Of a stretch of 64,000 bases of DNA, positions 1-64,000 are shown in pieces. Below the pieces are notes generated by a model. That model had not been told where the DNA came from, did not search any database, and was given only the letters and a program-made list of their open reading frames with translations. The stretch is taken from IMG/VR virus record IMGVR_UViG_3300049734_000086, positions 10,431 to 74,430 of that record, one strand, 5' to 3'. Made by a program: the position numbers and the translations under genes. The DNA comes from a virus. Numbering within the stretch: position 1 is the stretch's first letter; each line of letters opens with the position of its first letter.

Positions 1-39
1 CACTTCGTTGGGCTGAACAATCTCAATCATGCGTGCCAT
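1..39 (-). CDS. 5' end of next tail-operon gene (possible tail assembly chaperone), truncated by window edge
   Basis: ATG at 39 (MARMIEIVQPNEV...), directly downstream of the tail tube gene; function inferred from position only. Confidence 0.4.
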   Translation of the reverse strand, partial: MARMIEIVQPNEV

Positions 40-168
40 GTCATCGTCTCCATCGTCGGGTCCTGGGAGGGGTGCTGGGAAACGGCGGCGGTAAGGCTCC
101 CAGCACCCGAGAGTGCGCCTCCACCGCCGCCTGACTGCTCGCCTGTTCTTGGTAGCAGGGGCTACGCC

Positions 169-1233
169 TCAGGCCAGCAGGTTCGTCGAGCGAGTGTTGA
201 CCACCGTGATCCGCAGCGGGGCGGTCAGACTCGTCATGCCCGCAGGCGGTCCCGGAGGCATGTAGAGGTCGAAGTCCACCACCGGGCGGACCTGTCCGTG
301 CCCGACGACCACCGCCTTGTAGCCCCCAGTCTGGACTTGCAGGTTGGGGATCTCGAAGAACAGCGAGCGTTGGGTCGTGGAGTTGACGTAGGTCCCGCGC
401 ATGTGCAGGTCGGCCTTGAACCTCTGGCTGGCGTGCATCCCGGCCTGGAGCGAGTTGGCCGAGGCCGAGGTCATGCGGGCGTAGGTGATCTGCATGGTGC
501 CGGTCCAGAAGCCGTCGTCCTCGGCCTCGATGATGCCGTCGGAGTTGAGGACGAAGTCCTGGGCCAGGGGCCGGGTGATGTCCAGACTGAACTCCTTGGC
601 CACGGGCACTTCATCGGTGGCGGTCAGCGAGTTGCCGGACTGGATGTTCATCCGCAGCCGGGTGAGGCGGCGGAAGGCTCGGTTGCCGGGCGTGGCGGGG
701 ACGGCCCCGGCCAGGGTCGCCGAGTTGTTGATGACCGAGTCGTAGGTGGTGCGGTTGCCGACGATGGCGAAGTTCACCTCCATCCGGCCCTGCGCGCCGA
801 CCTTGATGCCGAACCCCATCACCTTGAACGAGGGAATCTCCTGGACGTAGTTCTGGAAATTCGCCGCGTAGGTGAACATGGGGACCAGACTGGGGCTCAG
901 CGTCAGGACGTGCTCGTAGGCCACCAGGGACCCGGCCGCCTGAGAGCTGACGACCACGGGAGTGGCGGCCGATCCCATGGCCCCGGCCAGAAACACGTCG
1001 GGGCCCTGCTCGAAGCGGAGCTGCATGGCCATGGTCGGGGTCACGGGCTGGTAGTCGCCGACCTCCGAAGGGCCGATGAAGTCCTGGGAGAAGGATTCGT
1101 CAATCACCATCTCAGGGCGGTTGTCGAACCCTTCGGTATTCATGATCAAGAGCTGGTTGGTGACCGAGGCGGGCACCGCCCAAGTGTTACAGCGGGCAAA
1201 CCCCGCATCGATCAAACGTCCGACAACACCCAT
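169..1233 (-). CDS. major tail (tube) protein
   Basis: Beta-rich ~354-aa ORF after neck/terminator genes; start MGVVGRL chosen from the AGGAG RBS; position in tail module. Confidence 0.65.
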   Translation of the reverse strand: MGVVGRLIDAGFARCNTWAVPASVTNQLLIMNTEGFDNRPEMVIDESFSQDFIGPSEVGDYQPVTPTMAMQLRFEQGPDVFLAGAMGSAATPVVVSSQAAGSLVAYEHVLTLSPSLVPMFTYAANFQNYVQEIPSFKVMGFGIKVGAQGRMEVNFAIVGNRTTYDSVINNSATLAGAVPATPGNRAFRRLTRLRMNIQSGNSLTATDEVPVAKEFSLDITRPLAQDFVLNSDGIIEAEDDGFWTGTMQITYARMTSASANSLQAGMHASQRFKADLHMRGTYVNSTTQRSLFFEIPNLQVQTGGYKAVVVGHGQVRPVVDFDLYMPPGPPAGMTSLTAPLRITVVNTRSTNLLA

Positions 1234-1360
1234 GAGGCTGACTCCTTGCCTAGACTCCCGCGCGAGGGAGCTATGGCGCAATACGGGTTACGAGTCTTGT
1301 TGGTCAGTCTGAGACAGGTCGCCGGTCGGGTCACAGGACGGGTCATCGTACGCATCGGTG

Positions 1361-1768
1361 CTAGTCCAGGGTGACGGCAATCTGCAGCCGCCCCACGGCA
1401 AAGTCTTGGTCGTCTTCGGGTTCGGGGATGTCCGAGCCAGGAGCGGGCTCGTCCATCACGGAGTACGGGTACTGCGGGTAGTCGTCGGTGATCGCATCCT
1501 CCAGCGCATCGAGGTCCACTTTCAACTGGCGGGCGGCTCCCCACCCGTCCCGTTGAATCCGCCGGGCCACGTGGATGAACAGCAGGTACTCGTCGTTCTG
1601 CGCTCCGCCCACGTAGTCGATGGACCCGACTCGCTCGGCGCTGAGATGATACACCCGGTGCATCTGCGTCGAGGGCTGGAGATCGAAGTCGAACGGCTCG
1701 ATCGACTTGTGAAAGCCCAGGGCCTCGGTCAGGACGGCGATGCGGAGGACCAGTTCGTCGGCGGTCAT
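1361..1768 (-). CDS. tail completion/terminator-like protein
   Basis: 135 aa, immediately upstream of tail tube; paralogous to 1765-2154 (EPFDFDLQP vs EPFNFDLQP). Confidence 0.55.
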   Translation of the reverse strand: MTADELVLRIAVLTEALGFHKSIEPFDFDLQPSTQMHRVYHLSAERVGSIDYVGGAQNDEYLLFIHVARRIQRDGWGAARQLKVDLDALEDAITDDYPQYPYSVMDEPAPGSDIPEPEDDQDFAVGRLQIAVTLD

Positions 1769-2154
1769 GAGGGATTGCTCTCCCGGATGAACTCCACCGT
1801 GAAGCGGAGGCGGGCGACCAGGAAGTCCCCGACCTTGGTCGGCGGCTGGATCATCTTCTCGGGCACGGGCTCGTCGGCGACGTTGTAGCCACCGGCAATG
1901 GCGTCCAGGTGGACCTGATCCAGGGCCGTGTCCAGGTCCTGGTGCATCTTGACTCTGGTCTCCCAGGCCCCGAGGCGGCGTGTGCGCCGGGCCATGAAGA
2001 TCGTGAACTCGTGCTGCTCGATCCGGTAGCCCGCGTCGGTCTGCAGGACCGGCTCGTGGTTGACCCGCTCACTGGTCATGTGGAACACCTGATCCAGCCG
2101 GGTATCGGGTTGGAGATCGAAGTTGAACGGTTCGCGGGCGCGGGCGTATCCCAT
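1765..2154 (-). CDS. tail completion/terminator-like paralog, N-terminally truncated
   Basis: MGYARAREPFNFDLQP..., colinear with 1361-1768; TGATG overlap with upstream ORF. Confidence 0.55.
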   Translation of the reverse strand: MGYARAREPFNFDLQPDTRLDQVFHMTSERVNHEPVLQTDAGYRIEQHEFTIFMARRTRRLGAWETRVKMHQDLDTALDQVHLDAIAGGYNVADEPVPEKMIQPPTKVGDFLVARLRFTVEFIRESNPS

Positions 2155-3629
2155 CACGCCGTCCCCATGCCTTCGATGACCAGGATGATGCGGTCCCACA
2201 CCAAGCCGACAGCGGTGGTTTCGAGGACCGGCGGGGGAATCGGGGCGTCCCCGGCGAAGGTCGAGGAGCCGGTGGCTTGGAAGACCGCGTTGACGGTACG
2301 GCCCCCGGCCATGGCCATCGTGGCGCTGCCGGTGGAGGTCAGGACCGAGGCGGTGGTACTGGCTCCGGTCGCCGAGAGGGCGGCGGTGGCTGCCGAGGAC
2401 AGGACTCCGGCAGCCGTGGCACGTCCGACCCCGGCCGCAGTGGCCACGCCAGCAGACGACAGTGCCCCAGGTTTGACGCCCGTGCCCACGGTGAGGCAGG
2501 TGGCCACCCCCGAGGCGTTGAGGACTGCAGCGGCCGTGGAGCGGCCCACGGTGGTGACTGTGGCGGACCCACTGGAGGCCAGGGCGGAGGCAGCCGTGGA
2601 CCGGCCAGTCGCCGAGCACGTGGCGGACCCCGAGGCCGAGAAGACCCCGGCAGTGACGCCAGCGTTCGAGGCCGCGAAGGTCCCGACACCAGCCGCGTTG
2701 AGGACCGAGGCGGCGGTACTGCGACCGACCGTGGAGACCGTGGCTTGACCCGAGGAGGCCAGAACGGACGCCGCCGTCGAGCGACCGACCGTGGTGACAC
2801 TGGCCGCGCCACTGGAACTGAAGACGGCCGAGGCAATGGCCTGCCCGGTGAAGGCGACCGAGGCCGACCCACTGGCGGAGAAGGCGGCGGGGGAGGCCCC
2901 ACCTTCGCCGACCCCACCAATCGTGGCTTGCCCGGCGGCCGAGAACACAGCAGCCGCCGTACTGCGGCCGACCGCCGAGAGTGCGCCGGTCCCGGCCGAG
3001 GAGAAGGCCGAGGAGGCGGTGGACTGGGCCGTGAAGGCGGCGGTACTCGAACCACTAGCCGCGAGGACCCCGGCTGCAAGTCGGGCCCCGACGAAGGTGG
3101 CGGTGCTGGTGCCACTACTACTGAGGACCGACGCCGCTGTCGACTGCCCCACCCCGGTGAGCGCCCCACTGCCTGCCGACGTGAAGACGGAGGCGGCCGT
3201 ACTCCGCCCCACGGCACTGAGCGAGCCGACACCACTGCTACTGAGAATGGAGGCGGCCGTCGACCGCCCCACCATGGACACGGAGGCCGCGCCACTGGAG
3301 GACAGAACGCCGGTCCCAATCGTGGCTCCGACTGCCGAGAACGTACCCGCGCCACTGCTGCTGAAGACCGACGACGCGATCCCACTGCCGACCGTGGTGA
3401 CCGTGGCCGACCCGCTGGAGCTGAGCACCGAGGCGGCCGTCGACCGTCCCGTGTGGGACACGGTGGCCACACCACTGCTGGCGAACACCGCAGCGGCGAT
3501 GCTGGCCCCGACAAAGGCGGCCACCGCCACGCCGCTGGCGCTGACCGATGCGCTCTCGATCCCCGGCGCGGGCGGTGTGACCGCCAGGGTGTTGTTGAAG
3601 CGCGGAGACCGGAGTTGATGGAAGGACAT
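2154..3629 (-). CDS. Ser/Ala/Gly/Thr-rich virion fibre-like protein with ~20-aa tandem repeats
   Basis: About 20 repeats of SSSGxATVxxVGRSTAASVL-like units; 60-bp period visible in the DNA. Confidence 0.7.
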   Translation of the reverse strand: MSFHQLRSPRFNNTLAVTPPAPGIESASVSASGVAVAAFVGASIAAAVFASSGVATVSHTGRSTAASVLSSSGSATVTTVGSGIASSVFSSSGAGTFSAVGATIGTGVLSSSGAASVSMVGRSTAASILSSSGVGSLSAVGRSTAASVFTSAGSGALTGVGQSTAASVLSSSGTSTATFVGARLAAGVLAASGSSTAAFTAQSTASSAFSSAGTGALSAVGRSTAAAVFSAAGQATIGGVGEGGASPAAFSASGSASVAFTGQAIASAVFSSSGAASVTTVGRSTAASVLASSGQATVSTVGRSTAASVLNAAGVGTFAASNAGVTAGVFSASGSATCSATGRSTAASALASSGSATVTTVGRSTAAAVLNASGVATCLTVGTGVKPGALSSAGVATAAGVGRATAAGVLSSAATAALSATGASTTASVLTSTGSATMAMAGGRTVNAVFQATGSSTFAGDAPIPPPVLETTAVGLVWDRIILVIEGMGTA

Positions 3630-3640
3630 GGAGGTCTAGC

Positions 3641-4357
3641 CTACAAAGCCCTCCCGGGTGTGAAGGCAGCCGGGCGCAGGATGTTACCGGGCTGGAAGCG
3701 CCCGTAGAACGGATGGTCTTCGACTGCCGTTGTCCCGTTATTCGTGGGGCTCAGACCGCCGACCAAGTCTGTCAGTCCCAGGGCCTCGGTCAGCGGCCAG
3801 TACCCGACTGGCGAGTCGATGATGCGCGCATCGCGCCCTCGGGCTAGCATGAACATCTGGTCCGACGACAGTTCGACATCGCGCCAGATCGCAACCTCCG
3901 CGATCACGCCGTCGAAATAGTTCGTCCCGTTGGAGAGCGCCCCAAACGTCAGATTGACTGCCGGTTCTGTGGTGGGGCCACCCATGGTCCCCTGCATCGT
4001 GATGGACCCGTTGATGTACGACCGCGCACGCGCATCCGAAATTCGCCACGACGCACCCACCGCAACCCATCGGTCGTAGAAGGCAGACACATCACCGCTG
4101 TCTTGGCCGACCTGCCATCCGAGTCCTTCAATGGGCCACGTCATGATGAGTCGAGTGTTCGGACTAGTACCGGCCACCTTCAGCGACCAGCCATTCGTTC
4201 CAGCATCCTCCTTGCTGATGATGTAGCGTTCTAAGCCGTCAGACCCCGAGGTGGCCTTGATCCACGCATGCACCGTCCACGCCGTGATACCCACATTGTC
4301 GTGGGCATCCCCGACGTGAAACGACTGCGATGATCCCCGGACGAACTGTCTGCCCAT
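3641..4357 (-). CDS. LamG/concanavalin A-like domain virion protein
   Basis: WTVHAWIK...YFDGVIAEVAIW...LS LamG signature. Confidence 0.75.
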   Translation of the reverse strand: MGRQFVRGSSQSFHVGDAHDNVGITAWTVHAWIKATSGSDGLERYIISKEDAGTNGWSLKVAGTSPNTRLIMTWPIEGLGWQVGQDSGDVSAFYDRWVAVGASWRISDARARSYINGSITMQGTMGGPTTEPAVNLTFGALSNGTNYFDGVIAEVAIWRDVELSSDQMFMLARGRDARIIDSPVGYWPLTEALGLTDLVGGLSPTNNGTTAVEDHPFYGRFQPGNILRPAAFTPGRAL

Positions 4358-4371
4358 AGTGGTCTGGCCTA

Positions 4372-6255
4372 CTAGACAACCTCAAACACCATCACGGCAT
4401 AGCGGCCGTGGGGCGGATGCGTCACACGGTCGGCTGTCCGCAGGGGCACGTAGAGTCGCCGGGTCGCCGCGTCGAACACCACGCCCCCGAAGACTCCAGC
4501 AGTCCACTGCGTGCTGACGCCAAGGGTCGGGACGAGGTGACGAACTTCAAACTGATTCGTCGTCGGGACACGGGACCATAGATCGGCCGTGCCCTTCGCC
4601 GTCGCAATCAGATCATCCGGGTTGTAGATCCACGCGAGTGGCACCCGCAAATGCGCGCCCGGCCCGGTGCCCTGCCACCAGTCGTCGAATTGGCCATGGC
4701 AGCAGGTCTTTGCCGCCGAGCCGTCACTGCGGAACGGATCGCCGTACCACAGATGCACGAACCCATCAGGGTCGCCCGGCGCTTGATAGCCCTGGGGCGT
4801 GGTGACGAGTTGTCCGAAGTAGAGGAGGCCGTGCTTGTCTGGGAGGTCGATCCAGATGCACGAATTCATGGTGTCGTCCTGGCCCGCTGCTGGGTCCTCG
4901 CCGCCAAAGAGCCCGAGACCCGGCTTGATGAACGAGCCCTGCCGACAGTCGTACTTCACGTTCCAGCCGCAGGTCTTGAAGCGCGTGTCGCGGGTCTGCC
5001 GGTGCTGGTAGTCGTGGAGGATCAGCCCGTGGTTGTCGACGCTCCAGTCGGCGTAATCGGTCGCGCCGTCCGGTGGCGTGTTGAGGGCGGGGAGATTGAC
5101 CGCCGAGAGGATCGCGCCGAAAGGGGAATGGAAATTTCCGCTGGCCTGCGTCGACATCATGCCCGTGCGCTTGCCACTGAGATGGGCGTCGGCAAAGGCC
5201 TGGGGGATCTCGCAGAACGCTCCACGGGTCTTCTGGGAGTTCCACTTGGTGCGCCAGTTGCCGAAGGTGGCCGTGGTGCCGTCCGCTTTGAGTTGGACTG
5301 CGCCGATCGAGGGGTCGTGACCCGTGGGGATGTAGCCTTCCCCGTAGGTGTAGAAGATGGCTTGTTTCGACTCGTCCCAGTGCAGACCGCCAAGCCACGA
5401 GGAATTGTTGCCGCCCCCGGTCAAGGTTTTGGTGAACGGCATACCCCACGACTTGATCTTCGGCATGAACGGCGCGGACGCGACATCAGGCGCTGGGTCG
5501 GCAGACGGGAGGCCGTACTCAATCAGTTCGTTGCCTTGCGTCTCATTGCCGAGCGCGAAGAACTGCCGCTTGCCGTTCACGACACGGGACGTGAAGCCGC
5601 CACGCGAGTAGTAGCCTTCGGTGTAGGGGTCGAAGCGGTAAAAGCCCTTGAAGACCAGATCGCCGGGCACCAGCACCCGCTTGGTCCCGCCACCACCACC
5701 GGGGTCGGTGCAGGCCTGGGTCGCGGTACGGGTCTCGATGCCGCTCAGGGGGCCACAGGCCGCGCCGCCATTGGCCGGGGCCGTCACGATGCTCTTGGTC
5801 CAGGTCCTCTGCTCGCTGCGGGTCTGCTGTCCGCCCGCGCAGGCGGTCCAGGCCGTGACCGGCTCCCAGGCCCCGAAGGTCGGCTCGGAGATCACGCAGT
5901 CGACAGGGAGAGAGGGCGCGGAGGCGGTCTTGAAGCTGAAGACATCGCTCTTGGTCGCCCCGGCCCGGTTGAATGCCACGACCATCCAGTAGTAGACCGT
6001 GTTGGGCTGGGTCTTGCCGGTCAGGTCGAATGAGGTGGCGAAGGTGTCATTGGCGATACGAACTTCCGCTCTGGCCCCGGTGACCAGACTCCTGTCCGTG
6101 CTGCCGTAGAGGTCGTAGAAATCCGCGCCGTCGCAGGCCCACACCAGTCCGACTTCGGCATAGTTCTGCTGGCCGTTGGTCGGCTTCACCGCCACGGGCT
6201 TGGTTGGCTTGAGATACGTGCCCACCCAACGCTGCATTGATTCGTAATCACCCAT
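4372..6255 (-). CDS. multidomain virion accessory protein (FN3-like + thrombospondin type-1-like + large C-terminal domain)
   Basis: PNTVYYWMVVAFN FN3 motif; DCVISE..W...WTAC.GG.QTR...PANGGAAC...ETR...C TSP1-like segment. Confidence 0.65.
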   Translation of the reverse strand: MGDYESMQRWVGTYLKPTKPVAVKPTNGQQNYAEVGLVWACDGADFYDLYGSTDRSLVTGARAEVRIANDTFATSFDLTGKTQPNTVYYWMVVAFNRAGATKSDVFSFKTASAPSLPVDCVISEPTFGAWEPVTAWTACAGGQQTRSEQRTWTKSIVTAPANGGAACGPLSGIETRTATQACTDPGGGGGTKRVLVPGDLVFKGFYRFDPYTEGYYSRGGFTSRVVNGKRQFFALGNETQGNELIEYGLPSADPAPDVASAPFMPKIKSWGMPFTKTLTGGGNNSSWLGGLHWDESKQAIFYTYGEGYIPTGHDPSIGAVQLKADGTTATFGNWRTKWNSQKTRGAFCEIPQAFADAHLSGKRTGMMSTQASGNFHSPFGAILSAVNLPALNTPPDGATDYADWSVDNHGLILHDYQHRQTRDTRFKTCGWNVKYDCRQGSFIKPGLGLFGGEDPAAGQDDTMNSCIWIDLPDKHGLLYFGQLVTTPQGYQAPGDPDGFVHLWYGDPFRSDGSAAKTCCHGQFDDWWQGTGPGAHLRVPLAWIYNPDDLIATAKGTADLWSRVPTTNQFEVRHLVPTLGVSTQWTAGVFGGVVFDAATRRLYVPLRTADRVTHPPHGRYAVMVFEVV

Positions 6256-6276
6256 TCGAGTCCTCCCCTCCTCTGG

Positions 6277-6954
6277 TTATGCGATGCCCCGGGACATCCC
6301 GACGCCCTTGATCGCTTTGTAGTTCTCCAACTGGTTCACCGGCAGCTCGGTGTACCCCACGGCGATGGCTCCCCAGTCCTCTGATGTGCCGAAGGTCCAG
6401 CTCAGGGTGACCCCGCCCGGGACTTCGGTGAGGAGGTACTGCTCCCCACCGCCGTGCGTGCCGTCGTCGGTGTTGGCGATGATGGTGCCGACCTGCGCCG
6501 AGGGGTTCCAGGTCTGCGCGCCCGAGCCGACGATGGCGAAGACGATGCCCGGGTCCTGCATCGTGACTGACCCGGGCGTGGGGTTGGTCGAAGTGCCGTT
6601 GCTGGACGAGACCTGACGCAGGACGCCCGTGCCGCCCCGCGCCTCGACCATCGTGATGAAGATGGTCAGCGCCCCGGTGTTCGGGACCGTGATGGTGTAG
6701 TCCCCAGGCACGGGGTTGAGGACATCCCAGTACTCGACCGAGGTCTCCGGGCTCGCTGCCGCCTTGACCACCCCCGCCCGTACCGTGAAGGCGGTGGAGC
6801 CCAGGGTCGGGCTCCCCCCGGCCCGGTTGGTGGCCCCGGCGACCTTCATCAGCAGGGCGAGCACCGACACCCCGGGCAGCACCTCGTAGGTGAAGGTGAT
6901 CGGGTTCCCGGCGGACGACGTACGGACTCGCCCGAGGCGGTAGGTGAACGCCAT
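6277..6954 (-). CDS. virion structural protein (beta-rich)
   Basis: 225 aa, T/G/V-rich, within structural cluster. Confidence 0.55.
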   Translation of the reverse strand: MAFTYRLGRVRTSSAGNPITFTYEVLPGVSVLALLMKVAGATNRAGGSPTLGSTAFTVRAGVVKAAASPETSVEYWDVLNPVPGDYTITVPNTGALTIFITMVEARGGTGVLRQVSSSNGTSTNPTPGSVTMQDPGIVFAIVGSGAQTWNPSAQVGTIIANTDDGTHGGGEQYLLTEVPGGVTLSWTFGTSEDWGAIAVGYTELPVNQLENYKAIKGVGMSRGIA

Positions 6955-6972
6955 GGTCCTGGGTGGCCAGAA

Positions 6973-7803
6973 TCAGTTCAGGGACTCCAGCCCGTAATCC
7001 ATCCCGGTGATGGTGTTGGACGCCGAGTTGGCCGACCAGTCCCCGGTGAAGGACAGGGCGGTGTCGGCGGTCAGGTCGACGGTCACGGCGGCCGGGGCGT
7101 CGAAGCCCGAGACGCCATACACGTTGGTCGACACGGCCGTCGACGACGTATGCACCGCAAGGCTGCCAAATACCAGCAGCGTGCCCGTGGCACCGTTCAA
7201 GCGGGTCTGGATGTCCAGTACCGTGCGCCAGTTGACGTTGGTGACGCCCGAGCCCATGGTGATGGCTTCGGTGTTGGCCAGGATGGTACCGCTCACCCCG
7301 CCCCACCTGAGGGCCCAGACCATGGTGGGCGTGCCCGTGGTACTGAGCTTCCCCGAGCACGTCAGCCGCATCCGGCGGCCGTCCTGCATGTAGTTGGCCG
7401 GGATGGTCACATTGGGGAAGAGAATGGTCTCGGTCGTGGTCGTGTGGACCGCCGTCCCATCGGCAGTCGACCATGCGATCAGCTCCTCCCAGTACTGGCG
7501 GCTGTTCTGGATGTCCAGCGGCCACTTCCTGGGATTGAAGGGCCGCGCCGACTTCGGGATCCCCAGCTTCTTCTCCAGCTCCAGGATCCGGTTGGTCAGC
7601 AGCCCCGTTTCCGTCATCCGGGTCCACCGGGGGTCGATGCCGGTGCCGCCGCAGTGGCGGTCCCGGGAGGCGTGACGGGTGACCCGGCCCGAGGCCCCAG
7701 GGAGGGTGAGCAGGGAGCCGAGGCCGGAGCAGTCTGGACACCGGGGCCCGTGCTGGCCTTGCAGGTTGTGCGGCGGTCGTGCGCCGACAGTAGCGAGTGA
7801 CAT
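6973..7803 (-). CDS. virion protein with N-terminal CxxCxGxG zinc-finger-like segment
   Basis: CPDCSGLG...HCGGTG followed by a T-rich beta-sandwich-like domain. Confidence 0.55.
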   Translation of the reverse strand: MSLATVGARPPHNLQGQHGPRCPDCSGLGSLLTLPGASGRVTRHASRDRHCGGTGIDPRWTRMTETGLLTNRILELEKKLGIPKSARPFNPRKWPLDIQNSRQYWEELIAWSTADGTAVHTTTTETILFPNVTIPANYMQDGRRMRLTCSGKLSTTGTPTMVWALRWGGVSGTILANTEAITMGSGVTNVNWRTVLDIQTRLNGATGTLLVFGSLAVHTSSTAVSTNVYGVSGFDAPAAVTVDLTADTALSFTGDWSANSASNTITGMDYGLESLN

Positions 7804-7811
7804 GGTGTGGG

Positions 7812-8117
7812 CTACTCCTTCTCCGGTTGCGGGTGATCGGTCCTGTCGGCGGCTGGGGTCTCGGTGTCGGCATCGGCGGTGTCGGGGAGTGCAGCCAGTC
7901 CCTGACGCACCCGCTCCAGGACGCCTTCACGGGCTTCGAGCATCCGCTGCCGGATGATGTCGGGCTGGTCCATCGAGATGCCCTCCTGCGAGCACCGCTT
8001 GACCGCATCGGCCATAGCCTTCTCGATCTGGGCGCTGACCGACGCGCCCCCGCCCCACTTGGCGGCGCTGGACAGTGTGGCCACGGCGGACACAATCTTG
8101 GGTTCCTTCTTGGCCAT
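7812..8117 (-). CDS. hypothetical protein
   Basis: MAKKEPK... start with GGAGG RBS. Confidence 0.55.
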   Translation of the reverse strand: MAKKEPKIVSAVATLSSAAKWGGGASVSAQIEKAMADAVKRCSQEGISMDQPDIIRQRMLEAREGVLERVRQGLAALPDTADADTETPAADRTDHPQPEKE

Positions 8118-8119
8118 GG

Positions 8120-8590
8120 TCAGTCCTCCGTGATGGTCGAGGCGGTGGTCAGGCGGGGCGTGATGCCGTCGCCGGTGACGATGTTGGGAGTGACCGTGCC
8201 CTTGTAGAGGATCTTGCCGGTCGAGGACGAGGCGGTGCCGACGTGGGCGTGGGTGGCGGTACCCGAGCCCCCGGTCCCGGCCGGGAAGTCGATATTGGCC
8301 ACCGGGGACACACTGTTGGCGGAGACCGTCCACCCACCCGTGGTCCTGGCGACGGCGACCCGGGCGTAGGAGGTGTAGGTGATCTCGTTGGTGGTCTGGT
8401 CGCCCGCCTCACCCGGGTCGGCCGTGTGCAGACCCATCTGCAGGTTGGCCAGCGGGGACGAGGCCGCGTTGTCGGCGATGTTGGCGATGGCGGTGGCGTT
8501 GAAGATCAGCTTCAGCAGGTCGTTCTCGAAGGTGTTGCCCTTGGACCGTGCCATGCTGACGAGCGGTCGCAGGCGAATGGGGTAACGCAT
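8120..8590 (-). CDS. conserved phage minor tail/fibre-associated protein
   Basis: SKGNTFENDLLKLIFN...LHTADPGEAG...SYARVAVAR family motif; GGAG RBS before MRYPIRL. Confidence 0.7.
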   Translation of the reverse strand: MRYPIRLRPLVSMARSKGNTFENDLLKLIFNATAIANIADNAASSPLANLQMGLHTADPGEAGDQTTNEITYTSYARVAVARTTGGWTVSANSVSPVANIDFPAGTGGSGTATHAHVGTASSSTGKILYKGTVTPNIVTGDGITPRLTTASTITED

Positions 8591-8663
8591 CAGATACTCC
8601 TTGAGTGGGTGACGGGAACCGCTGGTGTCTGCATGGTCAGTCTGGTCAGCACAGTCATCGGAA

Positions 8664-9539
8664 TCATCCACGCTCGATGATGAACAGCGATTGGTCGATC
8701 GGGGCCGCCGGGGAGCTGGGCACCACCTGCTCCTCCTCCGGCAGCGTGAACTCGTTGAGGCCGATGAGCGCATCAGCCAGCATGTTGTCGGCCATGGTGT
8801 GGTACTCGCGGGACTTCTCTTTCCACTCCCCGCGCTGCGCGCCCCAGCCCTCGCCGTACATCATCGCCATGACCTTGTAGGCCGAGGGCAGGGTCAGGCG
8901 CGAGCGGCGGACGGGCAGGGCCTGGGAGATGGCGGTGGGTACCGAGGGGGTGCGATTGGCCCCCACCCGCATCCAGTAGCGCCATGTCGACTGGTCGTTC
9001 AGTGAGCGCCGAGCCCAGTTGGTCGGGTGCTGCCAGCCGATCTGGCCACCGCCCGAGAAGGCAATGGAGTTGACCAGGGTGGCGTCAGAGAGGGAGGACA
9101 TCGCCGACCAGCCCGTGCCGGTCCAGTACTCGTAGGTCCCCACGGTCAGACTGTTCACGTTGGGCGTGCTCTGCATGGTGAGCCAGAGCTTGCGCGGCGC
9201 TTCGGGCATCCCCAGGTAGAGGAAGTCCGAGCCGACGGTGACCAGGGTGGTGGCCAGACTGACATCGTCCAGCGTCTTGTTGGTCACCGCCTCCAGGACA
9301 TCGGTGAAGACCCCTCCGGTGTAGCCCAGCGCGGACTCGGGCGCGAAGCGGACGGAGTGGTTGTGCGGGGAGTACCCGGCTTTGACGAGGCGCGAGTAGA
9401 GCCAGTCGTCGACCACCGACACCCGCTTCTGCGCCATGTTGGTGCTGACGACGGCCGGAGAGTTGCCGAACACCTCCAGGGCGTCGTAGTCGACGGTCAG
9501 CACGTCGAGTTCGGAGATGATGTCGTCGACCCTGAGCAT
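8664..9539 (-). CDS. head-tail adaptor-like protein
   Basis: 291 aa, first structural gene after the capsid/GT block; positional inference. Confidence 0.45.
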   Translation of the reverse strand: MLRVDDIISELDVLTVDYDALEVFGNSPAVVSTNMAQKRVSVVDDWLYSRLVKAGYSPHNHSVRFAPESALGYTGGVFTDVLEAVTNKTLDDVSLATTLVTVGSDFLYLGMPEAPRKLWLTMQSTPNVNSLTVGTYEYWTGTGWSAMSSLSDATLVNSIAFSGGGQIGWQHPTNWARRSLNDQSTWRYWMRVGANRTPSVPTAISQALPVRRSRLTLPSAYKVMAMMYGEGWGAQRGEWKEKSREYHTMADNMLADALIGLNEFTLPEEEQVVPSSPAAPIDQSLFIIERG

Positions 9540-9551
9540 GCGTCGTGCCTC

Positions 9552-12500
9552 CTAGTCCACCAGGACCAGTTCCGGTTTCGCGGGCTGTGGATCCGGCGCG
9601 GGGACATCGGAGGGCCGTGCCCCTGCGTAGACCATGGTGTCGAACTCCGGGTTCTTGAGCGGCGTCAGGAAGTGCTTGGTGTGCCACGCGAGGAGGGACT
9701 GCGCCTCCTCTACGGTGCGGGCGTAGAAGACCTCGGGTTTCAGTTGGTGCGTGTTGAGACGTGGACGCCCCGCGCCGACACCCCAGAGGACCTCGAAGCC
9801 GACGCCGAGCCACTTCAGCGCCAGTTGGTACGACTTGTAGGCCAGGGGGTGGAGGCGGTGCGCCGGGTCTGAGAAGCCGTACTTGTCGTAGTAGGCGATG
9901 GTCGAGGTCAGGTACTGGTAGATCTTCGGCGTGAGCTGGGAGTCCGCGCCTTCGTATCCGGCCAGGACGGTCAGATCGCGCATGATCAGCACGTAGGCCA
10001 GCTCCCTGGGCTCTGGATCCTCGATCAGCTCCCGTTGCAGCAGGGGGAGGTTCCGCTGCGCCATCTTGTGGATGCGAATGGGTTCCGTTTCGTAGCCGTA
10101 GTGGACGATGTTGACCGAGGGCACATCGAGGGCCGGGAACACCGCCTCGTTCTTCTTGGTCTCGGGCTGTTCGTGGACCAGTCCGTAGAACTGGATGCCC
10201 CGGTTGGCGCGGAAGACGCGACAGGGGACATCGAAGAACTGGTCGAAGTCGAGCATCAGGTGGTGCTGCCGGATGATGTAGCCGAGATAGGGCCCCGCGC
10301 CGGTCAGTAGCGTGTGAAGCAGGTGCCCGCCCTGGAGATGTTCGTCGGCGTCAATCCACAGGATCCAGTCGGCTTGGTGGTCCTGCTCGGCCAGTCTGAC
10401 AGACTGGTTGCGGACGGCCGAGAAGCCGCATTGCGGCCACTGGAGCCCCAGGGCGGTATGGTCGTGGACGTGGACGTGCGGGAACTGGGCGGCGACCGCC
10501 TTGGTCCCGTCGGTGGAGCCCGTGTCGATGATGACCGTGGCGTCGACCAGCGGCCAGATCGAGTGGAGGCACCTGAACAGCCACTCCTCGGAGTCCCGGA
10601 CCATCATCGTGGCGATGAGGCGCTGGTAGGGCCGGGTGGTCAGAATGGTGTGCCAGTGGTCGCAGGACATCGACGGGTGAGCCTCGACGCCAGCCTCGGC
10701 CCGCCGCCACTGGATGATCCAGTGCCCGCACGAGTTCCCCCGGGGGCTGGGCCCGAAGTCGATGTGCTCCCACTTGGAGTGCTGCTTGCCCTGGAACAGC
10801 ATCGTGATGTCCCGGAGCTGGAAGTGGTGCGTGTGGCCGCGTTGGAGCCGGGTGCGGAAGGGGATGTGCTCGGACAGGGGGCCGTGGGGGCAGGTGATGA
10901 GGCACAGGCCGCCGGGCTTGACGTGGGATTCGAGCCAGTCGATGACGAGGTGAGGCTCGGCGGTGTGTTCGAGGTACTCCCCGCAGAAGACCGCATCGTA
11001 CCCCTCGCCGGGGACGGGCAGTGAGGGCATGGCGCTGAGATTGGCGTCGAGGAAGGTGACCCGGTCCTTCAGCCCCTCCTTGTCGATGGCGGTGAGGGCT
11101 TTGGCCAGGACGCCTTGCGAGTAGTCGACCAGACATACGCGGAGATCGGGCATGGCGCGGAGGGCCGCCAAGGCCAGACTGCCATTGCCGCAGGCCACGT
11201 CGAGTAGGGTCTTGATCCCCGCCTCCTTGAGGTAGTTGACGATGGCCAGCAGCCGGTAGGAGGTCCTGGCCTCCAGCTCGGTGTCCATCGAGAACTCCGC
11301 GTAGTCCTCGGCGGTCTGCTCCTCCTGGCGGATGACACGGTCGCAGAACTGATGCGCCTGCCACGCCTCCTGGGCCCATGGCTCGGTAGCGGTGTCGACG
11401 TGGCCTTCCCGGACAGCCGGGCCCTCGCCCTGGCGCTCCCAGTCGATGATGAGGTCACGGGCCACCAGCTTGGCTGCCACATGGTGGTCGTCATGGAGCA
11501 GCCGCCGGAGGACCTTCAGCTTCTCGGCCTGGTACCTCCGCTCGAACGACTCGACCAGGAACGTCTCCCACTCCTGGGCGATGGTCTCGAACGTGTAGGC
11601 CGGGAACACGTGGGCCTTCCCCGCCTGCTGCATGTCGGAGTACAGCTCGTCGGCCTCCTCCTGGCTCTCCCCCTCGTCCCCGCCCGAGAGCGTGAACACG
11701 GCTTCGAGGAACGAGTCCTGGTAGGCCGCACTCATGGCGTCCCCTTCGATCAGGACGCCCGCGCCCTCGCCCACGGTCTCGGGGAGTGCGCCCTTGTAGG
11801 AACCGATCAGGACGCAGCCGCAGGCCTGGGCTTCCAGGGCGGCGATGCAGGAGGTCTCGGCGAAGTTGTCGACGCCCGGGTAGAGCATCAGGCGGGACGT
11901 GGTGAGGAGCTGGTAGAGGTCCGGCTTGGCCAGATTGCCGTGCCAGACGATGCCGCCGACCTTCTCGTTGACGGCCGCGACCCGGCGGTCGTACTGCTCA
12001 CAGACCTTGTGCCAGCCCTGGGCGTCGTACATCGAGTCGTAGCGACAGAGATGGAGTTCAGCGTCCGGGTAGCGTTCGCGGATCCGGGGCCACATCTTGA
12101 GCAGGGGGTCGAGGCCGCGCTCGGGACGCGAGATGTAGCAGTACTTGTGGCGGTTGCGTACCGGGTGAGGGACCTCGCGCCCCTCGAACGCCGCCAACCC
12201 GCCAGCGAGAGCTGCCTCGATGGACGAGGGCTGGTAGTGCTCGGGCCACACCGGGATCAGCGTGTGGTCGAAACCGTTCTTGGTCACCCACGACGGCGTC
12301 CCCCCGACAATGTCCTTCTGCTTCCCTTCCCACTGCTGGCGGTGGTACTGCGAGACGTAGACCAGGGTGTCGACCTGGGTCAGGGCCGAGGCGACCTGGG
12401 CCACGTCCGCGAGCATGTCCTGGTTCCACAGCAAATTGAGACCGGCCCGGGTCCTCATGGCGAACGGGCTGGTCATACGGAGGCTGACGAACACGTCCGG

Positions 12501-12791
12501 GGCGCAGACGCTGAGGGTTTCGGGCAGGTGCTCGGCCGGATGCCAGGAGACCCCGTCGTACTCACTGGGGTCCGTGGGGTCGAGCGTCAACTGCGCCGCA
12601 AAGATGTGGACATCATGGCCGCGCGAGGCAAGGTGCTTGGCCAGTCCGACGGCGGCCGACTCACTGCCGCCCAGGGAAGTCTTCCCCTCGATGACGGCAC
12701 GGGAAAAGGGGACGGACTCGATGTAGAAGACGATGTTGAGGTTGGTCAGACGATAGTCGTCTGGCCGCACGCCACTCGGAAGCATGATCAT
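9552..12791 (-). CDS. glycosyltransferase family 4 + class I SAM methyltransferase + glycosyltransferase family 2 fusion
   Basis: GT-B motifs LGGSE, YISRPERGL, ETSCIAALEAQACG; MTase LLDVACGNG and EYLEH; GT-A DTGSTDGT and WIDADE. Confidence 0.9.
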   Translation of the reverse strand: MIMLPSGVRPDDYRLTNLNIVFYIESVPFSRAVIEGKTSLGGSESAAVGLAKHLASRGHDVHIFAAQLTLDPTDPSEYDGVSWHPAEHLPETLSVCAPDVFVSLRMTSPFAMRTRAGLNLLWNQDMLADVAQVASALTQVDTLVYVSQYHRQQWEGKQKDIVGGTPSWVTKNGFDHTLIPVWPEHYQPSSIEAALAGGLAAFEGREVPHPVRNRHKYCYISRPERGLDPLLKMWPRIRERYPDAELHLCRYDSMYDAQGWHKVCEQYDRRVAAVNEKVGGIVWHGNLAKPDLYQLLTTSRLMLYPGVDNFAETSCIAALEAQACGCVLIGSYKGALPETVGEGAGVLIEGDAMSAAYQDSFLEAVFTLSGGDEGESQEEADELYSDMQQAGKAHVFPAYTFETIAQEWETFLVESFERRYQAEKLKVLRRLLHDDHHVAAKLVARDLIIDWERQGEGPAVREGHVDTATEPWAQEAWQAHQFCDRVIRQEEQTAEDYAEFSMDTELEARTSYRLLAIVNYLKEAGIKTLLDVACGNGSLALAALRAMPDLRVCLVDYSQGVLAKALTAIDKEGLKDRVTFLDANLSAMPSLPVPGEGYDAVFCGEYLEHTAEPHLVIDWLESHVKPGGLCLITCPHGPLSEHIPFRTRLQRGHTHHFQLRDITMLFQGKQHSKWEHIDFGPSPRGNSCGHWIIQWRRAEAGVEAHPSMSCDHWHTILTTRPYQRLIATMMVRDSEEWLFRCLHSIWPLVDATVIIDTGSTDGTKAVAAQFPHVHVHDHTALGLQWPQCGFSAVRNQSVRLAEQDHQADWILWIDADEHLQGGHLLHTLLTGAGPYLGYIIRQHHLMLDFDQFFDVPCRVFRANRGIQFYGLVHEQPETKKNEAVFPALDVPSVNIVHYGYETEPIRIHKMAQRNLPLLQRELIEDPEPRELAYVLIMRDLTVLAGYEGADSQLTPKIYQYLTSTIAYYDKYGFSDPAHRLHPLAYKSYQLALKWLGVGFEVLWGVGAGRPRLNTHQLKPEVFYARTVEEAQSLLAWHTKHFLTPLKNPEFDTMVYAGARPSDVPAPDPQPAKPELVLVD

Positions 12792-13097
12792 CAGTCCTTC
12801 TGCGGCAGTGTGACCGCCGTGGCCACAAGGCGCGGTAAGTGGGTCTGCGAGTGAGGCCGTCAGCCCGCCGATGGGCTCCGTGGGCCAGTGAGGTCAGCGT
12901 CTGGGGTCAGCGTCTGGGGTCGTCGAGGTCAGCGGGCAGGTCAGCGGCGTCGTCGGGATCGGCGTTTTACAGGCTTACGAGCCCACCCGCCAGTCGCGTA
13001 GTAGGCGCGGACTTGGCGGGCGGTGTAGGTACGGCCCGAAGGTGAGCGGTAGCGGTTCTTACCGACCTTCTTGAAGGGCACGGGTCGGTCATCCCGG

Positions 13098-13298
13098 CTA
13101 CGGAATCACCTTGGTGTTGACGTAACCCTGAGTCGTAATCGACACCGGGATCGCCGCCCCGGTCGTCGGATGAATGCCCATCAGCACGACCCGGGTGCCG
13201 GGCGACTGTGCCTCGGCCGGGGTGGTCAGATTGTCGGCGAGCATGCCGACGATGATGCCGATGAGTACGCCGATTGCGATCTTGGCCCGCATGGTCAC
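13098..13298 (-). CDS. small membrane/secreted protein
   Basis: Hydrophobic N-terminus followed by AEA. Confidence 0.45.
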   Translation of the reverse strand: MTMRAKIAIGVLIGIIVGMLADNLTTPAEAQSPGTRVVLMGIHPTTGAAIPVSITTQGYVNTKVIP

Positions 13299-13552
13299 TC
13301 CTTCTTGGTCCGGTCATCCGTCACGGGTGTACTCGAGCCTCGCCGGGGCAGTTCCGCCTTCTCGACCAGCTCGGACACCGGCTTGGTCGGTTCGGCGGTG
13401 TCCTCGGGCTTGCGGTTCTCCGGGTGTTCAGCCTCGGGCCCCAGCAGCTCGTTTGCCGCCTGCTTGAGGTCCTGGACTAGTTCGACGGTCACTTGACTGA
13501 GACTGGTCACGGCCTGCAGCTTCTTGAGCGCCTGTTTGGTCTTGTCGGTCAT
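13295..13552 (-). CDS. hypothetical protein
   Basis: 85 aa with GGAGG RBS, coupled to downstream ORF. Confidence 0.5.
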   Translation of the reverse strand: MTDKTKQALKKLQAVTSLSQVTVELVQDLKQAANELLGPEAEHPENRKPEDTAEPTKPVSELVEKAELPRRGSSTPVTDDRTKKE

Positions 13553-13895
13553 TGGGTCCCTCCGGGTGTGGGTGTGTTTCGAGATCCGGGCTGCAGGTGC
13601 AAGTTGTGCGCCTGAATCTCAATTCCCCCAGCAGCCGCGTCAGTACTTCACGTGCCCCCTCCGGCTGCCCGGTTTCCCCTGCAAACGGCAGGAGGCTTTC
13701 CGAGAGTGACCCGAGGAGCGCACACGACTCTTCGATTTGCTTGAGGACCGCCGGGTTCTGATTCTTGAGCGCATCGTCGGCCTGCTCCAGTCGTTCACGG
13801 ATCCGCTTGGTGCGATGCGGACTCGCGCCCTTGTCGTCCTGGGCCTGCAAGTCCAGTTCGCGTAGCACGGGGTCGAAATACACTCTCTGTCGCAT
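13428..13895 (-). CDS. hypothetical protein
   Basis: GGAG RBS; 3' end overlaps next gene. Confidence 0.45.
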   Translation of the reverse strand: MRQRVYFDPVLRELDLQAQDDKGASPHRTKRIRERLEQADDALKNQNPAVLKQIEESCALLGSLSESLLPFAGETGQPEGAREVLTRLLGELRFRRTTCTCSPDLETHPHPEGPNDRQDQTGAQEAAGRDQSQSSDRRTSPGPQAGGKRAAGARG

Positions 13896-14054
13896 CGGGG
13901 GTCTCCCAGGGGTCTGCAGCGGTCGTCGTGGCTCAGTCGGCGCGGGGAGTGTACGCTAAAAGGGTGGGTGTACGCAAAAGGGCGGTGACCGGGTTTCTGC
14001 CGATCACCGCCAAAGTCAGTAGCGGGTTGTAACCGCCTTGACGCTACCACACTC

Positions 14055-14228
14055 TCAGGACACCTCCTCGGGCGGCTCGGTCTCATCGACCGGGGCCCAC
14101 CCCTCGGCCCGCAGCGTCTTGCCCTGCGTGCGCCACTCTTCGTTGGTGACCGTCTTGTGTTCGCCCGTGTTGGCGTTGACCAGTTCCTTGGTGTTCTGCT
14201 GTCCGGGCGGGCCGTCTGGCTTTGGCAT
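14055..14228 (-). CDS. 57-aa hypothetical protein (below ORF-track cutoff)
   Basis: MPKPDGPPGQQNTKELVN..., GAGGA RBS, TGA at 14055. Confidence 0.55.
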   Translation of the reverse strand: MPKPDGPPGQQNTKELVNANTGEHKTVTNEEWRTQGKTLRAEGWAPVDETEPPEEVS

Positions 14229-14281
14229 GAGTGGTTCCTCCCTGGGTGACGTGTGAACCGTGACCGTGGCTGTGACCGTAC

Positions 14282-14800
14282 CTAGGACCGTCCGCTGCCG
14301 CCCGAGGTGCCCGTGGTGGCCAGTTGCTTGGCGGCGGGGATTCCAGCTTCCTGCTCTCGCTGTCTGATCTTCAGGGCCTCGGCCTGGGCCATGGAGAGCG
14401 TGCCGAACTCGGCGGGCTCGTTGCCGGGCAGAGGCACGCGACCGCCCTGGTCCAGTCCCTCGTCCAGCTCCTCGCCCGTGTGCGGGTCGACGGCAGGCGG
14501 GGCGGCCATGGCGCGGACTTGCTGAATCGGGATGACCTCGCTGGTCCTCAGCACGAAGCCCTGGGGCACACGTACCGTGACGTGCATGCCGTGGATCTCG
14601 TGGACAACCAGCCCGCCATAGAGACGGTCACCCTTCTTGACAGCCATGTCGGCGACGGCCTTCTCCGACTCCTTGTCGGCCTTCTTCTCGTCGCGCGACT
14701 TGTCGGCTTGCGCTTCCTCGAACGCCTCGGTGCGGCGCTCGGCATCGAGTTCCTGGCGCTCGATGACAGGATCAACCGGCGGTTCTTCCTTCTTGGCCAT
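14282..14800 (-). CDS. hypothetical protein downstream of capsid
   Basis: 172 aa, charged, GGAGG RBS. Confidence 0.55.
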   Translation of the reverse strand: MAKKEEPPVDPVIERQELDAERRTEAFEEAQADKSRDEKKADKESEKAVADMAVKKGDRLYGGLVVHEIHGMHVTVRVPQGFVLRTSEVIPIQQVRAMAAPPAVDPHTGEELDEGLDQGGRVPLPGNEPAEFGTLSMAQAEALKIRQREQEAGIPAAKQLATTGTSGGSGRS

Positions 14801-14834
14801 AACGTGTTCAACCTCCGCAGTTTCCAGGTTGCAT

Positions 14835-14879
14835 AAAACGGGCCGGGTTCCCCTTGACAGAGGGTGGGAACCCGGCCCG
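14835..14879 (-). terminator. intrinsic terminator after major capsid gene
   Basis: GGGCCGGGTTCCC / GGGAACCCGGCCC stem followed by a T-run on the minus strand. Confidence 0.7.
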
Positions 14880-14913
14880 GTGTGTCGCGTAGAAGAAGCG
14901 AGTCAGTCTAGCA

Positions 14914-16098
14914 CTAGGCGCTGCGGGCCTGGAACATCTGCGCTTCCTGGTGCAGTTCCAGCGTGTACTCCCCGATGATGTGACGCCGTTCGTTGTCTCC
15001 CGTCTTGGCCAGATTCTGTCGCTGGAAGTTCCGGCCGGTGAGCGGCATGACGAAGATGCGGCGCGTGTCCACGCCCATCATGGCCTGACGCGGCATCCAG
15101 GGCGAGACGATCTTGATCACGTCGCCGAAGTCGGTCGTGACTCGCTCGATGACCCGCTGCACGGTGCGGTCGGCCTGCTCGACCTGGATCTTGCTGGCGT
15201 TGGTGGCCGAGAGGGCCGCCGACCATTCCGAGCCCATGAGCAGTACGTTGAGGTTCCGCGCGCCAGCGTTCCACCCGACCTGCATCAGGGCATTGGTGTA
15301 GAACAGCGGGTCGGCGGTGAAGGAGCTGTTGACGATGATGCTGTTGTTGGTCGTCAGGATCGAGCGCAGCCCGTTCATGGTGCGGTAGGTGTTGTCGTCA
15401 CCCAGGGAGCTGATGGCCACGGAACGGATGACGGCCTTTTCGAGGTCGCGTAGCAGTTCGATGGTCCGCAGGGTTTCCTGGTTCTCGATCTCCGAGCCCA
15501 CGTTCGGGCGGGTCAGCACGGCCTGACGGGTGCCGCTGATCCGAATCGGCTTCTTGAAGATCTGGGTGAAGTTCTGCTTCGGGGTACGGGGCCGCGACAC
15601 GTCACCGTCGGTGTCGTCGCCTTCCTTCTCCGCCGTCGAGATGACGAAGAGGGTACCGCCCGGGGCCAGGGAGTTCACACCCTGGGGGGTCAGACCGATG
15701 TTGCGGCTGACCAGGAGGCTGTTGGGCCCGGGAATCGAGGAGACCTGCACGATCTCACGGTTGCCCGAGGGCGGCTCGAACTCCAGGAGCATGCCGACCT
15801 GCAACAGGTGCGCGAGGCCGTCGGTCTGGAACCCGGTGGCGGCGGTGGCGCTGTTGATGGCGGTGGAGTTGATGATCCGGTCGGGGCCAATCGCCTGCTC
15901 GAACCACTGATGCACGGGCGAGATCGCCGGGCGCAGGGGCTGGGGCAGGAGGTCGAGGAACGGCGTCTCGAACGGGGACGCCAGGAGCAGGATTTCCGAG
16001 ATGTCGGTGTCGATGACCTGGAAGTCATCGGAGGTGGCCAAGCCGGTGAAGACAGCGGCCCGGCTCACCTGCGGTGAAAGTCGGCGCGGGTATTTCAT
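14914..16098 (-). CDS. major capsid protein (SU10-like/DUF5309 type)
   Basis: ETPFL, HQWFE, NFTQIFKKPIRISGT, LAKTGD, GEYTLE motifs; follows scaffold. Confidence 0.85.
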   Translation of the reverse strand: MKYPRRLSPQVSRAAVFTGLATSDDFQVIDTDISEILLLASPFETPFLDLLPQPLRPAISPVHQWFEQAIGPDRIINSTAINSATAATGFQTDGLAHLLQVGMLLEFEPPSGNREIVQVSSIPGPNSLLVSRNIGLTPQGVNSLAPGGTLFVISTAEKEGDDTDGDVSRPRTPKQNFTQIFKKPIRISGTRQAVLTRPNVGSEIENQETLRTIELLRDLEKAVIRSVAISSLGDDNTYRTMNGLRSILTTNNSIIVNSSFTADPLFYTNALMQVGWNAGARNLNVLLMGSEWSAALSATNASKIQVEQADRTVQRVIERVTTDFGDVIKIVSPWMPRQAMMGVDTRRIFVMPLTGRNFQRQNLAKTGDNERRHIIGEYTLELHQEAQMFQARSA

Positions 16099-16446
16099 AG
16101 ATGTCGGGCCTCCTTAGCGGCCTGAAGCAACCCTAGAAACGGACTAAGCGCGGAAGTCGGTTCCCCGTGATTGTTACGGCCTGCGGGAACAGGCGGCCCT
16201 CCGTCACAGTGGCCGAGGAGGTCCCGGCAATCGGCGTACGGGTCGTCAGGATCGGCGAGTGGTCTTCGTGGTCAGTCTGGCGGGTCGTCGGGGGTCAGCG
16301 TCGGGAGTCGTCGAGGTCGTCAGGAGGGCGGGCCGGTGATGGCTGGGCACCGGCCCGCCGCGCAATGGCTACCAGGGAGGGGTGGGAGTCGAGGACCACC
16401 CGGACCAGTTAGCACCGAGCAGTCTACACTACTCGTCAAGCCCGTT

Positions 16447-17385
16447 CTACTTCTGGGCCGCCTTCTTCTTCTCCTTCAGTTCCTGGACCTTGGCGGCGGC
16501 CACCTTGCTGGCCTGCATGTCACCCAGATCACCCGTCTTCTGGGCCTTGGCGCGGGCCTCCTTGTGGACCGTTTCGGCCGCCGCGATCTCCTTGTCGATG
16601 TCCGACACCGTCGCGCCCGTGTCCGAGCCTGACGCCCCGGCCCCACCGGCCCCACTGGGCTCTCCGTTGGCCTCGGCCTTGTACATCCAGGGCTTGTCGT
16701 GGCGGTGCTTCTCGATCAGGTCCTTCACGGTGACGGGCTTCCCGGCCTTGAGCAGTGGCTTGCCGTCGTCGCCGAGGATCATGGGCTTGCGCTCGTTGTC
16801 CAGCGTCATACGGGCGGCGAGCAGGGCCGCTACGTCACTGGGGTCGACCGCGCCCTGGGCGGTGGCCTCCAGGGCCAGGGCGTTGAAGCAGCGGTCCTGC
16901 CGAATCTCGCCCATCAGGGTCTCGATGGTCTTCTGCCGCTCACTGAGCGTCGAGTCGTGGTCCGCCTTGATGGAGGCGACGACTTGGTCGTACTTCCCCT
17001 TCTCCTCCAGGGCGAGCCGTTCCCGCTCCTTTTCGGCCGCCTTGAGCCGTTCCAGTTCCTTGGCCTGCTCGGGGTCGGGGCCGGGGTTCTGCCGCCGCCA
17101 CTGGGCGAGACGGTTCTCGATCAGTTCATCGAGCTGCGTCTGGAGCTGGGGCTTGGCGCGCAGGATCTCGGTCAGATTGTCGGCGAGACGGTCGGCGCCA
17201 CCGCCCTGGTTGCCGCCCTGGGTGCCACCGCCGCCAGCACCCCCATTGCCGCCTTGGCCCTGCTGGCCAGACTGGGCTGCATCGGCAGCGGCACTGCGGG
17301 CGAGAGGGAGGGGGAGGCCGTACAGTCGATAGGCGTGGGTCTTGGTCGTGGTCTTGGCTGTCAACGTCATCGTACGAATCACCAT
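16447..17385 (-). CDS. capsid scaffolding protein
   Basis: Gly/Gln-rich N-terminus, coiled coil, KPWMYK...GAGG tail; upstream of capsid. Confidence 0.75.
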   Translation of the reverse strand: MVIRTMTLTAKTTTKTHAYRLYGLPLPLARSAAADAAQSGQQGQGGNGGAGGGGTQGGNQGGGADRLADNLTEILRAKPQLQTQLDELIENRLAQWRRQNPGPDPEQAKELERLKAAEKERERLALEEKGKYDQVVASIKADHDSTLSERQKTIETLMGEIRQDRCFNALALEATAQGAVDPSDVAALLAARMTLDNERKPMILGDDGKPLLKAGKPVTVKDLIEKHRHDKPWMYKAEANGEPSGAGGAGASGSDTGATVSDIDKEIAAAETVHKEARAKAQKTGDLGDMQASKVAAAKVQELKEKKKAAQK

Positions 17386-17404
17386 GGTCGGCGGTCTCCT
17401 CAAG

Positions 17405-17722
17405 TTACGGTTTTTCGGTCGGATTCTGGCCAGCCCCGCCCGATGGCGGGCTCATGGCTTTATGGACGGCCGCCCCGGTGGCGCGCGTGAAGCCGAAGAC
17501 GCCAGCAGCCGATGTGGCCACGACGATCCAGGCGGCGAAGTACGAGAACAGTTGCGGGCGGCTCACCATGGCTTCCCGGCTGTAGCCCCACATCCCGCAG
17601 CCGATCGCGGCGATGGCCAGGACCAGCAGGGGGCCGTACTTGTCGGGGACCCCGCCCCATTTGACCAGACTGGTCAGGGCGACGACGGCGGTGGAGACGG
17701 CGGCGATGGCTTCTGCGTCCAC
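17405..17722 (-). CDS. holin-like membrane protein
   Basis: Three hydrophobic segments in lysis cluster. Confidence 0.6.
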   Translation of the reverse strand: MDAEAIAAVSTAVVALTSLVKWGGVPDKYGPLLVLAIAAIGCGMWGYSREAMVSRPQLFSYFAAWIVVATSAAGVFGFTRATGAAVHKAMSPPSGGAGQNPTEKP

Positions 17723-17731
17723 GGAACCTCC

Positions 17732-17995
17732 CTATTCGACGTGTCCACCACGGGCGAAGGCCTCGGTGGTGTCGTGCAGTAAGTACTTCACAATCTGCCA
17801 CACCAGGGGCCCGAACTCCCGGGCGGCGGAGCCCATGGCGATGTAGCTGAGCGCCTTGAGTTCGCTCGCGTCGAAGACCGTGGCGGTGCCCCACAGGGCC
17901 AGAGCGAACACCCCTACGAGGCCCGACAGGATGCCGAGCTTCTTCCACGTGACCGTCGAGAGCTTTTGTAGCCGATACGGCTGTGAGACCATCAT
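17732..17995 (-). CDS. membrane protein (lysis cluster)
   Basis: Two hydrophobic segments; GGAG RBS. Confidence 0.5.
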   Translation of the reverse strand: MMVSQPYRLQKLSTVTWKKLGILSGLVGVFALALWGTATVFDASELKALSYIAMGSAAREFGPLVWQIVKYLLHDTTEAFARGGHVE

Positions 17996-18006
17996 GGTCA
18001 GTCTCC

Positions 18007-19521
18007 TTAGTCCGGCGGCAGCCCGTATTCGGCTTTGTAGTCGTTGACGTGCTTCTTCTTGGACTCCTCCCAGGAGAGGTTCCCTGAGTAGTAGTCCCAG
18101 GCCGCGCGCTGGGAGTGGACCGAGATCATGCCAGGGTCGACGATGGGCGCTCCCGAGGCGTTGATGGCCAGTCCGAAGTCCACCGATTTCGATTCGTCGT
18201 AGGGAATCACGTCGTCTCCTCCTCCTCCACCGCCGCCCCCGTTGCCGCCCCCACCGCCACTGCCACTGGATCCGGTCTTCCTGAGTTCCCTGAGCCGTTC
18301 CGCAATGGCCCCGGCGTTTTCCACGTCGAAGATGTTCTCCCACTGCCCCATGTCCGGGCGCGAGGCGTTGAGCCTGTTAGACCAGATCCCCGGGTCGGTG
18401 TGAAACGTGTAGCCCTTGAAGTGGGCGTCGATGGCCAGTTGGTACCGGCTCGCCAGCCAGCCGGGGTCGGTGCTGGAGACCACCGAGCTGTACGGGCCGA
18501 TGGGTTCGGTCGACCACCGCTGCGCCGGGGCGTGGGGGCCGAGGTTCATGGGCCGGTGCAGGGAGAGGTCGCTGGAGTTGCGGCACCAATGCTCGGTGAT
18601 CGCCGTGGCTGGGTGGCCAGAGTGCATCTTCTCGACTTCAGCGGCGATGACGGCCTCGTCGGGCCAGCCACCCATGATGGAGTCCGGAGATGACAATGCG
18701 TACGGCACGCCAGGGAACTTTGGAATGATCTCCCAGCCGAGCATCCGCACGAAGTGCGAGGGCGAGAAGTTCGGGTGCGCGTTGACTTTGTACTCGTTCT
18801 GGGACTCGATCAGGACGAACATGTGAGCAATGTCCGCCAGCGAATCGCAGAAGCGGCGGCAGGAGTCCTTGATCTCCGACTCGGTCACCCATCCTGGATC
18901 CGCACCAGCAGTCACCACCTTGTGCTGCTTGAGGCCGTACTCCTCGAAACACATGCGGACGAAGTCGCGCACGATCTGATCGTGGTTGGACCACGACATG
19001 AACACGCCTGCGTGCCGCCACGGATTGCTGGGATCGTCGGTGCCCACCGAGTTGAACGAGCGCACGTAGTCCGCGCCCAGGTCGTCGCGGATCCATTTGA
19101 GATTCGGACGGAGGCAGGGCCAGTTGTCCCGGAACGCGCGAGGGCCGTAGAAGAGGGAGCAGCCGAGCAGGGTACTGTGGACGGGGGCGGTCCCCAGGTG
19201 GTCCTTGGCGGTGACGGGGATGAAGTGCTGCCCGGTGATGTCCAGTTCCTCGGGGTGGAGATTCAGCGAGGCGTACGGCGCTCCCGCACTGACCACGCAG
19301 TCATAGCCGAGCAGACGCCCGCCGGTACTGATGGCGAAGGTGTCCGAGACCGGCGAGCCATTACTCGTGCTCTTGCACCCCCAGTTCTGCCCCGGATCGG
19401 AGAACCGGAACTGCTCCATGCACTGTCTCGTCCAGGGCTCGATCATCGGGCCGGAGGTCGGCAGCCCGAAGCGGTCGGCGAACTGCTGCAGCAAGGCACC
19501 GTGGGTGTTGGGATCGAACAT
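18007..19521 (-). CDS. putative glycoside hydrolase-like (TIM barrel) lysis-associated protein
   Basis: LGADYVRSF, ESQNE and STEP segments resemble clan GH-A acid/base and nucleophile sites; Gly linker; next to amidase. Confidence 0.4.
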   Translation of the reverse strand: MFDPNTHGALLQQFADRFGLPTSGPMIEPWTRQCMEQFRFSDPGQNWGCKSTSNGSPVSDTFAISTGGRLLGYDCVVSAGAPYASLNLHPEELDITGQHFIPVTAKDHLGTAPVHSTLLGCSLFYGPRAFRDNWPCLRPNLKWIRDDLGADYVRSFNSVGTDDPSNPWRHAGVFMSWSNHDQIVRDFVRMCFEEYGLKQHKVVTAGADPGWVTESEIKDSCRRFCDSLADIAHMFVLIESQNEYKVNAHPNFSPSHFVRMLGWEIIPKFPGVPYALSSPDSIMGGWPDEAVIAAEVEKMHSGHPATAITEHWCRNSSDLSLHRPMNLGPHAPAQRWSTEPIGPYSSVVSSTDPGWLASRYQLAIDAHFKGYTFHTDPGIWSNRLNASRPDMGQWENIFDVENAGAIAERLRELRKTGSSGSGGGGGNGGGGGGGGDDVIPYDESKSVDFGLAINASGAPIVDPGMISVHSQRAAWDYYSGNLSWEESKKKHVNDYKAEYGLPPD

Positions 19522-19534
19522 GGACGCTGGTCTC

Positions 19535-20140
19535 CTAGGCCGGGCGGGATTCTACACCATTGTTGACCTTGCCCTGGGCCCCGTTCGCCAGGACACGCTC
19601 GTAGGCCGCCTGGGCCACACTGCGGGTCTTGGCCCAGTTGAACTGCCCGAAGAAGCCGTCCGGGTCGATCTTGCGCCCCACCGGGCGGGCGATGGCCTTG
19701 TGTCCCACGACACGTTCCGGGGGGATCTTGTAGGCGGCCACGACCAGGGTCACGATCTCGTACAACGACGACATCTGCACGTCGGTGAAGCCCGAATCGG
19801 GCGTGGCGACCAGCTCGATGCCCAGGGAGAAGGCGTTGACGTTCTTCCGGTTGTCTGGTGGGGGCATCTGGCTCACCCCGGCATGCCACGCCACCCGGTC
19901 GTCCTCGACACAGCGCACGATCTCCCCGTCCCGGCCGATGACGAAGTGGGCCGAGACCTTGGCGTCCTTGCGCGCGAACCACCGCAGGGTGGACTCGGTG
20001 GACAGTACCCCTGTGTAGTGGAGGACCAGGGTGTCGACAGGGAGCTTGCGGGCCGAGTGGTTCGGCGAGGGATGGTAGCGCCACGGCTTGGACTGGAAGA
20101 TCGGCGGCGTGTGCGGGAAGTGCGGGACCAGTGGGGTCAT
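19535..20140 (-). CDS. N-acetylmuramoyl-L-alanine amidase (Amidase_2) endolysin
   Basis: VLHYT, SAHFVI, AWHAG, SLGIE, GH...RKIDP. Confidence 0.9.
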   Translation of the reverse strand: MTPLVPHFPHTPPIFQSKPWRYHPSPNHSARKLPVDTLVLHYTGVLSTESTLRWFARKDAKVSAHFVIGRDGEIVRCVEDDRVAWHAGVSQMPPPDNRKNVNAFSLGIELVATPDSGFTDVQMSSLYEIVTLVVAAYKIPPERVVGHKAIARPVGRKIDPDGFFGQFNWAKTRSVAQAAYERVLANGAQGKVNNGVESRPA

Positions 20141-20574
20141 GAACGGGGCTCTGCTGGGGACTCGACGGGTGGGACGTAGGTCTTGAGCCGCTGTCTGGCC
20201 ACGTGGACCAGATACCCCTTCAGCAGCCAACCGGCCGAGATGAAGTTGGCGAGCAGGATACCGGGCACGAACACCGCCGTGCGCTCGCGCACCGAGCCCA
20301 CCGCCGCCAGACTGAGACAGAGCAGGACCTGGGTGATCACGACCATGACCGCCCCGATGAAGCGGTCGGTCGAGATCAGCAGGCGGACCCCGTTCTCGCC
20401 CGAGCGCAGAGCGCCCCGGAAGTCCCAGATCCAGCAGTCGTACACCGACTTGCAGGCCACGACCACCCCGACGAGGCGGAGGACCAGCGAGGCGATCTCC
20501 AGGACCGAGAGGCCCTGCGGCGGCCCGGGGGTGATGAACCAGAGCCAGACCCAGTAGAGCAACGTATCGGTCAT
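20137..20574 (-). CDS. membrane protein
   Basis: Several hydrophobic helices; coupled to amidase. Confidence 0.55.
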   Translation of the reverse strand: MTDTLLYWVWLWFITPGPPQGLSVLEIASLVLRLVGVVVACKSVYDCWIWDFRGALRSGENGVRLLISTDRFIGAVMVVITQVLLCLSLAAVGSVRERTAVFVPGILLANFISAGWLLKGYLVHVARQRLKTYVPPVESPAEPRS

Positions 20575-20861
20575 CGCGGCGGGGTCCCCAGGTGCTTGAG
20601 ACTGTCGCGCATGTCGCGGATCTCCTTGTCCACGAGCCTCAGTTCGTGCCGGGTGTTCGCCTGCTGCGATTCGAGGACGGCGTAGAGCTGGTGGCTCTCG
20701 GCCATGTCCTTGGCGTACTGCGGCGGGTAGCGGATGATCCGGTAGAGACGCATCATGACGGTCACCAAGGTCGACCAACGGGTTCTCGGGCGGCTTCTCC
20801 GCTCGGGGTGAGCGGGCCGCTCGGGCTGGGCTCTGGCGGCGGCGGGATTACGGTTGGGCAC
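20571..20861 (-). CDS. hypothetical protein
   Basis: Coupled ORF with coiled-coil C-terminus. Confidence 0.45.
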   Translation of the reverse strand: MPNRNPAAARAQPERPAHPERRSRPRTRWSTLVTVMMRLYRIIRYPPQYAKDMAESHQLYAVLESQQANTRHELRLVDKEIRDMRDSLKHLGTPPR

Positions 20862-21150
20862 TGCGTCCCCCTTCGACGATCACGGGCAAGGCTTGGGCTA
20901 CCGTGGTCAGACCCTGCTTGCCGACGGTGACGCCTTCTTTGGCGACCACGGCATTCCGCATGGCCATCTCGCGCCAGCGGTCTCGATCCTCCTTCATGTC
21001 CAGGAACACCCACCGGGGGATGAAGATGGGGGCCTTGGCCACGAACGAGAAATAGATGATCGAGCCGAGGAGCAGGACCACGGCGTAGGGGCTGGTCAGG
21101 AGTTCGCCCCACGTCCGGGGGTCGGGCGCAGCTTGAGCCACGAGCCACAT
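20848..21150 (-). CDS. membrane protein
   Basis: One TM segment then RDRWREMA. Confidence 0.5.
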   Translation of the reverse strand: MWLVAQAAPDPRTWGELLTSPYAVVLLLGSIIYFSFVAKAPIFIPRWVFLDMKEDRDRWREMAMRNAVVAKEGVTVGKQGLTTVAQALPVIVEGGRSAQP

Positions 21151-21212
21151 GGTGGTGTACCGGGGGAGGGATGCGGAGGTCAGTATGCCTGCGGTGGGGG
21201 ACCAACGCAACC

Positions 21213-21614
21213 TCACAACCGCAGCCGCCGCATGATGATCTGTTTGACCTCCCGGACCCACGATTGTGGGATGCCGAGGAACCGGCGCACGGGGAGATTG
21301 CCGTGGCCCTGTTCGTGCTTCTCGGCGATGTCGGCCGAGCGGGCCGTGGCCATCCCCAGGCCGACCCGGTTCTCGGTCAGCATGCCGATGCCGTAGTCCT
21401 CGTCGAGCATCTGCCCGGTGTCGTGCAGGTCGACAGGGCCAGGGCGGCCAGACTGGTATGGGGCGAAGGCCCGGCCGTCTTCGTCGCGGCCCGATTTGGT
21501 CCGCCGGACAGTGCGCTCGACCAAGTGCATGCCGACCTCGCGCATGGTGTCGCGGCCCGGGGTGAGCTTGATGTCCTTGAAGGCGAAATTGCGGCGGATC
21601 TTGATACGGGCCAT
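21213..21614 (-). CDS. phage virion morphogenesis (Mu gpG-like) protein
   Basis: G.DEDG..F.PY, DLHDTGQML, LPVRRFLG motifs. Confidence 0.75.
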   Translation of the reverse strand: MARIKIRRNFAFKDIKLTPGRDTMREVGMHLVERTVRRTKSGRDEDGRAFAPYQSGRPGPVDLHDTGQMLDEDYGIGMLTENRVGLGMATARSADIAEKHEQGHGNLPVRRFLGIPQSWVREVKQIIMRRLRL

Positions 21615-21625
21615 GGGGGTCAGTC

Positions 21626-21940
21626 TCAGATCTCCGCCTGCGAGGCCTGCCCCACCGCCCAGTTCACCGGCCCGGCGGTCAGGAGAATGGGTTGCATGGG
21701 CTGGTTGAAGGTCAGGATGGTCAGATACAGGTCCTCCCCGGCCGCGATCAGGGCGCGTTCCTCGTCGCTGGGCTGCCAGCGGGTGATGACGCGGCCGTCG
21801 GGGGTGCAGACCGAGGGCAGGGGGCGGTACTCGGGCTGGTCCTTGGCGATGATGACGGCCTGCGAGCCCTTGGGGACCCAGGCCGGGTTGACGCGGGGAT
21901 CGACGATGTCCATGACGGTTACGGGCTCCTTTTCCACCAC
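21626..21940 (-). CDS. conserved phage hypothetical protein
   Basis: AKDQPEYRPLP...RWQPSDEERALI. Confidence 0.55.
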   Translation of the reverse strand: MVEKEPVTVMDIVDPRVNPAWVPKGSQAVIIAKDQPEYRPLPSVCTPDGRVITRWQPSDEERALIAAGEDLYLTILTFNQPMQPILLTAGPVNWAVGQASQAEI

Positions 21941-22025
21941 CAGACGTAGGCCAGACGGACGAGGAGGAGGGCGAGGACCAGGACGATGGCCCGGTCCAGG
22001 GCGGTGATGGGCTCGACGAAGCCGG

Positions 22026-22235
22026 TCATATCCGCACGACCCCCTTGTGCTCCCCGCAGTAGTCGTACTTGCCGGTGACTGGGTGCCGGGTCTCGACTTC
22101 CGTACTCACGCTCCCCTGACTGATGCCGTGGTCGAAGTCCGTGGTGACAATAGCCACCAGTACGGGCGGGAAGCGGTGACAGTGGCCCAGTTCCCCGTCA
22201 CCCGAGACCCAGTACTGACAGGTGTGGCAGTGCAT
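22026..22235 (-). CDS. small Cys-rich protein
   Basis: CxxC..W, GxCxRxPP, CGEH. Confidence 0.6.
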   Translation of the reverse strand: MHCHTCQYWVSGDGELGHCHRFPPVLVAIVTTDFDHGISQGSVSTEVETRHPVTGKYDYCGEHKGVVRI

Positions 22236-22237
22236 CG

Positions 22238-24118
22238 CTACTTCCGCTTGGCGGTCTTCGGTTTCCGGCTCGGAGCCTGACGCACCCGGACCCTGGCCAG
22301 CCGCTCCTGGTGGTCTCTGTCCTCCTGGGCCCTCACGTCCTCACGCTCGGCCTTGATGGTCTCCTTCTCGTCCTCCCGGTCTTCCTGCTCCCGAGGGTTG
22401 CGACCGGCGATCAGGTCCTGCCGCTCCTTGTCCTGGGCCTGCTGGGCCAGTGTCGACTCCGCCTCCAGTTCCTTCTCGATGGTGTCGCGGGTCGTCTGGT
22501 CGAGATCCGGCAAGGCCAGTTGCAGTACCCCCGCCTTGAGGAGTTTGGCGGCGGTCGGGCCCACACCCAGTTCCAGTACCAGCTTGGTCTCCTCCGCCTT
22601 GGCCAGGAGCTGCTCGACGTGGAACTCGTCGGGGTGCGCGATCCGAATCCCGGCCGCCTTGTACGCCGCCAGTCCACGCTCGGGGCCCAGGGTGCCCTGG
22701 AAGTACATCCGGGCGGCGAAGTAGTCGATCTCCTCGGCGTTGTCGGCCAGGGAGGCCAGACTCGAATTGAGGTCGGCCGCCTTGAGCTGCCGCGACCCCT
22801 CCGCCTCGGCCTCCTTGGAATCACTCTCCCAGGGCAGGGACGTGAGCCTGAACGCCTTGCGCTCGACCCTGGCCAGTTCCTCGGTGTAGCGGGCAGCCGG
22901 GCCGTCCCCGGGAGCCACGTAGATGGCCTGCCCGCCCTTGGTGAACACCACCGAGTCGGTCCCGACGTGCTCGCCCATGCGGTTGCGGGCATCCTGCACG
23001 GTCTCGTCGTCCTGGAGCGGGATGTTGAGAATGTTGAAGGTCTGGGCACGGAAGATCTCACGCAGCTCGGAGATCAGGTTGAAGTGGTCCTTGAACAGCC
23101 GCCCATCGCCCAGCAGGCCCCGGCCGATGATCGGGATCCGCGCCCTCCGCTTGCAGTACCACAGGCGGACGGGGAGTTCCCCGAAGCCGTGCGGGCGGAC
23201 CTGGACCTGCGCCCCGAAGGTGTCGAACTGGGTGGCGTACTGGCCATTCCAGGTGAAGTACCACCGCTCGGCGGGGAGGGGCTGATCGAGGAGTGAGGCC
23301 CGCTCGACAGGCTCCTCGACCTTGATGGCCGCCAGTTGGTTGCGCGGGGCCAGCCAGTCGGGGATGTCCAGGGGCGAGTAGCAGCGCAGGACCGGGCGGC
23401 CCAGTTGGGCCAGCGTGGTCAGACCCGTCTTGCCCCCGTTGGGGGTGATGTTGGTGCGGAGGGTGTTGGGGGGCTGGCGGTCGACCACGATGGCTTGGTG
23501 GCCGTAGACGTTGGTCAGGGTCTGCCACCGCTTGAGCCAGTCGTCCATGTGGGTGCCGTAGCCGTCCACGTCCTCCAGCCACTCCAGGTACGGGGAGCGG
23601 TCGAGGAGGGCAGGCTGGTTGGTCACTTCCCGCTTGGGCAGCTTGGCGTACTGGTAGTCGACGAACAGGTCGGTGATGGTGGCGGCGAAGTTCTCGTAGC
23701 GCGCAATCTGCTGGCGCTGGAGGTACTTCCGTTTCCGGCTCACGACCACCGTGTAGTCGGTCGACCCGTCGGTGTTCTGCTTGAAGTTCAGCTCACGGGG
23801 GTGCGGGACCAGGGCCTCACCCGACAGGTAGGGCCCATCCCCTTCGTAGACGTGTCCCAGCTCGGTCCACACCGAGGCCCACTCGATGTAGCGCGGATGC
23901 TTGATCGAGACGATGCCGGAGAGGGCGGACTGGGGGAGGCCACGGGCCCGGGCCGCTGCCAGGGCGGTCGACTGGGTGATCGGGGTCCCAATGGGGATGG
24001 AGCGGCCGGTGGAGCCCAACGACTGTCCCGTGTCGCTGACGATGTTGAGACCCACGCCGACCCCGTAGGAGGTGCGGGGGGCGGCGGCGATGGGGCGGAC
24101 TTTCGGGGTCTTGGCCAT
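22238..24118 (-). CDS. portal protein
   Basis: 626 aa; KHPRY..W, HGFGELPV; between terminase and head genes. Confidence 0.8.
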   Translation of the reverse strand: MAKTPKVRPIAAAPRTSYGVGVGLNIVSDTGQSLGSTGRSIPIGTPITQSTALAAARARGLPQSALSGIVSIKHPRYIEWASVWTELGHVYEGDGPYLSGEALVPHPRELNFKQNTDGSTDYTVVVSRKRKYLQRQQIARYENFAATITDLFVDYQYAKLPKREVTNQPALLDRSPYLEWLEDVDGYGTHMDDWLKRWQTLTNVYGHQAIVVDRQPPNTLRTNITPNGGKTGLTTLAQLGRPVLRCYSPLDIPDWLAPRNQLAAIKVEEPVERASLLDQPLPAERWYFTWNGQYATQFDTFGAQVQVRPHGFGELPVRLWYCKRRARIPIIGRGLLGDGRLFKDHFNLISELREIFRAQTFNILNIPLQDDETVQDARNRMGEHVGTDSVVFTKGGQAIYVAPGDGPAARYTEELARVERKAFRLTSLPWESDSKEAEAEGSRQLKAADLNSSLASLADNAEEIDYFAARMYFQGTLGPERGLAAYKAAGIRIAHPDEFHVEQLLAKAEETKLVLELGVGPTAAKLLKAGVLQLALPDLDQTTRDTIEKELEAESTLAQQAQDKERQDLIAGRNPREQEDREDEKETIKAEREDVRAQEDRDHQERLARVRVRQAPSRKPKTAKRK

Positions 24119-24139
24119 AGGCTCGGGCTCGAGTACTGA

Positions 24140-24442
24140 CTAGGGAGACACGGGATGTCCGTTGCCATTTGCGCCGGTACTGGTCCCGGAGGCCTGGGCC
24201 TTGGGCAGGTTCCCCGGGGTGTTCCCCAGCAGTCTGACCATGATGGCTCGCGGGCCCTTCTCGTGCAGGACCGGCGTGAAGTCGACCAGCAGGCCCGGGA
24301 CCAGGACCCGGGTCAGGTCGAACAGCTCCAGGCGGTGATCGTTGATGATGTCGTCGCGGTAGAAGAAGCGCGCGACCTCGGGCTCACGATCACTGACCAC
24401 GAAGGCGTAGGCGTATTGGACGGATTTGATGCGGCCGGTCAT
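24140..24442 (-). CDS. divergent cold-shock (OB-fold) domain protein
   Basis: MTGRIK...YAFV...FFY...VDF...KGPRA. Confidence 0.6.
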   Translation of the reverse strand: MTGRIKSVQYAYAFVVSDREPEVARFFYRDDIINDHRLELFDLTRVLVPGLLVDFTPVLHEKGPRAIMVRLLGNTPGNLPKAQASGTSTGANGNGHPVSP

Positions 24443-24448
24443 GGGGTC

Positions 24449-24724
24449 TTAGTCCTCGTCTGAGTCATCGTGGGCAGCGGGGGTGTCCGTGTCGGAGTCG
24501 TCGAGGTCGTCTTCGTCGTTGTCACCGGCGATGGTGAAGCCGCCGGGATCGCCGACCCGAATCAGCCGGTCGTGGCGTTCGAGCAGGGCCTCGAAGGCGT
24601 CGGTCATGCCGTCGAGGACATCGGGATCGTCGCCGCTGTCGCCGTACAGATCGACTTCTAGATCCTCGTCGAACTCCTCATCGCGGCTCGGGCAGGCGCG
24701 ACGAGTGCTGGGGCGCTGTGCCAT
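24449..24724 (-). CDS. highly acidic small protein
   Basis: 91 aa, Asp/Glu-rich; GGAG RBS. Confidence 0.5.
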   Translation of the reverse strand: MAQRPSTRRACPSRDEEFDEDLEVDLYGDSGDDPDVLDGMTDAFEALLERHDRLIRVGDPGGFTIAGDNDEDDLDDSDTDTPAAHDDSDED

Positions 24725-25016
24725 GGTCCGGGTCTCCTGGGGCGTAAGGGAGAAAGCCCGGACACGATAGCACAGGTAGTGGCGATGGTCGGGGTGGGGC
24801 CCTATTGGTTGGGGATTCTAGGGGATTCTGTCCTTGGTGACCTTGTCCTGCTCATAGGGTCGGCTCCTATGCTAGCGGCCAGCAATGCCGTGAGTCTTGC
24901 GCCAAATAGACCAACAGACCTTGCAGTCCTTAGGCGGTCGCTTAGCTTGGTAACTGGGATGCTTTGAGCACTTCTTCGTAATCATGGGGTCGGCTCCTGT
25001 GCGGAGGAAAGGGCGG

Positions 25017-25406
25017 CTACTCCTTCGCATTGCGTGTGATCCACCAGTCGAGGAAATACGCCCCCGGTGGGTCGTGAACCGGCTCGCGCGGCAGGTTCTT
25101 ACCATCGCCGCAGTTGTGGTCGTAGCGCCAACCGAACCAGACGCGCAAGTATCGACCCTCCTCCCGCCGCAGACGTACCTGAAAGAGCGGCGGCCACTGC
25201 ACGCCCGCGTAGCCGTCTTCACCGAGAGGCACGCGGACCAGCCACTTCGCTTGGTAGAGGGAGTACACCATGCTCGCCCGCTGAATGCCCCCAAGCAGCA
25301 GCCCGAGCGGCCCGCCCAAGCGCCAATCGGTCCCCATGTTGACGTACCGGAAGGCCAGCGGCTCGTCGCCCGTGGCCTGCGGCAGATAGCGGCGCAAATC
25401 AATCAT
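25017..25406 (-). CDS. hypothetical protein
   Basis: Coupled ORF, aromatic-rich. Confidence 0.45.
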   Translation of the reverse strand: MIDLRRYLPQATGDEPLAFRYVNMGTDWRLGGPLGLLLGGIQRASMVYSLYQAKWLVRVPLGEDGYAGVQWPPLFQVRLRREEGRYLRVWFGWRYDHNCGDGKNLPREPVHDPPGAYFLDWWITRNAKE

Positions 25407-25680
25407 CGGCCGTAACTGACTCCGCCAGTCTGGCCAGCGTGTTCAGGGCGTCCCGCAACTGGCTCTCGACGTTGGCCAGCCGCTTGTCGAACGCCGACAG
25501 GAGCCGGGTCTGCGCCTCCCCATCGGCCCGTACCCGTACCAGGTCGACCCGGATGCTGTCGACCGTGTTGGTCAGTCTGGCCAAGCGGTTCGTCGCGGCC
25601 CTGGTGTTGCGGAGCGTGGTGTCCTGGGGGTTGCGCTTCTTCTTCGGGGTCCGTGTCGGCGGCGTCATAGTCTCAGTCAC
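25399..25680 (-). CDS. coiled-coil hypothetical protein
   Basis: GGAGG RBS, heptad pattern. Confidence 0.5.
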   Translation of the reverse strand: MTETMTPPTRTPKKKRNPQDTTLRNTRAATNRLARLTNTVDSIRVDLVRVRADGEAQTRLLSAFDKRLANVESQLRDALNTLARLAESVTADD

Positions 25681-26239
25681 AGTAGCCTCCTTCGTTCCGC
25701 ACCTTCAGCCGGATCATCTTCTTCTCCCACACTAGATTCCGCTCCTCGGTCCAGTCCAACCGACCGGGCCGGTTCCCGACCACGTTGAAGCGGGCATCCT
25801 CGCCACGCGCCCGACGGTTCCACTGCACCGCCATGCGCTTGAGCCGATTGCGCTCGGTCTTACTGAGCCCGAACCCGCCTTCGTGCTCGCTGAACGTGGC
25901 CTCGTCCAAGGCGCGTTCGACCTTGCGGGCAAAGATAGCAGCGGCCTGCAGGTCCCTGGGGCGGCACTTGGGGGCGCTCCCCGTGATGTGGCGGTACCCG
26001 GAGCGGAACTTCCCACCATGGGCTTCCAGCTCCACCTTGTCACTGGCGCGAGCCGGGTCAGGGTACCGTTCCTTGCGGTGCGGGTTGGCCTTCTTGACAT
26101 GCGCCCGCATCTGGTCCGCTGTCTTGGTGGTCAGTTTGGGGAAGCAGACCGGGCACCACCGCTTCGAGTACAAGGGGTCGGTGGGCAGCCTGAGCCAGTA
26201 CGGCCCGCCACAGTTCTGGCAGGTGCGCTGCTCGATCAC
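25673..26239 (-). CDS. zinc-ribbon hypothetical protein
   Basis: CQNC...CPVC at N-terminus. Confidence 0.5.
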   Translation of the reverse strand: MIEQRTCQNCGGPYWLRLPTDPLYSKRWCPVCFPKLTTKTADQMRAHVKKANPHRKERYPDPARASDKVELEAHGGKFRSGYRHITGSAPKCRPRDLQAAAIFARKVERALDEATFSEHEGGFGLSKTERNRLKRMAVQWNRRARGEDARFNVVGNRPGRLDWTEERNLVWEKKMIRLKVRNEGGYCD

Positions 26240-26520
26240 AGGTCGTACTCCTTCGCCGCCCGCTCCCGCACCGCCTTGTTGCTGGTGCGCCGGGTGCGAT
26301 CCGTGATGCAGGCCACGCAGGCCCCATTGGAGAAGTACCGTCGTGTCCCCCCGCACCGCTTGCACGGACGGCCCTCGAACTGGGTGATGTTGTCCTGGCA
26401 GGGCGGGGGCTTGGGTGCAGGGCCCGTGACCACCGAGGCCAGCGCCTCCTGCATCTCCCGGTGGAACTCGTCATCGCCCATCACCTCGCGGACGGGCGGC
26501 GGCATGGGAGGCTTCAACAT
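26236..26520 (-). CDS. zinc-finger hypothetical protein
   Basis: GRPCKRCGGTRRY..NGACVAC. Confidence 0.55.
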   Translation of the reverse strand: MLKPPMPPPVREVMGDDEFHREMQEALASVVTGPAPKPPPCQDNITQFEGRPCKRCGGTRRYFSNGACVACITDRTRRTSNKAVRERAAKEYDL

Positions 26521-26715
26521 AGAACGATAGATTAGAGATTCGGGGGGTATTAGGCAAGGGGAAACAAACGGCCGTCGGGTCGAGGGTATTTAGCACTCTG
26601 GGCACTACAGGTTACTGGGCACTCCAGGAGACTTAGCACCGAAGGCACAATTTCCAGGGCTTGTTAGTACTACTAAACTAAGAGAGCGGACGGATTCCGT
26701 GGTCCGCACCCAGGC

Positions 26716-28329
26716 TCAGTACTCCCCGCCGGACCAGAAATTCGTCTCCGTGAACTCCTGCTGCAGGAACAGCCGCTTGTCCGCCTGCGTGGTCCCGTCG
26801 ACTTGGTCGTCATTGGCGGAGTTGGGGAACATGGTGTGCTCGTTGAGGAAGGACCCCACGGCCAGGAACCCCCCGGGCTGGTACGGCGGGGGGTTGTCGT
26901 TGTGGGCGTTGCCGGTACGGGCCACCCATTCGTACCCCGGGAGGGCGGGGTAGGGGATGACGTAGTTCCCCGCCTGCAGTCGTGGACTCATGGCGTGGGC
27001 CCTGGCCTCCTTACTCGTGTCGACCTCGATGCTCAGGATCCCCGGGACCTCGTCTTGGAGGGTCCGAATGATGGCCGTGCCGTTGGCCTTGTCCTCGACC
27101 AGGATCGCGTTGGGGATCTGGCGGTGACAGAGTCGGAGGGCGCGGACCTGGGTCTGTGACTCGATGAAGTCGAAGTGGCCGCGCTTCTGGTTGATGAGGA
27201 ACGCCAGCGCCCCGGTACGGCCCCAGGCTTGGCCTACGACATACGAGTGCTCCTCACGGTCCTTGAAGGCCATGTCCCACGAGTCGATACGTTCCTCGAA
27301 GCGTGGGGGGAGGGGCAGGATCGGACGGCCATTCTCATCGGGGGTACCGCAGAGTTCGTGTCCGGCCGGGGCCCAGTACCGCCACCACGACCGCTTCAGA
27401 ATCCCACCCTCGGCTGGTGTGGGGTCTTGTTGGAATTGGGCGGCGTAGGCGTTCCCGAGGTCGATCTTGAGGCGGTCGATCACGGGCTGGGGGAAGCGTT
27501 CGGGGAAGAGGAGTTCCCCGGGCTCGGTGCGCGGGTCGGTGAAGAACGGGCGGCCGTCGTTGAGGTGGGTGAAGCAGCGGCGCTTGGGGTCGAACTCGGC
27601 CTGGAGATTGAGGTGGACGTACCCCGCCTTGTTGTTGAGCACGTGGCCTGAGAGGTCAGACTCGTGCCCCCTCTGCATGATGATCACCTTGGCGACCTTG
27701 CGCTGGTCGTTGATTCTGGTGGCCATGACCTCGTCCCACCACTGCACCACCGCCGCGCGCATGTTCTCGGAGTGGATCTCCTTCATGTTGTGCGGGTCGT
27801 CCGCCACCAGCCGGTCGCCGCCCTCTCCCGTGTTGGAGCCCGAGACTGACGTACTGAGGTGGTACCCCATCTTGTCGTTCTGGTACTTGATCTGACCATC
27901 CGGGGTGAACTTCTGCTTCCCCAGTTGGAACACGTGCGACCACCCGGACTTGTACCAGGGCGTGTCCATGATCAGGCGGCGGCGCTGGGAGTCCCGTTGG
28001 CTGAGAGTCTGGGCGTACGAGCTGAAGATCCAGCGCGTGTGGGGCAGTCCGCCCGGTCCCCACTCCCAGGTGGGCCACATGATGGCCACCAGGGTCGATT
28101 TGGCGTGGCGGGGCGGGATGTTGATGAGGAGCAGGTTGATGTCCCCGAACGTCACCGCCTCCAAATGGTCACAGATGGCGTCGTGGAACCACGTCCAGGC
28201 CAGGGGGGTCCTGGGCTCGACGATGGGCCACGCCAGCTTGGTGTATTCACGGAGGCCGCCCCGGGTCTCGGACAGGCGGTACCCCAGCTCGTTGCGGACA
28301 TCCTCGTAGGTCAGGGCGGTGAGAGGCAT
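26716..28329 (-). CDS. terL: terminase large subunit
   Basis: INIPPRHAKS Walker A variant, VADDPH Walker B, SWDMAF, VEDKANG, NDDQVD nuclease motifs. Confidence 0.92.
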   Translation of the reverse strand: MPLTALTYEDVRNELGYRLSETRGGLREYTKLAWPIVEPRTPLAWTWFHDAICDHLEAVTFGDINLLLINIPPRHAKSTLVAIMWPTWEWGPGGLPHTRWIFSSYAQTLSQRDSQRRRLIMDTPWYKSGWSHVFQLGKQKFTPDGQIKYQNDKMGYHLSTSVSGSNTGEGGDRLVADDPHNMKEIHSENMRAAVVQWWDEVMATRINDQRKVAKVIIMQRGHESDLSGHVLNNKAGYVHLNLQAEFDPKRRCFTHLNDGRPFFTDPRTEPGELLFPERFPQPVIDRLKIDLGNAYAAQFQQDPTPAEGGILKRSWWRYWAPAGHELCGTPDENGRPILPLPPRFEERIDSWDMAFKDREEHSYVVGQAWGRTGALAFLINQKRGHFDFIESQTQVRALRLCHRQIPNAILVEDKANGTAIIRTLQDEVPGILSIEVDTSKEARAHAMSPRLQAGNYVIPYPALPGYEWVARTGNAHNDNPPPYQPGGFLAVGSFLNEHTMFPNSANDDQVDGTTQADKRLFLQQEFTETNFWSGGEY

Positions 28330-28622
28330 CAGTTGACCGTGTCCGTGTGGCCAGTGTCCGCCTTGGCCTTGACGGTCCTGGCCTTCGCCGTCTGGTAGTA
28401 ACCACGGCACGCCTCGACGAGGACGAGCCCGGTGGTCTGCACGTTCCGATCGTTGAGTACCCACTGGTACCGCAGGCAGATCTCCAGTCGAACGACCAGC
28501 CCGTGGACCATGGCGAGCAACTGGTCCCGTTCACTGCCTCCTATCGCCTCTGCGGATTCGATCAGCGCGTCCACGACTTCGGTCTGCAGGCTCTCTAGGC
28601 TGGGTGTGTCGTCTTGGTTCAT
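28329..28622 (-). CDS. hypothetical protein
   Basis: Coupled between terminase subunits. Confidence 0.5.
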   Translation of the reverse strand: MNQDDTPSLESLQTEVVDALIESAEAIGGSERDQLLAMVHGLVVRLEICLRYQWVLNDRNVQTTGLVLVEACRGYYQTAKARTVKAKADTGHTDTVN

Positions 28623-28626
28623 GGTG

Positions 28627-29529
28627 TCAGGGCTCCTCACTCGGCGTGGGCGGGGTTTCCTCGGTGAACTGGTCGAACGGGGCTGCGATGTCCGCCCGCA
28701 ACACCTCATCGACCCTGCGCGCCTCCCCTTCGATCACCAGCGGGGTGCTGGTACTCAGTGTCGCTTGGGGGATCGGTCTGGACTCCTGCAGCCGTCTGGC
28801 CAGGGAGACCAGATCGTCCATCGTCGCCTCCGCTAACGGCCGCCGGATGTTGAGGTCCACTTCGACTGGTGCGTCGAGTCCGAGCATCTTGGCCCTCCGG
28901 CTCATGATGTTCAGGGCCTGGGCGATGGAGTACGTCTCTCCCCGTTCGATGGCGGGCCACAGGTAGGTCATCATCTTGTCGAGCCGCGTCAGGTCCAGGG
29001 CCCGGATGTCCTCGGCCAGGATGCGCTCGTACTTCCGCAAGTACGCCAACGCCTCCTGCACGTCCTGGTGCGCCGTCTTGACACTGACCCCCAGGGCCAC
29101 ACCGATCTCGCGGTAGTCGTACCCTGCCGCCCGGTAGTTGAGGGCCTCGACCCGGCGCTGCTCCTTGGTCAGCCGCTGGGGCTTGGCGTCGTCATGCGGG
29201 ATCTTGTCGGGTTCGAGCGGCACGGCCTCTTCGACTTCCGGGAGTGGCTTGCCGAGGTCGATGCGCGGGAGCTTACCGACGAGACTGGCCTTCCCGGCCT
29301 CAGTCTGACCTTGGGGGCCGGGGCCATCAGATGGGGAAGTGTCAATGCCGTTACTCGGGGCGGGCCCTGTGGGCTCACCCGTCACACCCCCATCGTCACC
29401 GTGCGGGGGCTCGGGGTTGGTCAGGTGGTCCAGGCCGCCCTTGAACTCGCCGGGGATCTTCTTACGAGTCTTGCCTTTACGAGCGTTGGCGGCGTTGCGG
29501 CGGTGGGTGGTGGTACGGTGGCCGGGCAC
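28627..29529 (-). CDS. terminase small subunit-like HTH protein
   Basis: ALNYRAAGYDYREIGVALGVS HTH; RRAKMLGLDAP; first gene of late operon. Confidence 0.7.
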   Translation of the reverse strand: MPGHRTTTHRRNAANARKGKTRKKIPGEFKGGLDHLTNPEPPHGDDGGVTGEPTGPAPSNGIDTSPSDGPGPQGQTEAGKASLVGKLPRIDLGKPLPEVEEAVPLEPDKIPHDDAKPQRLTKEQRRVEALNYRAAGYDYREIGVALGVSVKTAHQDVQEALAYLRKYERILAEDIRALDLTRLDKMMTYLWPAIERGETYSIAQALNIMSRRAKMLGLDAPVEVDLNIRRPLAEATMDDLVSLARRLQESRPIPQATLSTSTPLVIEGEARRVDEVLRADIAAPFDQFTEETPPTPSEEP

Positions 29530-29745
29530 GGGGAATTAGGCTCCAGAATCAGGGGTCATCGACGGGTCTGGGCAGGCAGGGTAACAGGAATTCGGTGTTA
29601 CCGGGTAGCCCTGGGCTGCCAGCGGGGTACTGCGGCGGGGTCTGGCAAGGGTACTGCGGGCCGGGCCAGGGAGGTCAGTTACTGGGCTCTGGGGCTTATG
29701 GCTGAGCTAGGTCCTGGCAGCCTGGAAAGTGTCTCAAAATAGGAC

Positions 29746-29774
29746 AGTCTGGCCTAGGTGGTTGGGTGTATAAT
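29746..29774 (+). promoter_or_regulatory. putative rightward early promoter
   Basis: Perfect TATAAT at 29769-29774 in the CpG-free divergent intergenic region; no canonical -35. Confidence 0.5.
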
Positions 29775-29779
29775 GTGGG

Positions 29780-30815
29780 CTTGTCTGGTCAGTCTGAGCC
29801 TTGATTGCAGCTACTGACCACGACGTGACAACTGAATCTGAGCATGCCCTGGATGACCCCGCCACAACGGAGGGCCAGGGACAGGCCGCCAAGTAGACAT
29901 GGCGATGACCCAGCCGCTCACCCCAACGACCCGAGACCGCGATTCGGAACGGCCGCTGACGAATGGCTTCTGTGACTGAGACACGGGAGCCGTGAGGAGT
30001 ACTGGTGCCTTGTGAGAAGCAAGGCCGACCGCCTGAGAGCGTGTGCCGCAAGCGCCCCGAGACCGAGCCACCGGAACGGGTGCGGCACTCATCCTCCCAG
30101 GCGTGGAGCCGTCGAGTGGGGCCGACCGACACATGAGGACCAGCGTGGAGCACCCGCTCTGGAGCTACGAGACCAGGGTTGCGACGGGGATGAGCCGACC
30201 ACGCCATGTGGACTAGAGTGACAGTGATGGCGCGGCAGCACGGAAGCAAGCAAGGACGTGCGCGCAGTGCTCGCGGGTGACTGGCAAGCCGAGAGACCGG
30301 GTGACCGGGGAGCTTGGATCGGTGGGACGAGAGGACAAGGCCCTCGTACTTCCCGCAACGCCAGAGCACGGAGGCGGGTGTGCCGGTTCGATCCCGGCCC
30401 CTTCATCCACCAGTCGGTATCAAGGCCGACCCGCGCCATCGCCAGCTCCTAGAAACCAACCACCAAACACGCACGGCCGATGGAGGAGAGTAGGGCCATC
30501 ATTCACCCGTGCCGCGACGACGAGCCGCGCCCTGAGACCGAGCCGCCGGAACGGGCACCACGGCCACGTCATGCGACCAAGCAGCCAATCGAAGTGTGAA
30601 GCAAGCCGCCATGAGGCGTCCGAGCCAGTGTGACTGGGCGTGGGTGGGGGGTCTCCCGAATGGACGGGATTGAAGAGGGAGCCATTCAACAAGAACTGGC
30701 GGGAACGGGGAGACCGGCAACGGTCGATGAACCGCCGCGAGTGCCGCCCCTGACTGTGAGTCGCGGTACGCCGAGGGTGAAGCAGGATAGCCCTCGACAT
30801 GGAAGTGAGGAGGGA
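29780..30815 (+). ncRNA. candidate long structured leader/ncRNA
   Basis: ~1 kb with no credible CDS; repeated hairpin motif GAGACCG-n-CGGAACGG. Confidence 0.35.
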
Positions 30816-30823
30816 GCCGAGCA

Positions 30824-31003
30824 ATGGCCGACAAGATGACGAAGTTCGAGGCCCAGGTCACGGTCGTGATCTTCGCCGACTCGCAGGGCGATGCGGTGAT
30901 GGAGATCGAGCGGAGGCTGACAGGCGACAAGCCGCCGGGCCGGGACCAGTACGCCCTGATCGTGCAGGACACGCACTGCAGGCGGGTGAGGGAGACACGG
31001 TAA
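30824..31003 (+). CDS. 59-aa hypothetical protein
   Basis: GGAG RBS; TAATG coupling to next gene. Confidence 0.5.
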   Translation: MADKMTKFEAQVTVVIFADSQGDAVMEIERRLTGDKPPGRDQYALIVQDTHCRRVRETR

Positions 31004-31671
31004 TGATCATCAAACGACAACTCTTGAACGCCGCCAAGCAGGCGGTGACGGGCGAGGACACACGGTACTACCTGAGCGCCGTGCAGGTGCAGCCGGATGG
31101 GGCGCTGGAGTCGACCAACGGGCATCTGGCGCTCATTCTCACAGACACCAGTGCTGGGTACCAAGACCCCGACTTCCCCAAGGTGGAGGGCGCAGGGAAG
31201 GCCACCAAGATCACCAAGCCGGTACTGGTACCGGCGGACATGATCGAGCGGCTGGTCAAGGGGACGGCGCGGAAGGCGACGATCCCGATCCTGCAGACGG
31301 TCCAGGTCACCCGGGACGAGGCCAAGAAGGCCACCGTGCTGGTGTCCACGGACCTCAGTGTCCCGACGGTGGTGACGCTGAAGGACGAGACGGTGGAGGG
31401 CCTTGGGACGTTCCCGACGCTGGAGAAGGTCAAGCCGAAGTGGGACAAGAAGACCAAGACCTTGAAGGTCAGACTCAGCGCCGAGGTGCTGACGGTGTTG
31501 ATCAAGGCGGTGATGGCCCTGCGGTCGGAGGGGAAGGCGACCCGGAATACGAGCTTGGACTTCGAGTTCCGGGTACCGGAGGGCGAGAAGCCGGTCGAGG
31601 ACCAGTTCTGGGTGCGGTCGGAGTACGACGGACTGAAGATGGAAGCCATCGTCATGCCCATGCGGGTGTGA
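31003..31671 (+). CDS. DNA polymerase III beta-clamp-like protein (truncated)
   Basis: DTRYYL, STNGH, GTFP, IVMPMR C-terminus. Confidence 0.7.
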   Translation: MIIKRQLLNAAKQAVTGEDTRYYLSAVQVQPDGALESTNGHLALILTDTSAGYQDPDFPKVEGAGKATKITKPVLVPADMIERLVKGTARKATIPILQTVQVTRDEAKKATVLVSTDLSVPTVVTLKDETVEGLGTFPTLEKVKPKWDKKTKTLKVRLSAEVLTVLIKAVMALRSEGKATRNTSLDFEFRVPEGEKPVEDQFWVRSEYDGLKMEAIVMPMRV

Positions 31672-31682
31672 GGGGGGACGTG

Positions 31683-34600
31683 ATGGCCGACGGGATCTTC
31701 AAATCGGAGGACATCGAGCTGGTCGTCCGGGTGCTCAATGACCCGGAGTGCCCTGCACACATTCGGAGCATCACCACCGAGCATGACCATCAGCAGGCGG
31801 TGCTCGACCATGCCCGCCGCCTCCTGAATCAGGCGGGGGACAGGCAGCGTGAGATAGAGGGTCGGCTGCTCAAGGCGTGCCAGGAGTACGTACGGGAGAA
31901 GGAGAAGGGAGACTGATCATGCTGACTGACTACGAACGAGAGAACATCACGGCGCTCATCACGGTGATCGAGCGCGAGGACGAGGTCCAGTGCTACATGG
32001 GCGACTGGCTCAGGGTCGACGGGCTCATGGAGCAGTTGAAGCCCGTGAGCGAGCGGGGGCGGCCCGGGTGCGGCACCGTGGGGTGTCTGGCCGGGACTGC
32101 CGTGGTGAACCTGCTGCCCTCGCTGCTCATGCCCGGCACGGGGCTCAACACCGGGGCGAGGCGGTCGTACGAGCACGTTCTGGTGCCCTACGAGTGGGCC
32201 CTGAGCAACAACGTCGAGATACGCGAGGTAGTCGACGGCGTGGAGTTCGAGCTGACGCCAGGGACCATGACCAAGACGACAGCGGCCAGGGTCCCGATCT
32301 CTCATGCGGCCCAGGTCCTGCTGGGGGAGACGGTGGCGCGGGCCTTCTACCTGACCGACGCGCCCCATGACGAGCAGATGAGCGACAAGGAGTGGATGCT
32401 GATGGTCCTGCGTCTGGCCTTGAGGGGCCGGTTGGACGAGTACATCGACGACCGCATCTACGAGAACTAGAGGGGAGGACACTATGCGCTACCAGACACA
32501 CGGACGCAGTGGGGTACGGAGACTCCAGGGCTGGGCCTGCACGACCAGACTGGTGATTGACGGCTGGTCGAGTACCGGCTGGACAGGGGACGGGGAGGTT
32601 GCGTACGTACACGTGGCCGGGTTCACCGCCCAGCCCATCATGGGGGGCCTGTTGCTGTCGGTGTTCGACGAGCACCGGCAGTTCCTCGGGACGGTGGGGA
32701 ACGTGCGGGAGCTGCCATGATCCGGGCGCTTCTGAGCCTGGGTGGCCGGTTGCGGTGGCACCCGAGACGGCCGCACCAGTGGAGCCGGTGGGCCATCGGG
32801 GAACGGACGCTGTTCGGGCCGTATGGGACGACCAAGGACCCGATCAATGTGCGGAGGTGCGAGCGGTGCGGCATGAGCCAGCATGCCCGGATTGATGAGA
32901 AGGTGCCGCAGTCGTGCGGCGGGGAGGAGCTGCCATGAAGGCCACGACCCCAGCGGGGCTGGTGAAAGGCGCGGGGATTCCCCAGGGCCCGCGCGTGAAC
33001 ACGTTCGTCGAGTGCGGCTGCTGTGGGCAGTACCACCGCACCGACTTCCGGGGCGACTGCCGGGAGGACAGCGAGCGGTACCCCGACCTGCCTGTGGGGG
33101 CCGAGTTGGTGGAGGAGGAGGAGTTGCCATGACCAAGGACCAGCAGGCCAGACCGGCCAGACCGGCCACGGTGTTCGTCGAGTTCACCGTCCAGATCAGA
33201 CTGGAGACGCTGCAGGACCTGCTCAGTACCGCCGTGGAGCAGGGGTGCCCGTACTGGGCCGAGTTCGACGAGGTGCAGACCAACCGTGACACCAACGCAC
33301 CGGTCCAGAGCTGTGGGTGGTACTACACATCGGTACGTGTGGCCGAGCGCGAGCCCAGTAAGGGGGCGGCGCGGAAGCGGTTCGTGGTGACCCCGCGCCG
33401 GATGGTGGAGGGGCTGGAGAAGCTGGCCCGGGCCGACCACGAGAAGTTCCCGGCGGCCGGGAAGCACCTCGCCGACGCCTTGACCGGGGACTGGGACGCC
33501 GTGACGGCCGACGTGGTCCTGCAGATGGCGACGTTCGGGGAGCTGGTGTACGGCTGATGGAGGCGATGTCATGACAGTCAAGGAGTTCATTCGCGTGCTC
33601 AGGAAATTCCCGCCTGACGCCCTAGTGGTGACCACACGCCACAGCGATTCGGTGGAGGCTGCCGCGCCGATCGCGGAGAAGGGGATCAAGCGGCAGGCCG
33701 GGGCGTACGTCGAGGTGCTGACCACCCGCCGCTACGGTCTCCTGCATAAGACCCCGGCGCAATACAAGGCGGACTGGGAGGCGTACGAGGCCTCGATGTC
33801 GGCCCAGGATCGGGCGTTGCTGGTGGATGTGGCCTACATCGAGGGGGAGGACGGCTGATGGACCCCGACGCCAATCTCAAGGAGCAGCGGGAGCTGGTAC
33901 GGGACATCCGGCGCTACATCGAGAACGAGGGCCGCGCGCCGACCGACGACACCGACCGGCTGGTCGATCTCGTCGAGGCCCTGGACGAGTGGATCGTGAA
34001 AGGAGGATTCCTGCCGCGTGACTGGCGTCAATGGGAACGCCGCCGCGACCTGACCAAAGACTGACCACGGAGACCGTAGACTGTAGAGTACGACGCACGG
34101 AACATTACCTCGTGACACGAATGGAGAGACCGATGACCAAGCACACTACGTCGAGACGGATGACGAAGCGACCCAATCAGAAGGCCCAGCCACGGGCGGT
34201 GAAGGGGGATCTGGTCAAGACGCCCAGTACCCCGAGCCGGTTGCTGGCGACCAAGGCGCAGCTCCAGGCCCAGGCCGAACAGGGCGCTGCGGTGGCGGGG
34301 ACCGGCAAGACCACGACCATCACCACCAAACCCACGCACAAGCCCACAGCCTCGGCGGTCAGTCTGGTGGCGCAGTTCATCACCGACCGCATCGAGGGCG
34401 AGCTGCTGCTCCGCGACCCGCTGGTGTTCGTCAAGGACGCCATCGTGCATCAGGGGCAGATCACGTTCGTCAAGTACGTCCTCCGGCGCGAGGGGGTGAA
34501 TACCCCGTACGGGTTCATCTACCTCACCGAGCGGCAGGCCGAGGGCGTGGGGACGATGGTGGCACTGGGGGTGCGGTGATGGCGCTGACCCACCAAGACC

Positions 34601-36200
34601 GCGCCGCGATCACCTTCGATGCGCTGCTCTCATTCATTGCCCAAGCCGAACTCGGCAACGCTCGGCACGACACCCATCGGCTCGGGGTGCTGCTGGAGGA
34701 GGCGGTGGCTGTGGCACAGCGAGAGGCCAAAGGGCCGTCAGGGCCGGTGGATAGACAGTACCAAATGCTCCTAACGACGGCATTGCGGTTCGTCCGGGAG
34801 CTGGAGAAGGAAGAACGAGAGGGGGTGCGGTGATGACTTCCACTGAGTACGAGCTGTACACCGAGCAGTCGCTCCAGGCCGCGACACGGATCGCTGCCAA
34901 GTACGGCGGCGCGTCGGTGATGCACAATGCCCCGCTCATTGTGGCCTTGGTGGCTGGAATGACCGCCGGGTTCATGGCGGTGGGGATGCGAGTGGCCGAG
35001 GCCATTGAGGCCCATGCGAAAGCGACGAGGGAGAAGTGATGCTACCACCCAGACAGATTGGTCAGACCTACGAGGACCGGGCCTTCAAGGCCCTGCAGCG
35101 GGCCGAGTCGAACAAGCTCGAAGTCGAGGGCAACGCGATTGAGGTGGCGTACTACCTCACTGAGGCGCTGGTGTTCGCCATCCTGGCCGCCAGCCGGGAC
35201 GTGTGTGATGCGATTCGGGATCACCAGGAGGGGAAGTGACCATGGGGACCAAAGACTCAATACGTATCTCCGAGCGCCACGGCATCAACCCGAGCCTGAT
35301 GCAGTGCTTCGTGTGCATGCAGCCCATGGGCGTGGTCCTGTTCGGTCGACTCAAGGACGACGCCGAAGCTCCCAGGGGGGTGTGTCTGAACCAGGAGCCG
35401 TGCGACAAGTGCAAGGCGTTGATGGCGAAGGGCGTGATCCTGATCTCGGTCAGGGAGACCACCGACCCCGAGGAGCAGAAGAACCCGTACCGGACGGGGG
35501 GCTGGGTGGTGGTGAAGGAGGAGGCCGTGGAGCGGATCTTCGACCCTGCCAGTGCCAAGGCGGTCCTGAAGCGCCGGATGGCGTTTGTGACCGACGAGAC
35601 CTGGGACCAGTTGGGGATCCCCCGTGGGGCGGTGGAGGGGGTGCCTAGTGAATAGGACCAAGTTCTACCCGCTGCACAGCGACAGCCTCATATCCGTACT
35701 CGGCAAGCGGCCACAGCGCCACGGGATACTGACCGGGGAGTTCAGACCGCCGAAGGCGGGGGAGTGGTACTTGAGCGGGGCCATCCCCGAGTGCTACCGC
35801 GCGCCCAATGACCTGACCACGGCCTACCAGATTGTACGGATCGCGGAGACCGAGACCGTGACGGAGATCAGGGAGAAACGGACATGAGTGACACCGACAC
35901 CGTCTACCGGGGCGAGCGCATCTACTGGCACACGGTCCCGCACCCCGACGGCCAGCCGCAACTGGTGTGCAGCGTGCGGAACTGGAGCGGGATCTGGAAC
36001 AGCGAGCAGGCCGCCAAGGACTACATCGACTGGGTGCTGCAGACCCGGGGGAGGTACCGGACATGACCCCGGACCAAGCAGACCAGATCATCCGCCTCCT
36101 CAGAGGCATCCTGTTCGCCATCGACTTCCTCGCCGTAATTGTGGCGGGTGCGGGCATCGCCATCTGGGGTGCGACCAGACGCCTCGCCTCGAAGTCCTGA
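31683..36200 (+). other. run of about 18 small, translationally coupled early hypothetical genes
   Basis: Consecutive short ORFs with GGAG RBS and ATGA/GTGA overlaps (e.g. 31919-32470, 33129-33557, 33571-33858, 35236-35655). Confidence 0.7.
34061..34089 (+). promoter_or_regulatory. putative sigma70-type promoter
   Basis: CTGACC-17 bp-TAGAGT at the start of an intergenic gap. Confidence 0.35.
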
Positions 36201-36267
36201 CGAGGAAGTGGCGGTAAGGCTCGGACTCTACCGGCGATTTCGACGACTCACACGGAGGCAACGCGCA

Positions 36268-37881
36268 ATGACCCTACAGACCGTACGACACTGGAGCCCT
36301 GCCCAGCAGGCCATCTTCGAGTGGATCGAGCATCCCGAACGTAACACTAAGCGCAATCTGGTCGTGGAGGCCAAGGCGGGAACCGGCAAGACCACCACCA
36401 TCATCGAGGGTGTCAACCGTGCCCCCGACCCCCTGGCCCTGCTCTCGGCCTTCAACAAGTCCATCGCTACCGAACTCCAGCGCCGCCTGACCCGGCCCGG
36501 AGCCGAGGCTTTCACACTCCATTCCATCGGCTTCCAGTGCGTGAAGCGGGTGTGGCGTGGGGTGCGGGTGGACGAGAACCAGAACCGTCACTGGAATCTG
36601 GCCAGGACGGTGGTGGGGTGCGCGGACAGGCGGGGGATCCTGAGCCTGGAGCCCGGGGCGGTGCAGGCCCCGTTCTCCGTGGTCAGACTGATGGCCAGTC
36701 TCAACCAGCAGGTCCGGGAACTCACCGCCTTCCCGACCCGCGACGACATCATGGACATCATGGTGGAGTACGAGCTGTCGCCGGACGACCAGCTCAAGAT
36801 GATGGGCTGGCAGCCCGAGCGGCTGGCGGAACTGACCCTCCAGGTCCTGGAGACGGCCGCCACCGTCCGTCCCCCGGCGGGGATCGACTTCGCCGACATG
36901 CTGTTCCTGCCGGTCAGGAACAACTGGATGGTCCCCGCCTACGACCTCGTAGTCATCGACGAGCGCCAGGACATGAACCCACTACAAGTGGCCATCGCCA
37001 AGGGGGTGTGCAAGCCCGGTGGGCGCATCATCGCGGTCGGGGACACCCGGCAGGCCATCTACGGGTTCAGGGGCGCGGACACCAAGTCCCTCGATGCCCT
37101 GCAGCAGGAGCTGGATGCTGATGTACTCCCGCTCAACACCACGTACAGGTGCGGCAAGGCCATCGTGGCCGTGGCCAAGGAGCTGGTGCCCGAGTTCGAG
37201 GCCGGGGAGGAGAACCCAGAAGGGGTAGTACGGACTGTGGGCATGGACCAGATGCTGGAGCAGATCGGGCCGGAGGACTTCATGCTCTCCCGGATCAACG
37301 CCCCGATGATTGCCGTGGCCATGAGCCTGATCCGCGCCGGGAAGCGGACCCGGGTGCAGGGCAACGAGCTGGGCAAGGGGCTCAAGGCCCTGGCGGTGAG
37401 ACTGGCCAAGGAGGCCGGGAGCGTGGAGGACTGGCTCGACGCCCTGGGACGGTGGGAGATGGAGGAGGTGCGGCGGGCCGAGGAGCGGGACATGCAGCGC
37501 CGGGCCGACTTCGTCAGGGATCAAGCCGAGACCCTGAGAGTGGTAGCGGACGGCATCACGTCGGTGAGTGAGGTGTCGACCCGGCTCTCCCAGTTGTTCG
37601 ACGTAAACCCCAACCTGCCCGGGTTCATCGTCTGTAGCTCCGTGCATCGGGCCAAGGGGCTGGAGGCCGAGCGGGTGTTCGTGCTCCGGGACACCCTGGA
37701 CCTGCCAGTACCGTGTGACTGCGGGCATCGGCACCAGGGGAAGGAAGCGTGTCCGAAGGGGTGCGGGTGTACCAAGTACCGGGTCAATGCCGTGGCGCAG
37801 CAGGAGGAGAAGAATCTGACCTACGTGGCCGTGACCCGGGCCAAGCAGGAATTGGTGTGGGTGGTCGGGGAGAAGGAGTAG
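36268..37881 (+). CDS. UvrD/Rep-like SF1 helicase
   Basis: AKAGTGKT, IDERQD, GDTRQAIYGFRGAD, YRC, HRAKGLE, YVAVTRA. Confidence 0.92.
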   Translation: MTLQTVRHWSPAQQAIFEWIEHPERNTKRNLVVEAKAGTGKTTTIIEGVNRAPDPLALLSAFNKSIATELQRRLTRPGAEAFTLHSIGFQCVKRVWRGVRVDENQNRHWNLARTVVGCADRRGILSLEPGAVQAPFSVVRLMASLNQQVRELTAFPTRDDIMDIMVEYELSPDDQLKMMGWQPERLAELTLQVLETAATVRPPAGIDFADMLFLPVRNNWMVPAYDLVVIDERQDMNPLQVAIAKGVCKPGGRIIAVGDTRQAIYGFRGADTKSLDALQQELDADVLPLNTTYRCGKAIVAVAKELVPEFEAGEENPEGVVRTVGMDQMLEQIGPEDFMLSRINAPMIAVAMSLIRAGKRTRVQGNELGKGLKALAVRLAKEAGSVEDWLDALGRWEMEEVRRAEERDMQRRADFVRDQAETLRVVADGITSVSEVSTRLSQLFDVNPNLPGFIVCSSVHRAKGLEAERVFVLRDTLDLPVPCDCGHRHQGKEACPKGCGCTKYRVNAVAQQEEKNLTYVAVTRAKQELVWVVGEKE

Positions 37882-37883
37882 GG

Positions 37884-40800
37884 ATGCGGGCCATGGTCGT
37901 CACGGCGATCCTGCTCTCCCACTTGGCGGTGGGTCTGGCCAAGTCGGCCAGTGAGTTGGCGGAGACGGTGTGGGAGTGGTGGAGGGACAGCAGGGACGGG
38001 AGGGAGGGGGAGTCATGAAGCGTTCCATCGATGTCGAGGTCAGGAAGCAGAAGGGGATCCGAGGCGTCATCACCGGCTACGTCGCCAGTGTCGGGCCCAT
38101 CGAGGCCTACGGGACCACCGAGGAGGGGGCCGTGGAGGGGGTCGAGGAGCTGGTCCGGCAGGCGTTGGGACGGCTGGACCAGGGCCCATTGACCGGACAG
38201 GTCTACGGCAACTGGTACGTGGTGTTCCCGACGGCCCAGGGCTGGGGCACATGGTGCGACGTGTACTCGGGGCAGAACTACTACACCGAGAACGGGTGTG
38301 ACAGCCGGGACGAGGCCGAGAGGAGCATCATCAGGCATCTGGCCTTGCAGTCCTGGACGTTCGAGGCCGCCAGTGACGAGGAGTACGTCCTGGGGGTGCC
38401 GAAGCTGACCGAGCGGGAGAGGAAGGAGGTGCTGGCCCAGCTCCGGTGGTACCGGGAGATGAAGCGGCTGGTGGGGAAGGGGTACACGGACCACGAGGCC
38501 AGACAGATCATCGGCGGGTTCATGACAGAGACGGCGGAGGGGCCCCATGCCTAGGAACGTGCGGAACTGGTGGCTGGAGCTGGACATCGACGGCAAGACA
38601 CAGCGCATCGAGGCCGGGCCCCAGTCGAGAGTGGGCGGGTTCACCCTGACCATCAAGCAGCGGGACCAGGGGGACATCGTGACGGCCCTGGAGGTCACAG
38701 GGCTGGCCGACGGGCGTGGGAATCTACTCCTGCGGGCCGAGATGGACGCCTGTGAGCCGCTGGAGTTCCGGTCGACGAGGGACTAAAGCCATGAAGCGGA
38801 TCAGAGACTGGCTGTCGTCGCTGGACCTGGAGGACTGGGCCGCCCTGGCGTGCCTGGGGAGCCTGCTGTTCCTGCTGTTCATCTTCGCGGACTATCTGAT
38901 GTGGAGGACGCTATGAGTCGAGAGTACGAAGTCGAGCGGTTCGACGTAGAGGGCCTGACGGTGCGGATCGTCCAGGACCCCGACCCCCAGGACCCACGGG
39001 AGGATGACAACCTGGGCACCATGGTGTGCTGGCACCGGAGGGCCACACTGGGCGACGGGGGGCTGTACACACGGAAGGGGATGGAGCAGTTCAAGTTCGC
39101 CGAGCCCCAGGACTACTACCGCTGGAAGGAACTGACCAGTGAGGACGGCGACCCCGTGGCCGTGGAGCTGCCCCTCAGCCTCTACGAGCACGGCGGCATG
39201 ACCATGTGGGCGGGGCGGCCGGGCGAAGGGCCACCGGGGACCAACTGCCAGTGGGACAGCGGGCAGGTCGGGTACATCTTCGTGACCCGGAAGAAGGCCC
39301 TGGCGGACATGGGCTGGAAGCTGCTGACGATGACCCGGCTGCAGAAGCTGACCGAGATACTGACCAGCGAGGTCAAGACCTACGACCAGTTCCTCCAAGG
39401 CGACATCTACGGCTACGTGGTGGAGGACGTGGAGGGGGAGTCCCTGGACTCGTGCTGGGGGTTCTACGGGATGGAGGAGGTCAGGAGCGAGGGGAAGGGC
39501 GCGGCCGAGTGCATCCTGGCCGAGCGGGAGAAGGCCAGGAAGGACGAGCAGGAGGAGCGTGATGGAGCTTGACGCCAAGCGGGTCTACAAGGGGCTGCGC
39601 GGACTGGTCCGGCGGGTACGGATCCTGGAGAACGACCGCAATCTCAAACGCCACTGCAGCGCCAAGAGCATGAAGGCCTTGGCGGAGCTGTCCTTGATGG
39701 CCGACAAGCTGGAGGCGGTGTTCCAGATGGCTGTGGAGGAGAGCGATGGCGCATGATCGCAACCCGCACCTCCCGGCCATTGGCAGCCCCTGGACCCACG
39801 CCATCAAGAAGCGGCTGTGGCCCAGACCACTGCTCAACCAGGCGGCGAGGCCGGTGCGGCGGAGGCCGCTGAGGAAGCTGCTCGCGGATCTGCGGAAGCA
39901 GTCACTGCAACGGTGGATGAATCTGTCGCGCTACAGCCGAAAGAGGTATCGACCATGAGCACTCCCTACTGGACCATCGAACGAGCCTTCAAGGCCGGGT
40001 TCAATGCCGGGTTCGCCGTGACGGGAGAGGGCTGGAACCAGGAGTACCCGTTCAGCACCCAGGATCCGTCTGACCAGAGCCGTGAGAAGGAGCGGGCAGA
40101 CGACCTGGAGAGATACATCCACGAGCGGCAGGCCGCCTGGGAGCAGTTCCAGCGAGACCTGAAGGCTGGGAAGACACCGGAGACCGACCAATGAAAACCT
40201 TCGACTACATCCGCGCCTGGGACCGCATCGCCTATCCGGCGTGGCAGACCCTGAGTCCTGACATCAAAGCCCTGGTCTTACGGACCCACGTGGTCGCCAA
40301 GGATCTGGGGCAGGGGGACGATCTCCAGATGCTGTGGCCCGAGGTTCTGAAGACCAGGGTCCACTTCCGTATGTCGTTCGAGGACTTCACCTCGGCCGAT
40401 CTGGCCTTCGCGGCCCGGGTTGTCAATGCCCTGGGCCACTGGTACCACGCCCGGGCCGAGCACCAGGAGCCGTGGCTCGACGACCGGCTTGGGACGCACT
40501 GGAAGTTCGCCCGCTACTGCGACCAAGTCCTGCAGGCCAGACTGCAGATCCCACAGCCCGTGGGCTCGAGTACCACCGGGTTCGGCCTGGAGATCCACGA
40601 GGGGGCCATCCGGCTCACCTACGCCTCCACCCGCTCGTGGTCCTGGCGGGAGGTGGCCGTGGCGACCGAGGAGGGCAAGACGCTGGCCGAGCAGATCAAG
40701 GCCGACAGCCAGCGGAGGATCAGTAACATCAACCGCTCCTGGGCTGCCCGCCGTGACAGGGAGGCCTGGACCTACATGGAGTACCTGAAGTCCCCGGGCG

Positions 40801-41544
40801 TCATCGACTGGCCCGAGCCGTGGCGGCCGTTCATGAACCTGGAGCCGATGATGATCGACGAGGAGGAGTTCAAGGCCCGGGAGGCCCAGCACCCGGACGT
40901 GAAGGAGCAGACAGTCAAGGCCCTGATCACGAGGCACCAGAAGCAGGTCGCCGAACTGGACACGGAACTGGCAGGCAAGATCTGGCTGCTGAATCACGGC
41001 CAGGACCTGAGCAACTGGATCTACTATGCCCACACCGAGACGTTCACGTGCGGGTGGTACCGGCCCGTGAGCCCCGAGCGGCTGGAGGTGATCCGGCGGC
41101 AGGTGGCGGGGATACCCTGGAAGGCCACAGTGAAAGTGGAGGGGCAGGGGGAAGTGACACTGACGACGACAGGCATGGCGCTGCATACGGAGACCAAGAT
41201 CCATGGATGACAAACCGACGACTTCGACGATGGACAAGTTCGACCGCGCCCTCCACAACCTGGATGGCCGACCCGACGTACTGACGACCGCCGCCACCAC
41301 CGTGGTGACCGTGCCCTATCTGACCGGGCCGGTCACGACCTTCATCGTCCAGACCAAGCGTGTCATGAAGGAAGGCGACACCATCTTCCTGCAGTACCTC
41401 GACGAGGAGGGCTCCCGGCGCATCGTCATCCCCGCCAAGGTGGCCAACGTGATGGCCAGACAGCGGGAGAGTCTGACCGCCAAGAGCCGGAAGCGGGCCG
41501 CGCAGCAGGGCCAGCAGACCAAGAAGGAGAAGGCCGGGAAGTGA
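37884..41544 (+). other. second run of early hypothetical genes
   Basis: Coupled ORFs including 38015-38554, 38547-38786, 38913-39572, 40191-41210, 41203-41544. Confidence 0.7.
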
Positions 41545-41688
41545 TCCTGACGTGGCTGCTGCGGATGTTCTTCCGCTGGCGCTGGCATCGCCGGGCCCCC
41601 ACGCACGACTACGTCAACAGCCACGCCAAGGGTCCCTACTACCACAGCAAGTACGACCGCACAGACGAAGACTGATCATGGAGACTCA

Positions 41689-42468
41689 ATGGATCACACC
41701 ACGTTCTCTTGGCTCGACCCACCGACCCTGACCGTCATGCCCAAGGGCCTCGCCATCCGCGAGCGCCTGCACCGGCACGGGCGAGCCACCCTGGCCGACC
41801 GCCCCACCATCCCCAACACCGGGGCGCTGGTCCGGTTCGTCATGCCGTACCTCGCCTACCTCCCCCGCGAGCGGATGGTGGCGGTGTTCACCGACTCGAA
41901 CATGCAGGTCAACGGGGCCGCCGTGATGGGCGAGGGCACCTCGGTCGGGGTCCTCTGTGACCTCAAGGCCCTGGTGCGCTACGCCTCCTACACCAACGCC
42001 TCGGGGGTGTTTTTGGCCCACAACCACCCCAGCGAGCTGCCCGAGCCCTCGCCCGAGGACGAGGCGTTGACCAGAAACGTCCGGGTGGTGCTCAACGTCC
42101 TGGGCGTGGAGCTGGTCGACCACGTGATCCTCTCCCAGGACCACTACTGGTCGTTCGCCGACGCCCAGCACCCGGCGATTGTGGCCAACCGGGGTGTGAG
42201 CCAGCAGATTCTGGCCATCGGGGTCAGGATGGGGGTTCACACCGGGGTGGTACCGAGTGATAATACGGATGACACAAGTGATGACGCACGAACACTGACC
42301 AAGGAGACCGACGATGGCCAAGACGACGAAGACCAAGACCAAGACCGCCAAGACCAAGACCGCCAAGCCCAAGAAGCAGCCGAAGCAGGCGACGGGACCC
42401 GCGCAGGTGAAGCCCCAGGCCAGGGCCCGGAAGGCCAAGGCCCCCAAGGCCCCCAAGGCCGCCAGTAA
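41689..42468 (+). CDS. RadC-like JAB/MPN domain protein
   Basis: LAHNHPS...PS.ED..LT...LVDHVI. Confidence 0.88.
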   Translation: MDHTTFSWLDPPTLTVMPKGLAIRERLHRHGRATLADRPTIPNTGALVRFVMPYLAYLPRERMVAVFTDSNMQVNGAAVMGEGTSVGVLCDLKALVRYASYTNASGVFLAHNHPSELPEPSPEDEALTRNVRVVLNVLGVELVDHVILSQDHYWSFADAQHPAIVANRGVSQQILAIGVRMGVHTGVVPSDNTDDTSDDARTLTKETDDGQDDEDQDQDRQDQDRQAQEAAEAGDGTRAGEAPGQGPEGQGPQGPQGRQ

Positions 42469-42742
42469 CGGCATCCCCATCATCGTGGCTGGGCGCACCC
42501 TGACCGACATCGCCAACGGAGTCGGCAGCTCGGTGGCCTTCATCGCCCGCTGCTACAAGGGACGCAGGGCCCCGAGCCTTGCCACCTACTTCGACATCGT
42601 GGACTTCACCGGCATGGACTACGCCGAGGCCCGCACGACCTTCTGCAGCTTCGCCAAGCGCACCCGGCAGACCCCGGTGGCGCTCAAGGCGATGAAGGCC
42701 ATCCGGGGCGGCAAGGCCCTGAAGTCCCAGCAGGCGGCCTGA
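42314..42742 (+). CDS. Lys-rich tail + HTH-like DNA-binding protein
   Basis: TKTKTK/KAPK N-terminus; TLTDIANGVGSS..FIAR..KGRRAPS HTH; AGGAG RBS. Confidence 0.65.
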   Translation: MAKTTKTKTKTAKTKTAKPKKQPKQATGPAQVKPQARARKAKAPKAPKAASNGIPIIVAGRTLTDIANGVGSSVAFIARCYKGRRAPSLATYFDIVDFTGMDYAEARTTFCSFAKRTRQTPVALKAMKAIRGGKALKSQQAA

Positions 42743-42748
42743 CCCCCC

Positions 42749-43663
42749 GTGGCCCGCACCTACAACTGGTCCTGGCCCCCCAAAGGGGTCAGGCCCGAGG
42801 CCTGGAAAGCCACCGAGACCATCTGCAAAGAGGCGATCAAGCGGAGCGGGACCACCACCTGCTCCTGCGCCTTCTCCACCGGCAAGGACTCGCTGGCGAT
42901 GATGATTGCGCTCCACCACTTCTTCGAGACCGTGGTCCCCGTGTTCTGGTACCACGTGCCCAACCTCGGGTTCATCGAACGGAGCCTGGAGTACTACGAG
43001 CGGGTGTTCAAGACCCAGACGGTCAGACTGCCTCACCCGTACCGCTTCTACCACTTCTCCTACTTCCAGCTCCAGCCGCCCGACCGGATCGCGGCCATGG
43101 ACTGGATCATGGCGGAGGTTCCTGATTTCACCATGGACTCCCTGTTCGGCGAGGTGCGGACCCAGTACGGCCTCGACAAGCTGGGAGGCTCGAAGATCGG
43201 GGCGATGCACGCCACCGGGATCCGGGCGGCCGACTCCCCGATCCGGGCCAGTCTCTACCGCAAGCACGGCGGGTTCGCGCCCGCTGGCCTGCTGTTCTAC
43301 CCAGTGATCACCTGGAACCTCGACGACATCGAGGCGGCCTTGGACCACACCGGCCTGATGCTGCCGCCCGAGTACCGCTTCATCGGCCGCAGCTTCGACG
43401 GCATCATGCGGCGCTACACGACACCAGTGAAGGAGCATTGGCCGGAGGACTGGGTCAAGATCCTCGACGACTTCCCGCTGGCCGACCTGGAGTTCTTCCG
43501 GGCCGAGAAGGTCACACCGCCGGAGCTGCTGAAGCCGCTCTACAAGTTCATCGGACGCGAGGGACCGAAGATGAGCGATACTCTCCGCCGGGAGGAGACC
43601 GCACATGCAACCGACTCGACTCGCCCTGGTGACCGCCCTCGTCGCCGTCGCCCTGACCGCTAG
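42749..43663 (+). CDS. phosphoadenosine phosphosulfate reductase-family (PP-loop) protein
   Basis: AFSTGKDS, TGIRAADS..R, YPVITW. Confidence 0.8.
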   Translation: MARTYNWSWPPKGVRPEAWKATETICKEAIKRSGTTTCSCAFSTGKDSLAMMIALHHFFETVVPVFWYHVPNLGFIERSLEYYERVFKTQTVRLPHPYRFYHFSYFQLQPPDRIAAMDWIMAEVPDFTMDSLFGEVRTQYGLDKLGGSKIGAMHATGIRAADSPIRASLYRKHGGFAPAGLLFYPVITWNLDDIEAALDHTGLMLPPEYRFIGRSFDGIMRRYTTPVKEHWPEDWVKILDDFPLADLEFFRAEKVTPPELLKPLYKFIGREGPKMSDTLRREETAHATDSTRPGDRPRRRRPDR

Positions 43664-44552
43664 AGGCCACACGCAAGTCCGCGAACTCGAACTGCTGGTG
43701 GTGATGGACGGGGAGTTCACCCAGCGCATCGCCCCCACCACGCCCCAGCAGTGGCTCGACGCCCTGGTGACGGAGTCCAATGTCTGGTGGGAGAGGGACC
43801 TGGGCATCCGGCTCAAGGTCGTCCGCCTCGACGCCTTTCCCGACCCGGCGACCGACCCGTTCACGGCGGCCACGGACAACCCACAGGGCACGCTCGACGA
43901 GATCTCGGCCTACGGCAATGCAGTCAGTACCCCCCGAGACGCCGCGCATCTGTTCACCGGCCGCGCGATGATGTACGGCGGCTACACCTACGTCGGGGTG
44001 ACGTGCAAGCACCCGGCGTTCAGTTATGGCTGGTCGCAGTTGGGGTTCTGGGGCTACAACTGGACGATTGCCGTGGCGAGCGTGGAGCTGGCCCACCAGT
44101 TGGCGGGTGTCTACTACGACAACATCCCGAGCTGTGACGGGGCCTTGTTGGGCAAAGGGCCAGCGCCGGAGGACTACCACCAGTACTGGTTCTGCGCCGC
44201 AGCCAAGGCCGACATCGACGCCCACTTGGCGGCCAACCCCCCATGTCTGACCACCGAGGGCGGACCCCCGCCCACCGACACGCAGTCCCCAGTGGTCAGT
44301 ATCATCGAGCCGTCGGGCAATAGGATCCCGGCGGGCCCGACCTTCACCATCTCGGCCCAGGCCACCGACAATGTCGCCGTGGCGCGGGTGGACATGGCGG
44401 TCAATGGCGTGCTGGCGTGTACCGACGACCTGTCGCCCTACGCCTGCACCGCCCCGCAGAACGCGAAGAACAAGAACTACCGGATCGAGGTCCGCGCCTA
44501 CGACACGGCGGGGAACGTCGGGACGGCCAGTAAGACGGTACGAGCACGATGA
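43605..44552 (+). CDS. secreted reprolysin/M12-like domain + Ig-like domain protein, catalytic motif degenerate
   Basis: Signal peptide; RDAAHLFTG, GYTYVGVTC, VELAHQLA in place of HExxH; ATDNVAVARV...AYDTAGN Ig-like domain. Confidence 0.7.
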   Translation: MQPTRLALVTALVAVALTARGHTQVRELELLVVMDGEFTQRIAPTTPQQWLDALVTESNVWWERDLGIRLKVVRLDAFPDPATDPFTAATDNPQGTLDEISAYGNAVSTPRDAAHLFTGRAMMYGGYTYVGVTCKHPAFSYGWSQLGFWGYNWTIAVASVELAHQLAGVYYDNIPSCDGALLGKGPAPEDYHQYWFCAAAKADIDAHLAANPPCLTTEGGPPPTDTQSPVVSIIEPSGNRIPAGPTFTISAQATDNVAVARVDMAVNGVLACTDDLSPYACTAPQNAKNKNYRIEVRAYDTAGNVGTASKTVRAR

Positions 44553-44591
44553 GTCGGATGACCCGAATGATCAAGGAGACGCGCAACCCCT

Positions 44592-45101
44592 ATGGCGAAG
44601 AAACCCCTACCCCCGATGCGGCACATGGTGCGGACCAGCGGCCCTGGTGCCCGCCCGATGACTAAGCCGAAGTCCGGCATCCAGAGCAAAGCGCAGAAGC
44701 AGGCCGAGGAGGACCTGGAGATGACGCCGCTGGAACTGGTCCAGCAGGCCGAGGTCGAACTGGCCAGTATCGCCGCCAGCCGGAACGACCCGAAGAACGT
44801 CGAGTGGCGCAAGGCGCGGATGAAGTCGCAGCAGCAGATGGCCGACGCCAACAATACCGAGTACTGGTGCTGCGTGTGCTTCCAGAGCGAGGAGCAGAAA
44901 CTGGACTTCCTGAAGCAGTCTGGCCTCCTCCGCCACGACGAGGACAAGTACTTCACCGCCCAGGAAGTCGTCGACGCATGGAACGAGGGGAGGAGCCGCA
45001 AGCCCCTGAAGTTGACAGCGGACAGTCGTGGGCACCATACTCTGCCGGTGAACCGGCGATGGTCGCGCTTCGCCATGCCCATTGAGGGGCCTGGGGAATA
45101 G
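44592..45101 (+). CDS. hypothetical protein
   Basis: EYWCCVCFQSEEQK..FL motif; AGGAG RBS. Confidence 0.6.
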   Translation: MAKKPLPPMRHMVRTSGPGARPMTKPKSGIQSKAQKQAEEDLEMTPLELVQQAEVELASIAASRNDPKNVEWRKARMKSQQQMADANNTEYWCCVCFQSEEQKLDFLKQSGLLRHDEDKYFTAQEVVDAWNEGRSRKPLKLTADSRGHHTLPVNRRWSRFAMPIEGPGE

Positions 45102-45166
45102 GTCGCGTCAAGGACCCAGCCGGTCAGAATGCTCACCCCGGAGCCAAGCGGGGAGGGAGACAGAAT

Positions 45167-45364
45167 ATGCAGTACGCATTCACCGGCAAAAATCTCGTGT
45201 CCATGGCGTGTGTCCCGGCGACGGGCGGGGGCCGTGGTGGCCGTCGGCGTCGAGCGGGTCGTCAACCGAATGGCCGTCCCCTCCTGCGTGGGGCTGCGGC
45301 TCGGAGAAGTAACGCGGCGTTCCGGCGTCGACTTCTGAGACTCCAGGAGGCGGGGATCCGCTAA
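45167..45364 (+). CDS. small Arg/Gly-rich basic protein with 14-aa leader
   Basis: Strong GGAGGGAG RBS; last gene before terminator. Confidence 0.6.
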   Translation: MQYAFTGKNLVSMACVPATGGGRGGRRRRAGRQPNGRPLLRGAAARRSNAAFRRRLLRLQEAGIR

Positions 45365-45417
45365 CGGACTGAGGGCAGTCGGCAGTCGGCAACGGTCGAC
45401 GGCCGCAGTCGGCGTAC

Positions 45418-45463
45418 AAGAAAAAACCCCTAACAGGTTCTAAGGGCCTGTTAGGGGTTTCTT
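45418..45463. terminator. bidirectional intrinsic terminator
   Basis: AAACCCCTAACAGG / CCTGTTAGGGGTTT stem with A- and T-tracts between convergent genes. Confidence 0.8.
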
Positions 45464-45656
45464 ACTCTGAGGGTTCAGCCAGTGGTCTACACTGCACTGG
45501 CCCTATAATCCTGCAGCATGTCTCAGGGCCCTGCAGTGGCCAGTACCAGAGGAATAGCAGGCCACAGAAGTTAATGGCCTGCCACTGCTCCACAGCTACT
45601 GTGATTGGGGATCCTAGGTTGGTCCTGTAGGTCAAGAGCTTAGGCTCGATTCTCAT
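45462..45656 (-). CDS. small hypothetical protein (CpG-free island)
   Basis: ATGA-coupled to 45653-45775; ends at terminator. Confidence 0.45.
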   Translation of the reverse strand: MRIEPKLLTYRTNLGSPITVAVEQWQAINFCGLLFLWYWPLQGPETCCRIIGPVQCRPLAEPSE

Positions 45657-45775
45657 CTCAGCACCTTGATTGCTGGCATGTGCTTAGCCTGCCACTGGTC
45701 TACAGCCTGCCTTGCCCCAGTTGCCAGCATGGCAGCCAGGGCAACTAGGACAAGGCCCAGTGTTAGAGTTTTCAT
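45653..45775 (-). CDS. 40-aa membrane/secreted peptide
   Basis: MKTLTLGLVLVALAAMLATG..., GGGAG RBS. Confidence 0.55.
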   Translation of the reverse strand: MKTLTLGLVLVALAAMLATGARQAVDQWQAKHMPAIKVLR

Positions 45776-45818
45776 TCTGTTCTCCCTTGGGTTGGTCAGA
45801 CTGACCTAGCTGGGTTCT

Positions 45819-46448
45819 CTGCCTTTGGTACTGCCCCTGAGAGTGCAGGTTAACTACTCTGACTCTGTGCCCCTGATCTCTAGCCAGTGGGTTGTACTGG
45901 CAGCCTTGATTGCCTCTGCAGGCCTTGCCATGGTTAGCAAGTCTGGTTGTTCGTCTGCTCTGTAGCACAGGCCACAGTAGCATCTAAGGGCCTGTAGTCT
46001 GGCCTTGGGGGTTCTCGACTGCAGCTTGCTACTTGAGCTTTGCTGTGATCTCAACATTGTCCAAGGTCCAGACTTGCCCTTTGTGACAAGGCAGGTTGGC
46101 CAGTGCTCTGTTGATGGCTGCAACCTGGTTAGCTGCTAGCTGCTTTGGCTGGAGGTAGTAGTTGTCCCCATACTGGGAGGCAGCCTTGAGATCTGAGGCA
46201 AGTTCGGCACCCTGAAAAATCATAGAGTGCTTCTTCTTCCCCTTCTCCCCTGCCTTGGTTGCCTCTGTCCTAGCTGGCACCTTGCCCTTGGCTTGGACTG
46301 CCTTGCCCTTGCCCTTGGCTTGGACTGCCTTGACTGCCTTGCCCTTGCCCTTGCCCTTGTTCGACACTGCCTTAACTGGATTCTGCTTAGCCATTGGTCT
46401 CTACTCCTGAAATCTGAAAAGCACTCTCAGGGGCAGTACCAAAGGCAG
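45819..46448. repeat. 28-bp perfect inverted repeat pair (45819-45846 and 46421-46448)
   Basis: CTGCCTTTGGTACTGCCCCTGAGAGTGC and its exact reverse complement. Confidence 0.9.
46029..46394 (-). CDS. Lys-rich protein (KGKGKAV repeats)
   Basis: AGGAG RBS; 121 aa. Confidence 0.7.
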   Translation of the reverse strand: MAKQNPVKAVSNKGKGKGKAVKAVQAKGKGKAVQAKGKVPARTEATKAGEKGKKKHSMIFQGAELASDLKAASQYGDNYYLQPKQLAANQVAAINRALANLPCHKGQVWTLDNVEITAKLK

Positions 46449-46595
46449 GAACCTGTAAGGTCAGTCTGACTTAGGTATTCAGTTGTAAAGAGCATAGGCA
46501 GCCTACCATAGGCCTAGGAGGTCAGATGTTAAATCCATGTTAAATGTGGCCTAGGTGGTCAGACTGTGCAGTCTGGCCTAGCTGGCCAGTTCTCG

Positions 46596-46870
46596 GCAGC
46601 CAGGGCCAGGGCCAGACATGGCAGCCAGGGCCCTAGGATGGCCCTAGGATGGCCAGGGCCAGGACACTAGCAGTCTGGCCAGGGAGGCAGCCAGGGCCCA
46701 AGGGCCAGGGCCAGGGCCCAAGGGCCAGGGCCAGGGCCCAAGGGCCAGGGCCCAAGGGCCAGGGCCAGGGCCAGGGCCAGGGCCAGGGAGGCAGGGAGGC
46801 AGGGAGGCACCATTGATCAGAGTTGGCAGCCAGGGCCAGGGCCAGGGCAGTAGTAGCAGTAGCAGGGCCC
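46596..46870. repeat. (CCAGGG)n / CCCAAGGG tandem repeat tract
   Basis: Direct reading; densest at 46691-46790. Confidence 0.9.
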
Positions 46871-47150
46871 TGAGACGCCCGTCACCACGCCCCACCGTCC
46901 CGCTGACGGCCAGGGTACGATTCGTCAATCGGGCAGCCAGGACCGCAGCCAGGACCGCCCGCGCACGCCCCAGACCCAAGCCCTACCGCTAGTGGTCCGG
47001 GCCGCTAAACCCCCCTACATTGTGGGACTTCCCACGGTCGGGCTTTCCCTCATACACTGCCGCTCGTTCCCATGCGACGGTCTCTCAATCGTCACGCTGG
47101 CCGCCCCACCTCTGCCCGGTCAGCGCCGCCCCTTCCCTGGAGCTACGTAC

Positions 47151-47705
47151 ATGCCGCGACACGCTTCGACCAACGCCGACGACATCGACGCTCGGCGATC
47201 TCAGTACGCACCCGAGGACTTCATCATCCCGAGCAAGGACCATAAGGGCGACTCGGTGCGCGTCTGGAACCGGATCCAACCGGGCCACGACCGCGCCGTG
47301 GCCGTCATCGTCGGCAGTAAGCGGTTCCCCTTCAAGACCCCTGGTGACTGCGTGCGCTGGTGCATCCATCGTGGGCTCAAGACCCTGGAGCAGATGGAGC
47401 CGGTCCCCAGCGTCACCCAGCAGCTCGACGCGATGATGGGGGCGCTGCGTGACGAGGAGTTCCACCAGGAGTTCCAGACCTTCATCCAGCACGCGCAGTC
47501 GGTGATCCAGCGCCACGTGACCGAGGGGTCGCACGGAGAGGCCCGGCGGCTCATCGCCACGCTCAAGGCGGAGGTCCTGAAGATGCCCAAGGGCTACTGG
47601 CGCGAGAAGTACCTCACGGCGATCCAGAGTCAGTTCAAGCACATCCTCGACGAGAAGCGGGCGCGCGTCCACCTGCTCCGCGCCGTCGACGAGGACGAGT
47701 CGTGA
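47151..47705 (+). CDS. hypothetical protein, possible DNA-binding regulator
   Basis: MPRHAST start with GGAG; first gene of replication operon. Confidence 0.55.
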   Translation: MPRHASTNADDIDARRSQYAPEDFIIPSKDHKGDSVRVWNRIQPGHDRAVAVIVGSKRFPFKTPGDCVRWCIHRGLKTLEQMEPVPSVTQQLDAMMGALRDEEFHQEFQTFIQHAQSVIQRHVTEGSHGEARRLIATLKAEVLKMPKGYWREKYLTAIQSQFKHILDEKRARVHLLRAVDEDES

Positions 47706-47832
47706 ACTGGCTCCTCCTCTTTGCCTTCCTCGGTCTGATCTTCCAGGCCGTCAGTCCACTGGCGGTGATCCAGGACATGCTCATCCTGCTGGCGGCGGTG
47801 CTGCTGGTGCTGGCGGTGAGTGGGAGGAAGCC

Positions 47833-48313
47833 ATGGGCGTGAGGAACAAGGCCGAATGGGCGGCCGAGATGAACGGGGTCGCCGCCATTGTCCATCAGGC
47901 GATTCGTGGCGGGATGCGACTGGGACTGAGCCGGGAAGCGGCGGCGCTGGGGGCCCAGATCGGGGTCCTCAGCTTCATGCGCGTGGATGGCGTGAACGAG
48001 GACGATGTGATTCGGGAGGCCAAGAAGGCAGTGCCGGTCGGGCCTCCCGGACGGGTGACGCAGGTATGACCGGCGGCGACGGCCGATGACCACGGTGACC
48101 ACGGAGACCAGTATGACTGCCGATGAAGCACGCAACGCAACGATCGAGGCCCTGGTGCGGGAGGTGGATTACCTGCTCCCCAACGACTATCCGGCGTGGC
48201 TCGAACTCGCCCGTCGCGCCGTTACCACTGAGCGCAAGATCGAGAGCATCGAGGCCCGGGTCACGGCGGCCCTGACCGAGCTGGTGGATGCCGGGTACGG
48301 CCACGGTGTCTGA
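47833..48313 (+). other. two small hypothetical genes (47833-48069, 48086-48313)
   Basis: Short ORFs in operon orientation. Confidence 0.5.
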
Positions 48314-48315
48314 CC

Positions 48316-50028
48316 GTGCGTAGTCGCCAAGTCTATGCCCGCTACCAGCGGCCCAGGGAACCTCTCTTCCCGCCGCCCAACCTCCTCGGAGCGCCCCAGC
48401 GGTTCGCCGAGTGGCGGGCCTTCCAGGACCAAGCCATCTGGGACGCCAGTGAGGCCGACGCCCGCTTCGTCATGCAGGTCGTGCCCACAGGCGCGGGGAA
48501 GTCGCTCATCTACACGATGCTGGCCGTGCTCCTCAAGGCCCGCACCATGGTGCTGACCCGGACCAAGGCCCTGCAGGACCAACTGACGCGGGACTTCGCC
48601 TCCATCGGCCTCAAGTCCATCAAGGGCATGAACGCCTACGTCTGCAACGCCATGCAGCCCGGTGGGGAACTCTACGGCATCTTCGGCCAGCAGCAGATCA
48701 AGGCCGGGCACATCATCGGCTGCGACGAGGGGCCGTGTCGTGTGGGGGCCCACTGCACACTGAAATCCGGGGGGTGCGACTACTACGATGATGTCGAGCG
48801 GGTGAAGCAGGCAGCGTTGGGGGTCTCCAACTACACCTACTGGATGCACCAGCACAAACACGGCAAGGGACTCGGCAAGTACGATCTGTTGGTCCTGGAC
48901 GAAGCCCACGACGCGCCCGACGCCCTCTCCGAGTTCCTGACCGTGAGCCTGGAGGCGTGGCAGTTGGCCAAGATGGGAGCCCAGCCCCTCGACGGGGACG
49001 CCGACTACGACCAGTGGGCGCAGTGGGCCGGGCACTACTGGGTGAAGATCGCGGGCAAGGCCGAGCAACTGGCCATGGAGATCAGACAGGCCCACTCCGA
49101 GCGCCGCAGGGTCAACATGGCCGACGTGGGGGAAGCCAGGATCCTGGGCCAGCTCTCGACCATCCTGGACACCATCCGCAAGATGGACAGCACGTGGGTC
49201 TGCTACACCAGGACCGAGCCGAAGAAGCAGTGGGTGTTCACGCCCGCATGGCCCGCGCCGTGGGCCGAGAAGTCCCTGTTCCTGGGCATCCCCCGGATCA
49301 TCCTGACCTCGGCGACCGTGCGCCCCAAGACGGCTCACTACCTGGGCATCCAGGACAAGGACCTGCACCTGACCGAGTACCCGGCGATCTTCCCGGCAGG
49401 CCGCCGTCCCGTGGTCCACATCCCCACGGCCCGGGTCGTCCACACCTGGGAGCACACCGCCCAGCGCAGGTGGCTGGCGCGCATCGACCAGATCCTTGCC
49501 GCGCGCCCGGATCGCAAGGGCATCATCCACACGGTGTCCTACGCGCGGGCCAAGCAAATCTACTTGAACTCGGAGCACCGGGAGCGCATGATTACGCACT
49601 CGACGGAAGGCACCCGGCTCGCCATCACCAAATTCAAGCAGGCCGACCAGGACTCCGGCAAGGTCCTGGTGAGCCCAAGTGTGACCACGGGGTACGACTT
49701 CCCGTACGAGGAATGCGAGTTTCAGATCATCGTCAAGATCCCGTTCCCCGACTCGCGGGATCCGGTCCTCAAGGCCAGACAGGCCAGCGATGCGGAGTAC
49801 GGGATGTATCAGACCCTGCAGACCCTGGTCCAGGAGTGCGGACGGGGGATGCGGGCCGAGGACGACTACTGCGAGACCTTCATCATCGACGATCTGGTCA
49901 AGTGGGCCGTCTGGCGGCACAAGCATCTGGTGCCCGAATGGTTCCTGGGCACCCTGAAAACCGTGGAGGTGATTCCGGCACCGCCCCCACGGATCAACCG
50001 GAAGCGTGCCGGTGACACTGAGGAGTGA
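48316..50028 (+). CDS. DinG-family SF2 helicase
   Basis: PTGAGKS, LQDQ, Cys cluster, DEAH, LTSAT, KIPFP, QECGRGMR..DD. Confidence 0.88.
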   Translation: MRSRQVYARYQRPREPLFPPPNLLGAPQRFAEWRAFQDQAIWDASEADARFVMQVVPTGAGKSLIYTMLAVLLKARTMVLTRTKALQDQLTRDFASIGLKSIKGMNAYVCNAMQPGGELYGIFGQQQIKAGHIIGCDEGPCRVGAHCTLKSGGCDYYDDVERVKQAALGVSNYTYWMHQHKHGKGLGKYDLLVLDEAHDAPDALSEFLTVSLEAWQLAKMGAQPLDGDADYDQWAQWAGHYWVKIAGKAEQLAMEIRQAHSERRRVNMADVGEARILGQLSTILDTIRKMDSTWVCYTRTEPKKQWVFTPAWPAPWAEKSLFLGIPRIILTSATVRPKTAHYLGIQDKDLHLTEYPAIFPAGRRPVVHIPTARVVHTWEHTAQRRWLARIDQILAARPDRKGIIHTVSYARAKQIYLNSEHRERMITHSTEGTRLAITKFKQADQDSGKVLVSPSVTTGYDFPYEECEFQIIVKIPFPDSRDPVLKARQASDAEYGMYQTLQTLVQECGRGMRAEDDYCETFIIDDLVKWAVWRHKHLVPEWFLGTLKTVEVIPAPPPRINRKRAGDTEE

Positions 50029-50033
50029 ATCGC

Positions 50034-50864
50034 ATGGCGAAAAATGAGAAGCGCGTCTCCCTGCGGCCCGAGGATGCCGTCCAGGGCGGGCTGATCGAAG
50101 ACGTGGATGTCACGTTCAAGGCAGCGGGGTTTCAGTTGTTCGACTACAACGGCAAGGCCGATCCGTGGGTCTGCCTCCGCATCGACATGGAGGACAGTGA
50201 AGGGGATCTGCACGAGCAGTTCTTCTCGGCGGCCAACCCCGATCACTTCGCGCCCTCCAGCGATGGGGACTACATCGTCTCGACCGGCGAGAAGGGATCA
50301 CTGAACAAGGGCTCGAATTACATCGAGTTCATGACCTCGCTGATCAACGCGGGATTCCCCTCCCCGGCGTTGGACGAGGGGATCAGTGCCATCGTGGGGA
50401 CCAAGGTCCACGTGGTCCGCAGGCCCGCGACCGTGCGCCGGGGGATCATCAATCAGGCCGGTGGGGAGAACCAGCGCGAGAAGACTGTGTTGGAAGTGAG
50501 CAAGATCCTGGAGCTGCCCGAGGCCTTGAGGGGGAAGGGTGCGAAGGCGGCGAAGGGGGGTACCAAGACCACGACGGCTACCGCGAGTGGGAAGACCAAC
50601 GGCAAGGCCAAGCAGGTCGAGGAGAGCGAGCTGGACGAGGACGATGTGACGTTGGCCGAGTACGTCAAGGAGCTGCTGGCGGAGGCGGACGGTGAGGACA
50701 TCAAGGTGACCGATCTGGTCCAGAAGGTCTTCGCCGGGTACCCGAAGGGGGAGAACAAGAAGGCCGCCACCAAGCGGGTGATCAAGGAGGACTTCCTGCA
50801 GGCGGCGGCGTCGGCTGGGTACTTCCTCTACGCTGACGGGGAAGTGTCGGCGGTCCCGGAGTAA
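50034..50864 (+). CDS. hypothetical replication protein (possible ssDNA-binding)
   Basis: Beta-rich N-domain, K/T linker, acidic region; between helicase and nuclease. Confidence 0.45.
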   Translation: MAKNEKRVSLRPEDAVQGGLIEDVDVTFKAAGFQLFDYNGKADPWVCLRIDMEDSEGDLHEQFFSAANPDHFAPSSDGDYIVSTGEKGSLNKGSNYIEFMTSLINAGFPSPALDEGISAIVGTKVHVVRRPATVRRGIINQAGGENQREKTVLEVSKILELPEALRGKGAKAAKGGTKTTTATASGKTNGKAKQVEESELDEDDVTLAEYVKELLAEADGEDIKVTDLVQKVFAGYPKGENKKAATKRVIKEDFLQAAASAGYFLYADGEVSAVPE

Positions 50865-50961
50865 GGCGAAGGATGCTGAGGGGGTCGGGGCTAATTGTTC
50901 GGCCCCAGACCCCCGTTCGTCACCCACGGCCCACAAGGTCAGTCTCCCCCAACGAGACCCC

Positions 50962-51606
50962 ATGCTCATCGTCCCGCGCGCCGAGCCTCTGCCTACACTC
51001 CCCCGGACGGCGCGGCCGTACCGCGACCCCGGCATCCACGTCTCGGCCATCATCAAGGACCTGTGCGTGGCCCTGGACCCCGAGCGGTTCGGGGACAACA
51101 AGACCGAGCGGCAACAAGCAGCGGACGGGCGGGACGAGTTCTACGAGGACCTGGAAGAGAACCCCAAGATCTGGCTCGGGCAGGCGGTGGACCAGTACCT
51201 CACCGCTTGCCGCAGCCGGTCGGGGTCCCTGGCCTTCCGCCCCCTGGCCGTGAAGCACCAAGGCGTGTGGGCCAGCACCGATCTCATCGTCCTGACCGAC
51301 GAGCCGCCACGGCCCAGGCTCCCGGGGGACTCAGACGACCTGCTGGTCGAGGAATTCAAACTGACCTGGATGTCCGTCCGGTCTGGGATCGAGGACCGCA
51401 AGTTCGTTCATTGGTTCTGGCAGATCAAGTGGTACGCCTGGGTCCTAGAGACGGTGCGGGCCCGGCTGCGGGTCTACTTCGTCAACGGGGACTACGGGCC
51501 GCCGAGGCCGCAGTACCGGGTCTGGGATCTGCTGTTCACGTATCGGGAATTGGAGACCAACGCAATGATGTTGCTCGGGCACGCACGGAAGCGAGGCTTA
51601 CTCTGA
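50962..51606 (+). CDS. PD-(D/E)XK (Cas4-like) exonuclease
   Basis: HVS, STD, EEFKLT, QIKWY. Confidence 0.7.
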   Translation: MLIVPRAEPLPTLPRTARPYRDPGIHVSAIIKDLCVALDPERFGDNKTERQQAADGRDEFYEDLEENPKIWLGQAVDQYLTACRSRSGSLAFRPLAVKHQGVWASTDLIVLTDEPPRPRLPGDSDDLLVEEFKLTWMSVRSGIEDRKFVHWFWQIKWYAWVLETVRARLRVYFVNGDYGPPRPQYRVWDLLFTYRELETNAMMLLGHARKRGLL

Positions 51607-51607
51607 C

Positions 51608-52447
51608 ATGGCCATCACCACGACGACTAGTACCAGTACCACCATCACCGCCCCCGCCGGGTCCTCGTTCAAGGAACTCAAGGAGGCCGATCCCCCGCGC
51701 CATCTCATCGCCGCCATCGACGGGCTCCCCCGGGAGGGCCGGACCCATTTCAGTCTGACCGCCCCGTACCCCCTGGCCTACATGCAGATGGACCCAGGGG
51801 GCGACGACGTGCTGCCGAAGTTCCTGCCCGGCGGCCCCTTCCACCGCAGCAAGTCCAAACTGTTCCACTCCGCCTACTACGTCGATGTGCGGCCGGGGCT
51901 CTCACCGCTGGAGGTGTCCAAGATCGCCAACGACATTTGGCTCCGCAGCGCCCAGGACTTCGAGGCGGCGCTCAAGACCATGCGGACCCTGGTGGTCGAC
52001 ACCGCCAGTGAGTGGTTCACGTGCCTGAAGCTGGCCCGGTTCGGCAAGCTCACCCAGGTCATGCCTGAGGACTACGGCCCGGTCTACGCCGAGTTCCGCA
52101 GACTGATCCGCAAGGCCTACAACTACGAGTGCAACGTCCTGCTGCTGCACAAGCTCAAGGACGAGTACACCCGGGACGAGAAGACCACCGACGGCAGTGG
52201 GAACAGTCGGCGGAAGCCTGGGAAGAAGACCGGCAATCTGGTCCGCGACGGGTGGAACGGGCTGAAGTACGAGGTTCAGATCGAGGCCCGCTGCTTCAAG
52301 GACGAGGACCGGGAGTTCTGCCTGGAGGTGGTGAACTGCCGACAGCGGCCCGAGCTGGACGGCGAGGTGCTACCGCAGGAGATGTGCAACTTCCAGCAGT
52401 TGGCGATGCAGGTGTACCCCGGGACCAAGGAATCGGACTGGCGGTAA
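51608..52447 (+). CDS. AAA_24/Sak4-like ATPase
   Basis: GLPREGRT Walker A variant, TLVVDT Walker B; adjacent to exonuclease. Confidence 0.7.
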   Translation: MAITTTTSTSTTITAPAGSSFKELKEADPPRHLIAAIDGLPREGRTHFSLTAPYPLAYMQMDPGGDDVLPKFLPGGPFHRSKSKLFHSAYYVDVRPGLSPLEVSKIANDIWLRSAQDFEAALKTMRTLVVDTASEWFTCLKLARFGKLTQVMPEDYGPVYAEFRRLIRKAYNYECNVLLLHKLKDEYTRDEKTTDGSGNSRRKPGKKTGNLVRDGWNGLKYEVQIEARCFKDEDREFCLEVVNCRQRPELDGEVLPQEMCNFQQLAMQVYPGTKESDWR

Positions 52448-52467
52448 GGGAGAGGGGGCCGATAACC

Positions 52468-53040
52468 GTGCGCCACTACATCAAAGGGACCTTGTGGGAC
52501 CGCTTCTGGGCCCGGGTACGTACAGGAGATCCCGACGAGTGCTGGCCATGGACGGGCGGGGTCTCCCTGGACCGCCATGGGAACCCGAAGCGGGGGGTGG
52601 TCCGCGAGGCCGGGCAGGGATCGAGGCTTCTGCTCGCTCACCGGCTCGCCCTGGCCTTCGCCGGGTCTGGCCTGCCTGACTACGATCTGAAAGTCTTCCC
52701 CGAGGGGCCGAGGGCCGGGCAACAGCGGCTCGCCTGCCACGTGTGCAATAACCGGCTCTGTTGCAATAATCTCCGGCACCTGTACTGGGGCACGGAGGAG
52801 GAGAACATCCATGACCGTATCCGTTGGCATCAGGAGCAACGGTACCGAGAGATCTTCATTGCCCTCTGCGGGCGCGAACCGACACCCGCAGAACTCCTGG
52901 CCGGAGTCGTGGCCGAAGATCCCGGTGATCGTGGTGGAGCAGTCGAGCAACAACAAGATCTCGGACCCCAAGGGCCGGGGGATGAGCACGACCTACGTGG
53001 CCCAGGACACCTGCCCGGAGAGCTGTCCGTTGAGGAATGA
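52468..53040 (+). CDS. HNH endonuclease
   Basis: RFWARV...CWPWTG, AHR, CHVCNN.LCCN..HL..GT..EN..D. Confidence 0.8.
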   Translation: MRHYIKGTLWDRFWARVRTGDPDECWPWTGGVSLDRHGNPKRGVVREAGQGSRLLLAHRLALAFAGSGLPDYDLKVFPEGPRAGQQRLACHVCNNRLCCNNLRHLYWGTEEENIHDRIRWHQEQRYREIFIALCGREPTPAELLAGVVAEDPGDRGGAVEQQQDLGPQGPGDEHDLRGPGHLPGELSVEE

Positions 53041-53650
53041 GGGGTGTTATGCCGAGACCGGGTGGGCGGGGCTGCAGACCTACCGGATCAACACGGTCCA
53101 GAAAGCCCTGCGGTGGAGTGTGACCAAGCTGGCCCAGGTGGAGGCCATGATGATCGGACGGCTGACCGGGACCCGAAGGCTGAGAGCCCATGTCGTGGGC
53201 GACTGCTCGACGGTCATGGGAGCCAGACACGTCGGTGGGGCACTCAGGCGGCACGAGGCCAAGCACGGGATGCGGGCCTGGACCTACACCCATGCGTGGC
53301 GCGAGGTGCATGCACTCGACTGGGCCGGGGCTCGAGTACTGGCCAGTTGCGGTACCGTGGGGGAGCTGCAGGAGGCGCACGACCGGATGTACGCGGCGAC
53401 CGTCATCATTCCCAGGACCGAGAGCCGGAAAGCCTACCAGTCCGGTGGGTTCACCATCATCCCCTGCCCCGCGCAGTTCAAGGACGCCAGGACCGGCCAG
53501 CGGCAGACCACCTGTGAGCGGTGCAACTTGTGCTCGGACACCAAGCGGAACTGGGCCCGCAAGCGGGTAGTGGGGTTCCAGCCCGACGGCCAGACCATGC
53601 CCCTGGAACGTACCGGGAAGCTGGTGTTCGGCGAGGCGGTGGTCCTGTGA
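52811..53650 (+). CDS. Cys-rich GP88-like (radical-SAM-related) protein
   Basis: TCPESCPL...CYA, RAHVVGD, WTYTH, CPAQ...TCERCNLC; start uncertain. Confidence 0.55.
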   Translation: MTVSVGIRSNGTERSSLPSAGANRHPQNSWPESWPKIPVIVVEQSSNNKISDPKGRGMSTTYVAQDTCPESCPLRNEGCYAETGWAGLQTYRINTVQKALRWSVTKLAQVEAMMIGRLTGTRRLRAHVVGDCSTVMGARHVGGALRRHEAKHGMRAWTYTHAWREVHALDWAGARVLASCGTVGELQEAHDRMYAATVIIPRTESRKAYQSGGFTIIPCPAQFKDARTGQRQTTCERCNLCSDTKRNWARKRVVGFQPDGQTMPLERTGKLVFGEAVVL

Positions 53651-54206
53651 CTGAGAGGCCAGACCACGACCGGGGCCTGCGCTTCGGGCTCGCCTTCTCG
53701 GCCCTCTGCACGTTCGGGTGCGGGGCATCGGCCTACTACTTCTTCACCACCGGCACCGATATGTGGGACGGCGCGGCTCTGGCCGTCTCCGTACTCGGGA
53801 TGTCGTTCTGGGCCCTGATCGGTCTGGCCACGGCGGCAGCGTACTGGGAGCGGAGGACGGGACTATGAAAGCCCCCGGGTGTCTCAACCATCCCATGTAC
53901 CTCGACCTGCTGGAGGCCGAGAAGCGTGGCGACCACCTGCTGGCCGTGGAGCAGTGCCAGTGCGGGATCGCCTTCCTGGGCCTCCTCGTCTGGGGCCTGC
54001 GTGGCTCCTGGGTCCTGGCCCTCCTCCACGTGGCGGTGATGTACTGGTCCGTCTACAGTCTCCGTCAGACCCACCGTTGCATGGACCAACTCGCCGAGGC
54101 CAAGGCCGGGTGGGAGGAGCTGGACCGCCAACTCTTCACCCTGTCGCTCGAACGCCATCTGACCTTCGTGGACCGGGTCCGGGGCAGAATGTCGGGGCCG
54201 CACTGA
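53647..54206 (+). other. two small membrane proteins (53647-53868, 53865-54206)
   Basis: Hydrophobic coupled ORFs. Confidence 0.5.
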
Positions 54207-55006
54207 TGCTCTACATCGACCCCCGCTCCGGCTCCGGCGACCTGCTCGGCTACTTCAAGAACCTCGGCGTCAAGGCCGTCCACCAGCGCATGGAGTTCGG
54301 CGACGTGTCGTTCGTGGGCCAGGGCCCGGACGGCCCCCATGCTGTGGGCATCGAGGTCAAGACCATCGGCGACTTGGTGTCGTGCATGGTCAACGGCCGC
54401 TACGCCGGGCATCAGCTCATTGGGCTGTCACAGACCTACGACGAGTGGTGGCTGGTGATCGAGGGCATGTGGCGGCCGAATTGGGAGTCTGGCCTGCTGG
54501 AGTGCTACAACCCGCCGAGGCGGGCCAGCAAGACCAGGGGGAAGTCTGGCCACAAGGGCTACTGGTACGCCCTCTCCTCGGGCGGACGGCGGTGGATGTG
54601 GAAGGAGGTGCAGGGCTTCATCAACACGATGATGAACCAGGGCGGGACCAAGTTCTGGCAGACCCGCGACCGCACCGAGACGGCCCGCTTCTGCGCCAGC
54701 CAGTACCACTGGTGGGCGAAGGAGTATCACAGCCATCAGAGTCTCAAGACGTTCGTGGACTACAAGGCGCGGGTCGGTACTGGCGAGGTGGGCGGCAAGG
54801 TCATGCTCATGGTCCCGACCTTCGAGCGCCGGATCTACAAGGAGCTGCCCTTGATCGGGTGGGAAAAGAGCGTGGACGTGGACACGGCCTTCCCCAACGT
54901 GCTCACAGCCGTCAATGCGAGTGAGAAGGACTGGCAGAGGATTCCGGGCATCGGGCCCACCATTGCCAAACGGGTCTACAAGGCCTTGAGGAGGGAGAAA
55001 CCATGA
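54206..55006 (+). CDS. ERCC4-domain nuclease with C-terminal HhH
   Basis: YIDPR, GD, IEVKT..DL, Q...L, IEG, IPGIG. Confidence 0.8.
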   Translation: MLYIDPRSGSGDLLGYFKNLGVKAVHQRMEFGDVSFVGQGPDGPHAVGIEVKTIGDLVSCMVNGRYAGHQLIGLSQTYDEWWLVIEGMWRPNWESGLLECYNPPRRASKTRGKSGHKGYWYALSSGGRRWMWKEVQGFINTMMNQGGTKFWQTRDRTETARFCASQYHWWAKEYHSHQSLKTFVDYKARVGTGEVGGKVMLMVPTFERRIYKELPLIGWEKSVDVDTAFPNVLTAVNASEKDWQRIPGIGPTIAKRVYKALRREKP

Positions 55007-55233
55007 TCCAGGCACGTAACTTCGGCTACGAGATCCGCGCCGAGCACACCGATGGCGGCCTGAACGTCCTGTCCGGGGTCGTCGCCCTCACCGCCGACAG
55101 CGAGACCGGCGAGGTGGAGTTCTGGTGCTGTGGCTGCGGCCGTGGCCCCGCCGAGCACATACTGACCAACGTGAAACGACTCACCAGTGATACCCTAGCG
55201 CCCCGACGACCAGTGAAGGAGTGACCAACGACC

Positions 55234-55542
55234 ATGGCCGATACGTACCGTACCCCGAGACAGGACCGAGGATCTGACCCCCGAGGCCCACGCCGCCCAC
55301 GCAATGCCCAGCCCGCCCCGCCCGACCAGGACGGCCGGGTGAAAGGCGTGGTCAAGAACCTGCAGGCGGACAAGGGCTGGGGCTTCGTCTCCGACGCCAA
55401 CGGCTTCGACTATTTCTTCCACTACTCCGCCCTGCCCGACGGCGTGGAGCTGAGTCACCTCTACGAAGGCCAGGAGGTGAGCTGGCGGCCCAGCGACTCG
55501 GATCGCGGGCCCCGGGCCGAGCAGTTGATGATCGGCGGGTGA
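55234..55542 (+). CDS. cold-shock domain protein
   Basis: GVVK..KGWGFV, DYFFHYS, GQEV, RGPRA. Confidence 0.88.
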   Translation: MADTYRTPRQDRGSDPRGPRRPRNAQPAPPDQDGRVKGVVKNLQADKGWGFVSDANGFDYFFHYSALPDGVELSHLYEGQEVSWRPSDSDRGPRAEQLMIGG

Positions 55543-55546
55543 GCCC

Positions 55547-56191
55547 GTGTCCAACGGCCTGCTGCGCGATACGTGGGAGTACCCCCACGGCGACCCCTCG
55601 ATCAAGATTTTCACTGACGCCACACGGAGATGGGACATGCGGATCCCCGAGGGCGGACGTGTCCTGGAGCTGGGCTGCGACGAGTCGGACTGGGCGGCCT
55701 GGATGAAGAAGGCGCGGCCCGACCTCACCATCATCGGTGTGGATGTGCGGGAGGTGAAGGGGTACGGCGGGGACCAGATGGTGGTGCAGGATGCAGCCGA
55801 CGAGTTCTGGCACATCGCCAACGCCTCCAGTATCGACGCCGTGATCTGCATCGGCAGCCTGGAGCACTTCGGTCTGGCCTACCAGTACTACGGCGACCCC
55901 AGGAACGAGAACGGTGATCGGTACACCGTGGACAACGCCTACCACTGGCTGACTCCCGGTGGTTTCCTCTACTACGACGTGCCATGGACGCCCGGGGTGT
56001 TCTTCATCTCCAGCAACAATCACTGGCGCTGTTACGCCGACCAGCAAGTGGAGCAGAGACTGACCTCTGTGCTCAGACCCATGGACCGGGGGTACGCCCA
56101 CCCGCACACGCAGCAGTGGCAGGACCTACGGCCCCTGGTACCGGCCGAGCCGTTCTGGTACCTGGCCCGGTGGTTGAGAAAGGATCCGTGA
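55547..56191 (+). CDS. class I SAM-dependent methyltransferase
   Basis: VLELGC, GVD, SLEHFGL, LTPGG. Confidence 0.8.
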   Translation: MSNGLLRDTWEYPHGDPSIKIFTDATRRWDMRIPEGGRVLELGCDESDWAAWMKKARPDLTIIGVDVREVKGYGGDQMVVQDAADEFWHIANASSIDAVICIGSLEHFGLAYQYYGDPRNENGDRYTVDNAYHWLTPGGFLYYDVPWTPGVFFISSNNHWRCYADQQVEQRLTSVLRPMDRGYAHPHTQQWQDLRPLVPAEPFWYLARWLRKDP

Positions 56192-56193
56192 CC

Positions 56194-56520
56194 ATGAACG
56201 CGAAAGACTACTTGGCCCTGCGCGAGGCGATCAAGAACCAGGAGCAGGTGACGGTCGAGTACAACAAGCCGGGGCGCGGAGTCGTGAGACGCCATGTCCG
56301 GCCCTACGAGGACAGTGTGAATAGGAGCGGGCGGCCGGTGATCTGGGGGACTGACAGCATCCATGGCCCCCGGCAGATCCACGCCTTCCGCCAGGACCGG
56401 ATCGTGAGCGTGAAGGAGAGCCAGCGGCCCAAGGAGTTCAAGCGGGCCAAGAGCATCGACAAGTACCTGGTGAGCGGCAACCCCGACAAAGCGGACGAAT
56501 TTGACCCCAACGGAGGATAG
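56194..56520 (+). CDS. stand-alone WYL-domain protein
   Basis: AIK....V.Y......R.V.PY......F..DRI. Confidence 0.75.
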   Translation: MNAKDYLALREAIKNQEQVTVEYNKPGRGVVRRHVRPYEDSVNRSGRPVIWGTDSIHGPRQIHAFRQDRIVSVKESQRPKEFKRAKSIDKYLVSGNPDKADEFDPNGG

Positions 56521-56934
56521 CGTGGCCAAGAAAACCAAGACCAAGACCAAGACCCGGGCAGCGGATCCGGTGGCCGAACGGCTGGAGAACTGCGAAGTGG
56601 ACATCAACGTGCTCTACAAGGCGGTCGAAAGTCTGACCAAGGAGGTCAAGGAGCTGAAGAAGCGGAAATAACAGACCGTTCGACCGACGACCCACGACGA
56701 CCCCTACGGAGACACCACGATGCCGACCCTGCGACAGAAGCATACCGCCCAGTACCAGGTCTTCAGCGCCCGGCCTGACACCTACATCGTCATCAAAGTG
56801 ACCATCGACGTCCTCAGCGGCGGCATCGGTCCCAACCGGATCACCGACGACTCCCTCGACGACACGGTGATCAGACTCGCCCAAACCATTGCGCTGGGGG
56901 TCGCCGGACTCCCAGTACCCGAGACGGTGGTCGC

Positions 56935-57564
56935 ATGAGAGACCACGACCGCCGCATCATCCACAGCTCGGTCGAGTCCGACTACCGCACCCCCATGGAA
57001 CTGATCTCCTCCCTCGACGAGGAGTTCCACTTCACCACCGACGTGTGCGCCAGCCACCGCAACGCCCTGTTCGCCAAGTGGTTCGGCCCTGGCCACCAGG
57101 ATCCGGCCCGCCGGGACGCCCTCTACAACGGCACCTGGGGAACAGGACCGCACTTCATCAACCCGCCCTACTCGAAGAAGCGAGCCGACGAGCTGAGGAA
57201 GGCCGGGGCCCCCGAGCCGGAGTGGCGCTGCTACCTGATCGAGCGGTGGGCCGAGCGGTGCTGGATGGAGAGTCTGACCCAGGTGGTCGTGGGCCTGTTC
57301 CCGTACTCCTCCCAGACGGCGTGGTGGAAGGAGCATGTCTGGCAGGGGGGCCGGATGGCCGACGGGTCCAAGCCCGAAATCCACTGGCGATGGCACCGGG
57401 CCTCGGAGGTCAGACTCTTCCACCACCGGCTGTCGTACCTCGACCCCGAGGGGATACCGACGGGGAACTCGGCCGGGGTCAACAGCGCCGTGATCGTATG
57501 GAAGCCCCCGTGCGGGTACGTGGAGCCGTGGGTGCCAACAGTGAGGTACTGGACCTACGAGTGA
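56935..57564 (+). CDS. phage DNA N6-adenine methyltransferase (Dam-like)
   Basis: YRTP, F..DVCAS..NA, NPPYS, T.WW, EVR. Confidence 0.85.
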   Translation: MRDHDRRIIHSSVESDYRTPMELISSLDEEFHFTTDVCASHRNALFAKWFGPGHQDPARRDALYNGTWGTGPHFINPPYSKKRADELRKAGAPEPEWRCYLIERWAERCWMESLTQVVVGLFPYSSQTAWWKEHVWQGGRMADGSKPEIHWRWHRASEVRLFHHRLSYLDPEGIPTGNSAGVNSAVIVWKPPCGYVEPWVPTVRYWTYE

Positions 57565-57621
57565 GAAGACCGTTCGTTTCGCTTGACAACCGAAGACCAA
57601 CCGATGACCAAGGAGACCACA

Positions 57622-58434
57622 ATGGCTACGAAGAAAACCGCTGACAAGTCGATCACGGCCAACGCTGAGATCGTAGAAATCCTGGAAGTCTCACGCGGGC
57701 AGATCGAGTGCTGCTTGCTCGGGGCGACTCCCTACATCTGCAACCGTATGAGCGAGAAGGGGGCGCGGGAACTGCTCATCCCCCGAGGCCGCAAGACCTC
57801 CGCAGAGAAAGCCACCACGCTCAAGCACGACCCACGGCTGGAGTACCGCTCCTCGCCCTACCTTGTCTCCGACCCCGCCTTCCCCACCTACATCGGCATC
57901 CTGGCCACCAGCTTCAAGAAGGCCATGATGACGGCGGCACTGGACATCCCTGGAGCCAAGAAGGCCCAGATCGCCCGCCTCGTTCACGTGCGCGCCGAGA
58001 CCGCCAATCAGCTCATTCCCCTCTACGGGGTGCCCGAGCTGCACATGGCCACAGTGCGCTCGGCCGACATGAACCGCACGCCAGACATCCGCACCAGGGC
58101 GACCCTCCCCAAGTGGGCCTGCAAGGTCACTATCACGTACGCAGTCCCGATGCTCCGGCCCCAGGCCATCGCCAACCTCCTGGCAGCGGCCGGGCAGATG
58201 TCCGGGGTCGGGGACTGGCGCGGGGAGAAGGGCTCGGGGAACTTCGGCGAGTTCGCCATCGTGGGCCCGGACAACCCAGAGTTCCTGGCCGTGATGCAGG
58301 CTGGTGGACGGGAAGCGCAACAGGCCGCGATTGAAGCGCCGAAGTGCTTCGACGACGAGACCCAGGACCTGCTCGATTACTACGACGGGGAGCTGAAGAG
58401 TCGAGAGCTGCGCGGAAAGGTAGCGGCTGTCTAA
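57622..58434 (+). CDS. Cas7/RAMP-like RNA-binding protein
   Basis: N-terminal strand + G.TPY, SFKKAM helix, C-terminal Gly-rich loop AGQMSGVGDWRGEKGSGNFGEF; AGGAG RBS. Confidence 0.65.
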   Translation: MATKKTADKSITANAEIVEILEVSRGQIECCLLGATPYICNRMSEKGARELLIPRGRKTSAEKATTLKHDPRLEYRSSPYLVSDPAFPTYIGILATSFKKAMMTAALDIPGAKKAQIARLVHVRAETANQLIPLYGVPELHMATVRSADMNRTPDIRTRATLPKWACKVTITYAVPMLRPQAIANLLAAAGQMSGVGDWRGEKGSGNFGEFAIVGPDNPEFLAVMQAGGREAQQAAIEAPKCFDDETQDLLDYYDGELKSRELRGKVAAV

Positions 58435-58902
58435 ATGAAGCTCTCGGCATTACAAATCGCATACATCCAGTCGTTCGGCGAGCGGGTCACAGCATCCCAG
58501 ATCGTCGCCGATGCCAAGCGGCTGGAGAGCCCCCTGCACGGGGAGTTCAACTGGGATGTCCAGGAAGCGGCCGAGCGCCACTGGCTGGACACGGCGAGGA
58601 GGATCATTCGCTCGGTGCCCTTGATGGTGGTGACCACGACCGCCACCATCAGGGCCCCGTACTACGTCCCGGATCCCGACAAGAAGGGGAACGAGGAAGG
58701 CTACGTGTCGCTGCCCGCGTTAGGGGAGCGGCCGAGGGCGTCCCAGATCCAGGCCCTGGTCAATGAGTGTGACCGTGTGGGCCGGGTGCTGCAGCGGGCC
58801 AGAGGGGTTGCGGCCGGGCTGGGGTTGGAAGACGAGGTCGAAGCGGTGCTGGAGCGGCTAGCCGGATTGAGACTGGCCATACAGGACACACTGGCGGCCT
58901 GA
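58435..58902 (+). CDS. small helical partner protein of the RAMP-like gene
   Basis: Abuts upstream stop; SPLH..F.WD..AAE..W...AR.II motif. Confidence 0.7.
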   Translation: MKLSALQIAYIQSFGERVTASQIVADAKRLESPLHGEFNWDVQEAAERHWLDTARRIIRSVPLMVVTTTATIRAPYYVPDPDKKGNEEGYVSLPALGERPRASQIQALVNECDRVGRVLQRARGVAAGLGLEDEVEAVLERLAGLRLAIQDTLAA

Positions 58903-58908
58903 TACCAG

Positions 58909-59810
58909 GGCAGTCATGGCCAAGCAGGGCATGGACTGATCTGGCACGGCGCGGTACGGCCGTCGAGGCTGCGACTGGTACGGTGTCGACCGGCCAGTCG
59001 CGGCGCGGCGGGGCGAGGTGCGGCAGGCATGGAGTGGTACGGCACGGAGAGCTGTGGTACGGCATGGAGAGGCAGTCATGGTTCGGATTGGCCAGGAGAG
59101 CCGTGGATAGTCGGGGCCGGGCGTGGCGGTCGCGGATAGGCGAGGCTAGACCTGGACTGATCGGAGCAAGGATTGGCGGTCGAGGCGAGGCGGGGCTTCA
59201 CGTGGCGCGGGTAGGCCCGGGAAGGCCGGGACTGGCATGGCGGTCAGCGCATGGCAAGGAGTGGTGTGTGGTTGTCACGGCGAGGCGCGGCGAGGATAGG
59301 CCGACAAGGTATGAACAGTTATGGCGCGGAGAGCTGTGCTAAGGAGCAGACTGGCCGTCGAGGTCAGATGCGGATTGTCACGGAGCGGAGGGGCTAGGTG
59401 AGGCTGTCCAGGACGGGCACGGCCGGGCGGAGAGGGGCCGGGCGAAGGTGAGGCAAGGCCGTCGTGGCCACACTGGGAGGGGTGGGGTACGGCGACGACG
59501 GGAGAGGCAAGGCAGTTCTGGCTGCATCAGGAGGGTCATGGCATGGCCGGGCGTGGCAAGGGCGCGGCTGTCGGCGCAAGGATTGCTGTGGAGTGACGCA
59601 GCACAGCAAGGCAGGGCGGTCGCGGAGTGGAGAGCCAAGGACTGCACCGGAGAGGCCTGCCGTGGTGAGGCGGTCGAGGCGGGGACGGGCATGGTCGGGA
59701 GACGGCAGGGCGAGCCAGGGATAGGCGGGGCGGTCCCGGCACGAGAAGGAAAGCAAAGGAAGGGAGGGACAAGATAACGCATGGCGAGAACGGCTGTGGC
59801 TCGGCAGGCC
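58909..59810 (+). ncRNA. array of ~16 units of (GGH-NN)n pentamers delimited by GGCNGTC; putative guide RNA array
   Basis: 5-nt periodicity read directly; delimiters at 58909, 58958, 59022, 59071, 59125, 59175, 59239, 59299, 59353, 59402, 59457, 59511, 59566, 59615, 59669, 59729. Confidence 0.7.
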
Positions 59811-62537
59811 AGGAAGGACAGTCTGCCGAGTCGACCAGTAGACTATCGGCTCTCACCGAATCACGTCCCCGGCCACGGCCCCCACGACGCCGACATCATG
59901 ATCGTCGGCGAAGGCCCGGGCCGGGTCGAGGACCGGGAGCGGCTGCCGTTCGTAGGCCCCAGTGGTCAGATTCTCACCGACGCCCTCGAACGTCCCGACC
60001 CACCACTCCTGCGCCGGGACTGCTACATCACCAACATCATCAAGCGCAGAATCCAGGACGACGAGGACCCGACGCCCGAGGAGATCGCGTACTTCACCCC
60101 CGAACTCCTTCGGGAGCTGGAGGAGGTGGACCCCGACGTGGTGATCGCGGCCGGGGCCTTCGCGGCCAGATTCTTCCTCGGGCCCGACTTCAACATGGAG
60201 TGGCAGCACGGGATGCCTGCGTGGAGCCATCAGTACGGGGTACCCGTCGTCCCCTGCTATCACCCCGCCTCCGCCCTCCATGACACCGAGCAGATGGACG
60301 CCGTCTACTGGGACTACGCCCGGGCCGGGGCCTTTGTGCGCGGGGTACTGGGGCTCCATCAGCCGAAGCCGAGGGTGACCCAGGTCCTCGACGCCGACCT
60401 GTTGCCGACCTTCCTGCCCCAGAACAGTACCCTGGGCATCGACACCGAGGACAAGGTCGACGGGACCCCCTGGTGCGCGACGGTGAGCTGGAAGGACGGC
60501 TCGGGGTGCTTCATCCCCGGCGACGACGAGCGGTCGGTCAAGCGGCTGCGTGTCCTACTGACCGACCCCACCCTCGCCGTCTACATCCACAACACCATGC
60601 ACGACCTCAAACCGCTCCGTCAGATGGGCGTGGACGTGGGGCGCGGGCTCGATTGGAGCCACCGGGGGGACTACGCGCGGGTGGTCGACACCATGGTCCT
60701 GGCCTTCGAGCAGGGCAAGATCCACACCCAGGGCCTCAAGACCCTCGCCTACCGCCTGCTGAACATCATCATGCAGGAGTACATGGACATCGTCGGGCCC
60801 GTGGCCCAGGAGCGGGCGTACTGGAAACTGGTCAAGTGGGCCGGTCACCAGTGGCCAGTCCCCGAGGCCACACCCAGTTACAACCCCGAGACCGGCAAGC
60901 TGACATGGTCCCGGCCCTGGGGGCTCAACACCCACTTCAACCGCCTGCTCGCGGACTTCAATCCTGCGCTCCGGGACTACCTGTACTTCAAGGCCACCAA
61001 GAAACGGCCCACGCCCCCGGAGGTGGACTTCGACTACATCCCGAACCCGGCCGTCGATCTCATCAAGCGATGGGAGAAGGTGGACCTATTCAAACGCGAG
61101 CAGGTCTCGGCCCAGTACGGCACTCACCGCATTGACGACACCGACCTCTCCCACTGCGACTTCACCACGGCCGCCCACTATGCCTGCCAGGACGCCGATG
61201 TCACACGGATCCTGGGCCGGGACCTGGAGGCCAGACACCGGATTCTGGACCTCACCGAGATCAGCGAGATCGACCACGGCCAGATCCCCATGGTCGAGCG
61301 CATGCAGGGCAACGGCATGCCCAGCGACCCCGACCACTTCCGCGCCCTCAGCCGGGAGATGCGGGAGCACGAGGCCACGCTGATTGGGGTACTCGAAACC
61401 ATCACCGGCCGCGAGCTGAACCCCAATAGCACCGACCAAGTCGCCGACCTCCTCTTCAAGGAGATGAAGCTGGAGGCCATCAAGACGACCAGGACCGGGA
61501 AGCTCAGTACCGGCAAGAAGGCCTTACAACACCTGCGGAAGACCAACCCGGTGGTCGAGTGGATCATGTCGAGCCGCGAGCACGTGAAGGTCTCGGGCTT
61601 CTGCGAGTCCATCGTCGAGTACACCCGGCTGATGGTCGACGGGGAGTACCGGGCCTTCTACGAGCTGATGGTCACCCGGGCCAAGACCGGCAGACTGGCC
61701 AGCAAGAAATTCAACGCCCTGGCCATCCCCGTACGGACTGCGCTGGGGAAGCGGATCCGGCACGGGTTCAAGGCGCGGCCCGGGCGGCAGTTGGGAACCT
61801 GGGACCTGAACCAGATCGAGATGCGGGTCATGGCCCACCGCAGCCAGGACCCCTTGATGCTGGAGATCTACAACCGCAACCCCAAGCGGTTCGCCAAGTG
61901 GGAGCGGGACCTGCACGTCGAGACCGCCAGCAAGATCTGGGGCTGTAGTCTCCAGGACGTGAAGAAGGACTGGAGGACCGCCGCCAAGTCCACGGGCTTC
62001 GGCATCATCATGGGCATCACGGGCGTGGGCCTCAGTGACCAGATGCGGCTCTACGGCCTGAACCCAGAGGACTGGCCCGAGGACCGCTGCGACGAGCTGA
62101 TCGCCGACTGGCTGAGGATCTACAAGGGGGTGAACGACTACCAGCAGGTGAAACGCGCCGAGGCCCGGAGGACGGGGGAAGTCCGGGACCTGTTCGACCG
62201 CCGCCACCGGCTGCCCCATGCCACCTGTCCACTGAGCTGGATCCGGGGGGAGGCCGAGCGGCAGTCGCATGCGCTCGATATTCAGGGCAGTGCCCAGGCG
62301 ATCGAGAAGATCTGCATGGCCAGAATCTGGCGCGAGCTGCTGCCGGAGCTGCGGTGGATGGGGCACTGCGAGCCCCTGCTGCAAGTACATGACGAACTGG
62401 TGTGGGAGTTCGACGAAGACCTGGGGCCGGTGATCGACCCCTTGATGCTGCACTACTTGACCACCACGGTCAGTCTCAGCGTCCCGATAGAGGCAGGCGG
62501 GGCGATGGGGCAGTCGTGGGGAGACTTGGAGAAGTGA
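59781..62537 (+). CDS. family A DNA polymerase with N-terminal uracil-DNA glycosylase (family 4-like) domain
   Basis: VGEGPG..E....PFVG.SG and YHP (UDG); IDTE, HN, YACQD (exo); DLNQIEMR, R..AK...FG, VHDE (pol); start uncertain. Confidence 0.92.
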   Translation: MARTAVARQARKDSLPSRPVDYRLSPNHVPGHGPHDADIMIVGEGPGRVEDRERLPFVGPSGQILTDALERPDPPLLRRDCYITNIIKRRIQDDEDPTPEEIAYFTPELLRELEEVDPDVVIAAGAFAARFFLGPDFNMEWQHGMPAWSHQYGVPVVPCYHPASALHDTEQMDAVYWDYARAGAFVRGVLGLHQPKPRVTQVLDADLLPTFLPQNSTLGIDTEDKVDGTPWCATVSWKDGSGCFIPGDDERSVKRLRVLLTDPTLAVYIHNTMHDLKPLRQMGVDVGRGLDWSHRGDYARVVDTMVLAFEQGKIHTQGLKTLAYRLLNIIMQEYMDIVGPVAQERAYWKLVKWAGHQWPVPEATPSYNPETGKLTWSRPWGLNTHFNRLLADFNPALRDYLYFKATKKRPTPPEVDFDYIPNPAVDLIKRWEKVDLFKREQVSAQYGTHRIDDTDLSHCDFTTAAHYACQDADVTRILGRDLEARHRILDLTEISEIDHGQIPMVERMQGNGMPSDPDHFRALSREMREHEATLIGVLETITGRELNPNSTDQVADLLFKEMKLEAIKTTRTGKLSTGKKALQHLRKTNPVVEWIMSSREHVKVSGFCESIVEYTRLMVDGEYRAFYELMVTRAKTGRLASKKFNALAIPVRTALGKRIRHGFKARPGRQLGTWDLNQIEMRVMAHRSQDPLMLEIYNRNPKRFAKWERDLHVETASKIWGCSLQDVKKDWRTAAKSTGFGIIMGITGVGLSDQMRLYGLNPEDWPEDRCDELIADWLRIYKGVNDYQQVKRAEARRTGEVRDLFDRRHRLPHATCPLSWIRGEAERQSHALDIQGSAQAIEKICMARIWRELLPELRWMGHCEPLLQVHDELVWEFDEDLGPVIDPLMLHYLTTTVSLSVPIEAGGAMGQSWGDLEK

Positions 62538-62746
62538 TGAACGGACGCTACATCGCCAAGACCTTGGCTGACTACCCGACGCTACGGTCGACTGGAATCA
62601 TCAGCGCCGTGGTCGTGCAAGAATTTCTAACCGAGCAGGACCCTGGTGAGGGGTACCGGCTTCTACCGCCCACGCAGTTCACGGGCGGCTGGATGTTCAT
62701 TTGGGAATGGCAGCCCAGCGACGGCAAACACGACTGACCCCGTGCG

Positions 62747-62776
62747 TTGACCGCACACTGACCTTCTAGGTAAGAT
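62747..62776 (+). promoter_or_regulatory. putative sigma70-type promoter
   Basis: TTGACC-18 bp-TAAGAT upstream of 62813. Confidence 0.45.
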
Positions 62777-62812
62777 TGACCCCGTACGACCTCAAACAAG
62801 GAGCAACCCGCA

Positions 62813-63454
62813 ATGGCAACCAGCAAGAAGAAAGGCTTCATGGCCGACTCCGTCCGCAAGGCGAAGCTGAAGTTCGGCACCAGTACCAGCACCAAGCCCA
62901 AGGCCCACGCCGCAAAAGCCAAACCGGCCCCGGCCCGCAAGAAGAAGACCAAGGCCAAGGGCCCCAAGCCCCCGCGCCCGGTCGGGGTCTCCACGCCCAG
63001 CCCCACGGCCACCGAGACCGAGGGCACCTTCACCCAGTACCCCGTCCTGGCCAGCCTGCCCGACCTCGTGAACCTTCACCAGACCGCCCACAAGGACATC
63101 AAGGACGCCCTGGCCTCCGTGGCCAGTATCACGGGCCCGGCCGAACAGGTGAAGAAGAAGGCAGCCGGGGACATCGAGGCCCTGCTCGTCGCCGCCGACC
63201 TGGACGGGACCGAGGACGAGGGCGTGACGGTCGGGGAGCGCCGGGTCAAGCGGATCGAGGTCCAGGGTGAGGAGTACGTGGACACGGTCATGCTGCTGGA
63301 GGCCGGGGTCCCCATCGACACCATCAAGGCCTGCACCAAGCGCAAGGAGGGCTACTCCTACGCCCTGGTCATCAACCCGAAGAAGAAGGGCCAGACGGCC
63401 ACGGTGGCGGACGCTGAGGAAGGAGAGGGCCATGGCCACAAGAAGTACGCCTAA
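62813..63454 (+). CDS. hypothetical protein with Lys-rich N-terminus
   Basis: AGGAG RBS; 213 aa. Confidence 0.6.
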   Translation: MATSKKKGFMADSVRKAKLKFGTSTSTKPKAHAAKAKPAPARKKKTKAKGPKPPRPVGVSTPSPTATETEGTFTQYPVLASLPDLVNLHQTAHKDIKDALASVASITGPAEQVKKKAAGDIEALLVAADLDGTEDEGVTVGERRVKRIEVQGEEYVDTVMLLEAGVPIDTIKACTKRKEGYSYALVINPKKKGQTATVADAEEGEGHGHKKYA

Positions 63455-63878
63455 GAAGAAGAAGGCCAAGGTCAGGACCACGGCTAGAACCCCCAAACGG
63501 CAGGCCAGGGTGACCGCCAGGACACGACCATCGACCCCCACGGCCAAGGAGTGGGGGGTGGTCAACGTGGCTCCTGAGGTCTTCCAGGACGCCCTGCGGC
63601 ACCCCGAGACCGTCTTCGTGCCCCTCCGCAACGCCTTCGACCAGGACGGGTTCGAGGCCCAGGACCGGCGGCTCATCGTCCGGGACAAGCAGGACGGCCG
63701 TCTGGCCGTGGGGAAGGCGATTGCGACCGAGCCTCACGGCATCACCCTCGGCACCCTGTGGCGGCTGCCCCCCGAGTACAGACTGGCCCAGGGGGAGTAC
63801 CTCACCGGGGCCATGGTGGTGCTGGTAAGCCCCAACATCCCGCCCAAGGCGAAGTTCATCGTCGACCGGATGAGGTAG
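63432..63878 (+). CDS. hypothetical protein with basic N-terminus
   Basis: MATRSTPKKKK start after GGAG. Confidence 0.55.
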   Translation: MATRSTPKKKKAKVRTTARTPKRQARVTARTRPSTPTAKEWGVVNVAPEVFQDALRHPETVFVPLRNAFDQDGFEAQDRRLIVRDKQDGRLAVGKAIATEPHGITLGTLWRLPPEYRLAQGEYLTGAMVVLVSPNIPPKAKFIVDRMR

Positions 63879-64000
63879 GGGGAAGTGGACAGCCGGGGGC
63901 GAGTCGTGTAGGCTTCCGGGCCTATGCGATAGCTCCTCACATAGCCAGACAAGTACCACGAGAGACCGTAGCGGCCCGCCACTCATGCATCCCAGGCATG

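Follow-up and report, generated by a model that had tools for sequence, protein, structure and literature searches.

A soil phage gene cassette almost free of the dinucleotide CG

Why should a short stretch of a GC-rich phage genome lack almost every CG when the DNA on both sides is full of them? The question was raised by a window of 64,000 nucleotides (positions 10,431 to 74,430 of the 74,430-bp IMG/VR record IMGVR_UViG_3300049734_000086; all coordinates below are those of the window), in which a preliminary description noticed an island of about 1.45 kb with only some six CG dinucleotides where roughly a hundred would be expected. Three readings were offered there: DNA exposed unmodified, as a first-injected end or an origin, and purged of CG-containing restriction sites; a locally methylated and deaminated region; or an acquired cassette. 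The observation itself held in every item listed there, whereas its interpretation is only partly supported, with purging by selection being the part that fits best.

A local loss of one dinucleotide

Between 45421 and 46870 there are 6 CG against 118.0 expected from the C and G content of that stretch (o/e 0.051, GC 57%; Poisson P about 2e-42), and the same 6 against about 118 are found when the island is taken to its full 1.46 kb, 45415–46875. The whole window is at 0.92 and the rest of the 74.4-kb genome at about 0.93, while GpC in the island is not depleted (o/e 1.19). The effect is not a property of non-coding DNA, as the phage's other intergenic DNA has 673 CG observed against 723 expected (o/e 0.93). 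The edges are sharp: the last CG on the left is at 45413, 8 nt before a terminator hairpin, and CG resumes at 46876. In the complete record the seven longest CG-free gaps are the six inside the island plus a 159-nt gap at 29664–29820, and the next longest is 71 nt. That second patch has 0 CG against 10.9 expected (P about 2e-5). It lies in the divergent intergenic region, the main promoter hub, between the minus-strand virion module and the plus-strand early/replication module and contains TATAATGTGGG (29769). Two words of 12–13 nt, CAGTCTGGCCTAG (29745, 46569) and TGGCCTAGGTGG (29750, 46547), each occur in the window only in this patch and in the island, although the two zones have no extended homology.

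The surviving CGs (45647, 45952, 46016, 46205, 46362, 46594) are all TCG on the plus strand, as the preliminary description stated, and more exactly YTCG, which is CGA[AG] on the minus strand, the sense strand of the island. Only 9.6% of the genome's other CGs have this context, so that six of six corresponds to 0.096^6, which points to a specific reader and not to drift. The word abundances that had been noticed were also confirmed. CTAG runs at 8.3 per kb in the island against 0.59 per kb elsewhere (14-fold enriched), CCTAGG occurs 5 times in the island and 4 times in the other 62 kb, and CAG/CTG is about twofold enriched. In addition, TTAA occurs 5 times in the island and once in the other 73 kb.

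An assembly chimera, which had been named beforehand as a condition that would overturn the observation, is very unlikely. Runs from six different soil samples hold 91–98% of the sampled 31-nt words of 44800–47500, a contig of an independent run covers 43036–46689 without a difference, the identical protein of the island's largest ORF is on record from 6 contigs, and the island shares motifs with the rest of the genome. The odd composition remains in favor of a foreign insert artefact, as does the fact that contigs break in the 46690–46810 repeat, so that the right junction is not bridged by any of the contigs compared.

Anatomy of the island

The island is laid out as one minus-strand transcription unit inside a plus-strand block, so its genes do run opposite to their neighbors. 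A sigma-70-like promoter, TTAACA-16 nt-TATGGT, lies at 46505–46532 (minus strand). This is a consensus match only, but it is one of only 6 such matches in the 74-kb genome and one of 2 that are intergenic and correctly oriented. A boxA-like element, TGCTCTTTACAA, follows at 46483–46494 (minus strand), 11 nt downstream of the -10 hexamer. Its 8-nt core GCTCTTTA occurs exactly only here in the window, and the element matches 10 of 11 positions of the gamma-proteobacterial consensus GYTCTTTAANA (bioRxiv 10.1101/091223), differing at position 9; an 8-nt BoxA is recognised by NusB-NusE (PMC3177189). The 5' arm (46421–46470, minus strand, in the leader of ORF A) and the 3' arm (45795–45846, minus strand) of a 46–52-bp long-range RNA stem bracket ORF A. 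The stem rests on inverted repeats of 28 nt (100%) and 24 nt (79%), is paired in both the MFE and centroid folds with z = -6.1, and carries the palindrome GGTCAGACTGACC in the outer part of its 3' arm.

ORF A (46029–46394, minus strand, 121 aa) has a Lys/Ala/Gly-rich N-terminal tail, which is histone-H1-like in its basic character, a conserved C-terminal domain of about 70 aa, and AGGAG 8 nt upstream of its ATG. It belongs to a real, conserved protein family: seven homologues (P0002–P0008) were found, and the protein is conserved at 81% identity in a relative. Its function is less easily read. The AF2 model is poor (mean pLDDT 57), Atlas hits were weak, and the best fold matches, R3H/KhpB-like, reach only Z 4.7–5.3 on that model, with no clear R-x3-H motif in the alignment. 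Two small ORFs follow, both putative as to coding. ORF B (45653–45775, minus strand, 40 aa) has a hydrophobic N-terminal half and AAGGGAG 7 nt upstream of its ATG, and its stop overlaps the start of ORF C (45462–45656, minus strand, 64 aa) in ATGA. A search with ORF C returned no homologue other than itself, and Pfam, PHROGs and NCBIfam gave no hit for ORFs A, B or C. Rfam and tRNA scans of the whole window were empty. The unit closes with a bidirectional terminator hairpin at 45421–45463, a 17-nt stem flanked by an A-run and a T-run (terminator-like hit on the minus strand at 45449–45424), which ends both the upstream plus-strand operon and the island's unit and forms the island's left edge.

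Upstream of the promoter are operator-like words at 46511–46585, namely GGCCTAGG[T/A]GGT twice and the near-palindrome GGTCAGACTG-TG-CAGTCTGGCC, which are shared with the second CG-free patch. These are followed at 46599–46860 (plus strand) by GCCAGG-type tandem repeats, 72% GC with 0 CG, including a 111-nt run of GGG tracts (46694–46804) that is the longest G-quadruplex-type pattern in the window. The right edge splits the divergent intergenic region, such that the 140 nt next to a candidate promoter of the rightward operon, TACATTGTGGG (47016–47026, plus strand), are CG-normal. This element lies just outside the island and is the only other TAnnnTGTGGG in the genome.

Selection, import or decay

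Composition alone, the other condition that could have overturned the observation, is refuted by the codons. At codons that are neither NCN nor followed by G, where no CG can arise, island GC3 is 0.82 against 0.87 for the phage; at NCN codons before G it is 0.04 against 0.85, and at other codons before G it is 0.62 against 0.83. Re-coding the three ORFs with the phage's codon usage gives 25, 10.5 and 16 CG for ORFs A, B and C, whereas 2, 0 and 1 are observed, and no simulation reached the observed values. The drop in GC from 65% to 54–57% is about what replacing one base of each lost CG would give. The purge is thus CG-specific on the phage's own codon background.

Mutational decay, in which local CG methylation and deamination would have eroded CG to TG/CA, is not supported and appears very unlikely. 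CA and TG are somewhat raised (o/e 1.32 and 1.42 against 1.09 and 1.15) and NCA codons are frequent. However, CT/AG steps gain nearly twice as much (+83 per kb) as CA/TG steps (+44 per kb), the edges are sharp to within a few bases, the ORF A protein is conserved, and the surviving CGs follow a strand-specific context rule. Furthermore, a search of the phage for C5 methylase, DpdA or Que genes found only a Dam-type N6-adenine methylase, two class-I SAM methyltransferase domains, a PAPS-reductase-like protein and a UDG-like domain on the polymerase.

Our preferred reading, which we hold about as likely as not, is that the island is a self-contained transcription unit of the phage kept free of CG by selection in place. 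The order of sequence elements set out above is what the analysis shows, with promoter and boxA known as matches to consensus. What is inferred is that host RNA polymerase would start at this promoter, probably among the first events of infection; that the boxA would recruit NusB/NusE so that transcription runs through to the terminator; that an RNase III-type enzyme would cut the long stem and release the ORF A message; and that the DNA of the unit, or its transcript, must stay invisible to a still unidentified factor that reads CG but tolerates CGA[AG] on the sense strand, the rest of the genome being unexposed to it or protected in some other way. Selection in place is favored by the purge being extreme and unique in the genome, covering coding and non-coding DNA alike, and ending on the left within 8 nt of the transcript's terminator. 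It is also favored by the island's use of the phage's own regulatory language. The motif CAGWCTGRCC occurs 34 times genome-wide (GGTCAGWCTG 17 times, where under 1 is expected by our calculation), in leaders of late genes and 5 times in the island at leader positions. Signs of an early, host-driven unit are the promoter match, the unique boxA core directly downstream and the predicted stem, early timing being inferred from consensus matches only. Care must be taken, since the reading rests on the sequence of this phage without DNA of relatives, and since 170 nt of the CG-free stretch is a tandem repeat of a CG-less unit, which comes cheaply. In addition, 80 loci of distant helicase relatives show no comparable island, although at 33–44% identity they are too distant for synteny to be judged.

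Import remains a live, if less likely, rival. Phage morons are independent promoter–gene–terminator units inserted in phage operons (Hendrix and co-workers), and the island resembles them in having its own promoter-like sequence and factor-independent terminator, in sitting in opposite orientation between genes of a larger operon, and in differing in base composition (GC 57% against 65%, with codon use different overall, and the TTAA and CTAG excess). Its edges fall at module boundaries, a terminator on the left and mid-intergenic on the right. The distant helicase relatives lack an island at this position, within the limits just given, and relatives of ORF A occur on unrelated metagenome contigs. 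In this view the unit was picked up by recombination from a phage lineage that avoids CG, genome-wide or in its own accessory cassettes, and the CG-free state is inherited history and not a need of this phage. A moron's odd composition is taken as a sign of foreign origin; here, however, the deviation is one single dinucleotide on an otherwise resident-like codon background, with the phage-wide motif at leader positions, and a second patch 16 kb away at the main promoter shows the same rule without being a copy. No donor with about 55% GC and a CG o/e of 0.05 is known to us, and even if the unit was imported, the state must have been created by selection somewhere.

A third possibility, which we consider doubtful, is that the two zones are structural DNA elements, such as a replication origin, a packaging or injection-stop site, or a nucleoprotein platform bound by the Lys-rich ORF A protein, whose mechanics or protein contacts exclude CG steps. 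The dense operator-like repeats, the palindromes with CTAG, the G-quadruplex-type array, the basic tail of ORF A and the extension of the CG-free state about 345 nt upstream of the promoter are in its favor, and the T5 injection-stop region is also a maze of repeats and palindromes (bioRxiv 10.1101/866236). Against it, the purge also covers about 1.1 kb of ordinary coding sequence and the terminator, no evidence of a replication initiator or terminase recognition was found, and no known DNA-binding mode requires a total absence of CG over 1.4 kb. The first-injected end or origin of the preliminary description likewise remains conjecture, as the record's 24-bp terminal repeat looks like an assembly overlap and gives no physical ends.

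What might read CG

Given selection in place, three kinds of reader can be considered, none of them better than an even chance. Slightly ahead is a DNA-level attack on the part of the genome that acts first. Published precedents show that only the first-acting DNA may need to lack a target that is harmless elsewhere in the genome, as in the T5 first-step-transfer region (bioRxiv 10.1101/866236) and the leading region of Autographiviridae against a Type I R-M system (PMC12455610). Like these, the island is highly repeat-rich and regulatory, carries a host-type promoter match and small genes of unknown function that are probably early, and lacks a target present elsewhere. Those cases concern defined sites of 6 nt or longer at a known genome end, whereas here a whole dinucleotide is purged, and stepwise entry can be proposed only by analogy. 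No phage RNA polymerase or T7-like core proteins were recognised in the genome. Avoidance of CG-containing restriction sites, as put forward in the preliminary description, is too narrow. Genome-wide avoidance in phages (reportedly treated by Rusinov et al. 2018) likewise removes short words through selection by host nucleases, but normally concerns specific 4–6-nt palindromes. The loss here is local, concerns a dinucleotide and affects all CG contexts except YTCG on one strand, a rule that ordinary palindromic sites would not produce, while other palindromes (GGCC, CCTAGG, CTGCAG, GGGCCC, GGATCC, GATC) are present or enriched.

Nearly as likely is a reader acting on a single strand or on RNA, analogous to ZAP and the CpG-suppressed immediate-early IE1 gene of cytomegalovirus (PMC7498042). 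In that case, too, CpG is lost locally, down to synonymous sites, in the first-expressed transcript of a large DNA virus whose other genes keep normal CpG, but the host is a eukaryote with a known CpG-binding protein. No bacterial RNA-level reader of CG is known, and the roughly 345 nt of CG-free DNA upstream of the predicted promoter are unexplained by it. The least likely of the three is avoidance of a CG-context DNA mark that would disturb promoter or regulator binding; in this case the candidate rightward promoter at 47016 is a difficulty, as it contains CGs. No CG-specific nuclease, RNase or modification enzyme is known to us, and none was found in the phage. An unlikely but far-reaching extension is that bacteria of this soil habitat possess a defence or housekeeping factor that reads CG on a single strand, either RNA or transcription-exposed DNA, while ignoring CGA[AG]. 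This would be a prokaryotic counterpart of ZAP-type CpG sensing, to which phages would respond by writing their first-expressed, Nus-antiterminated cassette and main early promoter without CG.

If kept up by selection, the loss would be a footprint of a selective agent with a specificity of two to three bases, far shorter than any restriction site, and no such agent is known in bacteria. In a 65% GC genome the contrast is as stark as it can be. If real, the agent would be a new class of defence, or a new phage DNA mark, and would also explain why leading or early regions of phages have peculiar sequence 'dialects'. As the cassette is small, fully delimited and has readable signals, it is a convenient test object. 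Independently of the cause, the order of promoter, boxA core and bracketing stem matches the layout of rrn operon leaders, in which RNase III stems bracket the product, and of boxA-dependent antitermination at rrn and lambda nut sites, except that the bracketed product is a protein gene and not rRNA. If it functions as its sequence suggests, this would be a neat case of a phage borrowing the host's rRNA expression logic.

Searches for the DNA of relatives gave nothing usable. Viral contigs were scanned with ORF A, with the ORF A alignment and with the helicase alone; metagenome contigs with the alignment and with a degenerate pattern for YLQPKQLAANQ; and genome contigs with P0016, one of the close helicase relatives P0012–P0020 at 52–62% identity, and with a degenerate pattern, which gave 2 chance hits. 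A DNA pattern of boxA plus motif gave 84 chance matches in viral contigs, with no CG-free context. Against cultured phages, blastn and tblastn returned only a repeat-driven hit and helicases at about 25% identity, the best being from an acidobacterial phage.

Metatranscriptome contigs cover parts of the island in two studies, but they also cover other parts of the phage at similar depth, and DNA carry-over cannot be excluded. Five strain variants at 45947–45984 create no CG, which with five sites is uninformative (P about 0.36). Finally, a 15-nt inverted repeat (45520–45534 / 46862–46876) is built around the palindrome AGGGCCCT, but was rejected as a pair of transposon ends because its left arm lies inside ORF C and not at the island's edge.

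Genomic setting and extent of the CG depletion

The 74,430-bp IMG/VR virus record, of which the window takes up bases 10431-74430, comes from soil metagenomes, and its 24-bp terminal repeat is most simply read as an assembly overlap. The genome is 65% GC and is organized in two main modules. A virion, lysis, and packaging module, with the large terminase, portal, scaffold, major head protein, and an amidase, runs on the - strand and ends at window position 29529. A replication and early module runs on the + strand from about 30043 and holds UvrD-type and DinG/Rad3-type helicases, RadC, an ERCC4 nuclease, a Dam-type methylase, and a family A DNA polymerase (59781-62537, +) with an N-terminal uracil-DNA-glycosylase-superfamily domain (PF03167, E 8e-27). 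Ahead of the polymerase gene lies an 878-nt non-coding stretch (58903-59780) with a CG o/e of 1.01. The nearest cultured phages share only about 25% identity in the helicase, indicating that this is a little-known lineage.

The observation made in the preliminary description holds in full. Positions 45421-46870 contain 6 CG against 118 expected (o/e 0.05), while every other 500-nt window of the record lies between 0.59 and 1.29 and only the windows overlapping the two CG-free zones fall below 0.69. In the whole genome, the longest CG-free gaps are the six inside the island and one of 159 nt at 29664-29820, with the next longest being 71 nt. GpC is normal, and other intergenic DNA of the phage has a CG o/e of 0.93, so the effect is not a property of non-coding DNA. 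The further points of that description are all correct, namely the TCG context of the remaining CGs, the abundance of CTAG, CCTAGG, and CAG/CTG, the edges at the terminator and at 46876, the opposite orientation of the genes, and the two words shared with the second patch. Its interpretation, which ranged from purging of CG-containing restriction sites to local methylation and deamination or an acquired cassette, was partly supported.

An assembly artefact is unlikely. Runs from six different samples hold 91-98% of the sampled words of 44800-47500, although four of these samples may be the source of the assembly. One independent contig runs from 43036 to 46689 without a difference, across the left edge and all genes. 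However, the right edge lies just beyond the tandem repeat where short-read contigs break and is bridged by none of the listed pieces, so it rests on the IMG/VR assembly and the share of words.

Anatomy of the island

Read on the - strand, the island has a sigma-70-like promoter, TTAACA-16-TATGGT, at 46532..46505, which is one of only six such matches in the genome and one of two that are intergenic and correctly oriented. Eleven bases downstream lies TGCTCTTTACAA, whose core GCTCTTTA occurs exactly only here in 64 kb. This element matches 10 of 11 positions of the BoxA consensus GYTCTTTAANA (bioRxiv 10.1101/091223), and an 8-nt BoxA is recognized by NusB-NusE (PMC3177189). The 5' arm of a long inverted repeat follows (46421-46470), and then come a Shine-Dalgarno sequence and ORF A (46394-46029), about 180 nt of structured spacer, and the 3' arm (45795-45846). 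The arms share 28 perfect and 24 imperfect base pairs and pair in both the minimum-energy and centroid folds of the 721-nt RNA, with z = -6.1. Directly after the stem come a Shine-Dalgarno sequence and ORF B (40 aa, hydrophobic), which ORF C (64 aa) overlaps by ATGA. A hairpin at 45421-45463, flanked by an A-run and a T-run, can terminate both convergent units. Upstream of the promoter are GGCCTAGG[T/A]GGT words, a 22-nt near-palindrome, GGCCCTAGGAT repeats, and a GCCAGG array with a 111-nt G-quadruplex-type run. The order promoter, boxA, bracketing stem is the layout of rRNA operon leaders. These sequence features are shown by the analysis, whereas any function in the manner of such leaders is inferred from sequence alone.

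ORF A is a real gene. A relative (P0002) has 81% identity over the C-terminal two thirds, and six more distant proteins share a domain of about 70 residues behind a variable Lys/Ala/Ser/Gln-rich tail. All come from metagenome contigs. A contig of one soil run (X5) shows small insertions and deletions at 46317-46339, inside the CCTTGC (Lys-Gly/Ala) repeat of ORF A (tail at 46301-46359), and the basic tail is therefore length-polymorphic between strains, as it is between the proteins P0001 and P0002. Searches of protein family libraries returned no match for ORF A. Its AlphaFold model is weak (mean pLDDT 57), and the best structural neighbours of this model are R3H/KhpB-type RNA or single-strand-DNA-binding domains at Z about 5, which is only a lead. 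ORFs B and C have ribosome-binding sites, but no homologues were found.

Pattern and possible origin of the CG loss

The codon test is the key result in explaining how the CG loss was made. Where no CG can arise (codons that are neither NCN nor followed by G), the island ends its codons in G or C 82% of the time, compared with 87% in the rest of the phage. Where a C or G in third position would create a CG, the figures are 4% against 85% (NCN before G), 46% against 90% (NCN before other bases), and 62% against 83% (other codons before G). Rewriting the three proteins of ORFs A, B, and C with the phage's codon usage gives 25, 10.5, and 16 CGs, while 2, 0, and 1 are observed, and no simulation came near the observed values. 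The lower GC content of the island is therefore a consequence of the purge and not its cause. The replaced steps are mainly CT/AG (+83 per kb), followed by CA/TG (+44 per kb), which is not the transition-only signature of methyl-cytosine deamination. The six remaining CGs are all YTCG on the + strand, which is CGA[AG] on the sense strand. Only 9.6% of the phage's other CGs have this context, so the chance of six out of six is about 1e-6. A symmetric rule (TCG or CGA on either strand) is also met, with P about 0.005, but the extra flanking base and the orientation of the three non-palindromic sites make the rule strand-specific. With six sites this is suggestive, not conclusive.

Whether the island is native or imported can be approached from several sides. 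Its moron-like build, inverted orientation, and sharp edges speak for import, as do the presence of CTAG and TTAA and the absence of such an island near the helicase of 80 distant relatives. TTAA occurs five times in the island and once in the other 73 kb, where TATA and ATAT are also nearly absent, but this may follow simply from the extreme GC3 codon bias and not from site avoidance. Against recent import speak the resident-like codon background and the island's use of the word CAGWCTGRCC. This word occurs 34 times in the genome (GGTCAGWCTG 17 times, where we calculate that about 0.35 is expected), for instance at 1302, 8635, 16270, 29787, 45794, and 46459 on the - strand. It sits in the leaders of late genes and five times in leader positions of the island. 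Several copies lie in intergenic leaders, oriented with the downstream late genes as CAGACTGACCA, and the word is a candidate phage-specific promoter, processing site, or regulator site.

The second CG-free patch also argues against import. It sits exactly in the divergent region between the two main modules, holds the only TATAAT-GTGGG of the genome, and shares unique 12-13-nt words with the island's operator-like region without being a copy of it. The island's right edge divides one intergenic region, such that the part serving the leftward unit is CG-free while the 140 nt next to the rightward TACATTGTGGG element are CG-normal. TATAATGTGGG (29769-29779, +) and TACATTGTGGG (47016-47026, +) are the only two TAnnnTGTGGG words in the genome. 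Each stands at the head of one of the two + strand gene blocks, and they are probable promoters of the two rightward operons.

Candidate readers of CG

Taken on present evidence, this is a real, statistically overwhelming, sharply bounded, and CG-specific purge of one small, fully signalled phage transcription unit and of the main promoter hub, and it is most likely maintained by selection. Scans of sequence collections for the cassette in relatives returned nothing, so this inference rests on the one genome. Literature searches found no published description of such a phenomenon. No factor that reads CG could be identified. The phage has no recognizable cytosine methylase or deazaguanine pathway, and the island is rich in classical restriction sites without CG, so it is not a general site-poor stretch.

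Published cases do, however, show the logic by which only a small, first-acting part of a viral genome must lack a target. For example, EcoRI or CRISPR targets in T5 matter only in the first-step-transfer DNA (bioRxiv 10.1101/866236), and the leading region of Autographiviridae alone decides sensitivity to a Type I system (PMC12455610). Similarly, the CpG-suppressed IE1 gene of cytomegalovirus escapes the RNA sensor ZAP (PMC7498042). The island fits this logic through its host-type promoter and boxA. The close fit of its left edge to the end of the predicted transcript and the strand-specific residue fit an RNA or single-strand reader. The CG-free 345 nt upstream of the promoter and the promoter-only patch at 29664-29820 fit a DNA-level reader better. 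We therefore consider the general reading about as likely as not. Within it, a DNA-level attack is only slightly preferred over a single-strand or RNA-level reader, both remaining tentative, and avoidance of a CG-context DNA mark is a less likely possibility.

Two genes near the CG-free zones were also noted. A PAPS-reductase-like protein (42749-43663, +; PHROGs 2302 and 424, no Pfam hit) is encoded 1.7 kb from the island, and its family includes DndC-type DNA-sulfur-modification enzymes, although no link to the CG purge could be shown. The first gene of the leftward module (28627-29529, -), next to the second CG-free patch, matches PHROG 645 (annotated 'RNase E') and also has a weak sigma-70 region-4 helix-turn-helix match, and its product could be a phage sigma-like or small-terminase-like DNA-binding protein.

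What the first reader, a model, noticed from the sequence alone, without database searches (positions are those of the whole stretch)
57622..59810. Candidate CRISPR-independent RNA-guided system: RAMP/Cas7-like protein + partner + pentamer-coded repeat array
Seen: two abutting genes followed 6 bp later by ~900 bp of non-coding sequence with a 5-nt period. A semi-conserved triplet (mostly GGC/GGT/GGA) alternates with a variable dinucleotide, e.g. GGC-AC-GGC-GC-GGT-AC. GGCNGTC-like delimiters cut the tract into units of 49, 64, 49, 54, 50, 64, 60, 54, 49, 55, 54, 55, 49, 54 and 60 nt. Ten of 15 lengths are 5n+4 and the rest are 5n, and every unit carries a different NN string. Known: the C-terminal Gly-rich loop (GVGDWR...GNFGEF) is the type found in RAMP proteins such as Cas7, which polymerise along guide RNAs with a fixed nucleotide step. 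Inference: each unit is a guide RNA, one protomer binds each pentamer through the GGH triplet, and the NN bases are displayed for target recognition. No cas1/cas2, Cas effector nuclease or CRISPR repeats are nearby, so it may act by binding or silencing competitor or host DNA. From memory this resembles recently reported phage RAMP + GGY/NN repeat ('VIPR'-type) systems, which I cannot verify here.
Basis: partly seen in the sequence, partly recalled or inferred. Interest (0 to 1): 0.97.

Follow-up and report, generated by a model that had tools for sequence, protein, structure and literature searches.

The report
Phage VIPR RNA-guided silencing locus
An uncultured GC-rich phage carries a VIPR system, an RNA-guided DNA-silencing system first described in 2026 preprints: a Cas7-like protein, a small partner protein and about 16 tail-less guide units. 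It is a new member of a known kind, not a new kind.

Summary
Two abutting genes (57622-58434 and 58435-58902) are followed 6 nt later by about 830 nt of G-rich, strand-specific DNA with a 5-nt period. This is the only such tract in the 64-kb window.

The 270-aa protein folds as a Cas7/Csm3-type RAMP. It falls in the same PHROG family (phrog_4652) as the experimentally characterised Vipr of coliphage SUSP1, and it keeps that protein's GG-binding residues. Of 114 homologous loci, 107 carry the same kind of array next to the gene, and 4 of the other 7 are cut too short to show one. Among close relatives the NN positions change 3 to 5 times faster than the GG positions.

The system is therefore a VIPR locus, as described in bioRxiv 10.64898/2026.04.26.720920 and follow-up preprints. 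It differs from the characterised type II system in four ways:
- The accessory protein belongs to a different family (phrog_15946).
- The Vipr has a C-terminal helical extension.
- The guides have no structured tail.
- Sixteen units are joined head to tail and separated only by a 4-nt step (CNGT or CAGG, a -1 phase slip). This fits the published but experimentally untested "staggered array".

No natural target was found above chance. This scan noted the same stretch before.

The parts
57622..58434 (+). vipr: 270-aa RAMP (Cas7-like) protein. It has an RRM core, a thumb hairpin at about residues 139-162 (R159), a G-loop at 191-209 (GVGDWR...GNFG), and a C-terminal helical extension at 215-270 that SUSP1 Vipr lacks.
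   Evidence: Matches phrog_4652 at E 2.3e-10 over profile positions 6-189 of 194. SUSP1 Vipr is in the same PHROG. hhalign to SUSP1 Vipr gives 92.6% probability, E 4.7e-7. About 2,000 homologues exist in public metagenome and genome protein sets.
58435..58902 (+). vap: 155-aa accessory protein. It has an alpha/beta N-terminal domain (1-97) and a C-terminal antiparallel helical hairpin (100-155).
   Evidence: Matches phrog_15946 at E 7e-7. This is the same family as the gene next to the Vipr homologue in Mycobacterium phage BobaPhett and Gordonia phage ODay (hhalign 99%). It is conserved directly after vipr in most homologous loci. The model has pLDDT 90. It is unrelated to SUSP1 vap1.
58903..59735 (+). 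Staggered vrRNA array of 16 units. Each unit has 5 to 12 YNNGG pentamers; most have 9 to 12. Units are separated by 4-nt steps that start at 58911, 58960, 58995, 59024, 59073, 59127, 59177, 59241, 59301, 59355, 59404, 59459, 59513, 59568, 59617, 59671 and 59731.
   Evidence: There is no Rfam family and no hammerhead.
59736..59780 (+). Purine-rich leader and ribosome-binding region of the downstream UDG-fused family A DNA polymerase gene (59781-62537). It is not part of the array.
   Evidence: Sequence reading; Pfam UDG plus DNA_pol_A.

Best explanation
This is a VIPR (Viral Interference Programmable Repeat) system of a tailed phage.

The array is transcribed with, or just after, vipr and vap from the plus strand. 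Vipr protomers bind the RNA one per pentamer. The G-loop (D198, W199, R200), the thumb arginine (R159) and the beta-1 residue N41 hold the two G's and the pyrimidine. The two variable bases of each pentamer are left exposed. A filament of about 9 to 12 protomers then reads double-stranded DNA by the published rule of two bases read and one skipped. It sits on the target and blocks its transcription. The likely target is a competing phage, prophage or satellite in the same host.

Vap, a small protein with a helical-hairpin tail, assists. In SUSP1 a different Vap is needed for full protection.

What is specific here is the punctuation. The 16 guides carry no structured tail and no ribozyme. They are set apart only by a 4-nt step (CNGT or CAGG) that shifts the GG register by -1. 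I propose that this step ends one filament and starts the next.

Shown here: the fold, family membership, conserved RNA-contact residues, conserved locus architecture, and the constraint on GGY against the free variation of NN.

My hypothesis only: that the phase slip is the delimiter.
For: Fold. Csm3, Cmr4 and Cas7 are the best matches. Viral RAMP-like proteins match in BFVD.

Family. phrog_4652 holds SUSP1 Vipr (E 1.4e-96), BobaPhett gp52, ODay gp19 and this protein. hhalign against SUSP1 Vipr aligns the GVGDWR G-loop at 92.6% probability.

Residues. The SUSP1 residues that contact GG, R138, D177, W178 and R179 (paper 10.64898/2026.04.26.720927), align to R159, D198, W199 and R200. R159, D198 and R200 are invariant and W199 at least 90% conserved in the 30-sequence clade alignment A1; across the wider alignment that includes SUSP1, R159 and R200 are invariant and D198 at least 90%.

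Architecture. The order vipr, vap, array recurs in 76 of 80 IMG/VR loci. Three of the four exceptions end before an array could appear. It also recurs in 31 of 34 bacterial-genome loci.

Code. Over 4570 family pentamers, position 1 is Y in 83% and positions 2 and 3 are near-uniform. Between loci whose vipr genes are 96-98% identical, mismatch rates are G1 3.7%, G2 6.0%, Y3 10.5%, N4 18.0% and N5 18.7%.

Unit size. Units of 9 to 12 pentamers fit the published range of 9 to 16 repeats. The -1 slips fit the published 'staggered arrays ... 1 nt overlapping positions'.
Against: - There are no RNA data for this phage, so transcription, processing and Vipr binding are untested.
- No target was found. 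NNx-rule scans with four units against IMG/VR, and one unit also against GTDB genomes and JGI metagenomes, gave nothing above chance. No unit matches the phage's own genome beyond shuffled controls.
- The array is more decayed than those of relatives. Only 66% of its pentamers keep GG, and five units have internal slips.
- H17 of SUSP1 Vipr is N41 here. The pyrimidine-pocket residues E71, M72 and C173 are T96, S97 and S194.
- The Vap fold gave no functional assignment.
Confidence: 0.88

Rival explanations
1. It is a VIPR locus in decay. The proteins are intact, but the array is drifting, and many of its units no longer load Vipr or no longer match any target.
For: Only 105 of 159 pentamers end in GG. 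Several units keep 3 to 5 in-phase GGs out of 9 to 11. Relatives such as L057, L065 and BobaPhett have much cleaner GGC-NN tracts. No targets were found.
Against: [quoted passage not shown] The boundary marks are kept at 17 sites. Both genes are intact, and the residues conserved across the family are kept. At least six units keep 7 to 11 good pentamers.
Confidence: 0.15
2. The system works as VIPR, but its targets are the host's or the phage's own genes. It would then serve gene-expression timing or host takeover, not conflict with rival mobile elements.
For: The locus sits inside the replication and recombination module, directly upstream of the DNA polymerase gene. No rival element was identified as a target.
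Against: No unit matches the phage's own 74-kb genome better than shuffled guides do. The best are 15 of 18 and 16 of 20, within the control range. The published systems showed no self-targeting and hit satellites or prophages. The host is unknown, so host targets could not be tested.
Confidence: 0.1
3. The tract is not a guide array. It is a DNA-level element, such as a G-rich, G-quadruplex-prone repeat, an origin or a packaging signal next to the polymerase gene, and the RAMP-like protein has another role.
For: The tract is strongly G-rich on one strand and lies in the replication module. Its predicted RNA fold is more stable than shuffles (z -4.6, n = 20).
Against: The same array follows the gene in 107 of 114 homologous loci, in unrelated genomic contexts and across several phyla, including upstream positions in mycobacteriophages. 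The substitution pattern (GG conserved, NN free) is that of the VIPR code. A homologue in the same PHROG is shown experimentally to bind such RNA.
Confidence: 0.02

Closest known systems
Type II VIPR of Escherichia phage SUSP1 (NC_028808.2; vipr at 28474-29061 on the minus strand, vap1 at 28031-28471 on the minus strand). Sources: bioRxiv 10.64898/2026.04.26.720920, 10.64898/2026.04.26.720927 and 10.64898/2026.10.15.759431.
   Same: - The Vipr protein is in the same PHROG family (phrog_4652).
- The G-loop GVGDWR and the thumb arginine are shared.
- The repeats are YNNGG pentamers on the coding strand.
- It is a two-gene operon with an array downstream.
- It is phage-borne and lies in the replication module, next to the DNA polymerase gene in both phages.
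- There are no cas genes.
   Different: - Vipr is 270 aa here against 195 aa, with a helical extension of about 55 aa at the C-terminus.
- H17 is N41 here.
- Vap belongs to an unrelated family (phrog_15946 against phrog_5926).
- SUSP1 has four vrRNAs of about 100 nt, each with a tail of about 40 nt (a hairpin, with a pseudoknot proposed by the authors). This locus has 16 abutting units of 29-64 nt with no tail, separated by a 4-nt step.
Actinophage loci in the same two PHROG families: Mycobacterium phage BobaPhett gp52/gp53 and 24 other mycobacteriophage records (Cheoctovirus and relatives), and Gordonia phages ODay, Ecliptus, Pipp and UmaThurman.
   Same: - The Vipr homologue is 28% identical at E 1e-12 to 1e-17.
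- The Vap is in the same family (phrog_15946).
- They have tail-less staggered arrays of GGC-NN pentamers with 4-nt steps.
   Different: - The actinophage Viprs lack the C-terminal extension and keep His at the H17 position.
- Their arrays are short, 3 to 4 units. In BobaPhett the array lies upstream of vipr and is annotated as CDS gp51.
- Their boundary is GGCAGGC, not GGCNGTC.
- I saw no sign that these records are annotated as VIPR.
Cas7-family RAMPs of class 1 CRISPR effectors (Csm3, Cmr4, Cas7)
   Same: RRM core with a G-loop and a thumb; VIA Z 8-9 over about 150 residues. They polymerise along a guide RNA with a fixed step.
   Different: - There is no detectable sequence similarity.
- The step is 5 nt, not 6 nt.
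- Only 2 of every 5 RNA bases pair.
- There are no cas genes, no CRISPR repeats and no adaptation module.
- The published Vipr tree places Viprs outside all CRISPR RAMPs.

Membership tests
VIPR system | Vipr protein with a RAMP fold (RRM core, glycine-rich loop, thumb) | tested here: met
   The AlphaFold2 model has pLDDT 84. The best Foldseek PDB matches are all Csm3, Cmr4 or Cas7 (E 1e-4). VIA gives Z 9.0, rmsd 3.6 over 149 residues to 9g9a_D, and ranks 1-28 are all CRISPR RAMPs.
VIPR system | Sequence homology to an experimentally characterised Vipr | tested here: met
   phrog_4652 is hit by SUSP1 Vipr (E 1.4e-96) and by this protein (E 2.3e-10, nearly full length). hhalign gives 92.6% probability, E 4.7e-7, over the thumb-to-G-loop segment only.
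VIPR system | Residues that hold the GG of each repeat (SUSP1 H17, R138, D177, W178, R179) | tested here: met
   R159, D198, W199 and R200 align to R138, D177, W178 and R179. In the clade alignment A1, R159, D198 and R200 are invariant and W199 is at least 90% conserved. H17 is replaced by N41, which is invariant in this clade; His is kept in the actinophage homologues.
VIPR system | Adjacent tandem YNNGG repeats (at least 4 units), on the strand of the gene | tested here: met
   There are 159 pentamers, 105 of them ending in GG, with Y at position 1 in 77%. They are on the plus strand only.
VIPR system | GGY conserved and NN hypervariable among related loci | tested here: met
   Mismatch per position in eight pairs of closely related loci: G1 3.7%, G2 6.0%, Y3 10.5%, N4 18.0%, N5 18.7%. 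NN composition is near-uniform over 4570 family pentamers.
VIPR system | Accessory vap gene beside vipr | tested here: met
   A 155-aa gene abuts vipr and is conserved in most homologous loci. Which of the published vap1-6 it corresponds to could not be checked, because the paper's supplementary data are not held.
VIPR system | Array transcribed into vrRNAs that co-purify with Vipr | not testable with these tools
   No RNA data are available. No sigma-70-like promoter or terminator was found around the locus.
VIPR system | Guides match natural DNA targets by the rule of two bases read and one skipped | tested here: inconclusive
   Exact NNx scans gave nothing above chance. Unit 59181 was run against IMG/VR, GTDB genomes and metagenomes. 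Units 59028, 59077 and 59463 were run against IMG/VR. The best lead is 17 of 20 in a cytosine methyltransferase gene of four related phages. It is in codon frame, but the shuffled maximum is 16 of 20 and the other units do not converge on those phages.
Type II VIPR (SUSP1 / P. fulva type) | Each vrRNA capped by a conserved structured 3' tail; vap1 as the accessory gene | tested here: not met
   Units abut with only a 4-nt step between them. There is no Rfam match. Vap is unrelated to SUSP1 vap1.
VIPR with staggered arrays (fig. S18 of 10.64898/2026.04.26.720920) | Adjacent vrRNAs offset so that the end of one is the start of the next (1-nt overlap) | tested here: met
The GG phase falls by 1 at most boundaries. 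The same -1 steps (CAGG, CGGT, CAGT) punctuate the arrays of relatives every 8 to 12 pentamers. The figure itself is not held, only its legend.
CRISPR-Cas class 1 effector (Cas7) | Encoded with other cas genes and a CRISPR repeat-spacer array | tested here: not met
   There are no direct repeats of CRISPR type in 48000-64000. There are no PADLOC or Cas HMM hits. The neighbours are a helicase, AAA_24, an ERCC4 nuclease, methyltransferases, a WYL protein and DNA polymerase.

The most novel reading that the evidence does not exclude
In this clade the guides are delimited by register alone. A single 4-nt step (CNGT or CAGG) among 5-nt repeats breaks the Vipr filament, and so measures out and separates 16 guides from one 0.83-kb transcript. 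No structured tail, ribozyme or Cas6-like handle is involved. The published work lists such 'staggered arrays' but confirmed only the ribozyme and single-guide architectures by sRNA-seq. How these RNAs are made, and whether they are cut at all or act as one long segmented filament, is open. The Vipr C-terminal extension and the phrog_15946 Vap would be the clade-specific parts of that mechanism.
Probability: 0.35. Interest if true: 0.55.

Novelty: new member of a known kind. Interest (0 to 1): 0.35.

Why it matters
VIPR is a newly described way of recognising DNA with RNA, and is proposed to be older than CRISPR. This locus adds nothing categorical, but it is useful in four ways.
- It is a compact, tail-less, 16-guide example from a GC-rich uncultured phage. 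Such a form is of interest for multiplexed programmable repression.
- The clade is very large, with about 2,000 proteins in public metagenome and genome protein sets, and it spans Proteobacteria, Actinobacteria, Acidobacteria, Planctomycetes and others.
- It links the clade to culturable, genetically tractable systems: Mycobacterium smegmatis cluster phages and Gordonia phages. There the staggered-array mechanism and the second Vap family could be tested directly.
- In at least one mycobacteriophage record (BobaPhett), the vrRNA array is annotated as a protein-coding gene.

Tried and rejected
- Sequence searches of the Vipr candidate. Pfam, PDB sequences and PADLOC gave no hit. megablast of 50000-64000 against INPHARED phages gave no match.
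- Vap function. A weak Pfam PDDEXK_12 hit (E 0.007) was not reproduced in 31 homologues. A PDB profile search gave only coiled-coil designs. Foldseek gave no match at E below 0.4. PadR-like regulators appear, but VIA aligns only the C-terminal helical hairpin. The ESM Atlas returned only unnamed viral clusters. The N-terminal domain is unassigned, and no fold quota was left to model it alone.
- Rfam. There is no hammerhead or other family in 57000-60500.
- Targets. Windows of 9 clean pentamers matched nothing in the phage's own genome at 2 or fewer mismatches under skip rules 0 to 2. The only skip-3 hits are the array itself. All 353 clean 8-pentamer guide strings of the family gave 0 hits against the about 0.7 Mb of family loci under skip 0 to 2.
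- An 18-of-18 match of unit 59028 in L093 is what chance predicts: 14 matches on 16 specified bases, times 1/16.
- Unit 59463 against the C5-methyltransferase gene of G001-G004 scores 17 of 20. I fetched those four genomes and tested all units under four skip rules with shuffled controls. There was no convergence, so I rejected it as evidence.
- I considered that the smaller pocket residues (T96, S97, S194) explain the looser third base. I rejected this as unsupported, because relatives with the same residues have clean GGC repeats.
Full report
WHAT IS THERE

The window is the last 64 kb of a 74,430-bp IMG/VR virus record with direct terminal repeats. Earlier notes of this scan describe it as an uncultured, GC-rich soil phage. 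On the plus strand, an ATG at 57622 with AGGAG 8 nt upstream opens a 270-aa gene that ends at 58434. A 155-aa gene starts at the very next base (58435-58902). Six bases after its stop the first GGCAGTC appears.

From there to about 59735 the sequence is non-coding, with 46% G and 22% C. It has a strong 5-nt period. Identity at lag 5 is 0.44-0.45, against about 0.27 at neighbouring lags, and z is 8.6 against 2000 shuffles. A sliding scan finds no other such tract in the 64 kb. GGNNNGG occurs 92 times per kb here, 13.5 times per kb elsewhere, and never on the minus strand of the tract.

ANATOMY OF THE ARRAY

A Viterbi parse into 5-nt tokens ending in GG, with penalised 4- and 6-nt tokens, shows what the 'delimiter' is. 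It is a 4-nt token: CNGT in most cases, CAGG once and CCGA once. Each one shifts the GG register by -1. The 5n units contain a compensating +1 slip.

With one further in-phase CCAGT mark there are 17 marks (58911 to 59731) and 16 units. Most units have 9 to 12 pentamers.

In the phase-aware parse, the base after GG is a pyrimidine in 77% of pentamers, and the next two bases are unconstrained. The repeat is therefore Y-N-N-G-G. The first pentamer after a mark begins with C in nearly every unit.

Only 105 of 159 pentamers keep GG, so this array is more worn than those of relatives. No Rfam family, hammerhead ribozymes included, matches. The last 45 nt before the DNA polymerase start codon (59781) are its purine-rich leader, not array.

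THE PROTEIN

Pfam, PDB-sequence and PADLOC searches find nothing. The protein does hit phrog_4652 at E 2.3e-10 over nearly the whole profile.

An AlphaFold2 model built on 30 homologues has pLDDT 84. Its best Foldseek PDB matches are all Cas7-family subunits: Csm3, Cmr4, type VII Cas7 and Cas7-11 (E 1e-4, probability 1.0). An all-against-representatives structural search gives Z 9.0 (rmsd 3.6, 149 residues) to Csm3 and 9.0 to Cmr4. The first 28 rows are all CRISPR RAMPs. In BFVD the best matches are uncharacterised viral proteins and one labelled as a RAMP superfamily protein.

THE LITERATURE

bioRxiv 10.64898/2026.04.26.720920 describes VIPR as follows:
- a Vipr RAMP protein, a vap accessory gene, and vrRNAs of 9 to 16 YNNGG repeats;
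- DNA recognition in which each NN pairs and one target base is skipped;
- transcriptional silencing of satellites and prophages;
- seven types, with array variants that include 'staggered arrays' whose vrRNAs overlap by 1 nt.

10.64898/2026.04.26.720927 gives the structures. One protomer binds each repeat. G1 is held by H17 and D177, G2 by R138 and W178, and Y3 by E71, M72, R179, C173 and T175. 10.64898/2026.10.15.759431 shows that SUSP1 needs vipr and vap1 to grow on satellite-carrying hosts. 10.64898/2026.10.21.760802 recovers 99 VIPR-like 5-nt-period clusters from intergenic DNA.

MEMBERSHIP, TESTED

I fetched SUSP1 (NC_028808.2). Its VIPR operon is at 28031-29061 on the minus strand, flanked by GGY-NN arrays with hairpin tails.
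- SUSP1 Vipr is the core of phrog_4652 (E 1.4e-96), the same PHROG as the window protein.
- A profile of the window's clade aligns to SUSP1 Vipr at 92.6% probability (E 4.7e-7) across the thumb-to-G-loop segment.
- In a joint alignment, R138, D177, W178 and R179 correspond to R159, D198, W199 and R200. R159, D198 and R200 are invariant and W199 at least 90% conserved in the clade alignment.
- H17 corresponds to N41. That position is invariant Asn in this clade and His in the actinophage homologues.
- The pyrimidine-pocket residues E71, M72 and C173 are T96, S97 and S194.

The partner gene is not vap1. It falls in phrog_15946, and SUSP1 vap1 falls in phrog_5926 with no detectable similarity.

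CONSERVATION OF THE ARCHITECTURE

The clade is large. There are 2192 proteins at E below 1e-3 in one collection and 1961 cluster representatives in another.
- Of 80 IMG/VR loci with a homologue, 76 have a 5-nt-periodic, G-rich array next to vipr-vap. It usually lies downstream, and sometimes between the two genes or upstream. Three of the four exceptions end before an array could appear.
- Of 34 loci in bacterial genomes and MAGs, 31 have one. These include Bradyrhizobium, Methylobacterium, Sphingomonas, Microvirga, Nocardioides and Acidobacteria.
- Over 4570 family pentamers, position 1 is Y in 83% and positions 2 and 3 are near-uniform. The 4-nt steps are CAGG (259), CGGT (46) and CAGT (44). 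The commonest spacing is 9 pentamers.
- In eight pairs of loci whose vipr genes are 96-98% identical, the arrays are 79-95% identical. Per-position mismatch is G1 3.7%, G2 6.0%, Y3 10.5%, N4 18.0% and N5 18.7%. This is the signature of a fixed handle with a free code.

CULTURED RELATIVES

tblastn finds 28%-identical homologues in 25 Mycobacterium phage records and 5 Gordonia phage records.
- In BobaPhett, gp52 (phrog_4652) and gp53 (phrog_15946) are preceded by four staggered units of GGC-NN with GGCAGGC boundaries and a 59-nt period. The record annotates this stretch as CDS gp51.
- In ODay, three units fill the gap after gp19.

VAP

The model (pLDDT 90) has an alpha/beta N-terminal domain and a long helical hairpin. 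Only the hairpin finds structural matches, and these are generic. Its function remains unassigned. The paper describes several vaps as predicted DNA binders, which I could neither confirm nor exclude here.

TARGETS

Using the published NNx rule, I searched in three ways.
- The phage's own genome: nothing beyond shuffled controls.
- All family loci: nothing.
- Public collections, by exact pattern. One 22-base pattern was run on IMG/VR, GTDB genomes and JGI metagenomes, and three 16-base patterns were run on IMG/VR. Hit counts match chance.

The most suggestive hit is unit 59463 against a cytosine-5 methyltransferase gene in four related phages of 64-68% GC. It scores 17 of 20 and lies in codon frame, and the four copies differ only at skipped positions. 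I fetched those genomes. No other unit matches them above controls, and the shuffled maximum is 16 of 20. I do not count it as evidence. Exact-pattern scans are a weak tool here, because published natural targets were accepted at 80% match or better.

CONTEXT

Upstream on the same strand lie a DinG-type helicase, an AAA_24 protein, DUF7227, an ERCC4 nuclease, a cold-shock protein, a methyltransferase, a WYL protein and a Dam methylase. Downstream is a UDG-fused family A DNA polymerase. There are no cas genes and no CRISPR repeats. SUSP1's VIPR also sits beside its ligase and polymerase genes.

VERDICT

This is a VIPR system, already a described kind, of a clade distinct from the characterised type II. 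It has another Vap family, a C-terminally extended Vipr, and tail-less staggered guides. What remains open and testable is how register slips alone delimit guides, and what this phage aims them at.

Noticed in passing
L083:2170-2368 (Mycobacterium phage BobaPhett NC_051636.1, about 37873-38071): The stretch annotated as CDS gp51 (hypothetical protein) is four staggered vrRNA-like units of GGC-NN pentamers. They have GGCAGGC boundaries and a 59-nt period, and lie directly upstream of the Vipr homologue gp52 and the Vap homologue gp53. The CDS call is probably spurious. The search hit 25 Mycobacterium phage records in all, which probably share this.
   Followed up: partly
L084:3129-3268 (Gordonia phage ODay MW534375.1): Three staggered pentamer units fill the 213-bp gap between gp19 (Vipr homologue) and gp20 (Vap homologue). 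The locus sits unusually inside the tail-gene block, between the tail assembly chaperones and the tape measure.
   Followed up: partly
window 29594-29670: This is a weak plus-strand patch of GG at 5- and 10-nt spacing, ending in GGAGGTC. It lies in the intergenic region ahead of the early operon. It might be a decayed orphan guide or chance, and it did not pass the lag-5 scan.
   Followed up: no
window 58969-59000: A near-perfect hairpin (GCGACTGG ... CCAGTCGC) lies inside the irregular second unit. The whole array folds more stably than shuffles (z -4.6, 20 shuffles). This is unexpected for RNA meant to be held single-stranded by a filament.
   Followed up: no
window 59781-62537: The DNA polymerase is a fusion of an N-terminal family-4-like uracil-DNA glycosylase domain, a 3'-5' exonuclease and a family A polymerase (918 aa).
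   Followed up: no
L145:1813-1841 (also L147, L149, L150; genomes G001-G004): Four related phages of 64-68% GC carry the site GTGCCGTGCGGCGGGACGTGGCGGGAGAA in a cytosine-5 DNA methyltransferase gene. It matches 17 of 20 read positions of unit 59463, in codon frame. The four copies differ only at skipped (wobble) positions. It is not significant against shuffled guides.
   Followed up: yes
L002, L016, L064, L068, L074, L081, L114, L115: In some relatives an array lies between vipr and vap, or on both sides of vap. Others (L017, L121, L122, L131, L143) also have an array upstream of vipr. The position of the array is therefore not fixed in the clade.
   Followed up: no
L063, L125, L135: These three homologous loci have enough flanking DNA but no detectable pentamer array. 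They may have lost their guides, or may use guides encoded elsewhere.
   Followed up: partly

What the first reader, a model, noticed from the sequence alone, without database searches (positions are those of the whole stretch)
58909..59729. Variable dinucleotides of the array read like codon positions 1+2 (wobble-skipping code)
Seen: I extracted NN by hand from the ten in-phase (5n+4) units, 100 dinucleotides in all. First-base counts are G45 A26 C19 T10 and second-base counts are T31 A31 C24 G14. Known: this is the usual asymmetry of codon positions 1 and 2, and it is unlike this GC-rich genome overall. Read as NNx codons the units give protein-like strings. Unit 58909 (AT CA AG AT CT CT AC GC AC) gives I/M-Q/H-R/S-I/M-L-L-T-A-T, like SF2 helicase motif III. 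Unit 58958 (GA TG CT AC GT CC CA GC GC GG GA GC) gives E/D-W/C-L-T-V-P-Q/H-A-A, like an excisionase-type HTH start. Unit 59615 gives A-V-E/D-K/N-L-P-E/D-L-V-E/D. Inference: guides specify gapped targets (NN.NN.NN.) in coding genes and skip every third base, which would make targeting insensitive to synonymous escape. I saw no self-match in the window but could not search exhaustively.
Basis: partly seen in the sequence, partly recalled or inferred. Interest (0 to 1): 0.92.

Follow-up and report, generated by a model that had tools for sequence, protein, structure and literature searches.

The report
Phage VIPR guide-RNA array, codon-like code

Summary
Window 58905-59735 is an array of about 160 YNNGG pentamers, and most phase shifts are -1 at CNGT(C) junctions. 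The variable NN pairs match this phage's own codon positions 1+2 in sense (r 0.83). They do not match antisense, other frames or YNNGG context elsewhere in the genome.

The element is a "staggered" vrRNA array of a VIPR system (bioRxiv 10.64898/2026.04.26.720920). Just upstream lie a Cas7-like Vipr gene (57622-58434) and its conserved partner (58435-58902).

The array-protein link holds in both directions. 23 of 60 arrays found by pattern alone sit beside a Vipr homolog. 65 of 80 loci found by the protein alone carry arrays.

I found no natural target. Gapped scans for four guides gave nothing above chance, and the named helicase and excisionase resemblances have no support.

This scan has met VIPR arrays in at least ten other genomes. 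This one is a new member of a known kind. Its mildly new points are a CNGT junction variant and a strong coding-strand sense bias in this clade.

The parts
57622..58434 (+). vipr: 270-aa Cas7/RAMP-like protein that should polymerise on the repeats, one protomer per pentamer
   Evidence: ATG with an AAGGAG ribosome site 6 nt upstream. The family has more than 2000 members and no Pfam domain. AlphaFold2 model pLDDT 85. Top Foldseek matches are Csm3, Cmr4 and Cas7 chains, E 4.5e-5, prob 1.0. D198 and R200 are invariant and W199 nearly invariant in G-V-G-D-W-R, like the SUSP1 Vipr G-loop D177 W178 R179. Homologs sit beside arrays in 23 of 60 pattern-found loci.
58435..58902 (+). vap: 155-aa accessory protein, fold only weakly winged-helix-like
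   Evidence: A homolog lies directly downstream of vipr in about 60 metagenome loci. AlphaFold2 pLDDT 90. Best Foldseek rows are winged-helix regulators, with E no better than 0.034. The Pfam PDDEXK_12 hit is below its cut-off.
58905..59735 (+). staggered vrRNA array: about 160 YNNGG pentamers in about 18-21 candidate guides joined by CNGT(C) junctions with 1-nt overlap
   Evidence: RNA fold z -6.0 on the + strand and +0.3 on the - strand. No Rfam family.
58915..58959 (+). guide g01, 9 units, NN = AT CA AG AT CT CT AC GC AC
   Evidence: The gap-1 pattern has 0 exact matches in IMG/VR.
59028..59072 (+). guide g04, 9 units, NN = AT GT AC AC GA GT AC AT GA
   Evidence: One IMG/VR match, against about one expected by chance.
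59077..59126 (+). guide g05, 10 units (possibly two guides split at ATAGT|C)
   Evidence: Not scanned.
59181..59240 (+). guide g07, 12 units, 11 of them canonical; the longest guide
   Evidence: No exact gap-1 match in IMG/VR, JGI metagenomes or GTDB genomes.
59305..59354 (+). guide g10, 10 units, half of them degenerate
59463..59512 (+). guide g13, 10 units
59621..59670 (+). guide g15, 10 units, NN = GC GT GA AA CT CC GA CT GT GA (A-V-D/E-K/N-L-P-D/E-L-V-D/E)
   Evidence: IMG/VR hits: 10 loci at gap 1, 0 at gap 2, 1 with shuffled order. The hits fall in unrelated proteins.
58968..59004 (+). 11-bp hairpin inside the array (arms 58968-58978 and 58994-59004)
   Evidence: pair I2. Role unknown.
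59736..59780 (+). A-rich degenerate tail that runs into the ribosome site of the UDG-PolA gene (start 59781)

Best explanation
Window 57622-59735 is a complete VIPR (Viral Interference Programmable Repeat) cassette of a soil phage: vipr, vap and a staggered array of about 18-21 guide RNAs (vrRNAs).

Mechanism, shown for relatives and inferred here: the array is transcribed on the + strand and cut at the CNGT|C junctions into RNAs of about 30-65 nt. Vipr protomers bind one YNNGG unit each, bury the GGY bases and present the NN pairs. The filament then binds double-stranded DNA whose sequence reads NN-x-NN-x, skipping one base per unit, and silences transcription of a rival phage or mobile element.

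Because targets are mostly coding genes read in frame, the NN pairs carry the statistics of codon positions 1 and 2, and the skipped base is the wobble base.

Shown here: the array anatomy, the Cas7-like fold and G-loop motif of Vipr, the conserved vipr-vap-array linkage, and the codon-like, sense-oriented NN composition. Inferred from the preprints: RNA processing, filament assembly, the 1-nt skip and silencing.
For: Array anatomy.

Published system and rule: 9-16 YNNGG repeats, 1-nt skip, wobble alignment, and staggered arrays with 1-nt overlap in fig. S18.

Vipr candidate: pLDDT 85. Foldseek top hits are all Cas7-family chains, E 4.5e-5. The GDWR G-loop is conserved (compared).

Linkage in both directions: 23 of 60 viral contigs found only by a (GGNNN)7GG pattern encode a Vipr homolog within 500 nt on the G-rich strand. 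Of 80 metagenome loci found only by the protein, 65 carry called guides, and in 63 of these they are only on the vipr strand. A vap homolog follows vipr in about 60 loci. Of the gaps between successive called guides in these relatives, 145 are exactly 4 nt. The commonest short junctions are CAGG (73), CAGT (34) and CTGG (21), the same architecture as the window's CNGT.

Codon-likeness.

No self-target in the 74-kb genome above the shuffled level, as the preprint reports for its systems.
Against: No natural target was found. Guides g01, g04 and g07 gave 0, 1 and 0 exact gap-1 matches in IMG/VR, and g07 gave none in JGI metagenomes or GTDB genomes. The g15 excess (10 against 0 and 1) dissolves on inspection into a common peptide word found in unrelated proteins, with one hit out of frame.

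In a 1.7-Mb local set, 514 guides showed no gap-1 excess over gaps 0, 2, 3 or shuffles.

Transcription and processing are not shown. RNA-library contigs cover parts of the array, but they carry no strand information and DNA carry-over is not excluded.

SUSP1 Vipr could not be aligned or superposed, because VIPR structures are not in the PDB copy. The equivalence of the DWR motif is therefore by pattern only. The VIPR type (I-VII) was not assigned.
Confidence: 0.9

Rival explanations
1. The array is a non-guide element: a protein sponge (TRAP- or CsrA-like ring binder), a G-rich R-loop or origin element, or simply a long structured 5' leader of the UDG-PolA gene. On this view the NN composition is incidental.
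For: The array sits directly upstream of polA, with no terminator or promoter consensus between vap and polA. GC skew is +0.29. The + strand RNA folds better than shuffles, z -6. Units of 49-54 nt resemble the footprint of a ring of 10-11 subunits (my own reasoning before the literature check).
Against: The same grammar recurs beside Vipr homologs in many unrelated phages, whatever the downstream gene. GGA is only 26% of units, so it is not a CsrA motif. NN statistics match codon positions 1+2, including their interaction terms, which no sponge or origin model predicts. PolA relatives at 31-41% identity have no such array upstream.
Confidence: 0.04
2. The codon-like NN composition is a by-product of local sequence context or of what Vipr tolerates (for example a purine preferred after Y, and G avoided before GG), not a record of coding targets.
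For: N2 = G would create GGG and blur the register, so some bias is expected. The first unit of each guide is constrained in the family (AA 21%, GA 20%, AT 10%).
Against: YNNGG contexts elsewhere in the same genome give r 0.03 with the array's NN. After base marginals are removed, the 16 interaction residuals of 2987 family NN still correlate at 0.89 with codon positions 1+2 (AG, CC and TA depleted; CG, TT and AA enriched), permutation p 5e-5. Published targets of relatives are in-frame coding matches.
Confidence: 0.04
3. It is a VIPR array, but many guides are decayed or aimed at elements that are absent from public data, so the cassette may be partly relict.
For: Several guides have 30-55% degenerate units (g10, g14c, g15). 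No target was found in three large collections for the best guide.
Against: The searches needed exact matches and covered only four guides. The vipr and vap frames are intact and conserved. The preprint notes frequent internal degeneracy in working vrRNAs.
Confidence: 0.25

Closest known systems
VIPR systems with staggered vrRNA arrays (bioRxiv 10.64898/2026.04.26.720920, fig. S18)
   Same: It has YNNGG repeats with fixed GGY and variable NN, about 9-12 units per guide. Successive guides overlap by 1 nt, so units are 5n+4 long. A small RAMP protein and one accessory gene lie alongside, and the host is a phage.
   Different: The junction pentamer here is C-N-G-T-C, whereas the commonest form in relatives is C-A-G-G-C. 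About 18-21 guides sit in one 830-nt block placed directly ahead of a UDG-PolA gene. The type number is not assigned.
Type II VIPR of Escherichia phage SUSP1 and the Pseudomonas fulva prophage (same preprint; structures in 10.64898/2026.04.26.720927)
   Same: The repeat code is the same, and the G-loop D-W-R motif reads the GGY bases. The targeting logic with a 1-nt skip at the wobble base is the one the NN statistics here imply.
   Different: SUSP1 vrRNAs are separate RNAs of about 100 nt, each with a conserved structured 3' tail. Here there is no tail, only overlapping junctions. The proteins are too far apart for tblastn (one search finds only actinophage homologs). Published targets lie on both strands, whereas this clade's NN look almost purely sense.
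Class 1 CRISPR Cas7 backbone (Csm3/Cmr4) on crRNA
   Same: The protein has the RAMP fold. One protomer binds per fixed RNA period, and a thumb interrupts pairing at regular intervals.
   Different: The period is 5 with only 2 pairing bases, not 6 with 5. There is no CRISPR repeat-spacer array. Specificity is written inside the repeat itself.

Membership tests
VIPR system | vrRNA made of tandem YNNGG units (about 9-16) with conserved GGY and hypervariable NN | tested here: met
   159 pentamers, with G at 91% and 81% of the fixed positions and the third fixed position C/T 70%. NN uses all 16 boxes. Guides have 9-12 units.
VIPR system | Adjacent vipr gene encoding a minimal RAMP (RRM core, G-loop, thumb) | tested here: met
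   The 270-aa ORF lies 470 nt upstream on the same strand. The AF2 model has pLDDT 85. All significant Foldseek hits are Cas7-family chains.
VIPR system | G-loop residues that read GGY (SUSP1 D177, W178, R179) | tested here: inconclusive
   The G-D-W-R motif is conserved (D198 and R200 invariant, W199 at 90% or more in 35 sequences). No alignment or superposition with SUSP1 Vipr was possible.
VIPR system | One accessory vap gene in the operon | tested here: met
   The 155-aa ORF starts at the vipr stop. Homologs hold the same place in about 60 loci. The fold is only weakly winged-helix-like.
VIPR system | Encoded mainly by phages and proviruses | tested here: met
   The source is a 74-kb virus record. 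Neighbours include a phage DNA methylase and a UDG-PolA. Relatives occur in IMG/VR contigs and in Mycobacterium and Gordonia phages.
VIPR system, staggered array form | Successive vrRNAs overlap by 1 nt | tested here: met
   16 of 25 phase changes are -1. The junction C-N-G-T-C shares its last C with the next guide. In relatives, 145 gaps between successive guides are 4 nt.
VIPR system | vrRNAs expressed, processed and bound by Vipr | not testable with these tools
   Metatranscriptome contigs cover 59218-59368, 59462-59612 and 59718-59868, but they give no strand or end information and DNA carry-over is possible.
VIPR system | Natural targets that match NN with a 1-nt skip, with the skip base at the codon wobble position | tested here: inconclusive
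   Composition fits. Exact scans for g01, g04, g07 and g15 found nothing above chance. Only exact matches could be searched.
CRISPR-Cas (class 1) | Repeat-spacer array of 25-40-nt direct repeats | tested here: not met
   There are no such repeats in 57000-64000. Of the six neighbouring ORFs scanned, only the Cas7-like protein resembles a Cas protein, and that by fold, not by any Pfam or PHROG family.
CsrA/RsmA sponge RNA | Many GGA motifs, typically in hairpin loops | tested here: not met
   The base after GG is C in 54% of units and A in only 26%. No Rfam match.

The most novel reading that the evidence does not exclude
In this Vipr clade the guides are almost all written in the sense of the coding strand. 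The window gives r 0.83 in sense against -0.30 in antisense, and 15 of 16 guides lean to sense. In 324 guides from 65 relatives the values are 0.89 against 0.00. The published systems hit both strands and silence from either one. A near-exclusive sense bias could mean that new guides are copied from transcripts or from the coding strand by an unknown acquisition route, or that this clade acts strand-specifically, for example on the template strand or on mRNA.
Probability: 0.15. Interest if true: 0.6.

Novelty: new member of a known kind. Interest (0 to 1): 0.3.

Why it matters
It shows that a reader working from raw sequence can recover the non-contiguous VIPR code. It also adds a well-resolved soil-phage example with about 20 guides.

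For the field, the useful points are these:
- A simple composition test (NN against codon positions 1+2, including interaction terms) flags guide arrays without knowing any target.
- This clade uses a staggered architecture with CAGG/CAGT/CNGT junctions.
- Its guides show an unexplained coding-strand sense bias.
- Homologous cassettes sit, annotated as hypothetical protein genes, in culturable Mycobacterium smegmatis and Gordonia phages, where the system could be tested at the bench.

Tried and rejected
- **Early ideas.** I considered a TRAP- or CsrA-like ring-protein sponge, a Rho rut site on the antisense strand, G-quadruplex beads, T7-type primase GTC sites and an R-loop origin. I dropped them once the Vipr link and the literature were found.
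- **No database matches.** Rfam had no match. DNA similarity to phage records found none.
- **PolA relatives.** Those in IMG/VR (31-41% identity) have no array.
- **Self-targets.** Best gap-1 matches in the phage's own genome are at the shuffled level. The MQPILLTAG near-match to g01 is internal to an ORF and is 14/18.
- **Local all-against-all test.** 514 guides against 1.7 Mb showed no gap-1 excess. The set is too small to be informative.
- **Guide g15.** It gave 10 IMG/VR loci at gap 1, 0 at gap 2 and 1 with shuffled order. The hits lie in a helicase, two tape-measure genes, small ORFs and one out-of-frame site. Eleven GTDB hits are in unrelated cellular proteins that look like Der, a dipeptidase and MiaB (my reading of the flanking residues; no family search was run on them). 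I read this as a common peptide word, not a target.
- **Guides g01, g04, g07.** No significant matches. The scans for g01 and g04, and the metagenome and genome scans for g07, included the first unit, which may be part of a handle.
- **Guides that start with AT.** They do not mark start codons: the family's first unit is biased to AA, GA and AT.
- **RNA-library contigs.** They show presence only, not transcription, strand or ends.
- **vap fold search.** No significant match.
- **Spurious calls.** The guide-like calls at window 24784, 26857 and 16860(-) lie in coding sequence and are taken as spurious.

Full report
**What is in the sequence.** The window is the last 64 kb of a 74,430-bp virus record with 65% G+C. 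An intergenic stretch lies between the stop of a 155-aa ORF (58902) and the start of a UDG-PolA fusion gene (59781). It has a strong 5-base period in G: the autocorrelation is 0.34, 0.31, 0.25 and 0.20 at lags 5, 10, 15 and 20. GC skew there is +0.29. No other place in the genome shows this signal.

A phase-aware parse gives 159 pentamers of the form Y-N-N-G-G. G fills the two fixed positions in 91% and 81% of units, and C, A and T fill the third in 54%, 26% and 16%. The register slips by -1 in 16 of 25 phase changes. Each slip occurs at a GGC-N-GTC motif, where a terminal pentamer C-N-G-T-C shares its last C with the first pentamer of the next unit.

**The codon-like claim.** On those 144 NN pairs, N1 is G41 A27 C21 T11 % and N2 is A32 T28 G20 C19 %. 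I built models from 49 long, high-GC3 ORFs of this phage. The log2-likelihood of the NN is:
- -557 for codon positions 1+2 in sense
- -599 for genome dinucleotides
- -602 for antisense
- -618 or lower for the other frames

Over the 16 NN boxes the correlation with codon positions 1+2 is 0.83 in sense and -0.30 in antisense. YNNGG contexts elsewhere in the same genome give 0.03, so local context does not explain the pattern.

In 324 guides from 65 independent relatives the sense correlation is 0.89 and the antisense correlation is 0.00. After base marginals are removed, the interaction residuals still correlate at 0.89 (AG, CC and TA depleted; CG, TT and AA enriched), with permutation p 5e-5.

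**What it is.** A scan of IMG/VR for (GGNNN)7GG hit more than 116 viral contigs. Sixty of them carry arrays of 300-1100 nt with the same grammar, at 36-80% G+C. Earlier notes of this scan pointed to VIPR systems, and I read the preprints. Their main points are:
- VIPR consists of a small RAMP protein (Vipr), an accessory gene (vap) and vrRNAs of 9-16 YNNGG repeats.
- Vipr protomers bind one repeat each, bury GGY and present NN.
- The NN pairs bind double-stranded DNA with one base skipped per unit, and that base usually falls at the codon wobble position.
- The authors argue that this defeats synonymous escape.
- They describe "staggered arrays" in which vrRNAs overlap by 1 nt.

The locus fits on every point that sequence can test.
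- **Vipr.** The ORF 57622-58434 (270 aa) belongs to a family of more than 2000 unannotated proteins. It folds with pLDDT 85, and all its significant structural matches are Cas7-family chains such as Csm3 and Cmr4 (E 4.5e-5). It carries a conserved G-D-W-R motif, like the SUSP1 G-loop D177-W178-R179 that reads GGY.
- **Vap.** The 155-aa ORF that follows is conserved in the same position in about 60 loci. Its fold is only weakly winged-helix-like.
- **Linkage in both directions.** Of 60 arrays found by pattern alone, 23 have a Vipr homolog within 500 nt on the G-rich strand. Of 80 metagenome loci found by the protein alone, 65 have called guides, and in 63 of these the guides lie only on the vipr strand.
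- **Junctions.** In these relatives, 145 gaps between successive guides are exactly 4 nt. The commonest short junctions are CAGG (73), CAGT (34) and CTGG (21). The window's CNGT is a variant of the same junction.

**How it most likely works.** The array is transcribed on the + strand, possibly together with vipr and vap, since no promoter or terminator consensus lies between them. It is cut at the junctions into guides of about 30-65 nt and coated by Vipr. The filaments bind NN-x-NN-x sites in genes of rival phages or mobile elements and silence them.

The anatomy, the protein fold, the linkage and the NN statistics are shown here. Processing, filament assembly, the 1-nt skip and silencing are taken from the experiments on SUSP1 and P. 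fulva systems.

Only exact pattern scans were available, and each collection was capped.
- Guide g15 (units 2-10) gave 10 IMG/VR loci at gap 1, 0 at gap 2 and 1 with shuffled unit order.
- Nine of the ten lie in open frames with NN at codon positions 1-2. Three of them are confirmed real frames (a helicase and two tape-measure genes).
- The hits fall in unrelated proteins, one is out of frame with the real gene, and no other guide converges on those contigs.
- The full 10-unit word occurs in 11 unrelated cellular open frames in GTDB genomes. I read it as a common peptide word.
- Guides g01, g04 and g07 gave 0, 1 and 0 matches in IMG/VR. Guide g07 gave none in JGI metagenomes or GTDB genomes.
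- There is no self-target above the shuffled level.
- A local test of 514 guides against 1.7 Mb was uninformative.

Natural targets therefore remain unknown. This neither supports nor refutes the code at this locus.

**Expression.** Contigs from four soil metatranscriptome libraries cover parts of the array at depths like those of the neighbouring genes. They give no strand or end information, and DNA carry-over cannot be excluded.

**Novelty and verdict.** The system and its wobble-skipping code were published in 2026, and this scan has already met VIPR arrays in at least ten other genomes. Three points are worth keeping:
- the CNGT junction variant;
- a strong coding-strand sense bias of guides in this clade, which the published both-strand targeting does not predict;
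- cassettes of the same family in culturable Mycobacterium and Gordonia phages, where the arrays are annotated as hypothetical protein genes.

Noticed in passing
L228:2172-2370 (NC_051636.1 about 37875-38073) and L229:3122-3322 (MN234179.1 about 33101-33301): Mycobacterium phage BobaPhett gene 52 and Gordonia phage Pipp gene 42 are Vipr homologs (27-28% identity). YNNGG arrays of 3-4 guides lie right beside them, under CDSs annotated as hypothetical proteins (genes 51 and 43). These CDSs are probably mis-annotated guide arrays in culturable phages.
   Followed up: partly
65 metagenome loci among L137-L216, and window 58915-59706: The first unit after each junction is less variable than the rest. 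In the family it is AA 21%, GA 20%, AT 10%. In the window it is AT in 4 guides, GA in 4 and GC in 3. It may belong to a 5' handle and not to the guide.
   Followed up: partly
L020:8201-8790: A contig with 47% G+C has pentamer blocks of about 70 nt separated by about 35-nt AT-rich spacers (TAAGTTTTTAAGAGG...). This is a non-staggered array form, perhaps with 3' tails as in type II VIPR.
   Followed up: no
L022:6795-7104 (- strand): A contig with 36% G+C carries a plain (ATGGA)n tract of about 17 near-identical units. It may be a GGA-type or degenerate relative, or only a microsatellite.
   Followed up: no
window 59781-62537: The gene after the array is a fusion of a family-4 uracil-DNA glycosylase domain, a 3'-5' exonuclease and a family A DNA polymerase. 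Public gene calls start it 39 codons later (P0001, 879 aa). Relatives at 49-56% identity exist only in metagenomes.
   Followed up: partly
window 58968-59004: An 11-bp hairpin (GCTGCGACTGG / CCAGTCGCGGC) lies inside the array across guides g02 and g03. Its role is unknown.
   Followed up: no
I did not examine it, and I do not know whether it relates to the VIPR cassette.
   Followed up: no
window 56935-57564 and 55984-56520: Upstream neighbours of vipr are a Dam-type N6-adenine DNA methyltransferase and a small WYL-domain protein.
   Followed up: no
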